DNA of 64,000 nucleotides from contig CM126223.1 in assembly GCA_052327205.1 (NCBI GenBank), forward strand, positions 58,838,001-58,902,000, written 5' to 3'. Below, one piece after another: positions 1 through 64,000 of the stretch. A program made the translations under genes and the position numbers. The first letter of the stretch is position 1. The number at the start of each line of letters is the position of its first letter. The DNA comes from Somniosus microcephalus (taxonomy: Eukaryota). The notes under the pieces were generated by a model. That model searched no databases and was not told where the DNA came from. It saw nothing but the letters and a program-made list of their open reading frames with translations.

Positions 1-3000
1 AGGTTGCTTGTGATTCACACTTATTTGGATTATTTTCACTGGAGCATCATGTGACGGATTGGCTGGGTGCAAGGAGTGCAGAAAGCCAAGTGCAGAGCAT
101 GGGAACAGCTGGAACAATGTAGGAAAATTCTTTTAATACTAGATGTAAATGACTGGCAAATAGCTGTGGTGGTTGCCCTGTAGCGAATACAGCACCGATG
201 TGGACTTGACCTTGTTAGGATAGACCTTCTCACACTGTTATATAGTCCACCCTCTGGGTTACTTGTGCTAAGCTGCAAACAAGATGCCACATTCAAGACA
301 AGATCTTTTAATATGGAATCTGTTCTCCAAGCATTCTTCGGTCCTTGCTGGTGGATGATACTATCCAGTACGAAGGGCATATACTCTACTCTTAATTCAA
401 AGTTGCTTGATCTGAATGATCTGATTCAATTTTTTAGCAATTTTGTAAGTTATTTACATAATTCATTCAAATGATTGGATCATTTAGTTTTTGGTGCAAA
501 ACTAACTGAATTATCAGCAATAGACTGTACTTCCACTTTGGGGTAGGGCATGAATGTTGTCCAAAATGCATTGCAGTAAATGTTTGTTGGCGGGTGGGGT
601 CAACACATTATTCCATTGTCATGCGCCATTATAATTTATCGTAACTAATTCCTTGATGAGTAAAAGCAGTGATTGTTACTGTGGTGAAGGCAGTACAGAC
701 TTCGTGGCCAATGAAATAAATGTTTTGCTTGCACAGTATAGTTAATAACGCTGTGGAGTCGCCTGCATTTTCATGAACAATTTGTCAAGTTCATGAAGAT
801 GCTAGCAACCCCACAGCATTATCATTCACAATTCTTGGAATATTAGTTAATTTTATAACAGCTTCTATTAATGATCTCCTTTTCACCGGCGAGCTTACTG
901 TGTACATTCTGGTATTCCAATTTTCCTTGGTATTAAAAGCAGGTTTGAGTGGGAACGGATCTAGCACGGTCTAGTCCTTTCCATTTGACCCCAACCCAAA
1001 ATTTGTAGAACTGCCCGGAGAAGCCAAAGTGCAAATATTGGTATAGGCTGTGTTTGCACTCCGGTCTAAGTTAATACTTTACTGTTGCTGCTATTGGATG
1101 CCCTAGAGTTTGTTTACATGTAAGCGTTTGGGTGGTCTCCTAGATATCCCTCGAACTGGGCGCTGCACATCAGAAGCTTATTGAAAGTATGTACTGCTGT
1201 ATCTTATGAGTTTTTATTTTTATTATGGGAGGAGGAAAGTATTGGTGAGTGGAATGCTCATTTTGGATACATATGCTAACCCCTAATGCCTGAGATTGAT
1301 TTTGTTCAGATGTAATACTCTATATGGGAAGCGAAGCAGGAAAGAAAATTGGATGGTGCGGTGTTCTGCCAGCGCTGGGTGAGAGTATGGCTGCAAGGTT
1401 ACCAGCTAAAATGAGGGTGGCAATTCCAAACAATTTGTAGTGGTTAAAGGTCTACACTACAATATTGCCTACTATTCAGAACAATTGAAAGATTTAGGCC
1501 ACAAGAACGATTGGTGTGAGAAGTTAAAAATTGGTACACTAGTACAGAAAGGGTCCTCTGTCATGGTTAGATTTGAGGTGTGGTATCTGCTTTGCATCTG
1601 ACCATATTGTGCCGAACATTATTAGAACTGGGTGTTTTCCTTACCTGAGCACTGACTTCCCTTCCATTGGGCTATATTTTCCTCCATTCAGTGTGAATAT
1701 AAAAGACTTTTCCATTTAGTTTATGCTAACAGCAAACAGGCAACTCCTTTAAAACAATTCTACTGTATCTTAGATATGTGTTCTCTTCTGACATTTTTGC
1801 CATAGGAGTATTAGTTCTTGCTCATCAGGTTTATTTTTTTTAAATGAGATGAAGAGCACTGAACTGAATTTCCTATTTGTTCTGAGCTTGAAGTGTTCAC
1901 AGCTAGTCAGTTCACTCTAATTGTATTTTCAACAAATTTAATGAACAATAGGTTGTCTAGTTGTGTGAAATGTAGCTGTATTAATCTGTAAGAAGCTCTT
2001 ATGTACTGTATTGGGTGAAGAAATTATACATTTTTTCCTTCCAGTATTCTGTGAAATATTCAAAAAAACGCGGTTCCTTTTTTCAAATTCGCCTCCTCTT
2101 TCAGTACTGCAGAAAAAGCAGCGGTTTCACTTAATTTCTTCATCCCAGTGGGAGTTTTGTTACCCGCCACTGAGTAACGGCTGCTGAAAAGCCTTGTTTG
2201 TGAATGTGAAATGCAGTAATTAAAAAGCAATTACTGACGTTGCTGTGCTTTTGCAGACATTTGAAGGTTGGAGCGTGATGGTAATGAGGATTTAGATTTG
2301 TGCTGTTTTGGGAGATGATGTAATGCCACCAGGAGCAACATACTTCCTCTTAGTCACGCTGCATGATGACAATAGCTGCTCTTGTTTTATGGGCCTGCAA
2401 TCGTCTGTTGCAAGTAGTTGGCTGCCATTTCTTAAAGCCATTGCAGACTATTTTATTCTGGCAGACTAAAGACTGAATACTATGGAATGCATGTTTGTGC
2501 ATAAAGAATGAGGGCTCGTAACCTGTGCTGAAATTACAATTCACCAAGAAGCCTCAAGTTTTCTTCGTCTTCGGACTTTTTAATTCAATGCACCATTATT
2601 GTTCCATACTTTACAGAATAATTGTTAATTTGGAGATGTTCATAATTCTTTTGCTGTAAGTTTAAGCTTCTGATTTTTAAATCTCTAACTGGGTATTTTC
2701 ATATGCTGTTGCAGCGCAATGAGCAGTGGAGTGATCTGTCTATAGTCACGCTGTGAAAGGAAGCGGAGAGGGAAAAAGTTCAACAGATGAGGTGTTTCCT
2801 CAAGGGAAAAGTAAATTTGTGCCCAAGTAACTATGGACGCACAACGTAGCAGTCAGAGGCCCTCTGCGATAGCTACCAAATATAGGAAAGGGGATGGTCT
2901 AAATAAAACTATAGAAAGTTACTAAAATATGGGTCAGGATAATGAGGAACTAGCACAAAATACCTGTCTGTAAATATGTCCTTAAAATGCAAGCTATCCA

Positions 3001-3395
3001 ATCTGTGCAGATTAGTGTCTCTTGCTGGGACTTTGAATTGTGCCAGATGCTACTTAAACTTCAGTAGAGGGCTTGCCTCAACTTCTGTTAGATTTAAAAT
3101 AAAATCAGTATCAGACCTATTTATAAGCACAGTTCAGAGTGCTCAGTACAGTGATCACTGCAAGAACTTCTGATTTTTTTTTTTTGTGTCCTCAATTAGT
3201 TAACCACGCACCACTTTTCCTGACTTTACTGTGACGTTGAGATGTTTCCAGGTATCTTGAGCTAGCTACACAAAATGGGCTGGAATGATGAGCACCAGTT
3301 TATTTTTCAAATCTGTGCTGGGAAATGTCTGGCCTCTGTATAATGTTGGTTTAATGATTCCGCTTGCATCAGGAAGCTTTTCTATGATACTGTAT

Positions 3396-3520
3396 AAGAA
3401 CATAAGAATTAGGAGCAAGCCATATGGCCCCTCGAGCCATTATTCAATAAGATCATGGCTGATCTTCGACCTCAACTCCACTTTCCTGCCTGATCTCCAT
3501 ATCCCTTCATTGCCCTAGAG
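3396..3520 (-). mobile_element. CR1/HER1-type LINE 3' tail fragment
   Basis: aagaacataagaattaggagc...gatcatggctgatc; same tail type as the copy at 21660. Confidence 0.75.
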
Positions 3521-3914
3521 TATGTTTTTTTTTAACCACTTAATTTATGACTTGTGTACTGGAATAAAGAGTATCTCAACAAGTGGGTGTGACCAGTTAA
3601 TTACCTGACTGCATAATTGTTTTCAAATATAAATCTTTGCACTTCAATTTAACCCAGAAAAGGGAAAGAGGTGCCAACTGTTGCACTTGGGATATTTCCC
3701 ATATATTGATGGTATGCTGTTCATTAGTACAATGTATTTTACCTTCTAAAATTAATACTGAGATATTCAAGTAACGTCAATCAGTTTTGCATTTTCAGTG
3801 CTGTTTTTGATCACAATTTATCCCAGAATGAGTGTTTCTTATGGGGTTTTTAATGGTACTTTCATCTTTGTCACCTTTTTTCCCTTGCGTATTTGCATCT
3901 TTTTCATTGTGGTA

Positions 3915-4228
3915 CAGGAAACTTTCTGGTATCCGGCACGGACGGGACCGACCTGGTGCCGGTTCATCAATTCCAGATAACCGAACGCTATAGTAAAACA
4001 TACGGAGCTCAGAGCTCCGTATAAAGCAACAAACCCTGTTGAACTTCAGAACAATCGGCACAAGTTGCAAGTGTCTCTGTAGCTTAGCAACAGCTGCAAC
4101 CACACCCTTGCACAGCAACAAATGGAGTTTAAAAAAAAGTAATAAAAGTCATCTGAACCGACTCCTGAATTTTGCCGGTGGATAGAACGTTCCGGTTATT
4201 TAGGGGTCAGTTAATCGAAAGTTTCCTG
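3915..4228. mobile_element. Tigger/pogo-like MITE (Tc1-mariner superfamily), copy A
   Basis: TA|CAGGAAACTTTC...GAAAGTTTCCTG|TA: perfect 12-bp TIR, TA target duplication, repeated subterminal CCGG motifs. Confidence 0.85.
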
Positions 4229-5392
4229 TATTTGGCTTCCCACTATGTCTACAAACTAAATGTGAAGTTCATCTATCTTCAGATACCCTAGTATTTACAT
4301 TTCCAAGCAGTTAAATTGAAAAGTCTTAAATAGAACTCAGCCTGTCTCCTACAAAATGTAAGATCTTTCTCCGTCCAATGTGTCTGCAGAGGCATTGCTG
4401 AGTAGTTTCACAGATTGCTGTGGATTTTAAGCTTGGCAAAAGACTAGCATTGGGTGATGTAATTTCAATAAGAAAAAGGGAGGGGTATGGAAAAATGGGA
4501 GTGTAACCTGATTGGCTCATGTTGGGCTTACTGAGACAGATGCTTTCACTTGAGGCAGACACTGGCTCACAGTTCAGTAAGATTACCATTTGTTGTACTT
4601 GTTCTGTGGTTTTCTGATTTTTAAATTGAGATTGACAGAGACTACTGGTGTTTTACACAAGTAAAGGTTCCTATCCTCAACAACACAAACTTTCACTTGG
4701 AATCAAAAGACAGATCATGCTAACATACTGTTCTCTTCTCTTCCACTCCACTGTGTTTCCCCCCCACCGCACAACATAACCCACAAAATATGCTCAGCAG
4801 CTTGTAAAAGATTCCTCTTCGCATTCGTTGCTCAAGATTGGCCAACTATAATTAGATATGATAGAGTAAATCGGAGTGGATGAGTTCAGCCTCATGTGGT
4901 TGTATACAAGTATTGTGGTAAATTGCTGCTTTAAGTAGCCAGTGAAGACTGTTTTGCCGTTCAACTGACATGTAATTTTGTATCGATTTTCCCCGATGAT
5001 GCCAACTTTTGCACATCCTCCAGCCAGAAAGGCAGAGTGTGCTTTTAGGAATCACATTGCAAGATGGGTGAGCGTTAAAGTGTTTTCTCCTTTGCAAGAC
5101 GACATGCCTTCTCTGTGCTATCCAGTGACTCCGTTCATTGTTTCCTGTTGTCAGCCAATCCTGCTATCCATTGAGCTAGGGTTTTCCATTGACCATCCAC
5201 CAGTGTGCATTAACATCACTTATTGTAAAATATTTGAAATACATATTTGGCTAACTTGAAACCTTATCCAAATACAGGTTTGAAAATTATTTCAATTGCT
5301 GATTAATGCCTAAACATCTTTTATAATAGCCAAATACCATAATGGTCATATTTTTAAATGAGAATTAAATTTACTGTCATTTTTGGAACAAT

Positions 5393-6169
5393 GGCCCAGA
5401 ACTTGGTGTCGGGGGCTTGCCGCGTGTGCAAGCCCCCGATCTGCACTCACCCTGCGCGCTGACATCTGAAGCCCGGGCCTGCTTGCATTTCCTGTGACAG
5501 GCCCGGTTCAGATGTTAGCGCGCAGTGCTTACCTGACCCAGCGGCGTAGTTAGTGCGATGTGCCGGCTGGGATCAGGTGAGCACTGTACAAACAATCAGG
5601 GGAGGGGAAGGTTCATTCATGAGTTTGAGAGTAAAGACTGTCAAACTCATGAAAACTACGGGGGCCCAAAACACTATTTAAACTTGAAATAAAAATTTGA
5701 AAAACACCCCAATCATTAAATTAAGTATAAATAAGTTTTTTTTTTAAATAATTTAAACAATTTTTTTTTTTTTTGAAAAAAATAAATTTTTAATAAAAAG
5801 GGTCTAAAACTAAACTTACCTTATTGTAGATTCTTTAAAATAATAAACCTGTGGAATTTTTTTTTCTAAATTACACTAAAACACCACTTACCTGTAAAAA
5901 AAAAAAAAAAAATACTTACGTGTGTTTTTTTACAAGCGTAAAGACCGGAGGCCTTTACACATGCGCAAATCCCCCAAAACAGAGGAAATCCAAGACGCAC
6001 GCGCTGCCCCCTACAGCGCACGTGCTAGCCTCTTCACCTCTTGGGTTAAAGGAGAGGAAATGCCGGTTTTCAGCGCATGCGCTGTGCATGCTGAAAACCG
6101 GCATTTCCTCCGGCCAGACGCGTGAGTACCCCTTCCGTACTCACGCGTTTGGGGAGGAATTTCTGCCCC
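5393..6169. mobile_element. Multi-hairpin non-autonomous DNA element (PIF/Harbinger-like), copy 1
   Basis: aat|GGCCCAGAACTT...AATTTCTGCCCC|agt imperfect TIR; CpG-rich hairpin arms around an A/T-tract core; homologous in reverse orientation to 29756-30469. Confidence 0.7.
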
Positions 6170-7479
6170 AGTGTCTTGGCTTATGTAGAAAATGGTTTCT
6201 TAAATGTAAAGTCCTTTTTTAGATAAGGCTACTTTAATTCTGCTCCTATTTTTACCATTTTGCTTAAAGCCATAATCTACCAGCACTGTAAACCTTCCCT
6301 GAGTTAGTATTTAGAACATTAAAATATCCTTTTAAAATATAATTTCTTCATCCCTTTGTGAAGATTTGCACAGACCACTCGCCAACTGTGTACATGGACA
6401 ACTTGCTCATAAGCCTCTGCCAGTTCTGCTCTAGATGGGTACAGGCAAATCTATGAGCGCACCTGGGTGATGATTTGTGTTCAGATTTTCCCCTAGTGGA
6501 GAGCATTAAAATTTAACCTAATAGTTGTGGTTTGATCCATAAATAAAGAGACAGAATCTCAAAAAAAAAAATTGGGTAGTTTACTGAATATAATTCAATT
6601 TTTCAATCCCAAACTGTGGGTCAAGTATCTCTCAGATTTGTAGTAATGCAAGAGCTTTTTTGCAAAATAGATTAAACTATCGTTTCAATTTCTGTATTTC
6701 CAAGACACACAATTTAGGCAACATTTCAAACATAAGTGAAAGTATCAACTCAAATGTTGAAAGAAACTCTTGCCGATGGTGCTCTGGGTTTAATGTTTAT
6801 ATCTCATGTTGATTCTTTTCCCTGGGACTGTGGCTTCTGGCTAAAGCTCGACTTATATTCAGTCTTCACAAATTTCACGTCTTGTTTTGAACTAGCTTGC
6901 AGGCCTGCTGCATCTTGTGAATTCTGATGACATGGAAGCAAATCTCATGGTCCATGATGAGAGGTCTGGGAAAATGTGCTTTTAGGTGCGGGGTGGGGTT
7001 TGTTTATGTATCCGTTGTAAGCCCCATCATGCTAGAAATCTGAAGCACTTTCATTTGTAAATGATGGTTTAAAGTGGTCTTGATTTGCAGCAAAAACTTT
7101 TCAGAAGGTTTAGCCTGAGCTACATAGAGAACTTTGATTTTTGCCTACAGCGAATCACTAATGTGTGAATCTCGTATTGTTTTTAAGTAAAAGGCTGCAT
7201 GTATCTCAATGTAATACCTAGTTGGTGAAATTAATTTGGGAACTTGTCTGTTTGGCTCAGGATAATAGTCGCTCCTGCAGATTACAGATAGACCAGCGTT
7301 TAAATTTAACATTGGGGTGTTCTGTGTTGCCTTTCAATAATTTTTTTGTTTTAGGTAAATATTTTTCTCTCCATGTAATTTCATCCTTGCAAAATGATCG
7401 TGAGTTTGTACCAAGTGAAATCACTACTCTGCTAATTTTGGATCAACTCTAGGGCTGTTAACATATAAGTATATATACA

Positions 7480-7785
7480 AATCACAGAATCACAGAATCT
7501 ACAGTGCAGATAGAGGCCATTTCGGCCCATCGAGCCTGCACCGACACACATCCCACCCCATCCCCGCAACCCCACGTATTTAATCCCCTAACACTAAGGG
7601 TCAATTTATCACAGCCAAATCAACCTAACCTGCACATCTTTGGACTGTGGGAGGAAACCGGAGCACCCGGAGGAAACCCACGCAGACATAGGGAGAATGT
7701 GCAAACTCCACACAGACAGTCGCCCGAGGCCAGATTTGAACCCGGGTCCCTGGCGCTGTGAGGCAACAGTGCTAACCACTATGAC
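7480..7785 (-). mobile_element. HE1-type tRNA-derived V-SINE
   Basis: Minus-strand A/B box-like head (agtggttagcactgttgcctcacagcgccagggacccgggttcaaat), V-domain (tggagtttgcacattctccc..tgcgtgggtttcctccgggtgctccggtttcctcccaca), CR1-derived tail with (attctgtg)n. Confidence 0.9.
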
Positions 7786-8071
7786 AATACCTGTAGTCTG
7801 TTTTTGTTTCCTCCCTGCCGATTTTAAATGTAGGTCACAAGGAATCGTCAGCATTTAGCATTTCAATGCAGTAAGATTCATTACCCATATTCAGCACACA
7901 AGTTTTCAATATGTCACAAAGCAGCGGTGAGGAGGAAGAATCGCAAAAAATCTGGAATAATGCTCCCTGGTCAGTCTTTTGAATAGAATTGACTGAGATG
8001 GGAGCAAGAACCTTTCTGCCTTTTGGCTGTTGAACGGTGCCAGAAGTCCCAACAGGAGGGTGTGGTGGGGG

Positions 8072-8191
8072 GGGAATTTGCAGGGCTATGGGGAAAAAGC
8101 AAGGGAGTGGGATTAATTGAATAGCTCTTTCAAAGAGCCGGCACAGGAACAATGGGCTGAATTGCTACCTTCTGTGCTGTAAGATTCTATG
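8072..8191 (+). mobile_element. CR1 LINE 3' tail fragment
   Basis: cagggctatggggaaaaagc...gagccggcac...tctgtgctgtaagattctatg; matches the tail at 10495-10610. Confidence 0.75.
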
Positions 8192-8435
8192 GAAAACATG
8201 ACCCAAAACCCGAAGGTCAAAATAACTTGATGAATGCAGCATTTATGTTTCCTCTTTTGAAACCAGGAGATTATTTCCAAAAATATTGAGAACACATTAA
8301 AGTCCAGCAGTGTTGTGGCTTAATTTTTTTTCCTTTCCCTACTCGCTCAAGATGCTGACTCTTGCTGGGGTACATTTTTATCTGAGGGCCCAGAAGTGAG
8401 CTAGAATAGACTGTTAAACCATGGCAGACCAGTAC

Positions 8436-8536
8436 ACAAGCAAAACAGAAAATGTTGAAAATACTCATCAGGTCAGGCAGCATCTGTGGAGAGAGAAACA
8501 GAATTAACGTTTCAGGTCGATGACCCTTCGTCAGCT
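8436..8536 (-). mobile_element. Penelope-like element terminal fragment with hammerhead core
   Basis: Homologous to 13590-13690; minus strand reads CTGACGA-A-GGGTC-ATC-GACCT-GAAA-CGTT. Confidence 0.75.
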
Positions 8537-9042
8537 CAGTACAGTTGACCCTGATTCTGTTCTCGCCTGACAGCTGCCTCTTCCATCCCCCAACCATAGC
8601 TGAGAGCAACTAACAGCACAAACCAAGAATCACACCTGGTTTTTATGGCTTAGTCCTGCATCAGGCAGTGCCTTTACCTGCTGTCGAATCGAGGCAGCTT
8701 AAAAAATCACATTTTTACATAGAAGCAGCAACATTACAACACGATTGCTTTTTGAAGTAAGTATACTGATGCAAGTACCATGTTTTTTGTTTACGGACCA
8801 CACAGCTTTCCACCACAAATGTTGAACAGAAATTGTTCATTTAGAGTTTAACCAAAAGATGCGAGTGTGTGTATATATTTTATATTTTGTGTAATGCACA
8901 ATAAAGGGAGAGGGAGTGAGGTGTATCGTTAACCTTGTTTTAGTGTTGCAAAAATGAATTTGCAGTCTGTGTATGAAAACAGTCAGTTTTTTTTTAAATC
9001 AATAAACTATAAAATATATATACACATCATTTGGATAAACTC

Positions 9043-9243
9043 TAAGTTAAAAAGGCTTACGGGATCCTGGGTTTCATGAATAGAGGTATAGAGTACAAAA
9101 GTGTAGAAATTATAATGAACCTGTATAAAACACTGGTTTAGCCCCAACTGGAGCACTGTGTCCAATTCTGGGCACCACACTTCAGGAAGGATGTGAAGAC
9201 CTTGGAGAAGGTGCAAAAAAGATTTACGAGAATGATTCCAGGA
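9043..9243 (+). mobile_element. CR1 LINE ORF2 C-terminal fragment (copy A of a local duplication)
   Basis: Degenerate KAYGILGF.NRGIEYKS...LYKTLV.PQLEHCVQFWAPHFRKDV. Confidence 0.85.
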
Positions 9244-10024
9244 ACCACGCCCGAAGCACAGATGCAATTTTGCGTCAATTGGCCTTGTTAAGCCCGCATT
9301 GCGGGCTTGCCAGCCAATTAAGAGAAAGTCAGTGTCAGATGACATTAGTTGATGACGCATTATCTGCTGGTTTTCTTAAAGGGGACACGCTCATTTTTGT
9401 TTGACATGATTTTTCAGTGTTTGACAGCATTGAGGTGCTGCAAACACTGCCAGTCACTGTACAAAGGTGAGCCCTTGCACCCAGGCTCTCCAGTGACACA
9501 CTGCTTAGGATAAAACAGATGGCAGCTGCAGGTGAGGTTACAGAAGCGATCTGTCACTGGTGAGAGAGGTTCTCCCAATGAGCTGGGACTACACAAACAC
9601 TTCAAACCTTGTCACCTACAGAAAAGTCTAAATACATTAAAAATTATTTTCCCAGCATTTCCTTTCCTCTGAAACTCACACCACTTCTGCAGCTGTCATC
9701 AAAGAAGAAACATTACAGTAGACTCACAACATGCCACACTTGCCTGGCATGGTGTCCGGACGTCGGAAAGTCTGCAGTGGACCTGGCAAAATTGGAAAAA
9801 GCTTCTTAACTGCCTGTTAACTACCTGTTAACAAGCAGTTAAGTGGCTATAATCCTCTTCCCGCCGCTAGGAGTCGGATCTCTGCGCAAATCGGGGACCC
9901 AACTCCCGGGAAGATTGATTGGAGGCGGGTTGGATGTGCGTTCGGGGCCCGCTGCCAATCTTTTTGATTTTGCCAGCAGTCCCGCCTCCCAACCCGCCCC
10001 CTGAGCGCCGGCAAAATCAAGCCC
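9244..10024. mobile_element. Left-truncated hairpin-rich DNA element ending GCAAAATCAAGCCC
   Basis: Internal stems (aagcccgca/tgcgggctt; ttaactgcctgttaac/gttaacaagcagttaa; TTGATTTTGCC/GGCAAAATCAA); sharp junction with CR1 at 10025. Confidence 0.6.
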
Positions 10025-10610
10025 AGAGAGTACAAAAGTGTGAAAATTATGATGAACCTGTATAAAACACTGGTTCGGCCCCAACTGGAGTACTGTGTCC
10101 AATTCTGGGCATCACACTCTCTAGGAAGGATGTGAAGGCCTTGGAGAATGATTCCAGGAATGGGGGACTTCAGTTACGTTGATAGACAGGAGAAGCTGGG
10201 GTTGTTCTCCTTAGAGCAGAGAAGATTGAGAGGAGATTTGATAGAGGTGTTCAAAATCATGAGGGGTCTGGACAGCGTAGATAGAGAGAAACTGTTCCCA
10301 TTGGCGGAAGGGTCGAGAACCAGAGGACACAGATTTAAGCTGATTGGCAGAAGAACCAAAGGTGACGTGAGGAAAAACTTTTTTATGCAGCGAGTGGTTA
10401 GGATCTGGAATGCACTGCCTGAAAGGGTGGTGGAGGCAGACTCAATCTTATCTTTCAAAAGGGAGTTGGATAAGTATCTGAAGGAAAAAAAATTTGCAGG
10501 GCTACGGGGAAAGGGCGGGGGAGTGGGACTGGCTGAAATACTCTTGCAGAGAGCCGGCACGGGCTCGACGGGCCGAATGGCCTCCTTCTGTGCTGTAACC
10601 ATTCTATGAT
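10025..10610 (+). mobile_element. CR1 LINE 3' portion with tail
   Basis: ORF 10148..10609 LGLFSLEQRRLRGDLIEVFKIM...RTRGHRFKL...FFMQRVVRIWNALP. Confidence 0.92.
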
Positions 10611-11259
10611 AAAGGCATCTACTTACTCTTACTATTTTGAACCAGACAACTCATAGGACACCCAGGCTGCACAAGTAGCAATACCCTATCACAATTGACC
10701 TTAATTTGACCTCTGTTACAATCTACTGATTTCATTTTGTTGAGTTTAAAATACTTAGCTCAGATCATTTAATGGGAAAATATCACGTCCTTTGTACCAT
10801 TCTGTAAAACTGAGCATTGACTTGCTTTGGGTGCCAGAGTTGTAATTGTAAGCACTCTATGCATATTAACTGCCTTGTTGATGTGGGGTGATGCCACACT
10901 CATTGCTGGAGGAAAACTGCAGTGTTCAGTGGAATTGGTATCTGACTGCAAATGTGGTTTGCATTGGAAAGCAAAGTGGAAGAACACAGCATCCTCTGCA
11001 CTACTGGCGAACTTTAATCATCTGCAAGCCCTATGAGAAAGAAATTGGGAAATGCTGACAGGACAGTTGAGTGGCTTATTTTGTTCAGACCTTGAGACAA
11101 CATTGAAGAGTATTATAAATATATACAGTTGTGGGATTTGTGAACAATTTTACAAAATTGCCTATCAAAAGAACAGTGTTGTTCTGCACCAAAAAGAGGG
11201 TAGGGGAAATATCAACCTGTACAGACTAGGAAGTGTTGAGGAATAGATCTCCATAAGTG

Positions 11260-11555
11260 TTATTCGGAGCCTCTACCAGTGTTCTCGTTTCCCTTAGGTT
11301 AGATGAGAGAAAATTGGCATGGGCTTCTACTTCTGATTACTGTCCAGCGACTCCGCCAATGAAACTTGAATGCATGAACATCTGGTGGACATCATTGAGC
11401 TCCGTTGTGATGCTCCTTCTGCAGTTGTGTATCTTGCAATGTTCACTGTTGAGGCTCACACATAAATGGTCATTTGGCTGAGATACCAGAAGGCGGTCCG
11501 GCCCCGTGAAACTACCTCAGCAAGGAGTCTTTGCCCTTGGGAGAGGAAAAACATT
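11260..11555 (+). repeat. Old dispersed SINE-like repeat (unnamed)
   Basis: Shares ggctcacacataaatggtcatttgg...cagcaaggagtc...ggagagga with reverse copies at about 32190, 33830 and 50140. Confidence 0.5.
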
Positions 11556-13649
11556 GGCGAGAGAGAGAACCCATAATGTACAGGATCTGCAGCCAGTTAG
11601 TTTACAAGTAGTGTTGATGACTTCTGAAATCGGTTTCATTTTCCACAGGGTGATACGATATAGGTTCTGCATAAAATTAAGATAGTTTTAAACTGTGCTG
11701 CTCTTGAAATTTTATGTCATTTTCAGTTCAGTATAGAATGTCAACCTGGAGATTAGACCACTCTAGTATGATTTTTTTTTTAAACAGTGAATTTACTACT
11801 CTTAATTTAAAAAGAGAGTTTGCATATGTAGAATCTAATTTCACACATGCATACCTGCAAATACAGGATAGCTGGAAAATTCCATTTGTAAATTGAAGGT
11901 ATGATTTTCTGGATCTTCGAAAAATACAGTTGCATGAGTAATGAGCTCTCTGCATGGAGTTCTACCATTGCAGCACAAACGCCCACACTTGTAATATAGT
12001 GGCACCCATAAAGCTTCCACCTATGCAGATTCTCAACTGGAGTGCCAATTTTAGATCACTTGCTCCTGAATGAAATGCTTAGAACAGTTATGATTTCCCC
12101 CCCCCACCTGCTCATATGTTCTTAAGCACAAATATAGGGATACACGTTAAGTCAGAAGTTTTAGAAGAACAGGAGTGTTACATGGATACTGACTTATCAG
12201 CATTCAAGGTGCCCTGGCAGTGCTAGGAAGAGGGAGTCTCGGGGTCTGGGAACTTTTAACCCTGCGAGCGTCTCCAAGAACTCTGGAGGGCGAGGTACCA
12301 GGAATACTGGGGCAGATGCTGGGATTGCTGAGAGGAGAATCCTGTGACCTAGCAGGTTTAAGAGGGAGGTCTTGAGACCCATCAGCAGTGGCAGTGGTTA
12401 TGGGACTAGTGAGCACTGGGAATGCGGTCTCGAGTTTGTGAGCATTGAGGAGAGTGTTGCAGGGTCTGGTGGAGGTAGGAGGACGTCTGAGGAGCGAGAT
12501 CACGAGGTACATCAGGGCTCGGGGTGGGATTTTGGAGCATTGGCTATTGTTGGAACCTGGTAATATTGGGCAGAGCAAGGTGTCACATTCTTGTGAGGGA
12601 TGGGTCCCAGGAGAATTGGGCCTAAATGGCCTTTTGTCTCATTCAAGCTATCGGAACCCCATTCCCACATATTCCTGCATGTCCGCTACTCCCCACCACC
12701 ACTTTCCCCATAGTCATCAGGTTCCTGTCTTTGCTCGTGCCATCAAGCATTTAAGTGCAAGTTTGCTGCTTGATAAAATCGTGGGCTGGGGTTGCACGAT
12801 TTCCTGATTATTAGGTAGTTTGCAAAATTATATCATCTGTAATAAAAATTCCGTAATGAAACTAATCAAAGCACAAAGTTCATTTATGCAGTTTCCAAGT
12901 TTTTGTATTAAAAATTGTTCGTTTTTTTTTGAATATATACAACAAAGAGCAATGATTGACTAAAAAAGTTCTCTAGAAATTATCTGTTTTCTTTGCTAAC
13001 CATCAACAGAAAAAATGACAAACAACTTGGTTTTGCTGTCTCTGAAGAGCTATTTGTTTTCATGTGTTGCTTTTGTTTTTCTTTGAGGAGTTCATAATAG
13101 AAAAGCACAATTGTAATAATAAGTTATCACTTGCCTCAAATAAAGGCTTTGAGAATTCAATCTCTCGTTTCTTTTAAAGTCTTTTGAAAAAAGCAAAGAA
13201 ATCAAATCCTCACAGGATTAGGGGAAAACGCCCGTCTTCCCTTCCAACTCTCCTGTTGTACAGATTGCAGGCGGGAAAATTCTGAAAAGCACACATGCTT
13301 AGAATGGACAGTGATGATTGAAAACGCTCAACTGTTGGGAAACGTCTGATGAACTTTAATCAAGACATTTATAGACACAAAATACTATTCAGTGGGAAAT
13401 GTAGTAATGATATTCTGAAACAGTTTTTTAAAAATGTATTTTACAACCTTATTTTGAATATTGGAAATTTCTCTTACTGTGAAGAAAATTTTCAGAAAGC
13501 ATTTTGAGTGATTTATGGGAGCCAGGTGGCCAGATTGCCCAATCTTAAGATAATATACAAAAGCAAAGTACTGCAGATGCTGAAAATCTGAAATAAAAAT
13601 AGAAAATGCTGAAAATACTCAGCAGGTCAGGCAGCATCTGTGGAGAACT

Positions 13650-13688
13650 AGTTAACGTTTCAGGTCGATGACCTTTCATCAGAACTGG
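13650..13688 (-). ncRNA. Minimal type I hammerhead ribozyme motif (PLE-associated), intact core
   Basis: Minus strand: cc-AGTT-CTGATGA-A-AGGTC-ATC-GACCT-GAA-ACGT-T-AACT; stem I AGTT/AACT; palindromic ACGT helix III. Confidence 0.7.
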
Positions 13689-14869
13689 AAAAAGTTAGAC
13701 ATGTAACAGGTTTTAAGCAAGTACAGAGGAGAGGCAGGGAAAGGGGGGAGGGGGAGAAAGAACAAAAAGGAAGGTCTGTGATTGGGTGGAAAGCGGGAGC
13801 GATTAAATGACCAAAGGGTTGATGGTAATGGGACAAGTCAAGAAACAAAAGATGAGTCTAGAGGAGGTGTAAATAGCAAGAGCAGAATCATTACCAACAG
13901 CTGCTGTCCGAAAAAATGGGAGCGGTGGTTATGATCTGAAACTGTTGGACTCAATATTGAGTCCGGAAGGGCTGTGCCCATCCCATTTCTTGCACTTCTG
14001 CTCTCACCCCTACCCCTTCCTCCCAGAACCACAATAGGGTTGTTACCCATGTCCTCGCGTTCCACCCCACCAACCTCCATATTCAACAGATCATCCTCCG
14101 CTATTTGCACCACCTCCAGCGTAATGCCACCACCAAACACATCTTCCCCTCCCCTTTCAGCATTCTGAAGGAACCGTTCCCTCCGCGATGCCCTGGTCCA
14201 CTCTGAAATCACCCCCTCCCCTTCCCACGGCACCTTCCTGTGCAAGCGCAGGAGATTCAACACCTACCCTTTTACCTCCTCCCTTCCCACCGTCCAGGAC
14301 CCCAAACACTCCTTCCAGGTGAAACAGCGATTTACTTGTACTTCTTGCAATTTAATATACTGTATTCGCCACTCACGATGCGGTCTCCTCTACATTGGGT
14401 GACCGCTTTGCAGAACACCTCCGTTCAGCCGGTAAGGGTGACACTGAGCTTGTCATTTTAATTCTCCACCCCACTCCCACTCTGACCTCTTTGTCCTCGG
14501 CCTCCTGCACTGTTCTAATGAAGCTCAATGGAAACTCGAGAAACAGCACCTCATCTTCGACTAGGCACTTTACAGCCTTCCGGACCTGACATTGAGTTCA
14601 ACAATTTCAGATCAGAACCACCGCTCCCATTTTTTTGTACAGTAGCAGTTGGTAATGATTTTGCTATTGCCATTTACACCTCTTCTAGACCCATCTTTTA
14701 TTTCTTTACTTGTCCCATTACCATCTCCTTTTGCCTTGCACCATCACCCCTTTTATCATTTAATCTCTTCTGTCTTCCTCCCTATCACAGACCTTTCCTT
14801 TTGTTATTCCTGCTCCCCCTTTCCCTGTGCCTGGACTTGCTTAAAATCTGTTAGATCTCTTAGCTCGTT

Positions 14870-14908
14870 CCAGTTCTGATGAAAGGTCATCAACCTGAAA
14901 TGTTAACT
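14870..14908 (+). ncRNA. Minimal hammerhead motif, degenerate (ACGT changed to ATGT)
   Basis: ccagtt-CTGATGA-A-AGGTCATCAACCT-GAAA-TGTT-AACT. Confidence 0.55.
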
Positions 14909-15628
14909 TTGTTTTTCTCCACAGATGCTGCCTGACCTGTTGAGTATTTCCAGCATTTTCTGTTTTTATTTAAGATCGCATACTCTAACTATAAAATAGC
15001 AACCACCATGTGGCACAGAATGTTAACATTGAAAATATCTGTCACCGCAGCACACGCACAAGTTAACTCTTGAATTTTCAATTAATTGTTTGCCCCAAAT
15101 GTCAAATGGTTTATTTAAATATAATATATACACACATATAGTATAACTCACGGTAAGCCAGAGCATACACTTGAGTGTGACACGATTTTTAAATATTACT
15201 AGCCATTTCCTGAGTCATTGCTCATGGTGTGTGAAGGATGCACTGAGGTGTGACGGGAAGGGAATGTGACATTTTAGAGAACATGCGCACTATTATATTC
15301 TATGTCTAGTGACTGCGTACATATTCTGCCCACATTACACTTCCTGTGTCACCCTTTTTCAATACTGCTTCTGTCAACTTTTTATAAGGGGAAAAGATGT
15401 ATGTAAATGTTTTGCATGTCACGCTGTGTAGATGCACGCTTCCAATCACGAGATGGCTCTATTGAATCTCCTGTTCCTGTTGGCCTCTGAACAATAACTG
15501 AGGTTCCGAGAAATATTCTTTAATAGTCATTCTACAAAAATATCACTTTTTTTCTTTTGGCATGAATAAACCTGCTAAGTAGGAGATGGTTAATTTGTGC
15601 TTTTTAAAGATTAGACTTTGTTTTTCAG

Positions 15629-15713
15629 AAATCGAGCTATAGCTGACTATCTTCGCTCTAATGGTTATGAAGAGGCTTATTCAGTTTTCAAGAAGGAGGC
15701 AGAGTTAGATATG
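15629..15713 (+). CDS. PAFAH1B1: LIS1/PAFAH1B1 coding exon (human exon 3 equivalent; LisH motif [28 protein letters not shown])
   Basis: ttttcag|AAATCGAGCT...GATATG|gtaagt; 85 nt; translation matches the LIS1 N-terminus; too short for the ORF track. Confidence 0.96.
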
Positions 15714-15967
15714 GTAAGTCAAATTGGTTTGTTTGTTAATGGAAATTTGATCTGGTACAAAACCGTGATTGAGAAATTGTTGTCCAACGTCTCTTGAGTG
15801 TTGAGTAGCGTGATAGAATTTCATAACCGCCTAGCATACAACACTGTTGGATAGAGTTCGGGCAATTTCCAACATGGCAGAAAGCTTCAAGTACCAGAAA
15901 AATGAGAAGTTTGCTTTTAGCAACAAGCATGCTGTTGGCACAACTTGTCTATATGGCACTGATTTTT

Positions 15968-18900
15968 TTTGAGAGTCATAACAGCACAGAAGGAGGCCAT
16001 TCAGCCCATCGAGTCCGTGCCGGCTTTCTGTAGAGCAATCCAGTCAGTCCCATTCCCCTGCTCTATCCCCGTAGCCCTGCAAGTTTATTTCCCTCAAGTG
16101 CCTATCCAATCTCCCCTTGAAAACATTGAGTGTCTCCGCTTCCACCACTTCCGTCGGCAGCGAGTTCCAGGTCCTCACTGCGTTAAAAAAAGTTTTTCCT
16201 CACATCCCCCCTGTATCTCTTGCCCAAAACCTTAAATCTGTGTCCCCTAGTCCTTGTACCATCAACTAGTGGGTACAGCCTTTCCCTGTCTAGCCTATCC
16301 AAACCCGTCATAATCTTGTACACCTCTATCAAATCACCCCTCAACCTCCTTTGCTCTAATGAAAACAAATCCCACTTCTCCAACCTGTCCTTGTAGCTAA
16401 GATCCCCCATCCCCGGAACCATTCTGGTAAATCTCCTCTGCACCCTCAAGGACCTTCACATCCTTCTTAAAATGTGGTGACCAGAACTCGACGCAATACT
16501 CCAGTTGTGGCCTAACCAGTGCGTTATAAAGATTCAGCATAACTTCTCTACTTTTGTACTCAATACCTCTATTTATGAAGCCCAAGATCCCATATGCTTT
16601 GCTAACCACTCTCTCAATATGTCCTGCCACCTTCAGGGACCTATGCACATTAACTCCCAGGTCCCTCTGTCCCTGTACTCTTTAAAACTGTGCCATTAAG
16701 TGTATATTGCCTCTCCCTGTTCCTTCTGCCAAAATGCATCACCTCACACTTCTCTGTATTAAATTCCATCTGCCACTTGTCTGCCCATTCTGCTAGCCTT
16801 TCTATATCCTGTTGCGGTCGATTGGTATCATCATCACTGTTTGCCACACCCCCAACTTGGGTATTATCGGCAAATTTAGAAATTCTACTCTGTATTCCAA
16901 TATCCAGGTCATTTATATCGATATATTTTTAAAAAAAGCAGTGGCCCCAGCACTGACCCTTGGGGAACACCACTGTCTAGTCTGAAAAACAGCCATTTAC
17001 CACAACTTGCTTTTTTCTGTCCTTAAGCCAATTCCTTATCCAAGCTGCCACTGACCCACCTATTCCATGAGCCTCAATTTTGGTAATCAGTCTTCTATGT
17101 GGTACTTTGCCAAACGCCTTCCTAAAATCCATGTAGACAACATCCATTGCATTCCCTTCATCGATCCTCCCTGTTACTTCATCAAAAAATTCAATTCGAT
17201 TAGTCAAACATGATCTACCTTTTACAAATCCGTGTTGGCTGTCCTTAATTAGCTTAAACCTCTCCAAGTGCCTGTTCATTTTTTCTTTGATTATTGTTTC
17301 TAAAACTTTACCCACCACTAACGTTAAACTGACCAGCCTGTTCCTAGAATTGTCCTTACACCCTTTCTTGAACAATGGTGTCACATTTGCCACTTTCCAA
17401 TCCTCAGGCACCTCCCCCACATCTAGGGAAGATTGGAAAATTAAAGCAAGCCCTTCCGCTATCACCTCCCCCAATTCCCTTAGCAATCTGGGATGCAAGC
17501 CATCTGGACCAGTCGACTTATACACTCTAAGCATACCCAGCCTTTCTCGTACATCCTGTCTTATCAATTTTCACCCCTACCATTGCTTCTACCTTTTCCA
17601 CTGCTACCGATATTTAGTCAGCATCCACCTCCTTAGTAAACACTGATGCAAAGTACTCATCGAGTATTCTAGCCTTGCCCTGCGCCTCTAAGCATATAAC
17701 ACTTCCCTTGTAGTAAGATTTTTGGGTTCCCTTTTATGTTAACTGCCATTCTCCTCTCATATTCTCTCTTTACTTCCCCTCTCAACTTATTGTATTTGGT
17801 CTGGTTCTCCCTTGAAGAATTCACCTGACATGCATCATACACCCTATTTTTTTTGTTAATCATCTTCTCTATCTCCCTCATCATCCAAGGGGCCCTTGCT
17901 CTGGTTCCCCTTACCTCTTGTTGGAATGTACCTAGCCTGTACTTGGAACATCTCCTCCTTAAAGATCTCCCATTGTTCCGTTACAGTTTTTCCTGTCAGT
18001 CTTTGGTTCCATTTTACTCTGGCTAGATCCTTTTGCATCCCATTGAAGTTAGCCGTATTCCAGTTTAGAAGTTCCACTCTAGATTGTTCCTTGCTCCTCT
18101 CCATTGCTAATCTAAATCTTATGATACGATGATCACTCGTACCCAAGTGTTTTCCCACAGACACTTGGTCGACCTGGCCCACCTCATTCCCCAGCACCAG
18201 ATCCAGCAAAATGCCTCCTTTCTAGTTGGGCCAAGAACATACTGGTCAAGGAAATTCTCTTGAACACATTTCAGAAATTCCTCCCCTTCCTTTCCCTTTA
18301 CCCTAGCATTATCCCAATCGATATTTGGGTGATTTACGTCCCCCAATATCACCACACTATAGCTCTTGCATATCTCTGCAATTTCCCTGCAGATTTGCTC
18401 CTCTACCTCCCCCTCACTATTTGGAGGCCTGTAGAATACCCCCAATAGCGTGATCATACCCTTTTTTGCTCCTCAATTCTAACCAAATGGATTCTGTCTT
18501 TGTCCCCTCAAGAACATCCTCCCTTTCCAACACTACAATGTCTTCCTTAGTCAGCACTGCCACCCACCTCCCTTTTTTCCTTCCCTATCTTTTCTGAACA
18601 CCTTGTATCCTTGAATATTAAGTGCCCAGTCCTCACCGTTTTTTTAGCCACGTTTCCGTTATTGCCACAACATCATATTGCCACATGGCTAACTGTGCTT
18701 GTAGCTCACCAACCTAATTCACCACATTTTGTGCGTTTACGTACATGCATTCTAAACCCATTTTTGAATTTTTCTTAGTCTGCTCCTATCTAATATGGTA
18801 CTATTTCCGCCTCCAGTACTACTTTCTTCAGTACTATGCAACACACTCAATCTTTTATGCACCTTATTCCTCTTTTCTACTCCTATATGCTGGTGCCCAT

Positions 18901-20050
18901 CCCCCTGCCAAGCTAGTTTAAACCCTCCCCAACAGCACTAGCAAACCTCCCCGCGAGAATATTGGTCCCGGCTCATTTGAGGTGTAACCCGTCCGGCTTG
19001 TACAGGTCCCACCTTCCCCAGAAACGGCCCCAATGCCTCAGGAATCTAAAGCCCTCCTGCACCGTCTCTCCAGCCACACATTCATCTGTTCTATCCTCCT
19101 ATTGCTGTACTCACTAGCACGTGGCACCGGGAGTAATCCGGAGATTATTACCTTTTTGAGGTCCTGCTTTTTAATCTCTCTCCTAGATCCCTAAACTCTG
19201 CCTGCAGGACCTCATCCCTCCTTCTGCCTATGCCGTTGATACCGATATGGATAACGACCTCTGGTTGTTCACCCTCCCCCCTCAGTGTGTCCTGCAGCCG
19301 CTCAGTGACATCCTTGACCTTGGCACCAGGGAGGTAACATACCATCCTGGAGTCACATCTGCGGCCGCAGAAATGCCTGCCTGCTCCCCTAATTATCGAA
19401 TCTCCTACCACTATTGCTCTTCCACTCTTTTTCCTCCCCCTCGTGCAACTGAGCCACCAGTGGTGCCTAGGACTTGTCTCTAGCTGCACTCCCCGGTGGA
19501 CCTGGCGTCCCCACCAGTACTCAACAGAGTACTGGTTGGAGAGCGAGATGCACTCTGGCTGGTCCTCTTCTGCCTGGCAGTCACCCATTCCCTCTCTGCC
19601 TGCATACTCTTAAGCTGCGGAGTGACCACCTCCAGAAATGTACTATCCACCTAACTCTCAGCCTCGCGGATGCACCGCAGGGACTCCAGCTGCCACTCAA
19701 GCTCTGAAACACAGATTTCGAGCTGCCGTAGCTGGTGACACTTCCTGCACATGTGGTCATCCAGGACATTGCATATGGCACAGGATGTGCACTCCATGTG
19801 ACTGAACTGCCCTGCCATGCCTCTATTTAATAGACTAAGAACTAACTAAGCAGAAATAAACTTAAATCTTAAAAAAAAACTCACCAGCTACTCACCAATC
19901 GACTCCTTCCCTTGTGCTGCCGTCACTTTTCCTACTCTGACGTCACTCTTTCAGATTCTGCCTCTGTTAAGCCGCTGTGTCTTTCGCTCTGATCCTGCTC
20001 TGGTCTCGAGGTCTGCTGCCTCCACTTCCTCTCGCGCTCTTTACAACGCC
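15968..20050 (-). mobile_element. Near full-length degenerate CR1 LINE (ORF1 zinc-finger/leucine zipper plus SGNH esterase; ORF2 APE endonuclease and RT)
   Basis: ORF 19148..19588 AIVVGDSIIRG...CYLPGAKVKDV (esterase); 18119..18457 GVFYRPP..ILGDVNHP (endonuclease); 16977..17567 GPDGLHPRLL..QHGFVKGRSCLTN..YMDFRKAF (RT); tail at about 15970; many frameshifts. Confidence 0.93.
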
Positions 20051-20242
20051 GCTGAGAGGAACAAACAAAATTATCCTGGAGATGGCACACACTTTTGCCA
20101 TCATGATAGTGCATCGGATTTGGGCTATTCCATTATCAAAAATATATGAACAGACTACGAATACAAAAAAAGTAGGTAACTAACTTCAAATCCCCTTCTG
20201 TCCTGTCACAATTGTGGGGGTTGAAAGCAGAAATGTGAAACG

Positions 20243-21485
20243 CAACAACAACTTGTATTTATATTGCGCCTTTAACGTAGTAAAACGTCCCAAGGCGTAC
20301 ATGTGGAAACTGACGCTGTGATTTCGGATGATGTCGCCAAGGAGCAACATGTAGATGAGAAATAGGAGGGGGGCCAAGGATAGATCCTTGGGGGACACCA
20401 AAGGTCACGATGCGGGAGCGGGAAGAGAAGCCTTTGCAGGTGATTCTCTGGCTACGATTAGATAGATAAAAATGGAACCAGGCGTATGCTGTCCCACCCA
20501 GCTGGGCGACGGTGGAGAGGCGTTGGAGAAGGATGGAGTGGTCAGCCATGGCAAAGGTTGCAGACAAGTCGAGAAGGACGAGGAGAGATAGTTTACCTTT
20601 GTTACAGTCACAAAGGATGTCATTTGTGACTTTGATGAGAGCCGTTTTGGTACTGTGGCATGGGCAGACACCTGATTGGAGGAATTCAAACATGGAATTG
20701 CGGGAAAGATGGAAACAGATTTGGAAGGTGACAACACATTCAAGGACTTTGGAGAGGAAAGGGAGGTTGGAGATGGGGTGGTAGTTTGCAAGGATGGAGT
20801 GGTCAAGGGTTATTTCTTTGAGGAGAGGGGTGATGACGGCAGATTTGAGGGAGAGGGGGACAGTACCTGAGGAGAGAGAACTGTTAATATCAGCTAACAT
20901 GGGAGCCAGAAAAGGAAGTTTGGTGGTCAGCAGTTTGGTGGGAATAGGGTCGAGGGAGCAGGAGGTGGGTCTCAGACAAGATGAGTGTGGAGAGGTCATG
21001 AGGGGAGATCGGAGAGAAACTGGAGAAAGAGGTGAATTCAGGCCTAGGACAAGGGGAACCTTGTAGGAAGTTTGGCCCGGTGGGTATGGGGAAGGAAGGG
21101 AAGTGGCAGAGGCAGCTGAACGGATGGTCTCAATCTTAGAGACAAAAAAGTCCATGAGCTCCTCATAATTGTTATCGGAGGTGAGGGTGGAGGAGACAGG
21201 GGAGAGGGGTTTAAGAAGACGGTTAGCAATCGAGAATAGGAGCCAGGGTTTATCTTTGCATTCCAGAATGATTCTGGAATAGTGAGCAATTTTGGCAGAC
21301 GAGAGCAGGACCCGATAATGCTTTGTGGTCCAGCCAGATCTGGCAATGAATGGCTAAACCAGTTGTCCATTATATCCGTTCAAGTCTGCATCCCTTGGAC
21401 TTAAGGGAGTGAAGATGAGGGCCGTGCCAGGGGGAATGGCCAGGGTGAGAGAGAGTAATTGTTTTAGTAAGGACTAGGGCATCAA
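20243..21485 (-). mobile_element. L2-clade LINE RT fragment joined directly to its 3' tail
   Basis: ORF 20259..21155 SCSLDPIPTKLL..NYHPISNLPFLSKVLE..HSTKTALIKVTNDIL..LLDLSATF..GVPQGSILGP; tail ggcgcaatataaatacaagttgttgttg. Confidence 0.9.
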
Positions 21486-21659
21486 AGGTGGTGGTGAGGG
21501 TGTGGTTGAGCAGTTAAACAATTATTTTTGGCTGCTGCCAGCACCTGCATGCCTCCAACAGCCTGCTTGGTTGCCCCCTTAAGCTGCCCAAGGAGGCATA
21601 GAACCTTGATGTACTGCTCAATCGTGCTCGCATCCTCCCCTGCACCTGCTCCATTACTA

Positions 21660-22940
21660 CATAAGAACATAAGAAGTAGGAGCAGGAGTAGGCCATACGG
21701 CCCCTCAGGCCTGCTCCGCCATTCAATAGAATCATGGCTGATCCGAACCTAGACTCGCGTCCACTTCCCTGCCCGCTCCCCGTAACCCCTATTCCCTTAT
21801 CAGCTAGGAAACTGTCTATCTCTGTTTTAAATTTATTTAATGTCGCAGCTTCCACAGCTCTCTGAGGTAGCAAATTCCATAGATTTACTACCCTCTGAGT
21901 GAAGAAGTTTCTCCTCATCTCAGTTTTGAAAGGGCAGCCCCTTATTCTAAGATTATGCCCCTAGTTCTAGTCTCACCCATCAGTGGAAACATCCTCCCCG
22001 CATCCACCCGATCAAGCCCCCTCACAATCTTATATGTTTCGATAAGATCGCCTCTCATTCTTCTGAATTCCAATGAGTAGAGGCCCAACCTACTCAACCT
22101 TTCCTCATAAGTCAACCCCCTCAACTCCAGAATCAACCGAGTGAACCTTCTCTGAACTGTCTCGAGAGCAAGTATATCTTTTCTTAAATATGGAAACCAA
22201 AACTGTACGCAGTATTCCAGATGTGGCCTCACCAGTACCCTGTATAACTGAAGCAAGACTTCCCTGCTTTTATACTCCATCCCCCTTGCAATAAAAGCCA
22301 AGATTCCATTGGCCTTCCTGATCTCCTGCTGTACCTGCATACTAACCTTCTGTGTTTCATGCACCAGGACCCCCAGATCCCTTTGTACTGTAGCACTTTG
22401 CAGTTTCTTTCCATTTAGATAATAACTTGCTCTTTGATTTTTTTCTGCCAAAGTACATAACCTCACACTTTCCAACATTATATTCCATCTGCCAAATTTC
22501 TGCCCACTCACTTAGCCTGTCTATGTTCTTTTGCAGGTTTTTTATGTCCTCCTCACTCACTGCTTTCCCTCCCATCTTTATCGTCAACAAACTTGGATAC
22601 GTTGCACTTGGTCCCCTCCTCCAAATCGTTAATATAGATTGTAAAGAGTTGGGGTCCCAGCACTGACCCCTGCGGAACACCACTAGTTACTGATTGCCAA
22701 CCGGAGAATGAACCATTTATCCCAACTTTCTGTTAGATAGCCAATCTTCCACCCATGCCAGTATATTACCCCCAATCCCGTGATTTTTTATCTTGTGCAG
22801 TAATCTTTTGTGTGGCACCTTGTCAAATGCCTTTTGGAAGTCCAAATACACCACATCCACTGGTTCCCCATTATCCACCCTGCTTGTTACGTCCTCAAAG
22901 AATTCAAGCAAATTTGTCAAGCATGATTTCCCCTTCATAT
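21660..22940 (-). mobile_element. 5'-truncated CR1 LINE (RT C-terminal half and tail)
   Basis: ORFs 22717..22938 (KSCLTNLLEFF..YLDFQKAFDKVPH) and 21942..22511; (ttcttatg)n tail. Confidence 0.93.
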
Positions 22941-22959
22941 ACCTGGGGTTTCTTTTTTT

Positions 22960-23510
22960 CTATCTCCCTGTTGTCTGTGTCTGCCCCTACCCTTCCCCCA
23001 TCACCACCAAAACCTTGGTCCATACCTTCAACATATTGAGGCTTGACTTCTCCAACTTTTTCCTATCTTAACCTTCCACAAGTTCACATCTCATTCAAAG
23101 CGCCTCAACCACATAGAAACCTGCATACTCATCATCTGCATCCTTTCCAAGCTACATTGGTTCCCTGTGCCCCAGTGACTTTAGTGCAAAACTCTCGTCC
23201 TCACTTTCAAATCCCTGCCTTATGGCTTTACCCCACGTGACCGTGATGATCTTCGCCAGCCTTGCATCTCCGCATTTCCTCTTCCACTCCTGTAATACCA
23301 GGCGGCTGCTTTTTCCTCTGCTTCACCATTGATGGTTGCTTTAAACCTCTCTGCAGTTTTCCTCTGGGTCTTATGCTTAGTTCACGATCCCCTGCCTTCA
23401 AAACCTCTTGGAAAAACTGTACTTTCAGTCCCTCAATCAACACCATCCATTTTTATTCCTTGCTCCTTTAATATAAGGCATCGATGAGGACTGCTATGAA
23501 AATGCAAGTG
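22960..23510 (+). mobile_element. Highly degenerate L2 3' fragment
   Basis: aaaccttggtccatacctt..ggcttgacttctccaac..ctacattggttccctg..ccttcaaaacctcttggaaaa..gctatgaaaatgcaagt. Confidence 0.55.
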
Positions 23511-24449
23511 TGAATTGGCTGCTGCAACCGCTAACCTTTTCTGATAGAAAGGAAACATCACAAATAAGATGGGCTGGTATAAAGAGCATCTGTTCAGACT
23601 GCATGGAGTCTAACTGGGACTTTCTACAGAGTTTGCATTAGAAATTCAATGAAACAAAAGGAGAAAATGAGTTGCGTTGTTTTTTACCTTGCATTTTTGT
23701 GCCTTAATGCATGTGAAATCAGTGTGTAATACAATAAGTTCACCCTTTTCCGAACAAGGCATAAAGCCTTCATCTGATCTTTACAGACAGCCTGATATGA
23801 CAAAATTGGCATGTTCTGCCATCGCCCAAGAGACTTGGATCTGAATCGCAGACACAACTGATATTTGTACTTGAGTCTCCCCAGATGATCTTTGCAGCGT
23901 GACAGCATAAACCAAAGCCAACATGCCTAGTCAAGTGAAAAATAAAATTGTCTGGGGCTCTGTTGTGGGTCATTCTTTTACAATCTCTACCTGGTATCTG
24001 TTGAACAGCATTGGAAATAGATATGCAAACTCCAGGCATAGCTTCTCAGCGGAGGGTGCACAGCCTACATGCTCAAAAGGAAAAGATTATTAACACCAAC
24101 TGTCCTAGGGGTTGGGAGTGGAGGAATGTTTTTGCCTGCTATTTGAAACCTTTTAATACTGCCATTGAGAATTTTCCTTGGTTTGTGATCTAGCCACATT
24201 CAAGTTATCGGTAACTGGAACAAGTTTTGTTGAAGTTTATCTAATTAGAGTGCCAAGCTGTTCATCCTCTCCAACTAGGCAGCTACACACTTATCCATGG
24301 CCTTTGCTGATATTCAGCATACAGGTGCAAGAGAAAGTAAAACCATTTTATGTAACGCCAACTTTTCAAATCTCACACACTGAATTCTTCTACATTTCTG
24401 CAACAAAAAAAAAGTTTCTAATATATTTTGTTTATACTTTTTAAATATT

Positions 24450-24782
24450 TGTTTGAGATGTGGGCGTCACTGGCAGGGCTGGCATTTATTGCCCATCCCT
24501 AGTTGCCCTTGAGATGGTGGTGGTGAGCCGACTTCTTGAACTGCTGCAGTCAGTGTGGTGAAAACTTTTCCTAGCAGTTTGCTAGGCCATTTCAGAGAGC
24601 CATTAAGAGTTAACCACATTGCTGTGGATCTGCAGTCACATATAGGCCAGACCAGGTAAGGGCGGCAGATTTCCTTCCCTAAAGGACATTAGTGAACCAG
24701 ATAGGTTTCTACGACAATCCGGTCACCATTACTGGTACCAGCTTTTTATTCCAAATTTTATTTAACTGAATTCCACAGCTGC
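24450..24782 (-). mobile_element. Shark SINE/LINE-tail composite fragment
   Basis: gcatttattgcccatccctagttgcccttgag...ccttccctaaaggacattagtgaaccag; recognised as a common elasmobranch repeat; family name uncertain. Confidence 0.6.
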
Positions 24783-24784
24783 AC

Positions 24785-25666
24785 ATGATGACACAAAGCT
24801 GGGTGGGCGTGTGTGCTGTGAGGAGGATGCTGAGAAACTCCAGTATGATTTGGACAGGTTGGGCGATATGACAGATGCAGTATAATGTGGATAAATGTGA
24901 GGTTATCCACTTTGGTGGCAAAAACAGGAAGGCAGATTATTATCTGAACGGCAATAGATTGGGAGAAGGGGAAGTGCAACGAGACCTGGGTGTCCTTGTG
25001 CACCAGTCGCTGAAGGTAAGCATGCAGGTGCAGCAGGCGGTTAAGAAGGCAAATGGTATGTTGGCCTTCATAGCGAGAGGATTCGAGTACAGGAACAAGG
25101 ATGTGTTGCTGCAGTTGTACAGGGCCTTGGTGAGACCACACCTTGAGCATTGTGTGCAGTTTTGGTCGCCTTATCTGAGGAAGGATGTTCTTGCCATGGA
25201 GGGAGTGCAGCGAAGATTCACCAGACTGATACCTGGGATGGCAGGAATGACGTATGAGGAGAGATTGGGTCGATTGGGCTTATACTCGCTGGAGTTTAGA
25301 AGAATGAGAGGGGATCTCATTGAAACATATAAAATCCTAACAGGACTAGACAAACTAGATGCAGGAAGGATGTTCCCGATGGCGGGGGAGTCCAGAACCA
25401 GGGGTCACAGTCTAAGGATAAGGGGTAAGCCATTTAGGACAGATGAGGAGGAATTTCTTCACCCAGAGAGTGGTGAACCTGTGGAATTCTCTACCACAGA
25501 AGGCAGTTGAGGCCAATTCATTAAATATATTCAAAAAGTAGTTAGATATATTTCTTAAGGCTAAAGGGATATGGGGAGAAGGCAGGGACAGGGTACTGAA
25601 TTTGGATGATCAGCCATGATGTCATTGAATGGTGGAGTAGGCGCGAGGGGCCGAATGGCCTACTCC
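24785..25666 (+). mobile_element. 5'-truncated CR1 LINE
   Basis: ORF 24875..25510 QYNVDKCEVIHFG..RDLGVLV..LYRALVRPHLEHCVQFWSP..RRMRGDLIETYK. Confidence 0.93.
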
Positions 25667-27490
25667 CACAGTGCTGTTAGGGAGGGAATTCCAGGATTTT
25701 GACCCAGCGACAATGAAGGATCGGCGATATACTTCTAAGTCTGGATGGTGTGTGACTTGGAGGGGAACTTGGAGGTAGTGGTGTTCCCATGCGCCTGCTG
25801 CCCTTGTCCTTCTAGGCAGTAGAGGTCACGGGTTTGGGAGATACTGTCGAGGAAGCCTTGGCGAGTTGCTGCAGTGTATCTTGTAGATGGTACACACTGC
25901 AGCCACGGTACGCCGGTGGTGGAGGGAGTGAATGTTTAAGCTGGTGGATGGGGTGCCAATCAAGCGGGCTGCTTTGTCCTGGATGGTGTCTAGTTTCTTG
26001 AGTGTTGTTGCAGCTGCACTCATCCAGGCAAGTGGAGAGTATTCCATCACACTCCTTACTTGTGCATTGTAGATGGTGAAAAGGCTTTGGGGAGTCAGGA
26101 GGTGAGACACTCGCCGCAGAATACCCAGCCTCTGACCTGCTCTTGTTGCCGCAGTATTTATGTGGCTGGCCCAGTTAAGTTTCTGGTCAATGGTGACCCC
26201 CAGGATGTTGATGCTGGGGGATTCGGTGATGGTAATGTCGTTGAATGTCAAGGGGAGGTGGTTAGACTCTCGCTTGTTGATAGTCATTGCCTGGCACTTC
26301 TGTGGCGCGAATGTTACCTGCCACTTATCAGCCCAAGCCTGAACGTCGTCCAGGTCTTGTTGCATGCGGGCATGGACTGCTTCATTATCTGAGGAGTTGT
26401 GAATGGCACTGAACACTGTGCAGTCATCAGCGAACATCCCCATTTCTGACCTTATGTTGGAGGCAAGGTCATTGATGAAGCAGCTGAAGATGGTTGGGCC
26501 TAGGACACTGCCCTGAGGAAGTCCTGCAGCGATGTCCTGGGGCTGCGATGATTGACCTTCAATCACCACAACCATCTTCTTTGTGCTAGGTATGACTCGA
26601 GAGTTTTCCCCCCCCGATTCCCATTGACTTGAGTTTTACTAGGGCTCCTTGATGCCACACTAGGTCAAATGCTGCCTTGATGTCAAGGGCAGTCACTCAC
26701 CTCACCTCTGGAATTCAGCTCCTTTGTCCATGTTTGGACCAAGGCTGTAATGAGGTCGGGAGCCGAGTGGTCTTGGCGGAACCCAAACTGGGCATCAGTG
26801 AGCAGGTGCTGCTTGATAGCACTGTCGGTGACACCTTCCATCACTTTGCTGATGATTGAGAGTAGACTGAATGGGCGGTAATTGGCTGGATTGGCTTTGT
26901 CCTGCTTTTTGTGGACAGGACACACCTGGGCAGTTTTCCACATTGTCAGATGCCAGGGTTGTAGCTGTACTGGAACAGCTTGGCTAGAGGCGCAGCTAGT
27001 TCTGGAGCACAAGTCTTCAGCGCGATAGCCGGGATATTGTCGGGGCCCATAGTTTTTGCTGTATCCAGTGCGCTCAGCCGTTTCTTTATATCACGTGGAG
27101 TGAATCGAATTGGCTGAAGACTGGCTTCTGTGATCATGGGGCCACAGGAGTAGGCCGATATGGATCGTCCACTTGGTACTTGTGGCTGAAGATGGTTGCA
27201 AACACTTCGGCCTTGTCTTTTGCACTCGCGTGCTGGGCTCCACAATCATTGAGGATGGGGATATTCATGGAGCCTCCTCCTCCCATTAGTTGTTTAATGG
27301 TCCACCACCATTCACGACTGGATGTGGCAGGATGCAGAGCTTTGATCTGATCCGTTGATTGTGGGATCACTTAGCCCTGTCTATGGCATGCTGCTTCCAC
27401 TTTTTAGCATGCATGTAGTCCTGTGTTGCAGCTTCCCCAGGTTGGCACCTCGTTTTTAGGTACGCCTGGTGCTGCTCTTGGCATGCTCGG
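25661..27490 (-). mobile_element. CR1-group LINE of a second family, RT region
   Basis: ORFs 25826..26575 ([24 protein letters not shown]), 26683..27012 (NYRPFSLLSIISKVME..QFGFRQDHSAPD), 26946..27245 (GPDNIP). Confidence 0.9.
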
Positions 27491-28512
27491 AACTTTGGTA
27501 GCTTTTGGGTTCACCTTGGTGCTCAGGAGATATTTAAATTTTGAGTCAAAAAGTAATGTTTCTGTTGGACATATTTTTTATATGGTTTGATGGTCAGTGT
27601 GCAAACTTTTGCTGAGGCTCCAATACTAATATTGATGTAAACACCATGAATAGAGGTTTCATCAGAATGTCCACAGGGCTTCCATCCAGATGTGTGTTCT
27701 GTACAAGTTGAACTTCTGCAGCTGTACTAAACTATTAATGCTCTGTCTTGTCTTGTATCCTTCAGAGTTTCAGACCTGTCTGTTCTCATTCCAGATGTCT
27801 GGTGTGTTGACAGCAGAAAGAGCTTTTGGCTTTTTGTTAGAGAGACATTTACCTTTTCTTTTGCTTTCAAGGTATCCTACTTCTAAAAAGAATTGGATGT
27901 TACCTACAATAGAAAAATGACACTTTTCTCAAATGTGCATGACCGGAATTGCATGCACAGTAAAGATTTGAATTGCCACTCTGCTAAACATGAGCATTGT
28001 TACTCTTTAAAGTCGGAAACGTTGTGCAAATTTAGCCGTGAAAAGCATCCAAAGATTAGATGCAGTTTGATGTCAAATCTAAAGATCAGATACTTAAGAA
28101 AAGTTTGCTGTTCTATGAAGCATAAAGTTGCAGCAGAAATTGAGATTAATACAAAATAAAAATACATCTTCATTAATTAAACAGCAATAAAGTGGTGCAT
28201 TCTATATGTGTAAATAAAGTAGACAACAAGCACAGAACTCTCCACTTTGACAGAATTCACAAGCTTTGAGCAAGATGTGAGATTAGACTTTTTTCCCCCA
28301 CCTGAGTGGATTTGGGGAACAGGCTCCCAGGAAAGGGGTTGATTCTGGGTCAATTTGAAAAGGCCACTGGATCAGTTGACTGTGGAAAGAATTGAGTTAC
28401 GGGTTCTGGGACATAGTGGATTTGTTTCTCCTTTTCTGCTCTTGTTATCTGACTGGAAACTGCAATATAATTTTGTCTGATTTTTGTTTTTAATCTTGTT
28501 TTTCTTCTCTAG

Positions 28513-28587
28513 AATGAAGAATTAGACAAGAAATATGCTGGACTGCTGGAGAAAAAATGGACCTCTGTGATAAGACTACAGAAGAAG
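28513..28587 (+). CDS. PAFAH1B1: LIS1 coding exon 4 (NEELDKKYAGLLEKKWTSVIRLQKK, coiled coil)
   Basis: tctctag|AATGAAGAA...AAGAAG|gtgagg; 75 nt; phase 0 at both ends. Confidence 0.96.
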
Positions 28588-29755
28588 GTGAGGTTCTAAT
28601 GTAATATGTTAGGCACTTGTCAGAAGAAATGACCATCAGGCCCATATGCATTTGCCTCATGTTCTGCTGGCCTCATCTCCATGTACATACCCTTCATCCC
28701 CAACTCATGGGAGAGGCAAAGAAAAGCCTCAAAAGTCAATACAGGAATCCAAAATTCCTCTCGCCCTTAAAGGCGATCAAGCAAACCCTAGGAGGCCCGA
28801 AACCTGTTAATTTTTCAAAAATGCATTTAGCACCACCTTAAGAACTGCGACCTCTTGAATCTGATTCCATATGTCCAACACCCTCTGAGAAAATCTAAAC
28901 TATTCCAGAAGGCAGCAAATCAAAATTCAGCATTCCTGAAATGGCATCGAGTAAAATGAGGGTTTTGCTTGAATAGATCTTCAGCTCCATGTTTTTTTTT
29001 CACAAACGAATTTCACTTTTATTTACGAACAGAGAATTCCTTTTAAAATCAAAGTCCTTGGGTTTATAGGTATGTCTCAAGAATTTGAGTCGAGGACTCC
29101 CTATCTGCTTGCAGTTGTCTTTGTTGACTGCAGTCTTTTTTTTAAAGAGATGTGGTGTCACCTTTACAATCCAGAAGCAGAAAGAAAATGCTTAGTCAAG
29201 TGTGGTGTTCAGTTTCATTTGCAGGGGGGGAAGGGGGGGGATGAACAATGGAAGAGACTGACTTAGTTTGCTTGAATTCTACGTTCTGCCAGATCATGGA
29301 GTAGCTTTTGTGGTTTTCTGCAACCCATAATCTCAGCTTAAAGCAGACACATGATGGAAAGCAGCTTGTAAGGTGTGAAGAAAAGCAGTACATCATTTCT
29401 TTCATCTCTCATTCCACAGTCTCCTTGGGAATAAGTAGGAATATCCAGTTGCAGAACTAAACCGTGGTCTTAATTTGGTGCCTAAATTAAATTTCTCTCG
29501 CAAGGAAACTGTTCTGCAGCATCTCATGGTTTAAGTGAATATGGTTTGATTTCTATTAGGCTTTCTTTGCTTTTGGTGATTCTTTCCATCCCCCAAAGGA
29601 AATTGCAAACGTTTAGAAAGCTTTCGTGTTCAGTAGATTTCTGTAGAACTCTTAAATGTCTTGAAAATGCAGGAAAATTCTCACTCAAAAGCAACTTAGT
29701 CTTTAAAAGAAAAATTAACTCCTTTAGTTTTTTTTCTCACAATTACAAAATAACT

Positions 29756-30469
29756 GGCCTGTATTTTCCGATGCCTACGGGTGTGTGCACGCTGTGTACA
29801 CACTCGTAGGAACATCTGAAATGCCGGTTTCAGGCATGTGCTGAAAACCGGCATTTTCGATCTGTCCAGAATCCTGTTGACCGATCGGACGCCTGCCCTG
29901 GAGAAGGGCCTCTGCGGGCGGAGAGTTCTGCTTTCCTCCGCCCGCTGAAATCACTTAAAAATTTTAAACGCCTGGTAAAAACAGGCGCAAGTCCTGCTTT
30001 TACCAGCATAAGAGTTTTAAAAAAAAAATGAATTTTCATTCATTTATAATTTTAAAAAGGTACGTTTATTTTTAGCCTCATAAAAAACTTTAATTTTTTT
30101 CAAAAAATTTAATTTTTGTTTAAAATATTTTATTTAATGTAATATTACCTCATTTTAAAAACATGATGGTTTTTAAAAAATTTACGTAATGTTTTAGTGT
30201 CTTTTTTTCAGTGATCCCCATTCATACTTTTGACAGGTCTATCTGTCAAAGGTATGAAGGAGGATTCCCTTCTTTCATTGACTCGCCTGGCCCACGTGAT
30301 CCCAGGGACGCTTGCAAACTGCCTGGGCTACGTGGGCCCTGCGCATTTCGACTGGAGAGGCCCAGGAGCGGAAATGGCCAGACCTCTGGAGCCCTCCGGT
30401 AAGGGCGTAGATTTTTTCCCGATAGGAGGCATCTGCACGCAGGAAGCCTACTGTCGGAAATTACGGGCC
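29756..30469. mobile_element. Multi-hairpin non-autonomous DNA element (PIF/Harbinger-like), copy 2
   Basis: act|GGCCTGTATTTTCCGA...TCGGAAATTACGGGCC|att (14/16 TIR match); same hairpin series as 5393-6169 in reverse order. Confidence 0.75.
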
Positions 30470-30757
30470 ATTATTTTTTGCATGTGATGGGCCCCATATT
30501 CCATTGTAGGCATCAGATATTTCCCCATGCTCACTCAGTACTGGGGTGCACCCTGTTGCTGCATGATTTCTCAAACTGCCCATTGAACCTTGCATCCATT
30601 AAACCTGGCCAGTGAAAATGGCTTCCCAAACTGCAATAGAATCTTCTAGAATCCCAGCCACTGCCACTTCCTCTTCCTCCAGTTGCGCGTCCAAGTTTCG
30701 AGGTTTGACTCCTATGAACTTGCCTTTTCCTCAATTTTAAAAATAAAATCCTTATGA

Positions 30758-31048
<291 letters not shown>

Positions 31049-32189
31049 TAACCACTGGGGGATTATGTAATGTGTGCCTAATTTTCCATCCAGGTACAGC
31101 TTGTTGCTAGCTAGTGGGCTTAGATCTATAGATCCATTGCTTAACTGACCGTACCCATGAGAAGAGAATAGCTGGTTCTGAATGGGGAAACTGAACATGT
31201 TTGAGAAAATATTATTCCACAGCGCAGTTTTAAAATTCAGTACTGTACCATCTGTTTTTGAAGGGGGAAAAAATGGTTAGGCTTTCCAATTTAATTATGC
31301 ATTGCAATGTTAATCTTATTGCAATGTATTGACTTTGAATAATGAATATACTGTCTACTGTTAACTGAGTCGTTTATTTACTCAAAGGTAGAGAATGCGA
31401 AGGGACTTAATTATTCCGTAGTTTGACTTGAACAATTTTAATAAAACTGCGTTCTTGCTTAAAAAAGTTTCCTTCACGGATAATTTAAATTAAGCGACTG
31501 TACGTGTGACAAGTCATATTTACTAGGAATAGATCTTCCCAGTAATAATTGAGTACCCTGGCGAATTCATCCTTGGGCAGGTGGTCTTTGGAGTACAGTT
31601 AGTCAGAGTGGGTTTTAACTGGATTCATTTTCTGGCATTTTACTGAATTACCTCTGCTTTGAGAGAAAATTACAGAGCTTTTATCGTATTGACTGTTTAC
31701 TTGTGGTTAGTTTATTCACTAGACTGGGAAAATTGTATACGGCAAAATGATGAGGATGTGCATTTTGGGCAAATGGGCTTTTCTCATTCGTGAGAACTAC
31801 AGATCATTTTTTATGAATGTGCAGTAAGGGTTTCAAAGTTATTAATTCCTAAGCACGGATATGAAAAAGCATCAAGGACACGGTGAACATTGATGGTTAC
31901 CATGTGCACAGCCAATCAGTGCTGGCACAAAACAGACCAAATAAACAGAACAGCTGCATAAAATTTGAAAACATTATGCCTGGTGGTGAGTGTATGAATA
32001 TACGTTTGCACTTAAGTTGGCCACCACACCTGGTCTTTTCTGTGGTTTGGCGTTATCTGAAGCTGTGTCTGGTTACTGCTTTGTCATTGCCCCCAGGTGT
32101 ATGCTGCTCCTGAAAATCGTTGTATAACTTTGAATGTATTGTAGTTTAACATTGCATATCTAATTCTTTTTAGCTTTCCGGTTAATTTT

Positions 32190-32470
32190 CTATCCCTCTC
32201 TCCTGAAGGCACTGACTCATACTTGGTACACCAGCTGCCCTTCACTCTCTTTGCCAAATGACTATTCTTGCATGATCTTGGACAGTGAGTGTCAGCAGAT
32301 ATTGGACTGTGAGGGTGATCACTACCTGGCCCAAGCCTGTCTTCACATGACATGTGCGCACACATTACAACAGGAATCACCAGTTGGCAATCAAGGCTAG
32401 AGACCCTGATTGAATTTTTTTCCCACCGCAAGCACCCCTGTTGAGTAATGCCAAGGCCAGTTGTTGAGCT
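32190..32470 (-). repeat. Old dispersed SINE-like repeat (same family as 11260)
   Basis: ctctcctgaaggcactgactc..ttgccaaatgactattc..gacagtgagtgtcagcag..caggaatcaccagttggcaatc. Confidence 0.5.
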
Positions 32471-33829
32471 CCTATTGTTATCCATGCTCTAATTAGCTAA
32501 TACAGCACAAAAAAGAGTTTGACCATTAAGGAGTCAACACCTTCAGGAGATGTAGAAATGGCAAAAAAGAGGAATAGGAAAGTTTTGGCCCTGTGTTTTG
32601 GACCCAGTTTTGACAATGTAGGTTTTTATGTTGCAAAGGGTTTCCTAAATAGTATCCTGACTATAGCAGAATATTTTTGTCATCATGGCATTGCATTTCA
32701 GTTTGGCTACAGTTCAAATTGGCTTCTTTTATTTTCCTGAGCATTTGCTTGGAGTGATTTATTTTCTGCATGAATGCATGCTACCACAGAGCTCATTAGA
32801 CTGGTGTGAGCTTGTGAGTGAAGTGTTGCCCTGCTTAGTCCTAGGGCCTAAAAGTGAAAATGGGCACTGCTGTAACAGTCCATGCATTAGACTTGCTGTG
32901 TAATGGAGGCACATTGCTTGGGGGTGGAGGGCAGGTTTTCTGCAAGATAGGTGATTTTTGACATCTTTCTATGCTGTGTTTGGAATTTTGATTACTGTAA
33001 GTCTTGAATTCTTCAGGGATTTCATCACTTGGAGATCGCCATATGGTTAGCTTGCTGAATGACGTCTAGTAAGAATGTGAATGCATTTAAAGCCTTTTTA
33101 ATTGTACAGTTCCAAATTATAGAGTAAAATTATCCTGTCTCTCTTTTTGTTCTTTGTTATGTTGCTTGCTTTTCAAAAAAAATCATTTTAATTAAGGCTG
33201 ACAGATAATGTCTGTGTTTCTCTCCCCGCAGCCCCCCCCCCTTAATCCTTCACAATGTTGAAGTGAGTAGCAAAAGAAAGGGGGGAAACAATTTGCATCA
33301 TTTTGAAACCTTTATAGATCTATGTTCATGTAGATTAGTAGTAGTTATTAAGAAGGAATGACAGAGATGGCAGTCAACACTGTTTATAACTTTTGTAACA
33401 GGCTTAATTAGCTGCCTTTTCAGAAGAAAGTGAGCATTTGTTTCCAAGATGAGAAACATTCATTAATGTGGTCATCACGTTGGTACAGAACTGTCTATTT
33501 ATCATGACGAATCTTGCTAAACCTTATCAGGGCTATAATAAATGTATCCAAAATATAGCAACTAGAGCTGCTGTACTGTCCAGCATAATCATAAAATGTC
33601 TATGGGCGTATAGCATGCCATCTCTAAACTGCTCTTTCAGTTTTGGATGGAGGGAGCTGCTTGGCTGCAGCAGGTTTATGATTGGATTTTTGGCATCACA
33701 AAAGCTGCCTCGTGGAGTTACATTTATGATCAATTTTAAAGCCCTGCACATCGAATAACTCCTTCAAGCATCCTGGGTTTTTATTTTGGCAAGATCTTAT
33801 CCATTAAACTCTATTGCTAGGTTTCCTCC

Positions 33830-34035
33830 ACTCCCCTCCTTTCCTAAAGGTGCTAAAATCTGGAGCGCAGATCCATTGCTTGCCCAAGTAGCTGTTCCCA
33901 TGTGAGCCAGTGAGTGTCAGAAGCCTATTTTACTATGTAGGGTATAAGAACTGAGCCCAAAGCTGTCCTCGCCCGATATCCACATAGACACTTCACAGCA
34001 GGAGTCACTGAACAGCTATCCAGAGTGGAAACTCA
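33830..34035 (-). repeat. Old dispersed SINE-like repeat (same family)
   Basis: ttcctaaaggtgct..ttgcccaagtagctgttc..cagtgagtgtcag..cagcaggagtcactgaacagctatc. Confidence 0.5.
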
Positions 34036-34043
34036 TCACCGGC

Positions 34044-34297
34044 CAGAACCTTTTATCCGGGACCGGCGTGATGCCAGTTGATCAAAAGTCCGGATTGCAG
34101 GGAGGTATACTTACCACGGTACGAGAGCCCCGTACACGGCCACAGGTGCAGGAACCCCGGTTACACGGCCACAGATCCAGGAACCCCGGTTACACGGCCA
34201 CTAATATACAGTAAAACGTAACTGAACCTACTCCTGAATTTTGCCGGTTAAGAGAGGTTTATGGATATTTAGGTGCCGGTTAAAAGAGAGGGTCCTG
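34044..34297. mobile_element. Tigger/pogo-like MITE, copy B (damaged left TIR, internal 29-bp tandem repeat)
   Basis: Right end ccggttaaaagagagggtcCTG|TA; shares TATCCGGGACCGGCGTGATGCC with the copy at 51540 and CTCCTGAATTTTGCCGGT with the copy at 3915. Confidence 0.7.
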
Positions 34298-35157
34298 TAC
34301 ATAGCTTAATACAACAATGGGTGGCCTTGCCCACCAAACCGTCAGGGAAGTTCTAGTAGATTTTTACAGTTTCCTGCATAGGCCTATCAATTTGTAGCTA
34401 TCTAAATGGTATGTATGCTGCCTGTAGTACAATCTAGTTTCTTTGTTTCAAGTATAGATACACATTTCACACTTTCACTGATGGGTATATCAATAAGACT
34501 GAGCAACCGTGGAGGCAAATGAAACTATATTTGCTTTAAAAAAAAAAAAAAAGCACATAGGTATGAGAAAACAAAGGCAAGGACTTTTTTAGTTTGTATT
34601 TTGGAGAGGTCAGTTCCTTTCACCCTTCAGTACTATAGCTTTTATAATGCTCATGTTTTTTGCCATATAATTGCTATGATTTGTATGTTGAAATTTTTGA
34701 AGTAGAATTTGATGTAAAGAAATACTTCTATTTCCTGACTACATGCACCAGTTATAGCTTTCAATGGAAAAACCATACCGTAACCTATAAAAGGATCTAG
34801 CGCAGAGAGTTATGAAACTGCTTAAATTGCCCATTGATTATTCTAATTGCCACTTTCTATTTGCATACCATTAGTCTTCGGTAGAAATTGCATTCACAAG
34901 AATAATTGCCTGCAACTCCATTTGGAATAAATGAAAAACCACATTTGCTGTCATTTGGAACCCAGCATGGCAATTTCTGATATCGCTTCAGATATTGCTT
35001 TCTCAGTGACGGCGTGGATTGTATTGTGGAGCAGTGCTCAAGAGTAATTAATTATTCACAAAGGTAGTAGACTGTCCTGCTGTGTGTAAATGAGAGAACG
35101 TAAAACTGGCAAACAATCCTGCAATTTGTTAACTCTGGTTTTATATTCACCTGATAG

Positions 35158-35358
<201 letters not shown>

Positions 35359-37121
35359 TAAGAGAAGCAGGAATGTCCTTACTAACTAGTAGGTGAGAAT
35401 CCATTTTTTTCATAAATTGCACCTTCAGCAGAATAGTACTTCATAAATCTAATGGTAGATATTCATCACTGTCAAAAATGCTAATTCCAAGGCCAAGGAG
35501 AATTTTTCTTGCAACGCTTCTGAAAATGTTTTAAATAATTTTCATTTCCTTAAGTTGAGATTCCTGTTTGACAATCTTACCTTTTATTCGATCACTCTGT
35601 GCCATGCAGCATTTCTAGTCAAGAAATGGTGTATGATTTACTCCTTGCTGTTTACCAATGCCACTTTGAACTGAAACTGGTCACTAGATGTGTGAGAAAG
35701 TCGTTTTGGGTGTCCTGCCTTGAATTCTCTCCTTTCTGTCTTGCTCCTCCCATCCCCTTCCCCAGTGAGAACACATCCTCACAACAGCTCAGCTGCAATT
35801 GATGTAGAGGGTTGTGGGCACAGTTCTACACACTGTTGCTGCAATTTTACTGCTCTCCAAGTGCTTTTTTAGATATTGTTTCATGCTTTCATAATTGTTT
35901 ACTGGTAGCTGTGCCGATTTTAATTGCTGTAATTAGGGTTTTAAATGTAAGAACTGAATTCCTCTGAGGTGGAGGGACTATCAAAACAGTACAATTTTGA
36001 ATTCAGGTAGTCTAAAATAGGTCTCTGCATCGTGCAATATGGACAGCCCTGGTTTAGTTGGTTTTATTTGTGCTTGCATTTTTTCTTTGCTGGTTTATCC
36101 TGTGTGAATTTCAAGTTATGTTAATGTCAACAACTTGAGATATTGCAGATGAGCATGGGCATTGTTTTAAATTTTACACATGGCCCATGAAGCTCTGGTA
36201 CAGACTTGTGCAGTCCATTAAAAAAAAAAGGCTTGGACATCGGTGATCTAAACCATGAGTACCCTGAGATTGTTGTGTGTGAAACTTCACCCTCACCCTC
36301 TTATCCCTCCTCTTTCTCTTTTTTCCCCCCCCCCCCCACCTTTTTTAATATTGTGCTTGTCAGCAGAAATGTCTGGATTGGGTCTCTTAGTAAGATGGCA
36401 AACATTCTGAGCATTGCAATATAGACATATACCAGGTTATTCACTGACTTGTATGTAAAAACTAAAAATGTCATAGACATGCAAGCAGAAGCTGATTTAA
36501 TTTGGTATTGTAACACTTTCTGGGTTTCTTTTTGTCTCTGATCCGTCGATCAGTTTGATTCTCTTTGGCATGTGGTTTTTTTTTTTTTTCAAATCAGCGA
36601 CAAGTGCAGAACCTTATTTAATATAACAAAGAGTAGACTCCAACGAGAGAATTGTAATTATACAAAGTCAGAAATTCCATTTCATCTCTGCTTTGTGCTG
36701 CATCTAGCCTTCCTAATGACAACCCTGATTTTAAACAACACCCTTGAAATATAATAAACAGTTTTATTTGCAGGTTTACTGCGTATTTAATTATTATGTT
36801 CATGAACAAACTCAACCTGCCATCCTTGCATAACCAGGTCAGTTATTGGCAGCGTGGTCTGACGATGCATGATACCCCGTAGGAATGGAAGAGCATCTTT
36901 GCAAAAATATTATCTCCCCAATATATTACAGGATGAATGACATTTTGACAATTGTAATTTTTCAAACTAGTTTACATGATGGGAAACCTTACACATTCAG
37001 CATATTTCTATTTATTTGTCATGCTCTATATTTTCAGAAAAAAACTTGAATGTTGCAAGAGTTACAGAGCTGACTTTGATATATCTATAGTAATTTTTAC
37101 AGATAATTAAAATTAAATGCA

Positions 37122-37525
37122 TGTCAGCCTGGCTTAATTGATAGCACTTTTGCCTCTAAGTCAGAAGGCTGTGGATTAAAGCACTACTCCAGGACGTGAG
37201 CATCTAAACCAAGTTGACAACCAGTGCAGGACTGAAGGAGCACTGCATTGTCATTGTCAGAGGTGCTGCTCTTCGAATGAGATGTTAAGCCAATGCCATG
37301 TCTGCCTGTTGGGAGTGTTTTAAATGGACATGGCACTACGTGAATAAGGGCAGGTGTCCTCTGCCAACACCACCAGAAACAGATTAACTAGCTATCCATC
37401 TCGTTGCTGTTTGTGGGATCTGCTGTGCGCATAATGGCTTCTGTGTTTGCTTACATTTCCAAGTACATTCAAGTACTTGGAGACATTTCTGAAATGTGCT
37501 AAAGCACTATATAAGATTAGATCTT
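37122..37525 (+). mobile_element. SacSINE1/Deu-domain SINE
   Basis: tRNA-like head (ggcttaattgatagcac..gtcagaagg), Deu-like core (cagtgcaggactgaaggagcactgcattgtc..gagatgttaa), ttgctgtttgtgggatc, L2-type tail. Confidence 0.75.
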
Positions 37526-37639
37526 TCAAAAATATAAATATTTCAATGGGCACTGTGGCAGTAAGAATATTCAAAAGCAAAGGAATCTAAGGCTAGTGGG
37601 TGCTTTTGTATTAGATACAGTTTACTTTCAAAAAAGAAT

Positions 37640-37785
37640 TAACACAAAAATTGAAAGTGTTGGAAATACACAGCAGATGAGAGAAAATGTTTTTTATGTT
37701 TATGATGGGTCCTATTTGAAATGTTTTTCCTTCCGATGCTATCTGAACTGTTGCATGCTTCTGGCATTTTATGTTTTATTTATCC
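37640..37785. mobile_element. Degenerate palindromic Penelope-terminus remnant
   Basis: aacacaaaaattgaaagtgttggaaatacacagcag...ctgttgcatgcttctggcattttatgtttt. Confidence 0.45.
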
Positions 37786-37793
37786 CAGTCTAA

Positions 37794-37919
<126 letters not shown>

Positions 37920-38109
37920 TAAGTGTACAAAGAATATACATTAAACTTAAAACTTAAATTTTAGGATATTGCATTGTAAGTACTATTGTAGAAGATGGTC
38001 TGTCACTATGTAGACTATATGTAGGAGCTGTGTATTTGTACAACTTCTCTTTAGGTTAGCACTTAGTATCAAATGTACTCTGTAAAGGGCTTAGTCAATT
38101 TTTGGATGA

Positions 38110-38176
38110 TTACACTCCTGTGAAGAACCTTGGGACATGTTTCTACATTAAAGGTGCTATATAAATGCAAGTTGTT
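38110..38176 (+). mobile_element. L2 3' tail
   Basis: actcctgtgaagaaccttgggacatgtttctacattaaaggtgctatataaatgcaagttgtt. Confidence 0.7.
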
Positions 38177-38699
38177 ACAGTAAACATTTGTACACCAGTG
38201 ATTCTAATTATGTGCAGTAATAATCCTTTGTAACATGAATGAAATGAACCTTGGTGCCACATATTCAAATCACTTGATTCAATTATGGAAGCTGTCTACC
38301 ATGATGATTCCAGCAGCCCAAAAATTCCCTGAAAGCTACATGTAACTTTTTGTACATATTAATGAATAACTTATTCTGCAGTTTATTCCACATTAAACAT
38401 AGCTGGGTGGAGCTGCTGAGCCTTTGTTTTTATGTTTTATGACATCTAAATCCACTTGATGTGTTAATGCTTTGAAAAGCACTGTGGAGTCTGTGTGGCA
38501 GTTTAGTTTGCTTTTCAGATATTACTTGTACTTTTTGACACTCCCTTTTAGGAAGGTGAATACTAGCTCTGGGTTTGTAGAGTTACTTTACTGTCCTATG
38601 TTTTTACATGGACTAGTAGCTCAGTTTTAATAGACACACGAATAGATATAATTTTGGTTGCACTTGGAGCTTTTATCTCGGGGTTCAAATATATAATTA

Positions 38700-39340
38700 C
38701 TTGAACGTGCAGATAGATAAAGCCATTAAAATCTCCTAACATTTCGAGTGTGATAAATGGCGCATAGAGTTCAAGAATAAAGAAGTAATAATCAATTTAT
38801 GCAAACATTGGTGAGGCACAAAGTACTACCTGCCGTTTTGGGCATCCTATTGTTGAAAATACATTAAAGCCACAGAGAATGTACAATGTAGATTGACCAA
38901 GTTGATATCAGGTATGGGAAACTATAGTTAGGAGGAGAAACTATAGACACTGGGACTACCTCCACTGAGCAGCGAAGGCTGAGGAGATTTAATAAAGGTT
39001 TTTTTAAATTCTGAAGCATCTTGGTGGAGTAAATAGTTTCCTGTGGTGGGGAGTCAGTGACGAGCATCATTAATATAACATTATCAATGAGGAGAGGGGT
39101 TAGGAGAAATTTCTTACACAGAATTGTTAGAGTATGGAATGCTTTGCCGCAGGAAGTGATTGAGGTAGAGACCTTTGCATCTTCTAAGGGAAATTTGGAT
39201 AAATATTTCAAGTAGAGAAAGATGCAAGGCTATTGGGAGAGAGCAGGGCAGTAGGATTAGTTTTGGATCGTTCTCATAAAGAACCGGCAGAGACCTGATG
39301 AGACAAATGGCGGCCTCCTGTGCTGCAACCTTCCATAGTT
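38700..39340 (+). mobile_element. Degenerate CR1 3' fragment
   Basis: ggcgcatagagttcaag..gagcagcgaaggctgaggaga..tggaatgctttgcc..tail ggcctcctgtgctg. Confidence 0.75.
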
Positions 39341-40184
39341 CTTTTACTGTTAGCTGATTAGCTACCATTATAATGAAAACAGTCCCAAGAATTCGTAACA
39401 GTTTAGCTTGCAGACCAAAGAAAGTAGTGAGGTCACTGAGACAGTTGACATTACATTTTTTTTAATTTTATTGTTGCTATAGGCATTGCATGTCACCTTT
39501 CCAGCAACTGGTTATAGGTATTACAATTCACCTTATTGATTGCTGCCTTGGGGTGCACATTTTTACCATCTGGTTTAATAATGACCAGAATCATTCCTTC
39601 GGCAGTGCCATGCTGTCTGAACCTTAACATTCCTATTAGTAACTTGTAACATTCCTGGTTTCTATTGCTGCACAAAATGCATTGTTTTCAGTATCTGAAA
39701 TTCAAGGGATTGTAAAGATGCCTTATAGGACATTAAGGGCTCTGCTGGACCCACACAATTAGTTCAACTGTATAGAAACTAAAGCTGAAGGTTTTTTTTT
39801 AAGACGGGGAGGATAAGATTCAACTTTAAATCTCAATCTTGTGAAGCGTTTTCAAAGAGTAGTTTCAAATCGCAGGCTTTCTTACAGGTGAATCACAAAT
39901 TTCATTAGTTGTTTGTAATGCTTTAAGTACTGCTTCAAGGTTTTTGTTGGATTAGGGAAGGGGAGCATTTGATTGACAACAATTTGCTGAACATGGAACA
40001 TAAATGTCAAAGATGTGAAGATATCCTTACCTACCCTCTCAGCTCAAGCAGGCTATGTGTTGGTGAGAACCCAGAAAAATTAAGCATCTAAATGCATACA
40101 CTAGAGATTGTTTCTAAACTTGCTTATTGATTAGGGGAATACAAAAGAACTGCTGATTGAATTTCTCTTCCTGTTAATTTATAA

Positions 40185-40457
<273 letters not shown>

Positions 40458-43400
40458 TAGGAGTTGGAATGGTTCTGTTTAAATCTGAATTCACAAATGA
40501 CTTAAGATCCAAAACATAAGTAATTTTCCTTCCAAGGGTGAGTGGACTAACTGGCTGCATTCATCACTAATTCTAGAAGAATCTGCATTGCTGTACAGAG
40601 CAGAAATTTTGAATTTAAATTTAATCCAAAATATTTTAAGATCTAGTAAGAGGTGGCTGCTGGGAGTGCACCGGTGACTGATCAAGTACTCTTCTGTCAA
40701 GCAGTGCATAAGGCAGATACAGTTCAGATCTTTGTTTGAATTGTTAAGACGTACTTCTCAGTGTAATATTTTTCACTTTCCATACTACCCATTCTTACGT
40801 TCTCTAATATTGTTTGGCTACTGCCAGATTGCAAGTATTTCTTTCTGTGTGTCCTCCAAAAATTTGGATTGAGAGTTCCCAAATTAATTCTCGGCAAGTC
40901 TGTAATAAGTGAAACTGATTGTATTTACAGCCAAGAGGTTACTTTCGTTGTGGGACTGTTTAGTGTTCAAGGACAATTTTTTTTAATGAAACCAATCCAA
41001 AGTTAATAAACTTTTTGTTTCTAAGACTTAATTGTTGAGATTCTTCTGTCTCTTTCTCCCCCCCCCCCCCCCACCCCATTTTTTTCAAAATATGATTTGA
41101 TTCAGAATGTAATCAGTTACTCAAAAGCCTGGACCCATTTTCACTCAAAGGTAATCCAAGGTCGCTTTGTCAGATGTGATTGACAGCCAATGACCTCTGA
41201 CTCTGGAGTAATCTGTACTTGTGTGATTGAGCTTGGAGAGAGATGCACAAATAAAACCGCTTTCTTCCCTAAGGCTTTCCAATGCAATTGGTGAGAGCAA
41301 TAGCAGTCCTTGGTTATCTTTTTAAAAAAAAAAAAATACAATCTAGTCCTATTAAAATAAACATGAAAATATGCAATTTTCATCGATCAGTCTTGCGTTT
41401 CATTATTTGATGTGGACTGCTGACTTTGTCCATTGAATCTGGATAGTGACCTGGATAGTGACATGAAGAGTGCTGAGCTGTATGATAAACCTTTGGACAT
41501 TTAAAATTGCTTTTAACAAAATAAAACTAATTTTTATGTTGAGGCTGTCACTTGAAGTCATAAGTAGGTACGTGATTGGCATAGGCGTTGGCTTGAACCT
41601 GGTTTTCTGATTAAAATGTTACTAAAATGTTTTTATTGACTATGAATAAACGCAACTGCTGTGAATTTCCTCGGTGGTTCTCCCAATCAGCCACCATAAC
41701 TTCAGCAGAAGATCGGCAGACACCTCCGATGGAGCTTCTGCCAAAGTTACAACAGCCTTAGCAGGGGAGCCTCTTGAGGAAATCCCTGGCAAATGATTTT
41801 CTGCTTCTATTAACAGAGTAAGAGTAAAAGGATGTTTTTGAATTTGCTGGATGTGCAGTAAGGCTTGGCAAACCACAAAGAATCCTAATGGCTTTGACAG
41901 TTTGCATCACTAAGCACAAAATGAATTTGTGGCTGAAATATTGCCACTAGTGGTAATATAGCCCCAAAGCCTGATCTGTAAGAGGGACTTTGTCAAAGTA
42001 AAAATAGCTGATCACGTACATTTTGCTATTTGGTTAATTTGATTGTATTAGGAATACTCCCACGCCACCTCAAAAGCAAGAAAACTATTTCTAATGATTA
42101 TGTATCACAGATTCATTATAGTACGTTCTTTAAATATCAAATCAAAAATTAGACCCTATTCAGGTTTGCAAGCAAACTGCCGGTGTAGATAGTGGAAGTA
42201 CAAGTCCGCTAGGACGTTATAAAGCATGTTTTTTGACCCTCATACAAATGGTTTTGTGAAACTGTCCAATGTTTGTCATGCACCTTCTTTCTACCACTAA
42301 TTCTTACTGAACCAGTAAGGTTTGATGTTGGTTCAGAAGTCGTCTCTATTTGCTCGTGACACAGATCAGTCTGTGAGGCTGTTATTCCTTGGTACGGCTT
42401 AAAGAATCTTCCTTTGTTTCACTGAGCCTCCTTTTGTCGTCATCTGAGGTTTCAAGGAAAGTAGATTTTTTGTTGTAGTTTTTGATGTAACTTTAGATGT
42501 AATTTCACATCTCTGCAGAGTATCACTTCAGAATGTCCCCAGAAGTCACTGCCTACAAGTAGTGTGTGTTACATAGCATCTTTATGATGCATCACTAATG
42601 TTTTCCAGTAGTATAAAAACAATGGCTCTGAGCTTTGCTCTTGAAGTTTTGATACAATGACAAAACAGATGAGCCGTGTTCCTAATTATTACAACTTCCT
42701 TCCAAGTCCTCAGAAAAGTTTGGTCTCTTCTGAAATAAATCTCTGACTAGCTGGGATGACAGTGAATGAAGGCTGGGATGGCAGGTCACCTATGAGAGGA
42801 GCACATTTAAATCCTTAATTATCATTTTACTTCTAGTTCTGCTCTGATTTATACACTCAGTTATCATTGCCACTTTGTTTATCTTGCTTTTGTTTCTACA
42901 CGGCCTGATTTGTTATTTAAGACACTTGACTGTATGTGAGTACCTGATATGAGAGATCTGGTCTCTGCAAATCCAGGGTCAGTACAGACCCCCAATTTTC
43001 ATGGGTCTTGTGTTCGGTCAGATCACCAACTTCCTCTTATGACGTGCTGGGCCAGTACAGTGCAGCACCTTCTCGCGCCATGACCAAACACCACCATGCT
43101 GCCAACATGCTGGCAAAGCTTCAGAATCAGTGATTGGAAGTCTTTTTTTTAAACTTGTGGTGGAGTGGAGAAAAGAACATATTAACTTTTACTTAGAAAA
43201 CTAAAAAGGCCCACGTGTGATTGGGACACGCACAGCTACACAGAGGAAACAGTCCCCGTGTGCTGAATTAGCATCAAGTGGGCCTATGGAAGAGCAGAAT
43301 ATGAAGAACCCAAACTGCCAATCTGGAATAAAAAGGGTCCTGTGAAGCTGGAATGTCTTGAGTGGCTATTGCCCTTAGCCCTCATATTGCTGGTATAGGT

Positions 43401-44309
43401 TCATTGTAATGTAATCCAACATTAGCATTCAATTACCAAGCTTGCAATTTATTTATTTGAAAATGGTGCCCCCTCAAACCCCCTGTCAGACGATGCAGGG
43501 ATCTAGATAATTAATTATACAGACATTAAACAAGCTTAAAACATACTGTACTTCAGTAAGTGGGCACTGGCAGAGATGGAAAACGCAGCTTCTTCCTTCA
43601 TTTAGTTACTCGAACCCTTTTAAGTGCTGAGAGAGTTGTTTAGATCACATATGCTGCCTTTTTTTTTAATGTCTTTAAAAGATTGTGGAAGTATTGACCG
43701 GATTGAGGTGCACTGCATGTGAACTTTCAGAAGGTTTGTTTGATTGAAGAAAAATATGTTCTTTCCTGCTCTGTCTCCACCTAAATCCCGATGTTCAACC
43801 TATTTTCATGATGTAGCAAAGGCATTAATTCAATGAATATCTGGTAGTGGTGATAGGTACTGCATTGGGTGCTGCTGCATCCATTTTGTAAAGTCAGAAT
43901 GCCTATGATCAGTAAGTCGAGGGACAATCCGTACTTCTAACTGTCCGAAGGTCTAAACCAGTCTTTCCTGTTGCACACAGTTACATTGGCCAGTGTATTG
44001 TGCTTCCCCAAAGTCATTTGCTGACTAAATCATAATCATCTTTATTGTCATTGTTAGTGCACAAGTGCAGTACAACGAAATGTAGGCTTGCGGCTCCCGA
44101 GAGTGTACATTTAGATTAAGACATTTAAACATTCAACATTCATTTGGCTTGTAATACATTAACATAAACATAACCATAATAAAGTGACTAAACTTTTTTG
44201 TGTAAAAATCTATTGTGTAAATCACATTAAGATGTTTCAAGCCGCTGTGTAAATGTAAGTATGATTATGGTTCAGCTTTCCTTTTTAGTTAATTTATTTA
44301 TTTTCTGTC

Positions 44310-45118
44310 TCAAATGTCAATGACACCCAGCCCAACCTCTCCACCACCCCATCCCTTCAACCCCGCCACTGCTTCTGTGCTATCAGACTGCTTGCCTGAC
44401 AGCCAACCTTGGATGAGCTGTAACTTCCAACTAAACATTGGGAAGACTGAAGCCATTGTCTTTGACCTCTGCCATCAACTCTATACCCTCACCACCAACT
44501 CCATCCACCTCCCAGGTCACTGTCTCAGGTTAAACCAGGCTTCTCACAACTTCTCCCCTGAGCTGAACTTCTAACCCCATATCCTCTCCATCACAAAGAC
44601 TACATACTTCCATGTCTAACGCTGCATGTCTCTGCCCTTACCTCAGCTCATCTGCTGAAACCCTCATTCATGTCTTTTTGTCCCTCCAGACTTGATTTCT
44701 TCAATGCTCTCCTGGCCAGCCTCCAGCTTCAACCAAACCTCTGCTACCTGTATCCTATCCCGCTCCAATTCTCACTCGCTCATCGCACCCGTCCTTGCAG
44801 ACTAACTTTATCCAAGCAACCTCCACCCCCTGCTTCCCTCAAGCATATGTTTAAATCTTCCATGACCATGACCCTATCTCTGTAACCTCCTGCAGCTCCA
44901 TGCCCCGCCTCTCTCCCCCCCCCGCCCCCAGTCTCTCCCCTTCTGCCTGCCGCCTTGTGTCACAGCATCAGCGGCATGCATTCAGCCGCCTAGGTCCCAT
45001 TCCCTGAACTTCTCTCACTAAAGTGCTCTGCCTCGCTACCTCCTTCTCCTCCTTTAACCCACCTGTTTGACCAAGCTTTGGGATGCTTTTCTACGTTAAA
45101 GGTAATATATAAATGCAT
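44310..45118 (+). mobile_element. Degenerate L2 3' fragment
   Basis: ORF 44314..44574 LSDCLPDSQPWMSCNFQLNIGKTEAIVF; tail ctacgttaaaggtaatatataaatgca. Confidence 0.8.
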
Positions 45119-46178
45119 TATATTAGGTTTCTTATAACTAGAACTGGATAAATGGACATTTTAATTATTAATTCTAGAATTGAACAAAATTGCACCCTTT
45201 GGATTGCGATGCAGAGATGCTGTTGCACTTCTCAATGGATTAGATAACTCGATCGTTCTTGTGACCCAATTTATAGTTATGCTTCTGATTGATCTGTGCA
45301 TTGGAGCCTTGTGGGTACATAAAGCAGGTTATGGCTCCCACTGTGGCCATTATCCTTCTCTACTGTTAGCTGAATTTTTTCTGTTATCCAGATTGTCAAT
45401 TAGAAGTTCACCACAGATGGTAGAATCCCCTTTTGGGTTTAAAAGTGTTTGCTTGTTAAATTTCTCATTTAAATCAGCTGTTGTTTTCTGCCTTGAGCCC
45501 TTTAACATGGACTAATAATAATGATGGTGGGACTGGTTATCGTTGTATATTCTATATAGTTTCATGCTGAATATAATATTTCGGACAGCAGCTGAATAAC
45601 AGCGCCACGGATGGCTTCCATTCAAAGATATTGGATTATTAGAGTCATCCAACTATTCTCCCTACAACTGATATCCTATGTGAGATGCAATGCAGGTTTT
45701 TTGTGTAGTACTTCTAGAATCAATTTTTTTTTTTAAGTGGCATATGTGTATTATATTAAGTAAAACTATATTGAAATATGCAATTTATTCCCATAAGGTG
45801 AATATTTTCAGCCTGACTTTGCTATTTTTTTTAAACAAAGTCATCTTGCATTGTTTATTTTAAAAAATGCTACTGTGGTCCTTTCATAGTACTGTAGCTT
45901 TACACAAATGTGGAGAGAACTTCATGGTGAAGTGACCAATATCTGCAAGTATTACATGGGCCTATATTTATGTAACTGTTCTGATATTAACCAACCCACT
46001 CTGACTTGGGTACAAATTATTGGCCTCAAATGTGTAACTATTGTAATCTGGAAAATTAAACCAAATGCAAATAGCCAAAAACGTATAGTATTGAAGTAGT
46101 AGAATATTATTTCTCTTGCTTTCAGTGGTGTACTTTAATGCACATATTTATAATGCCTTCAATTTCTGTCCTTTCCAG

Positions 46179-46280
46179 GCTAAAAAGAGTGGCAAACCTG
46201 GACCTTTTCTGCTGTCAGGATCCAGAGACAAGACTATTAAGATGTGGGATATTAGCATTGGAATGTGCCTTATGACACTG
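46179..46280 (+). CDS. PAFAH1B1: LIS1 coding exon 9 ([34 protein letters not shown])
   Basis: tttccag|GCTAAAAAG...ACACTG|gtgagt; 102 nt; within ORF 46116..46361. Confidence 0.97.
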
Positions 46281-47675
46281 GTGAGTGAGGTTCAGGTGCC
46301 TAAAGAGCTATACTCCAGCATGAGTCGGCATCTTCAGGCGCGAGAGAGAGAGAGATGGTGAAGAATAAAACTGCTTAAAACTACTTCACTTATCCAATTA
46401 AGAATATAAGTAGTGGTTTGAAATACCCTCTCATATCAGTTAACACAACTGGAGAAGACAAGTTCAATGACATCCTCCTGCTCCAGAAGTTGAACTTTAT
46501 GTTTAAGTACTTTTCTCGCTATCCACTCCCCTGGAGAAATCCCATCGAGTGTAATTGACTCAGCATAATGTCGACCACTTACTAAGCAGTGACCTATTAA
46601 TTTTTTTTAAATGCACAGTGCTACAAGTTCTGCTTAATTTGTACCTTACCCAATTGTTGCCAGTAAATTTATTGGTTTTGTATATAAAGAACAGTAAATT
46701 GAGAACACGCATACCATACCTCCATTGTTCTTGTGGAGCCATAATAGCTGACAAAATGTTTTTTGTTAATTGCTTTGAGACCGTAACAAAATATTATAGT
46801 TGTATTTCTAATTCATTCTTCCATTGATCACATCTGTTTTCCAAAAGTGTAGCATATATAAGTTGGGATGTTTTCCTTGAAGTGACCATTTGTTAACATT
46901 CAACCAAGGCAGCTCAAAGTTACAGCAGCTTTTGAGTTACTTAAACACTGCACTCTTCAAAAAAAAAACTTAGTTTTGGATTGATGTGGAGGGAGGGAGG
47001 AGAGTTGGAAACCTCAAGTAGAAATTAGCCAATTATAGTTTCAGCAGGAATCTAAACCATGATGCTAAATTTTGTACAACTGTCTGAATCAGACGTGTTC
47101 ACATGTGGATACCATGTCCATCCTGCAGATTTAATCATTTCTTGCTATTTCAGGGCTTGTGAACTTTTTCATTAAAATGGAATCAGTGAAGCTACCTTAA
47201 CACATCACAAGCATCAGAAAACCGAGTTTAAAATACTGCCTTTTCACCAGAATTTCTGTTTTCACCACTGGTTCATTTAGTACTGTCTGCATCTTTGAAG
47301 TAGATACTTTTGCTACAAGCTCTTCTATTGATCAAGTGGGTACAGCTTTTTTCAGTTGAGCAGTTAGCTGCTACATGGAGCTTATCATAGTACCTTAGGA
47401 TCCTAACCCAAGCAGGCTAAATTATCATGGCCATAAAATGTGCTTCCTGATACGAAGTTGCAGTGGCTGTGACAATGAAAGTCAATGGCCCAGACTATCC
47501 TAGATCAAAAGAAAAAGTTTCCAATTTGCAAAGAATAGAAAAAGGTAGAAAACCAACACTATTATGTGTAATTAGACTTTTAGTTCATTTTCCCTTTTGG
47601 AAAAGATGATCCTAGCAACATGTTGGCGGTCTTCAAAGTGGTAAACTTCCTAATGATGTGTTCTGTTAAATTTAG

Positions 47676-48011
<336 letters not shown>

Positions 48012-48439
48012 TGAAAGCTGAACTTAATTTGCAAATGCAATGTTTGGTTTGCCTCTCATTTTGGTTTACTTATTTATGGAAGCTTCTAAGCAGATACATA
48101 ATAGTGTTATCACTAAGCTTATTTAACATTTTAGTACTAATAAGCTGCAGAAAAAAATCACCAAAGCCAATGCAGTTTAATGTATTAATATATACTTGTG
48201 TGATAATTCATCACCTGAAATAGCTTTCACCAATGATGGCCTTGTAACCACCATTACTTCACCTTAGTATTATATAGTGGCAGAGTAAGGAGCTAGGCTA
48301 GTAGGGATAATATGGGACACTCTCTGGATCTGTGAAGTATCCAGGAGGGGTAAATGTGCATCAAGTGTTGCAATTGTGTTGTTCTACTAGAGGAATGCTG
48401 AGGCTGAGGACCAGCTAACTACACTCTGCAATGTATGTA

Positions 48440-50040
48440 AGAAGGAAACATTTCTGTAGGACACTTTCCAGAAGGTAGTAACCCACAGATAGAAATACTG
48501 AAGCAGAAGGGAGAGAAAGAAGAAACCCCCTCAATTTGAATAGGAGAGTGGTCGTTGTATAGGAGTCGATAAGAAGGGCGATAAACCACCTGTTCGTGAG
48601 TCCCGAATGGTGTGTTGCCTCCCACGTGCTAGGGTAAATGATACAGAAACTCTTGTAAAGAGAGGGAATGTGTGGCTAGGTTCTAAACTGCAGTGCAGGA
48701 CTGCAAGGATAGTAATCTCGATTACTTCTGGTGGCACATGCTGCACAAGTTAGAAAGAAGCAGATTAGATATGTCAATGTGTGGTTAGGAGAGTGAGGAG
48801 TATTAAAAGTAGTATCAAGCATTTCTCTGATTTTTGCAGTAAGTAAAACGGGTAACTGATGTAATTTAAAGATCCCAGTGACATGATAGCAAGTGACCAA
48901 GGGATAGCAAACATACCAAATGATCTCTGATACGCTGAGCTGACCATGGGCTATCTCCCCAGTACACACGTTGAATTTGTGCTGGGGATGGGGCTGAAAG
49001 AAGTACTAAATTAAATAGAAACTTTAGATACAGTGGTCACTGATAGGCTGAGGAAGTTAAAGGAAGGATGAGGCGCTAGACCCAGATGCTGCCTTACAAG
49101 TGGCTAGCAAATCGGTCACGCCCTTGTCAATATCCTAATGGAATCATGAGAAAGTGAAATAGTATCCAAGATATGAAGGTAGATAATAAAACGCCCGATC
49201 TTAAAGTGGACATGGGGTTGATGCAGGAAACTACAATCCTGTGGGCGTAATGTCTCATATTATAAGACCTACTGAAAGAGGGAATAGTGAAATACCCAGC
49301 TAGGTTTGGTGTGGTGGTTAAGTAACGCCTCTATTTTATTTTAAAATTCTCATCCTTGTTTTCAAATTCCTCTATGGCTTCGCCCCTCCCTATCTCTGTA
49401 ATCTCCTCGAGCTCCACAACCTCCTGAGATATCTGCACTCCTCTAATTCTGCCCTCTTGAGCATCCCTGATTATAATTGCTCAACCATTAGTGGCCCTGC
49501 CTTCAGCTGCCTAGGCCCTCGGCTCTGGAATTCCCTCCCTAAACCTCTCTGCCTCTACCTCTCTTTCCTCCTTTAAGACACTCCTTAAAACCTACCTCTT
49601 TGACCAAACTTTTGGTCATCTGCCCTAATTTCTTCTTATGTGGCACGGTGTCAAATTTTTGTCTTATAACACTCCTGTGAAGCACCTTGGGATATTTTAC
49701 TATGTTAAAGGCACAAAATAAATAGATTGTTGCTGTTGTGTTTGGTAGGTGGGAATCGGCAAGGATTTGAGAGGGGGAGGTCTTGCCTCACAAATTTACT
49801 GATGTTTGTGAAGGAAGTGACAGGCTTTGTTGTTGACAAAAGTTCTATGGATGCGATACAGTTTTCAATATAGGCAAGGCTCTTGATACTGCACCACAAA
49901 AGCCATTAGGCTACAAGATAGGATTACAATAGGAGGCAAGGTTTTGAGTTGGGTTGAAAATTAGCCAAACGAGATAAAGCAAAAGGTGGCTTTGAATGAC
50001 GCTGTGTCTGGCAAGGGCTCACTAGTGGAGCGCTGCAAAG
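48440..50040 (+). mobile_element. Old, heavily deleted CR1 interrupted by an L2 fragment
   Basis: Esterase remnant (cgaatggtgtgttgcctcccacgtgctagggtaaa); RT remnants (ggaaactacaatcctgtgg; ggggaggtcttgcctcacaaatttact). Confidence 0.6.
49335..49740 (+). mobile_element. L2 3' fragment nested in CR1
   Basis: ttttaaaattctcatccttgttttcaaa..ctggaattccctccctaaacc..ccttaaaacctacctctttgacc..aaataaatagattgttgctgttg. Confidence 0.88.
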
Positions 50041-50139
50041 ATTGACATCGTCTGTAGAACTTGCTGGGTCGGTCCAATTACATCAACCATCCACTACACT
50101 GTTGGGTGTAAAAACATATATTTTTCTGTCATTTTTCCT

Positions 50140-50385
50140 ACCTACCTTCTTTAATGAAAGTGTCTCCTTACTGCGGTACAGGTTGATAACCAGCAGACCC
50201 TCTCCGTTATTTTGCCCAAGTGGTTATTATTCATGTATGAGTCTCCGCATTGAGCACCAGTAGGCTATTTAAATTTGTGATGCATCACAGCTAGCCTCAC
50301 TCACATGTGATGTCCACTGGCATGCACATGGAGATTGCTGGATAGCAATCGTGAGTGGAACTCTGCCTGATGGTTCCCTATCCTT
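50140..50385 (-). repeat. Old dispersed SINE-like repeat (same family as 11260)
   Basis: ctccttactgcggtacagg..tttgcccaagtggttattattcatgt..ctggatagcaatcgtgagtggaactc. Confidence 0.5.
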
Positions 50386-51539
50386 TTTGTATACTACTGT
50401 TTTACTGTAACTGTTTTAAATATGTTGAGATTTGATGCCTATTTCACATTATCATGTAGGTTTATAAAATTGTATCTTGATTTTTCACTGCAACTTCATA
50501 ATAGAACTTAATGAGCAATTTTAGGGGTATTGTATCATATGCTAATTTTTGTTGCTTTAATCTGCTTTCTGAATATGCACTAGCGTAACCCTGTCTTTCA
50601 TTCATTGCTTTAATTACATATGGTTACTGTCTGCTCATCAGTAATTTCAGATTTATGGTTTTTATTACAATAATCATTCATGTACTACATCTTACAAAAC
50701 ATAGAATATTAAAGTTGAATTTTGTTGTGTTTTTTCTACCTTTATGGAGAATTGGTAAATTCAATAGCAATGTACAATGCAGTGTTTAATATGAAGATTA
50801 AAACAAATAGCACAGCCAGCAATAACGTCTTGTGACTTACAACCACCCTTCAAACAAGAAATAATAGAAGTAGTGATGAACTGCTTTCAAGCAATTCCAC
50901 CCTGGGCATTTAGGTGGGGAGTCCTTTCCAAATAATAGCTTTAAGATTTCGCCAGTGCAACTTTTAACTCCTAGCATTATGAACCAATTCTTCAAATTCA
51001 GGCAATATTTCCAAGTAGGAGATTCCCTTGCCCTTCCAGGAGAGAATTATTTACTGCAGGAGCCCATTACTGCAGAAAACCAATAATACAACTTGTCTTC
51101 AAATATGCTCCTAGGCTTTTGCAACATAGGTAAAGTTAGGTACATAGAGAATGGTGATAAAGGGTATGTACTCTGATTGGTGGGATGTGACAAGTGATGT
51201 TCCCCAGGGATCTGTTCTGGGGCCTGAACGTTTCACCATATTTATAATGACATAGATGGTGGAATGGAGAGTTGTATGTCCAAGTTTGTAGATGACACCA
51301 AATTAGGAGGGTCAGTAAGTAGTAAAGATGGGAGCAGGAAGTTACAAAGGAACATCGACAGATAAAGTGAGTGGGGGAAAATTGTGGCAGATTGAGTTCT
51401 ATGTGGTGGGTAAGTGAGGCCATCCACGTTGGACCCAAGAAAGATAAATGAGAGTATTTTTTAAATGGTTTGTAACTAGTAACTGTCGAGGAGCAAAGAG
51501 ATTTGGGAGTCCAAATTCACAAATCATTAAAAGCTAGTA

Positions 51540-52043
51540 CAGGAAACTTCGCGATATCCGGGACCGGCGTGATGCCGATCTATGAAAACTTCCGGACAGA
51601 CCAGCGCTAATGTTGAAGGATACGGAGGTTTTCATCTCCGTATCTGACAACAAACACTGTTGCTTAGCAACAGCTTGTAAACAGTCGGCCCGTACCTTGG
51701 AAGTGTCTCTGTAGCTTAGCAACAGCTTCAGAGGCTTTCCAGAGACTGACTGTTTGTTTAAAAAAATGCTAGAAGAAAAAAAAACAAACAAAACGGCTGC
51801 TGATTTCTGCCGTTAGATCAAGGTTTCCGGACATACAACCTCCGGATAAACCAAAGTTTCCTCCGGACATACAACCTCCGGATAAACCAAAGTTTCCTCC
51901 GGACATACAACCTCCGGATAAACCAAAGTTTCCTCCGGACATACAACCTCCGGATAAACCAAAGTTTCCTCCGGACATACAACCTCCGGATAAACCAAAG
52001 TTTCCTCCGGACATACAACCTCCGGATAAACCAAAGTTTCCTG
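51540..52043. mobile_element. Tigger/pogo-like MITE, copy C, with amplified right end
   Basis: TA|CAGGAAACTT...AAGTTTCCTG|TA; collinear with 3915-4228; removing it restores the CR1 reading SLKAS..VQKAIRKA. Confidence 0.88.
51827..52042. repeat. Perfect minisatellite, 6 x 36 bp (CCGGACATACAACCTCCGGATAAACCAAAGTTTCCT)
   Basis: Units start at 51827, 51863, 51899, 51935, 51971 and 52007; no spacers; gives 12-aa periodic ORFs in the three minus frames. Confidence 0.97.
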
Positions 52044-52269
52044 TAGATAGGTACAAAAAGCAATCAGAAAGGCTGGCAAATGGAATGTTGGCCTTTATCT
52101 CGAGGGGGCTGGAATACAAAAGGGAGGAAGTTATGCTTCAGTTGTATAGAGCCTTGGTCAGACCACGTCTGGAGTACTGCGTTCAGTCGTGGGCACCAGA
52201 CCTCAGGAAGGATTGCAGATTCACCTGTGATACTGGGACTTAGGGGATTAAAGTACAAGTGACCGCCTA

Positions 52270-52585
52270 CAGCCGTCCAAGATCTCTGCACTCCTCCAAT
52301 TTTGGCCTCTTGTGCATCCCCGATTATAATCGCTCCACCAATGCCGGCCGTGCGTTCAGCTGCCTCGGTCCTATGCTCTGGAATTCCCTCCCTAAATCTC
52401 TCCATCTCTCTCTCTCCTCCTCTAAGATGCTCCTTAAAACCTACCTCTTTGACCAAGCTTTTGGTCACCTGTCCTAATATCTCCTTATGTGGCTTGGTGT
52501 CAAATTTTGTTTGTTAACCCTCCTGTGAGGCGCCTTGGGACGTTTTACTACATTGAAGGCGTTCTATAAACGCAAGTTGTTGGTG
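52270..52585 (+). mobile_element. L2 3' fragment nested in CR1
   Basis: Closely similar to 49420-49740; tail cgccttgggacgttttactacattgaaggcgttctataaacgcaagttgttg. Confidence 0.88.
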
Positions 52586-54484
52586 TTAAAAGGATTTGAT
52601 AGGGTAGATATGGAGAAACTATTTCCTCTGGTGGGGAAATCAGGAACAAGGGGACATCATCTTAAAATTAGAGCAGGACATTCGGGAGCAAAATCAGGAA
52701 GCACCTTTTCACACAAAGGGTCGTAGAAATCTGGAACTCTTTCCCCACCCCCCAAAAGGCTACGGATGCTAGGGCAATTGGAAAGCTTTCAAGTCCAAGA
52801 TAGATAGATTTTTGATGGGTAAATGTATCAAGGGATATGGAGCAAAGGTGGGTAAATGGAGTTGAGTTGCAGATCAGCCTTGATCTAATTGAATGGCAGA
52901 GTAGGCTTGAGGGGCTGAATGGCCTTCTCATGTTCCTATGTCACATTTTAATATATCTACCCTAACAGAGAGCCCCAGGACATTGGCATTCCAAACATAA
53001 AGGTTGTTCCACATTCTCACACTTCTAACACATCCAACTATGTGTAATACTTGCTTAAGCCTACAGGGTAATTGATGTAATTCAATTGATTCAACTGCAG
53101 ACAAACCTTGCAGGTAACCCTTTTGATCTCAAACATGCTGCCATTTAGCAACCTCTAATTTACCCCCAAATTGATACTCCAGGAGCCAAGAGCACCTGAT
53201 GGCTTTTTTTTCCCCTACCCTCTGCCCCAAAATAAAATTACTTCATTTGACTGGGGCACCTTTAAGACTGTAAATATTCTTTCTTTTAGGGCATTGAATG
53301 TAATGTGTTAGAGACAGTGTATAAATCGGCCAATGTGCATAATCTCTGTTTTTTGCTCTAATTATCCAAATTAATGTATTCTGTACTTTATAACGGATGT
53401 TTGAGGATTTATGCTATGTGTGTGATCTTTTGTTCAGAAGCTTTTTGTACTGCAACCACCGCAGTGGTTTGAATTGATTTCTGTGTATATAATTTATCAC
53501 CCTGGGCCATGATCCGATCTGGTGGAAGAGGTGGTGACTCCCACCTAGGTCCCAGTTCTTGTAGCTCTGATCAATTGCTATGAGGTGTACAGCAGGCTGC
53601 CTGATGCCCCTCACCCCATAGTAATGTAATTGAAGTTTTATCTCGTAATTCTTCAAAGAAGCAGTTTCTTAACATGATGCAAGTCCAAACAACATCAACC
53701 ATCTTTTGCTTTTGGCTGAACCTTTAGTCTTCCATCTATTGGTATAGTTGGGCTCCCGATCTCCAGTACCATCCTGCATTTCCATTGCTAAAGCTGCCTC
53801 CAAGACATTTGATTTCCTCTTTTGTGGCAAACCCCTTTTTCTTCAATTTGTAACTCTATAAAACCCCAAATTGTCTTAAGTTGAAAAACTATTCCCATAT
53901 CTGGAGGGGTGGTTCTTGTAGTTTGTGCACTCGAAGATGAAGTTGTTCATCATATGGGTGATCTTTCTCTTGCCTCTGTCCTGTAACCCATCTCCATAGA
54001 AACTTGTACAGTATGTCTTTTATTAGAACTATACTGTGGCCATTGTTCCTCTAACCTTTCTATTTTGCTTCCTGAGTTCCAAATATGCCTTGCTACACAT
54101 GCATCCTCCTCACTGCAATTGAACTTGACTCATCACACCTTTTCTTACTATCATTCTTTCCCAAGATCTCAAAGTTATGGAACTCCTTACTATCTGTGTT
54201 CTCTTCCTCCTGAAATTTTTCAGTCTTTTAAAATCCAAGCTTGGCATAACCTAATCACCACATCTCAATTTATCTCATCTGTTTTATTCTTTTCAACCCC
54301 TGTATCGTTCTACATTTGTAGTCCTTGGACCTTCAACTAGGTTTCCTGAATCAAGAAACACAAACGTTTGATATAACTCATTTGGAAGCTATCTCTTGAA
54401 TAGTTTTGATGTCGGTGACTCAATGAAAATGCCAACTCTTGACTTTTTTTGTCTCTTGTTTCTAATCATCATTTTCTTCCACAG

Positions 54485-54558
54485 ATTTCCACAAGACGGG
54501 TCCATTTGTTGTCACTGGAAGCGTAGATCAAACGGTAAAGGTCTGGGAGTGCCGCTGA
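54485..54558 (+). CDS. PAFAH1B1: LIS1 last coding exon ([24 protein letters not shown])
   Basis: ccacag|ATTTCCAC...TGCCGCTGA; 74 nt; TGA at 54556-54558. Confidence 0.97.
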
Positions 54559-57500
54559 TAGAATTGATCTTCTGTTTTTTTCTCCTCTTTCCCCCCCCCC
54601 CCCCCCCCGCCCTCCCCCTTCCTAACCACCCAAAACCCCCACCCCTCCGGATGCACTCAGTTACCATGGTTACCCATCGAGCTCTGTTTAATAACTATTG
54701 TCCTTAAATGTAAATTATTCTGGATGTAGATTGAGCTATTAAATGTTACACAAAAGTATTCATGCATGGTGAATCCGAATTGTATACTGTAAATTACATA
54801 CGTTGTCTAGAAGTACCATAGGTAAAGAACAAGGGCTAGCATTGGTCATATTAGACCTGGAAAGCAGAAGTTGATTGGATAATTAGGGCACTAAAAATGA
54901 CTCTGAAATTAAATCGACAATGGTGTTCTCAGTCATCGGAAATTATCTTTATTTTCACCGTCATTGTAGTCTAAAGCGCACCAAATGTGCTGATTCTGTA
55001 ATCCTTAAATCACTTTGTGTGGTACTAGGGCTCATTTAAGGAATGTGTAGGTGTGTTCATAAATTGTCTACCATTCTGTTAACCCCATATCAGGGCTTGC
55101 AACCAAGAATCCAGTGAACTCAAAATTGCAATGGGTGAATTCTGAAGACCATTGTTAGATCTCCCACTCAGGCTGGGATTAACATTCACAAATAATTACA
55201 TTTTCAAGTTGGCTTTCACTATGTAATAAATGAGACTATTTATCTTTTTAAGCCCACATGCCACCCTCCCCCAACCTTGAAATGCAGTAACAATCAAATA
55301 CACATGGCCTAACTGGTGACTGCTGAAGAAAACTGAATCAAACATTTGACCCCTGCAAATATAACTGTTTTATGGTTACGCTGTAACTGTACTGGGAATC
55401 AAAAAGTACCATCTGAGGTGTGTACTATCTAAGGATTACATTAACCACAAACCACTTCAAACAGTACTGCATCTGTGCACTAAAGTCTATTTTAGCGCAC
55501 GCTGTTAACTAATTAGATTTGGTTGGACAGTACATTAGCCTTAAAACTGAAAAATTTCAAGTGGATACTTAGCTTTCTTTAAAAAAAAATGTTGCTTCTA
55601 ATGATGAGCTTTGTAGCACCATTTCCCATAATAGACACATTGTGTTCATATGTTTTAAAAAGATATTTTAGTGACAATTATGCCATGAAAAATGCCACTA
55701 AATATGCAACACTTTTAACTAAGATACCCAGTCATTTTAAACTGAACTTTTTTTTTGTAAATGACATGCTGAAGAGAGATTTTGTTGCAACTAGTGCAAT
55801 TTGTTTTAATAGCTTTTCTTTTATTTAAAACGTATGAAAACCTTGTGCCTAATCCCAGCAACACACCCTGCTTGAAGCAGGGGCCACTTATTTTATGAAG
55901 GATGTACTCTACGACTTGAAATATTTAAGAAAATTTAATTTCTAGGACAGAATGGTGTAAAATATGCTTTGTTGAAGGCTATTAGCAGCATCTATCAGTT
56001 CAAATGGTGCTTTAAAATAATGAATTGTTAAAAAGGCCTTTTGCTCTTTTTTTGCAGTGAAATGTGCACCATGCTGTTTTTTTAAATCTTGACTTTAAGC
56101 TTGTAGTCCAGTTTAAAAACTGTCCTTGAATTTATTTTAGAAACATTTCAATTTTTGATTTCTCTGATCATTTTTGCACATAGTCAACATCCACCACCCC
56201 CCCCCCCCCCCCCCCCAAATTCTCCATGGTTCATTTATAAAATGCCTTTGGATGACCTGAACTTTTCTCCTGGAAGGAAAGTAATGTATAACTTATGAAG
56301 GAACCAGTGTCGAAGGAGGAAAAAAGTGCAACTTAAAATGTCACGTCAGCACTTGGAATTGCATCTCAAGTTCTGCTTTGTCGTGTCCAATCAATGCAAT
56401 TTCTTGTTCGTTCTGGAGAGTGTGCAGTGATGTTTTGTGAATTCTGTGGCCGCCTGCCATTGTAACTTCTGTAGTTCAATAGCAGTGACAGGAAAACAGC
56501 CAGATAATTCCAACATTGTGAATCTGTAGACAGAACATCGATTTTGGAAAGAACAATGTGCTCATTAGCGGGTAACTCACAGTAGCTGCTGTAAATTACA
56601 TGCAGTGCATCACGTGTAATGTTTTAAACTTTGAGAAATTAATGCGGAATGGTAATTTATAGCTGCATTGGGTTAAGTTCCCAGTTGCCAATCAAAATTC
56701 TAATGAAGTTGGCCTTGACAAGGGAGCTGCACTGTTCATTTTGTATATTTATGCTGATATTCTGACCTTATACTTGTGACTCGCTCGTCTTTCCTAAAAT
56801 CTGTAATACACTGGTGCAGCAAAGATATCACACGTTAAAGCCTTTGTCAAGCAACTAACTGCAAGCATATGATAACTAGAATCCAGTCCGCTACTGGGTT
56901 AGTGTTTCCATATCGAATATAAATTGTGCTGCCTGGAAATTTTTGATGGTTCCAAAAAAATCTGAAACCTGGTGACTGGAACAGTAGTGACTGTTACCTG
57001 CAAAAGAGACACTGTTACCTTACTGGAGTTGTTATGCCAAGAATTCATGTTCTCAGCACTTTCATACCTTCTATTACAGCTCAGGTTATTCTGTGTATTC
57101 CACATTAAGCCTCACCTTAAACATTTAGTGAGTTGAAGTGTAATATTTCATGTATAAACATCCTATAAAGTTTGTTTACTGGTATTTCTCCTGGCAAATA
57201 GAAAATTTCAACTCTGGCAGTTATGTTTGATGTGATTGCATTCCAGATTAATTATTGTAACCAAGGTGCCCATAACTGTTGAAACAAAGCCAAGATTGTT
57301 GAATAAGCTCCCATTTCTCTTTCCCTTCACTTCCCTTTCCTCCCCTACTGAAAAATATACTAATGTCAATTTACACAATTCTTCCAAGTTTCCAAACTTC
57401 ATTCAAAAGCAGTTTCACTGCTTTCAGAACTCAACATACCCTTGCATGCACCCTAATGGCAGTAAATTCCCATTACAGTCACTTCCTCTCCTGTAGCCTT

Positions 57501-58990
57501 ACAATGAAAGCAAAGTCCAATCAACCAAGCAAAGTACAGGCAGTTTATGGTGCATGGGCTATATGTTGGTCAAAAATATCCAGTCACATTTCAGGGTTTT
57601 TTTGCTGGTAATTTTTGTTAAAAGCACTTTTGTCAAAATTAACATACTTGACCGACAATGGCACTCCTGTTGGATACTCTGCAACTCGAGAATGCTAGCA
57701 CATATATCAAAAATTATGATTCAGTGGTACGGTATTAAAGCTTGTGGTGCTGTGAAGAAATTGAAGCAGTAGTTGTGGTAGCTCAGCTTTGAAGTGTTTG
57801 CAACTATCTTAGCTTATTTTAAAAAAAACGAGAGTTGAAGAAATATTTTCTGAACAGGTGATTAAACTCGAAGCCTAAAAGAGCTATCTTTGTGTTTGTT
57901 TTCACATTAATCTATATCATTAAAGCCTTCTTACATGTGGAATACAGTTCATTCCTTTTAGGAGCACGTAGCATTTTTCAATAATAAAACCTACTGTCTT
58001 GACCAAAATTGCTTTTGCCTTTCCATTTTTTGATCCAAAAATGTGTACATAGGAAACGATTGTTTTAAAGAGGAAACTGCTCTTAAATGGAGTAACCTGT
58101 ACATTCACTTGCCAACTGAAACACATGAACCAAAATCATTTTTAAATCCATTACACATTCCAGAAATGAGCCCTTAACTACCCATGTGCCCCATTCCAAA
58201 TCGTGGGTGACTTTAATATAAACCGCTTCCATATATATTGGTTGAAACCATCTAGTACGATTTGGCCTTCGCTGAAGTTGAAAAGAAAACTTGTATAGCA
58301 TCTTGCACTTTAAAACAACAAAAAACCGTCCTGCTTTCTTCAGTGCGTGTATGGTGTGACCAATGCTATGTCCAAGGCACTAAACAAACCTAGTAGCTAG
58401 CAAGTGTAAGGGGCTATGGAGCACTGTAGTTTTGAAAGCTTGGTTATAGACTCGCCAAGCCCAGTCTACTGTCAGTACCCTGCTTCTCCTATTTGCCTCT
58501 TCCTCTTTTTGTGAATTGCCTGGTTCAAACTCTTCTTAAATGGCCATTCCCACTGGAGCCATTTTTAACCCTTCAGACTCTGTTTTGTCAGCTATTTTAC
58601 TGGCTGTTAATTGACCTTTGCCATTCCCACTGTATCATGTGATTGGCTGCTTTCTAGTCCTGCCTTTTCCCTCAGTGTTCCTAAGGTGTTCCTGAAGACC
58701 AGTAGTGAACCTCCAAGTAGACGTTGTACTCATCACTGACACTATGGCAAGAAGTAATTTTACAAGCAGAAGCAAAGGGTGCAATTATAAGTACCAGGAC
58801 TGTGAGAAGATAATTGAGCTATTGACACAGTACAAGCAATCAGTTAAGGAATGTATATACTGCTGTGTGTTTTACAGTAAGATTTGTTGCTATCAAACTG
58901 TGTAAAACAAGATTTATTCATGTTTTCTGCATATTAAAATCTTAATGTACCAATTGGTAAAGACTATTAAAATGCATACAAAACTGCTGT
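54559..58990 (+). other. PAFAH1B1: Long PAFAH1B1 3'UTR (about 4.4 kb; end inferred)
   Basis: AT-rich with no recognisable TE; ends in two ATTAAA hexamers followed by a GT/T-rich tract; vertebrate LIS1 mRNAs are known to have long 3'UTRs. Confidence 0.7.
55225..55230 (+). terminator. Candidate proximal polyadenylation signal AATAAA
   Basis: TGTAATAAA about 670 nt after the stop codon, followed by a T-rich stretch. Confidence 0.45.
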
Positions 58991-59030
58991 GTTTTTTTCC
59001 TTCCTCCTTGTGTGGTGGATTTTTTTTTAA
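58933..59030 (+). terminator. Distal polyadenylation region (ATTAAA 58933-58938 and 58966-58971 plus GT/T-rich downstream element)
   Basis: Two ATTAAA hexamers, upstream TGTA motifs, downstream ctgtgtttttttcc...ttgtgtggtggattttttt. Confidence 0.65.
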
Positions 59031-60822
59031 ACTAAATCCATTGTTTTCAAGGGTCTAGGACCAGACTGATGCTTCCACATCACTGGTCAAGATGCTGAAC
59101 CTGGAATTATGCAGCTTTTTAACAGGGTAGTGTATTTATTAATGAGGAGTGAAACTGACCTTGGATTCTAGTCCTGTAGCAACACTGATCTTCAGGAGGG
59201 CAGCGTCCACAGCATGTTCTCCCAGGTGATGGATGTTTGGAATTGGAGGTCAGTGGCTATGACTATCATCTGTGGCAAGCACATGTGTGCATGTGGGCTG
59301 CCTTGTCATAATAACAGCAACACTCTTCAGGGGTGTTGGGAGGGGGTAGAAGCCAGTCATGTGCATCACTACTATAAGAAAATTAAGTCTTCAGAGCATC
59401 AGCATTGAAAATGAAGATATGAGTTGATCACTTTCCCCCTCCCCTTGTCTTTTTTTAGAAAAATTATTTGATTGTGAAGTTGCTTGATAGCTAATGATAA
59501 ATGCCAAATTTTTTGGAGCAAGTTAAAATCAACAGGTTATTCATTTTGGTGCTAGTGTGTCTCCTGTTCCTGTCTAAAAGTTGCATCATGTATAAAGATT
59601 AAATAACCTTTGCCTCCAGTAAATAAAATTACAGCACACTTACAAAGCATCAGGCGGACCAGACTGCATTGTTACAATTTTACTCCGCGTGCTCCATGTT
59701 CTCTCAATTTGCCATAGTATCTTTCCCTCATATATCAATGAAAGTGGATTTTCTGTAAATGCTATATTGTGCACAATTACAAAAATTTACAGAACATTGG
59801 CTTATTCAAAAGAAATGAAAAACGGTAGAGAGGGGTCAGTCATGAAGGGTCTACACACAGTCTGACCTGAAGTTGAAAGGCACTTGTCTTCTACTGAAAG
59901 GACTGCTGTCATCCTAAGAACATGCATTTATATTCAATAAAAGGTAGCTATGAAAAGAATGGTATTTCCATCAATTTTGATGAGGTCTCCACCTGAAATA
60001 GTAACCGGTCTTTAGATGATGACAGGTCTGTGTATTTCCACTAGTTTCAGGTTTTATTTTATTTCCAGCAGTATAAATATTCTAATCTTTAATTCAATTT
60101 TTTTTAAGAGCAGAAATGTTTCTGCAATCTCCAAAAGGATTACCAGATGGTCAGTTGATCATTGCTTGTAACTTCACGGGCTAAATGAATTTTAGCCACT
60201 ACTAGAGGAGGCAACAGTCGATGAGCATTAAAATAGTTTTGAGTTCAAATGGAATTGAAGTCTCCATTGTCCAACTTTTCCCCTCCACAAATGGTAAATA
60301 GTTTTGAAAATAATTGTTCTGCTTGGAAAACCCCAATTGTTCATCAATGTTGCATAATGAAAATATAATTAGTAAATGCTTTATTTTAATGTCTTAGCAC
60401 AGTATTTTACTAATTATGCTTTGATCTGGGTAGTGGCAAAAACTCACATTTTTGTTTCCACGGAATCTTTTATGAAAATATATATTTTTGCATGGGGAAG
60501 AGAGAAAAAGCGACTGATGGAAGTGGCACATATTTCAATATATTGCGATTTAGGCCTGCTTTCCATTCTTTAACCATCCGTCTCTCACTCACCAAATACA
60601 GGACACGAAAGCAACTTGTCTAGTATGTTCAATGTTGAAATGGGTGTTGTCTCCTGTCACTATCTGATCTCGGCCATGCTGTTGTAGAGATACCCATTGC
60701 CGTGGCAGCTGTTTGCAGAATGGTATTGGCTGAATCTAATTACTATCATGCTCTGAGCTTGGGCTGTGTGTGTGGCACAGGAAACAAGACAAGGAAGGAA
60801 AGAAAGAAGAATATTTTACCAC

Positions 60823-61220
60823 GTGTCAGCTTAACTCGGTGGTAGCACACTCTTCGCGGAGTCAAAGTTGTGGTTTTAGGTCCTATTGTATGACTCAAGC
60901 ACATAATCTAGACTGCCATTTTAGTGCAGAAGTGCTGCAGTGGTGGAGGTACCCTCTTTCAGATTAGACATTAAACCTGTTAAGTTGCCATTATTAGAAA
61001 GAGAGGGGAGTTCTTCCAATGTCTTGGCCAACAATTATCCCTCAGCCAAGACTACCCAAACACATCATATGATCATTTATCACATTCTTGTTTATGGACC
61101 TTGCTCTGGGCAAATTTGCTACCACATTTGGCTACATAAATTGAGTACACTTCAAAAGTAATTCATTGGCTCAGAATACTTGGTGACAGCCTGAGAGTGT
61201 GCAAGGTGCTATATAAATGC
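60823..61220 (+). mobile_element. SacSINE1/Deu-domain SINE
   Basis: Homologous to 37122-37525; gaggggagttcttccaatgtcttggccaacaattatccctca..cacttcaaaagtaattcattggc..ggtgctatataaatgc. Confidence 0.75.
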
Positions 61221-61239
61221 CACATTGAAACATAATAGT

Positions 61240-61550
61240 TTTCCCTTTACATTAATATAGCATCTTTTAACATAAATATCCCGAGGAGCTTTACAGGCAT
61301 ATGAAAAATTGACCCTGATCCAGGAAAGGAGGGGTGATTAAAAAAATTTGGTCAAAGATATGTTTTTAAATGATGGAATGTGAGTAGGCGTCGCGTGACT
61401 GTAGGGCGGAGGGAGCACTGGACAAGAGGGACGTGGATGAGATTGCAGAGATAGGGTGCGTGAGGCCAAAGAGATTTAAAGGCCATAAGGATTAAAATGG
61501 AGGATAGCGAGCCAGAGTAGGTCAGTGAGGATTGGGGCGATAGGCCGTTA
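61240..61550 (-). mobile_element. Degenerate L2 3' fragment
   Basis: acattaatatagcatcttttaacataaatatcccgaggagcttta..ttggtcaaaga..gagattgcagagatagg. Confidence 0.55.
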
Positions 61551-61569
61551 AGCTAGGTATCAGTTTAGT

Positions 61570-62640
61570 GGTTCTAGGAACCTTTTCCAGGGCCTCTCTC
61601 ACCCATCATATGACGGGATCAAAACTGGACACAATGCTCTATGTAAGGCCTTATACAAGGATAGCATAGTGCTTTTTGTTTTGGATTGGATTGTTCTAGT
61701 AATGCATTCTAACACACTATTTGCTTTTGCACTGATGGTGAACGTTAAAAACATCATGCACTATAACAACCAAGTTCCCGTTCAAAAGTTGTAAGTTCTG
61801 AACTCTGCGTGGTATACATATGCTTGGCATTGGGAAAACCCACATGCATAACACTAAATTTATCTATATTAAATGACTGCTGCCAGACACGGGGACCATT
61901 CCCCCATCCCATCTAGAATTGATTGTAATTGTTTTTTCTCTTCTACGGTCTTTGCATCGTCCATGAATTTTCTAACAGTTCCTCCTCACACCTACATCCA
62001 AATCATTGATAAAGATTGTGAAGAGCAGCGGTCCAAACAGCGATCCCGGCAGGACTCCACTAGTAACCGGTCCCCCTGCGGAACCACTTACATTAATAAC
62101 AAACTTATGTCTATGAGAATGCAACTAATTCCTTATCCAACCCAAAATCTGTGTGCCAATATCACAGGACTCTAGCTTGTTTAGGAGTCTATTGTGTGGT
62201 ACTTTGTCAAAAGCTTTTTGAAAATCCAGGCCTAAATGTCAATCTGACTACCTATATCTCCCAATCTAGCAATTTCCTCAAAAAATTCAAACAGGTTGGT
62301 AAGACATGACCACCTTTTTCAGATACCATGTGGAGAGTCTCTAATTTCTTCTCCGTCAAGATGGTCATATGGAATTATGGCTAATGATCCCTTCGTGAAA
62401 CTTTCCTACAACTGAAGTAAGGCTAATGGGCCTGTAATTTCCTGGTTCTGCCATCTTGCCCTTTTTCTATATTTGCACCACATGGGCCTTCCTTCTGTCC
62501 ATGGGAACAACCGCAGGCTCTTGTGAGCTGTTAAGTACATGCACTACGGTTTCACTGAGCACAGCTCCCATTTTGAGCACCATCGGGTGAATGTCATCAG
62601 GACCAGCAGCCCAATCGGTTCCACCCGCCTTACTCTTTCC
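61570..62640 (-). mobile_element. Degenerate CR1 RT fragment
   Basis: tgtgtggtactttgtcaaaagctttttgaaaatccagg (reverse of DFQKAFDKVPH); gaagtaaggctaatgggcctgtaatttcc (reverse of GNYRPISLT). Confidence 0.7.
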
Positions 62641-62929
62641 AAGACTGAGGGTGAATTTTCACTGGGGTTCTCCCAACTCGTGCCACAACTTCAACAAAAG
62701 CACTGTGGAAACCCCAGAGAAAACAGTAAACACCGTTTACATCATTTTTCTGGGGTTTCAGTGCCTCTTTTCCCAAAGTTACAGCAGAGAGTAGGGTAAC
62801 TCCAAAGGAAATTCAACTCCATAATGCACATCTAATTTGACACTTTTTAACTTTCAAGTCAACTGCATTATTGGGAACAGCATTGTCATAGGGAGTGAAG
62901 ACTGGCAAAATAGTCATTTAAAACCTCTC

Positions 62930-63758
62930 GTGGACCACACCAACCTTCTTCATTGTCCAGCTCAGTGAGGATGCTCTCACTTGGTTCCACTCTTTAGTTA
63001 TCTATTCATAGCCTGAGCATCCACAGCAATAGCGTCAGTATCACTGCAGTCATCCTCTTCCTCGTCTACATGCTGCCCCTTGGTGACATCATCCGAACAC
63101 ATGGAGTCAGCTTCCATATGTACGCTGATTGCACCCAGCTCTGCTTTGCCACCATTCTTGACATTCAGTCTTGGATCTGCCCTAATTTCCTTCAGTTAAA
63201 CATTGGGAAGACCAAACCATCGTCTTCATCCCTTGCCACAAACTCCATATGTTTGCCATCAATTCCATCCCCTTCCTCGCCCACCGTCTTGGGTTGAACC
63301 AGAGAGTTTGCAACTTGGACGTCCAATTCAACCCCGAGCTGAGCTTCGACCACCTTTATAATATTGCCTATCTCTGCCCTGCTTCAACCCATCTGCTCCT
63401 GAAACACTTTTGTTACCTCCAGACTCTCCTGGCTAGTTTCCCCTCCTCCACATTCCGTAAACTTCCAAAACTCTGTTGCCTGTATCCTATCCCATACCAA
63501 GTCCATCTCACCCATCATTCCTGTCCTTACTGACCTACATTGGCTCCTAGTCCCTCAACACCCAATTTAAAATCCTCATCCTTGTGTTTCCTTAAATCTC
63601 CTTCATGGCCCTGCCCTACTATCTTCGTAACTTTCTCCAGCCAAACAACCCCAGCTGTTGGCCACACACTCTGGAATTTTGTTCCTCTGCCTCTCCACCT
63701 CCCTCTCCTGAAACCTCATCTATCTGACCAACCTATTGGTCACCTCTTTTAATATCTC
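62930..63758 (+). mobile_element. Degenerate L2 RT/3' fragment
   Basis: ORF 63070..63297 MLPLGDIIRTHGVSFHMYADCTQL..LQLNIGKTK. Confidence 0.8.
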
Positions 63759-63930
63759 CAGAAAATGCTGGAAACACTCAGCAGACCAGGCAGTATCCAT
63801 GGAGAAGTTCTGACAAAAGGTCATCGACCTGAAACGTTAACTCTGTTTCTCTCTCCACGGATGCTGCCTGGCCTGCTGAGTATTTCCAGCATTTTCTGTT
63901 ATTTCAGATTTCTAGCATCCGCGGTATCTT
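63759..63930 (+). mobile_element. Short palindromic Penelope-derived element with a hammerhead-like core in its loop
   Basis: Arms 63759-63805 versus about 63852-63898 are inverted; the loop holds agtt-CTGACAA-A-AGGTC-ATC-GACCT-GAAACGTT-aact. Confidence 0.75.
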
Positions 63931-64000
63931 ACTATTGTTCTTTTAATATTTCCTTTTGGCTTGGTATAATTTTTTTGTCATTATGCTTCTCTGAAGTGCC

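Follow-up and report, generated by a model that had tools for sequence, protein, structure and literature searches.

Two short elements in the window, the 64,000-nucleotide stretch of DNA analysed here, contain the same ordered series of hairpin stems in different sequence. They raise the question of what has kept the arms of these stems complementary while the letters changed. A preliminary description read the stems as maintained for a DNA or RNA fold and named gene conversion between arms as the alternative.

Two homologous elements and their stems

The two elements and their principal parts are as follows.

5393 to 6169, homologous orientation on the minus strand: copy 1, a 777-bp non-coding element with terminal inverted repeats (TIRs)
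5393 to 5404: TIR at one end of copy 1, 9 of 12 bases matching the opposite end
6158 to 6169: TIR at the other end of copy 1
5658 to 5890, minus strand: A/T core of copy 1, not folded, 65% identical to the core of copy 2, including a splice-donor-like AAGGTA(A/C)GT (5814-5822; 30057 in copy 2)
29756 to 30469, plus strand: copy 2, a 714-bp homologous element with a 16-bp TIR containing two mismatches, flanked by ACT and ATT

Both copies start with GG, end with CC and carry imperfect TIRs (9/12 matching bases in copy 1, 14/16 in copy 2). Both are short and non-coding: their reading frames are stop-ridden, and the long frames that overlap them have no Pfam match. The observed/expected ratio of CpG is 0.91 in copy 1 and 0.93 in copy 2, against 0.36 in the window, and 8% and 15% of their stem pairs, respectively, are mismatched. 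Together, the retained CpG and the level of stem mismatches suggest modest decay since insertion. Because the ends are inverted and there is no ORF family, we consider it very probable that both copies are miniature non-autonomous TIR DNA transposons (MITEs) and fossil insertions.

The minus strand of copy 1 aligns collinearly with 29756-30469 (z = 12.2 relative to block shuffles; 2.8 for the opposite orientation), as expected from the earlier claim that copy 2 has the same ordered stems in reverse. The left arm (z = 6.5), core (z = 4.5) and right arm (z = 8.1) are each significant against 50-nt block shuffles. Copies 1 and 2 share common descent. The left arm does not stand out clearly as an inverted copy of its right counterpart (z = 1.1-2.6). 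The stems are listed by their position in copy 1.

5407 to 5441: H10, 12 perfect pairs; homolog 30420-30456; three double-changed Watson-Crick pairs
5452 to 5525: H9, paired over 19+9 positions, bulged on the 3' side, with conserved GGAAATG in its loop; homolog 30339-30412, decayed and poorly aligned
5524 to 5585: H8, with a 1-nt bulge common to both copies; homolog 30289-30338
5616 to 5653: H7, around TTTGACAG-N6-CTGTCAAA, with three adjacent pairs changed as a block; homolog 30214-30265
5891 to 6026: H6, H5 and H4, weaker stems; homologs 29972-30006, 29914-29945 and 29895-29909
6053 to 6111: H2, 21 perfect pairs, nearly invariant in sequence between copies; homolog 29814-29861
6114 to 6152: H1, 12 perfect pairs; homolog 29774-29810

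All seven stems previously described for copy 1 are present in the sequence on re-check, with the claimed number of perfect pairs at 5409-5439 (12), 6054-6110 (21) and 6118-6148 (12). The stem at 5616-5653 has 13 perfect pairs; the outer pairs number 9 at 5452-5525 (19+9, one mismatch) and 7 at 5523-5586 (13+6). The stem placed at about 5890-5935 exists as 10 bp at 5893-5934, but it is nearly all A/T and the weakest of the seven.

When compared with dinucleotide shuffles, the predicted folds of copy 1 (z = -24.6) and copy 2 (z = -10.4) were better than all 20 shuffles of each. The arms, which are rich in GC, account for this signal (z = -6.9 to -11.8). Folding of the A/T cores is no better than that of shuffles (z = 0.6 in copy 1 and -1.0 in copy 2), and no 10-bp A-tract phasing is common to the two cores.

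Neither nhmmer nor blastn detected a third copy within the 64-kb window, and a covariance model of H7 found none there (next best E = 0.18). A scan of GTDB with the H2 arms returned two bacterial hairpins, which showed no extension and were set aside as chance matches. At the apex of H2 (6075-6097 and 29829-29845), copy 1 has a short duplication and copy 2 has a deletion and CpG decay; a perfect palindrome without a loop seems to have given rise to this apex.

Concerted change in the stem arms

Copies 1 and 2 are 55% identical when aligned with MAFFT and 69% identical with a gap-tolerant pairwise aligner. Within the MAFFT alignment, identity is 58% in stems (185/319 columns), 65% in the core (123/189) and 42% elsewhere. 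In hand-chosen pairs, Watson-Crick pairing is retained at 131 of 143 (92%) in copy 1 and 122 of 143 (85%) in copy 2. The claim that structure is conserved better than sequence is therefore correct for the arms, but the unfolded A/T core is conserved equally or better. Both of the stem examples given in support of that claim were recovered in the alignment; the first had been quoted with copy 1 on its non-homologous strand, which leaves the example unaffected.

To quantify covariation, stems were called in each copy with a strand-neutral finder and mapped through sequence-only alignments. Stems with less than 30% GC or a loop of at least 30 nt were dropped, leaving 6 of 9 in copy 1 and 7 of 10 in copy 2. 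Using the copy 1 stems and MAFFT, the 99 ungapped pairs (15 gapped pairs were left out) comprised 57 unchanged pairs, 20 with one-sided changes, 13 with double Watson-Crick changes, 4 changed to G.T and 5 mismatches. The other three combinations of stems and alignment yielded 12, 14 and 14 double Watson-Crick changes. A null of independent drift, matched for unchanged pairs, averaged 3.3-5.4 double changes, peaking at 8-11, over 150 runs, with 44-47 one-sided changes. Maxima rose to 16-20 in a null with higher divergence and strong transition bias, in which unchanged pairs fell far below those observed.

The observed 12-14 double changes, compared with 3.3-5.4 under drift, indicate that the arms have not drifted independently. 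The compensatory changes noted in the preliminary description thus reflect arms that change in concert, with 12-14 Watson-Crick double changes where independent drift gives 3-5. Against a frozen-plus-saturated null, the excess in these two sequences is marginal (p = 0.03-0.67 over four alignments, reaching 0.006-0.03 only when the poorly aligned H9 was dropped post hoc). The order of the stems, the 1-nt bulge and the positions of the loops are common to both copies. Taken together with the concerted evolution of the arms, these features make a constraint on symmetry likely.

If the constraint acts on a folded molecule, an RNA is one candidate, and the preliminary description had proposed a structured non-coding RNA carried as cargo. 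The same element strand folds 9-14 kcal/mol better as RNA in both copies, and a GNRA-like loop, C-G(T/C)AA-G, occurs at a similar position in each. However, Rfam returned no match at gathering score in the 64 kb, and no wobble pair is common to both copies in the hand-set helix stems. G.T and A.C mismatches, which the preliminary description had proposed to compare, showed no strand asymmetry in the corrected hand-set helices (element strand 11:10, host strand 10:11, isolated mismatches 7:6); this count has low power, the mismatches are mostly post-insertion decay, and H9 of copy 2 is imperfectly registered in the helix set. An apparent excess of G.T on the host strand (12:4 in automatically called stems) vanished after stems in the A/T core were removed and registers were corrected.

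The compensation itself is transversion-rich: transversions make up 11 of 18 double-changed pairs, a share equal to that found where columns are unpaired (177:109). Among instantaneous compensations in rRNA, 61% are reported to be of the type passable through G-U (PMC8794818); we set this figure beside ours as an illustration, not as a statistical comparison. We therefore regard an RNA cargo as very improbable in view of the missing Rfam match, the lack of wobble asymmetry and the transversion-rich compensation. On balance, the symmetry of the two copies appears to be a property of DNA. Compensatory changes are commonly read as proof of a functional RNA, and these elements provide a warning case in which such changes occur without an RNA signature.

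A DNA fold is the next candidate. The copies may be MITEs of the same kind whose stems were selected as extruded folds (cruciforms or single-stranded hairpins) that aid excision, gap-repair copying or replication-linked amplification. About nine stems persist in order across 42-45% divergence, compensations occur at variable positions outside the motifs described below, and bulges in H8 and H9 are common to both copies. Strand neutrality would be expected of a cruciform, and a stem-loop model has been published for Angel elements (PMC5172404). However, the frozen-plus-saturated null leaves only a marginal excess (p = 0.03-0.67), and conservation of the unfolded core equals that of the stems. 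We consider selection on extruded folds possible but rather unlikely; it is the main rival to the explanation that we prefer below, with which it can coexist.

Alternatively, the stems may be functionless quasi-palindromes whose pairing was restored in founder lineages by template switching, a process that can both form new stems and mend existing ones (PMC8794818). As in the copies described here, it produces one-step and multi-base compensations in perfect stems. The almost pure Watson-Crick stems, the changes in H7 and H2 that affect three neighbouring pairs as a block, the transversion-rich compensation and the frequent folding among several repeat families in the window all agree with such a process. 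Stem maintenance by template switching was demonstrated for RNA genes under selection (PMC8794818), and none of the five loops compared in the two copies is inverted. In addition, arm copying would have to match point mutation over about 45% divergence. The 1-nt bulge of H8 is present in each copy and has compensations to its left and right, which argues against free arm copying. A purely mutational origin is thus unlikely. The arm-to-arm copying that the preliminary description offered as its alternative fits much of the data, but as the sole process it is opposed by the retained H8 bulge and the uninverted loops (0/5), and a simpler, double-stranded source of covariation, repeats of a TIR-core motif in alternating orientation, had not been considered.

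Terminal motifs, flanks and mobilisation

The motif sites and the flanks of copy 1 are located as follows.

6053 to 6160, minus strand: three copies of the TIR-core motif in copy 1 (6153-6160, 6104-6111 inverted, and 6053-6060), with more at 5981-5988 and 5488-5495
29765 to 30460, alternating orientation: six TTTCCGAT-like sites in copy 2 (29765, 29814, 29854, 30367, 30416 and 30453)
5390 to 5392, plus strand: flank triplet AAT, whose partner AGT differs at the middle base
6170 to 6172, plus strand: flank triplet AGT, which is ACT when read into the element

The sites in copy 2, allowing at most one mismatch, lie 10, 59 and 99 nt from one end and 96, 47 and 10 nt from the other. The TTTCCGAT-like TIR-core 8-mer of copy 2 does not occur in copy 1. 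At the left end, the three sites (TIR; 5' arm of H2, inverted; 3' arm of H2) continue after a common core as TCC/TCC/TCT in copy 1 and GAT/GAT/GAT in copy 2, and the outer triplet of H2 covaries with that of the TIR. Because the first and third of these sites are direct repeats, no single hairpin joins them. Their joint change is compatible with a binding site that recurs, with a pair of alternative folds or with serial copying.

We assessed the motif by taking the best of 26 terminal 8-mers, scored on its interior count. Of 150 shuffles, 2 reached the interior count of 4 seen in copy 2, as did 10 of 150 controls that keep the hairpins. The count in copy 1 was not significant (23/150 shuffles and 52/150 hairpin-keeping controls), and the best repeated 8-mer in an unanchored search was not above controls. 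One site, which keeps the motif core, is situated within an unpaired loop, and the right end of copy 1 lacks two of the six sites. The motif covers only the outer parts of H1, H2 and H10; most pairs of H1, H7, H8 and H9 are other sequence. These results are suggestive of family-specific repeats of the TIR-core motif as the source of part of the stem covariation, and of the sites as putative subterminal sites for a family-specific protein. Subterminal sites for the Myb-like partner of Harbinger appear in second-hand descriptions (PMC13668399 and PMC4055405).

Our preferred explanation, to which we give about an even chance of being right, is that the stems persist through a combination of inverted protein sites, arm-to-arm copying and selection for mobility. 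The copies would have been moved in trans by a DDE transposase and a Myb/SANT-type DNA-binding partner. The element ends may represent arrays of inverted putative binding sites, with the TIR-core motif three times per end and invariant dyads such as H2 and H7, and neighbouring inverted sites would form stems automatically. In founder lineages, template switching could have transferred a change in one arm to its partner, as could repair directed by the hairpin, and symmetric variants would have been kept by selection for mobility acting on the element. The symmetry would then be read mainly in double-stranded DNA, with the present mismatches arising as decay after insertion.

We searched the window for a mobiliser by scanning 88 of its 94 frames of at least 90 aa against Pfam (the six frames left out are mostly overlapping or the known exon). 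The only matches were to LINE reverse transcriptase or endonuclease and to WD40; no DDE, HUH or recombinase match was found, and these frames include no DDE_Tnp_4 transposase or Myb/SANT ORF.

The flanks have an unusual arrangement. In the common orientation, ACT precedes and ATT follows both copies, so that the triplets of each copy differ by one mismatch at the same position. The element at 62647-62820 is flanked by ACT and ATA. Thus all three elements with clear ends have the form ACT|element|AT(T/A), and none of the three has an identical target-site duplication; 41657-41791, whose ends are ambiguous and decayed, was left out of this count. The single end at 10024 has TCT, compared with TAT in a duplicate of the surrounding LINE.

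Such flanks could point to a single-stranded HUH-type or tyrosine-recombinase element, with enzyme-recognised hairpins and the ACT and AT flanks as an oriented, unduplicated target. Replitrons, Helitrons and IS200/IS605 elements have subterminal hairpins and oriented, unduplicated targets, features general for Rep transposons (PMC10288648), and copies 1 and 2 have subterminal hairpins at both ends as well as oriented, non-duplicated flanks in 3/3 clear elements. However, HUH elements lack symmetric TIRs, Replitrons carry direct terminal repeats and Helitrons insert between AT or TT (PMC10288648), whereas the ends of copies 1 and 2 are true terminal inverted repeats. No HUH or recombinase frame was present among the 88 of 94 long frames of the window. 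We therefore find this mechanism, which the preliminary description had suggested, highly doubtful.

The copies most likely belong to two sister families of MITEs that were mobilised in trans and have PHIS/Harbinger-like ends. The PHIS groups have GG-starting TIRs of similar length and 2-3-bp targets (PMC4482050). Copies 1 and 2 resemble the Tourist-like MITEs of this superfamily (PIF/Harbinger, Pangu, NuwaI/II and ISL2EU) in their short GG-starting TIRs, A/T-rich centre, lack of coding capacity, intronic site and A..T-bounded flank triplets similar to the Pangu ANT (PMC4482050). They differ in having about nine internal stems and unequal flank triplets that deviate identically in both copies, and in lacking a TWA, CWG or CTNAG target.

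The ACT/ATT flanks are not the TWA duplication of PIF/Harbinger sensu stricto, nor the CWG or C|TNA|G target of NuwaI/II. For ISL2EU (A|AT|T, with flanks AAT and ATT), ATT fits but the other flank is ACT in both copies. For Pangu, the TIRs (11-40 bp, starting with AG or GG) and ANT at each flank fit, but the middle base differs in 2/2 copies; no vertebrate is listed among its hosts (PMC4482050). The PHIS-related Spy elements share GG-starting TIRs and the absence of a target duplication with copies 1 and 2, but they insert in AAA|TTT and are reported from invertebrates (PMC4122938). The joined flanks here are ACT and AT(T/A), and the copies have neither the AAA|TTT target nor the GGANNNNG ends of Spy. 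The copies behave like Tourist-type MITEs, and we place them in no PHIS group because their flanks depart from the targets of each group or, for Pangu, because the middle base differs.

The flank pairs could be decayed, Pangu-like ANT duplications, but to deviate identically in every case would be improbable if decay amounts to a few percent (a post hoc estimate). Tourist-like elements are thought to cut inside the duplication (PMC4561436), and, by analogy, a cut within the duplication that carries a donor base along would be one speculative source of the asymmetry. Another, equally speculative, is that the true ends extend one or two bases further. Should the asymmetry hold genome-wide, it would point to a cleavage or target chemistry absent from the lists for the six PHIS groups. 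It is improbable, in our estimation, that the copies belong to a novel vertebrate TIR lineage in which insertion is oriented without true duplication, extruded hairpins are needed for mobilisation or amplification, and the fold is inherited over sequence.

The preliminary description had assumed that MITEs need no internal conservation. This premise is too strong, since MITE subfamilies alike in structure, predicted folds and conserved interiors have been published (PMC5172404 and PMC2872659). Subfamilies of teleost Angel and plant MITEs resemble each other in structure rather than in sequence, as here, and are palindromic with an A-rich centre (PMC5172404). Angel is described as one stem-loop, whereas copies 1 and 2 have many local stems, compensations and short TIRs. 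Coral CMITEs likewise have interiors that are better conserved between families than their TIRs, but they are piggyBac-related, and internal stems are unmentioned in the available text (PMC2872659). The available text of PMC5753468 does not mention hairpins. In a literature search that did not extend to subscription titles, Repbase Reports, Dfam or the supplements of bioRxiv preprints, we found no description of this multi-stem architecture in a vertebrate MITE or of the flank asymmetry.

Replication-linked amplification has been proposed for folding MITEs of the Angel and plant types, and a review treats the route of MITEs to high copy number and the relevance of predicted folds as unresolved (PMC5172404). 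The relevance of MITE folds would become testable with a set of families that have diverged to saturation and share about nine homologous stems. If none of the readings given here holds, the elements are an ordinary repeat family, possibly already in Repbase or Dfam.

Genomic setting and other repeats in the window

Both copies lie near exons of one host gene, of which one exon was identified by similarity.

30782 to 30990, plus strand: host exon encoding LIS1/PAFAH1B1 residues 65-134 (E = 1.2e-47), outside the element

Two further upstream exons, which we place near 15630 and 28516 (28516-28590) from motifs that we take to be those of the gene, complete the setting. Copy 2 is intronic, between the exons near 28516-28590 and at 30782-30990, on the sense strand. 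Copy 1 is upstream of the exon near 15630 in the opposite orientation and is probably intronic as well.

Perfect splice-donor-like motifs occur at 5814-5822 and 5886-5894 (minus strand) and at 30057-30065 (plus strand). The sequence AGGTAAGT occurs twice in the window, both times in copy 1, and copy 2 retains one of these on the sense strand of the host. The splice-donor-like motifs are possibly the relic of an intron of the parent element.

Hairpin richness is common to several DNA-type repeats in the window, at a weaker level than in copies 1 and 2. Four of eight other DNA-type segments fold (z = -3.1 to -6.5), compared with none of seven LINE or unique segments (z = -1.5 to 0.2). Three parts of the truncated element at 9245-10024 had fold z values of -5.5, -1.2 and -6.2; in a TA-flanked family of three copies, one folds (z = -6.5) and the remaining two had -2.1 and +1.1; and the values for a short palindromic element and its relative were -3.1 and -2.1.

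The truncated element at 9245-10024 has one Harbinger-like end and lies between two copies of a LINE segment of about 155 bp (9090-9244 and from 10027 on) that are 92% identical; it looks like the product of recombination between filled and empty alleles or of gap repair. A TTTGACAG hairpin at 9415-9449 resembles H7, and the element as a whole has no significant similarity to copies 1 and 2. A decayed Myb-like frame was suspected in it, but eight short frames had no Pfam match, and there was no Atlas match.

The elements at 62647-62820 and 41657-41791 are a pair of short MITE-like palindromes whose ends are of the GG...CC type. The TA-flanked family (3914-4229, 34040-34381 and 51540-52047), which we take to be Tc1/pogo-like, has CAGGAAAC-type inverted ends and a common internal hairpin; in its member at 51540-52047, a 36-bp unit forms a perfect tandem array (about 51826-52042). 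A cluster at 15972-27090 comprises decayed LINE fragments of either orientation, with reverse transcriptase and endonuclease Pfam matches. A further repeat family with inverted sub-repeats is found at 8442-8534, 13557-13975, 14572-14976 and 63759-63938, the last of which includes a 140-bp near-palindrome (63759-63898). Finally, an imperfect palindrome of 78 bp stands alone at 745-822, with a stem of the TTCATGAA type.
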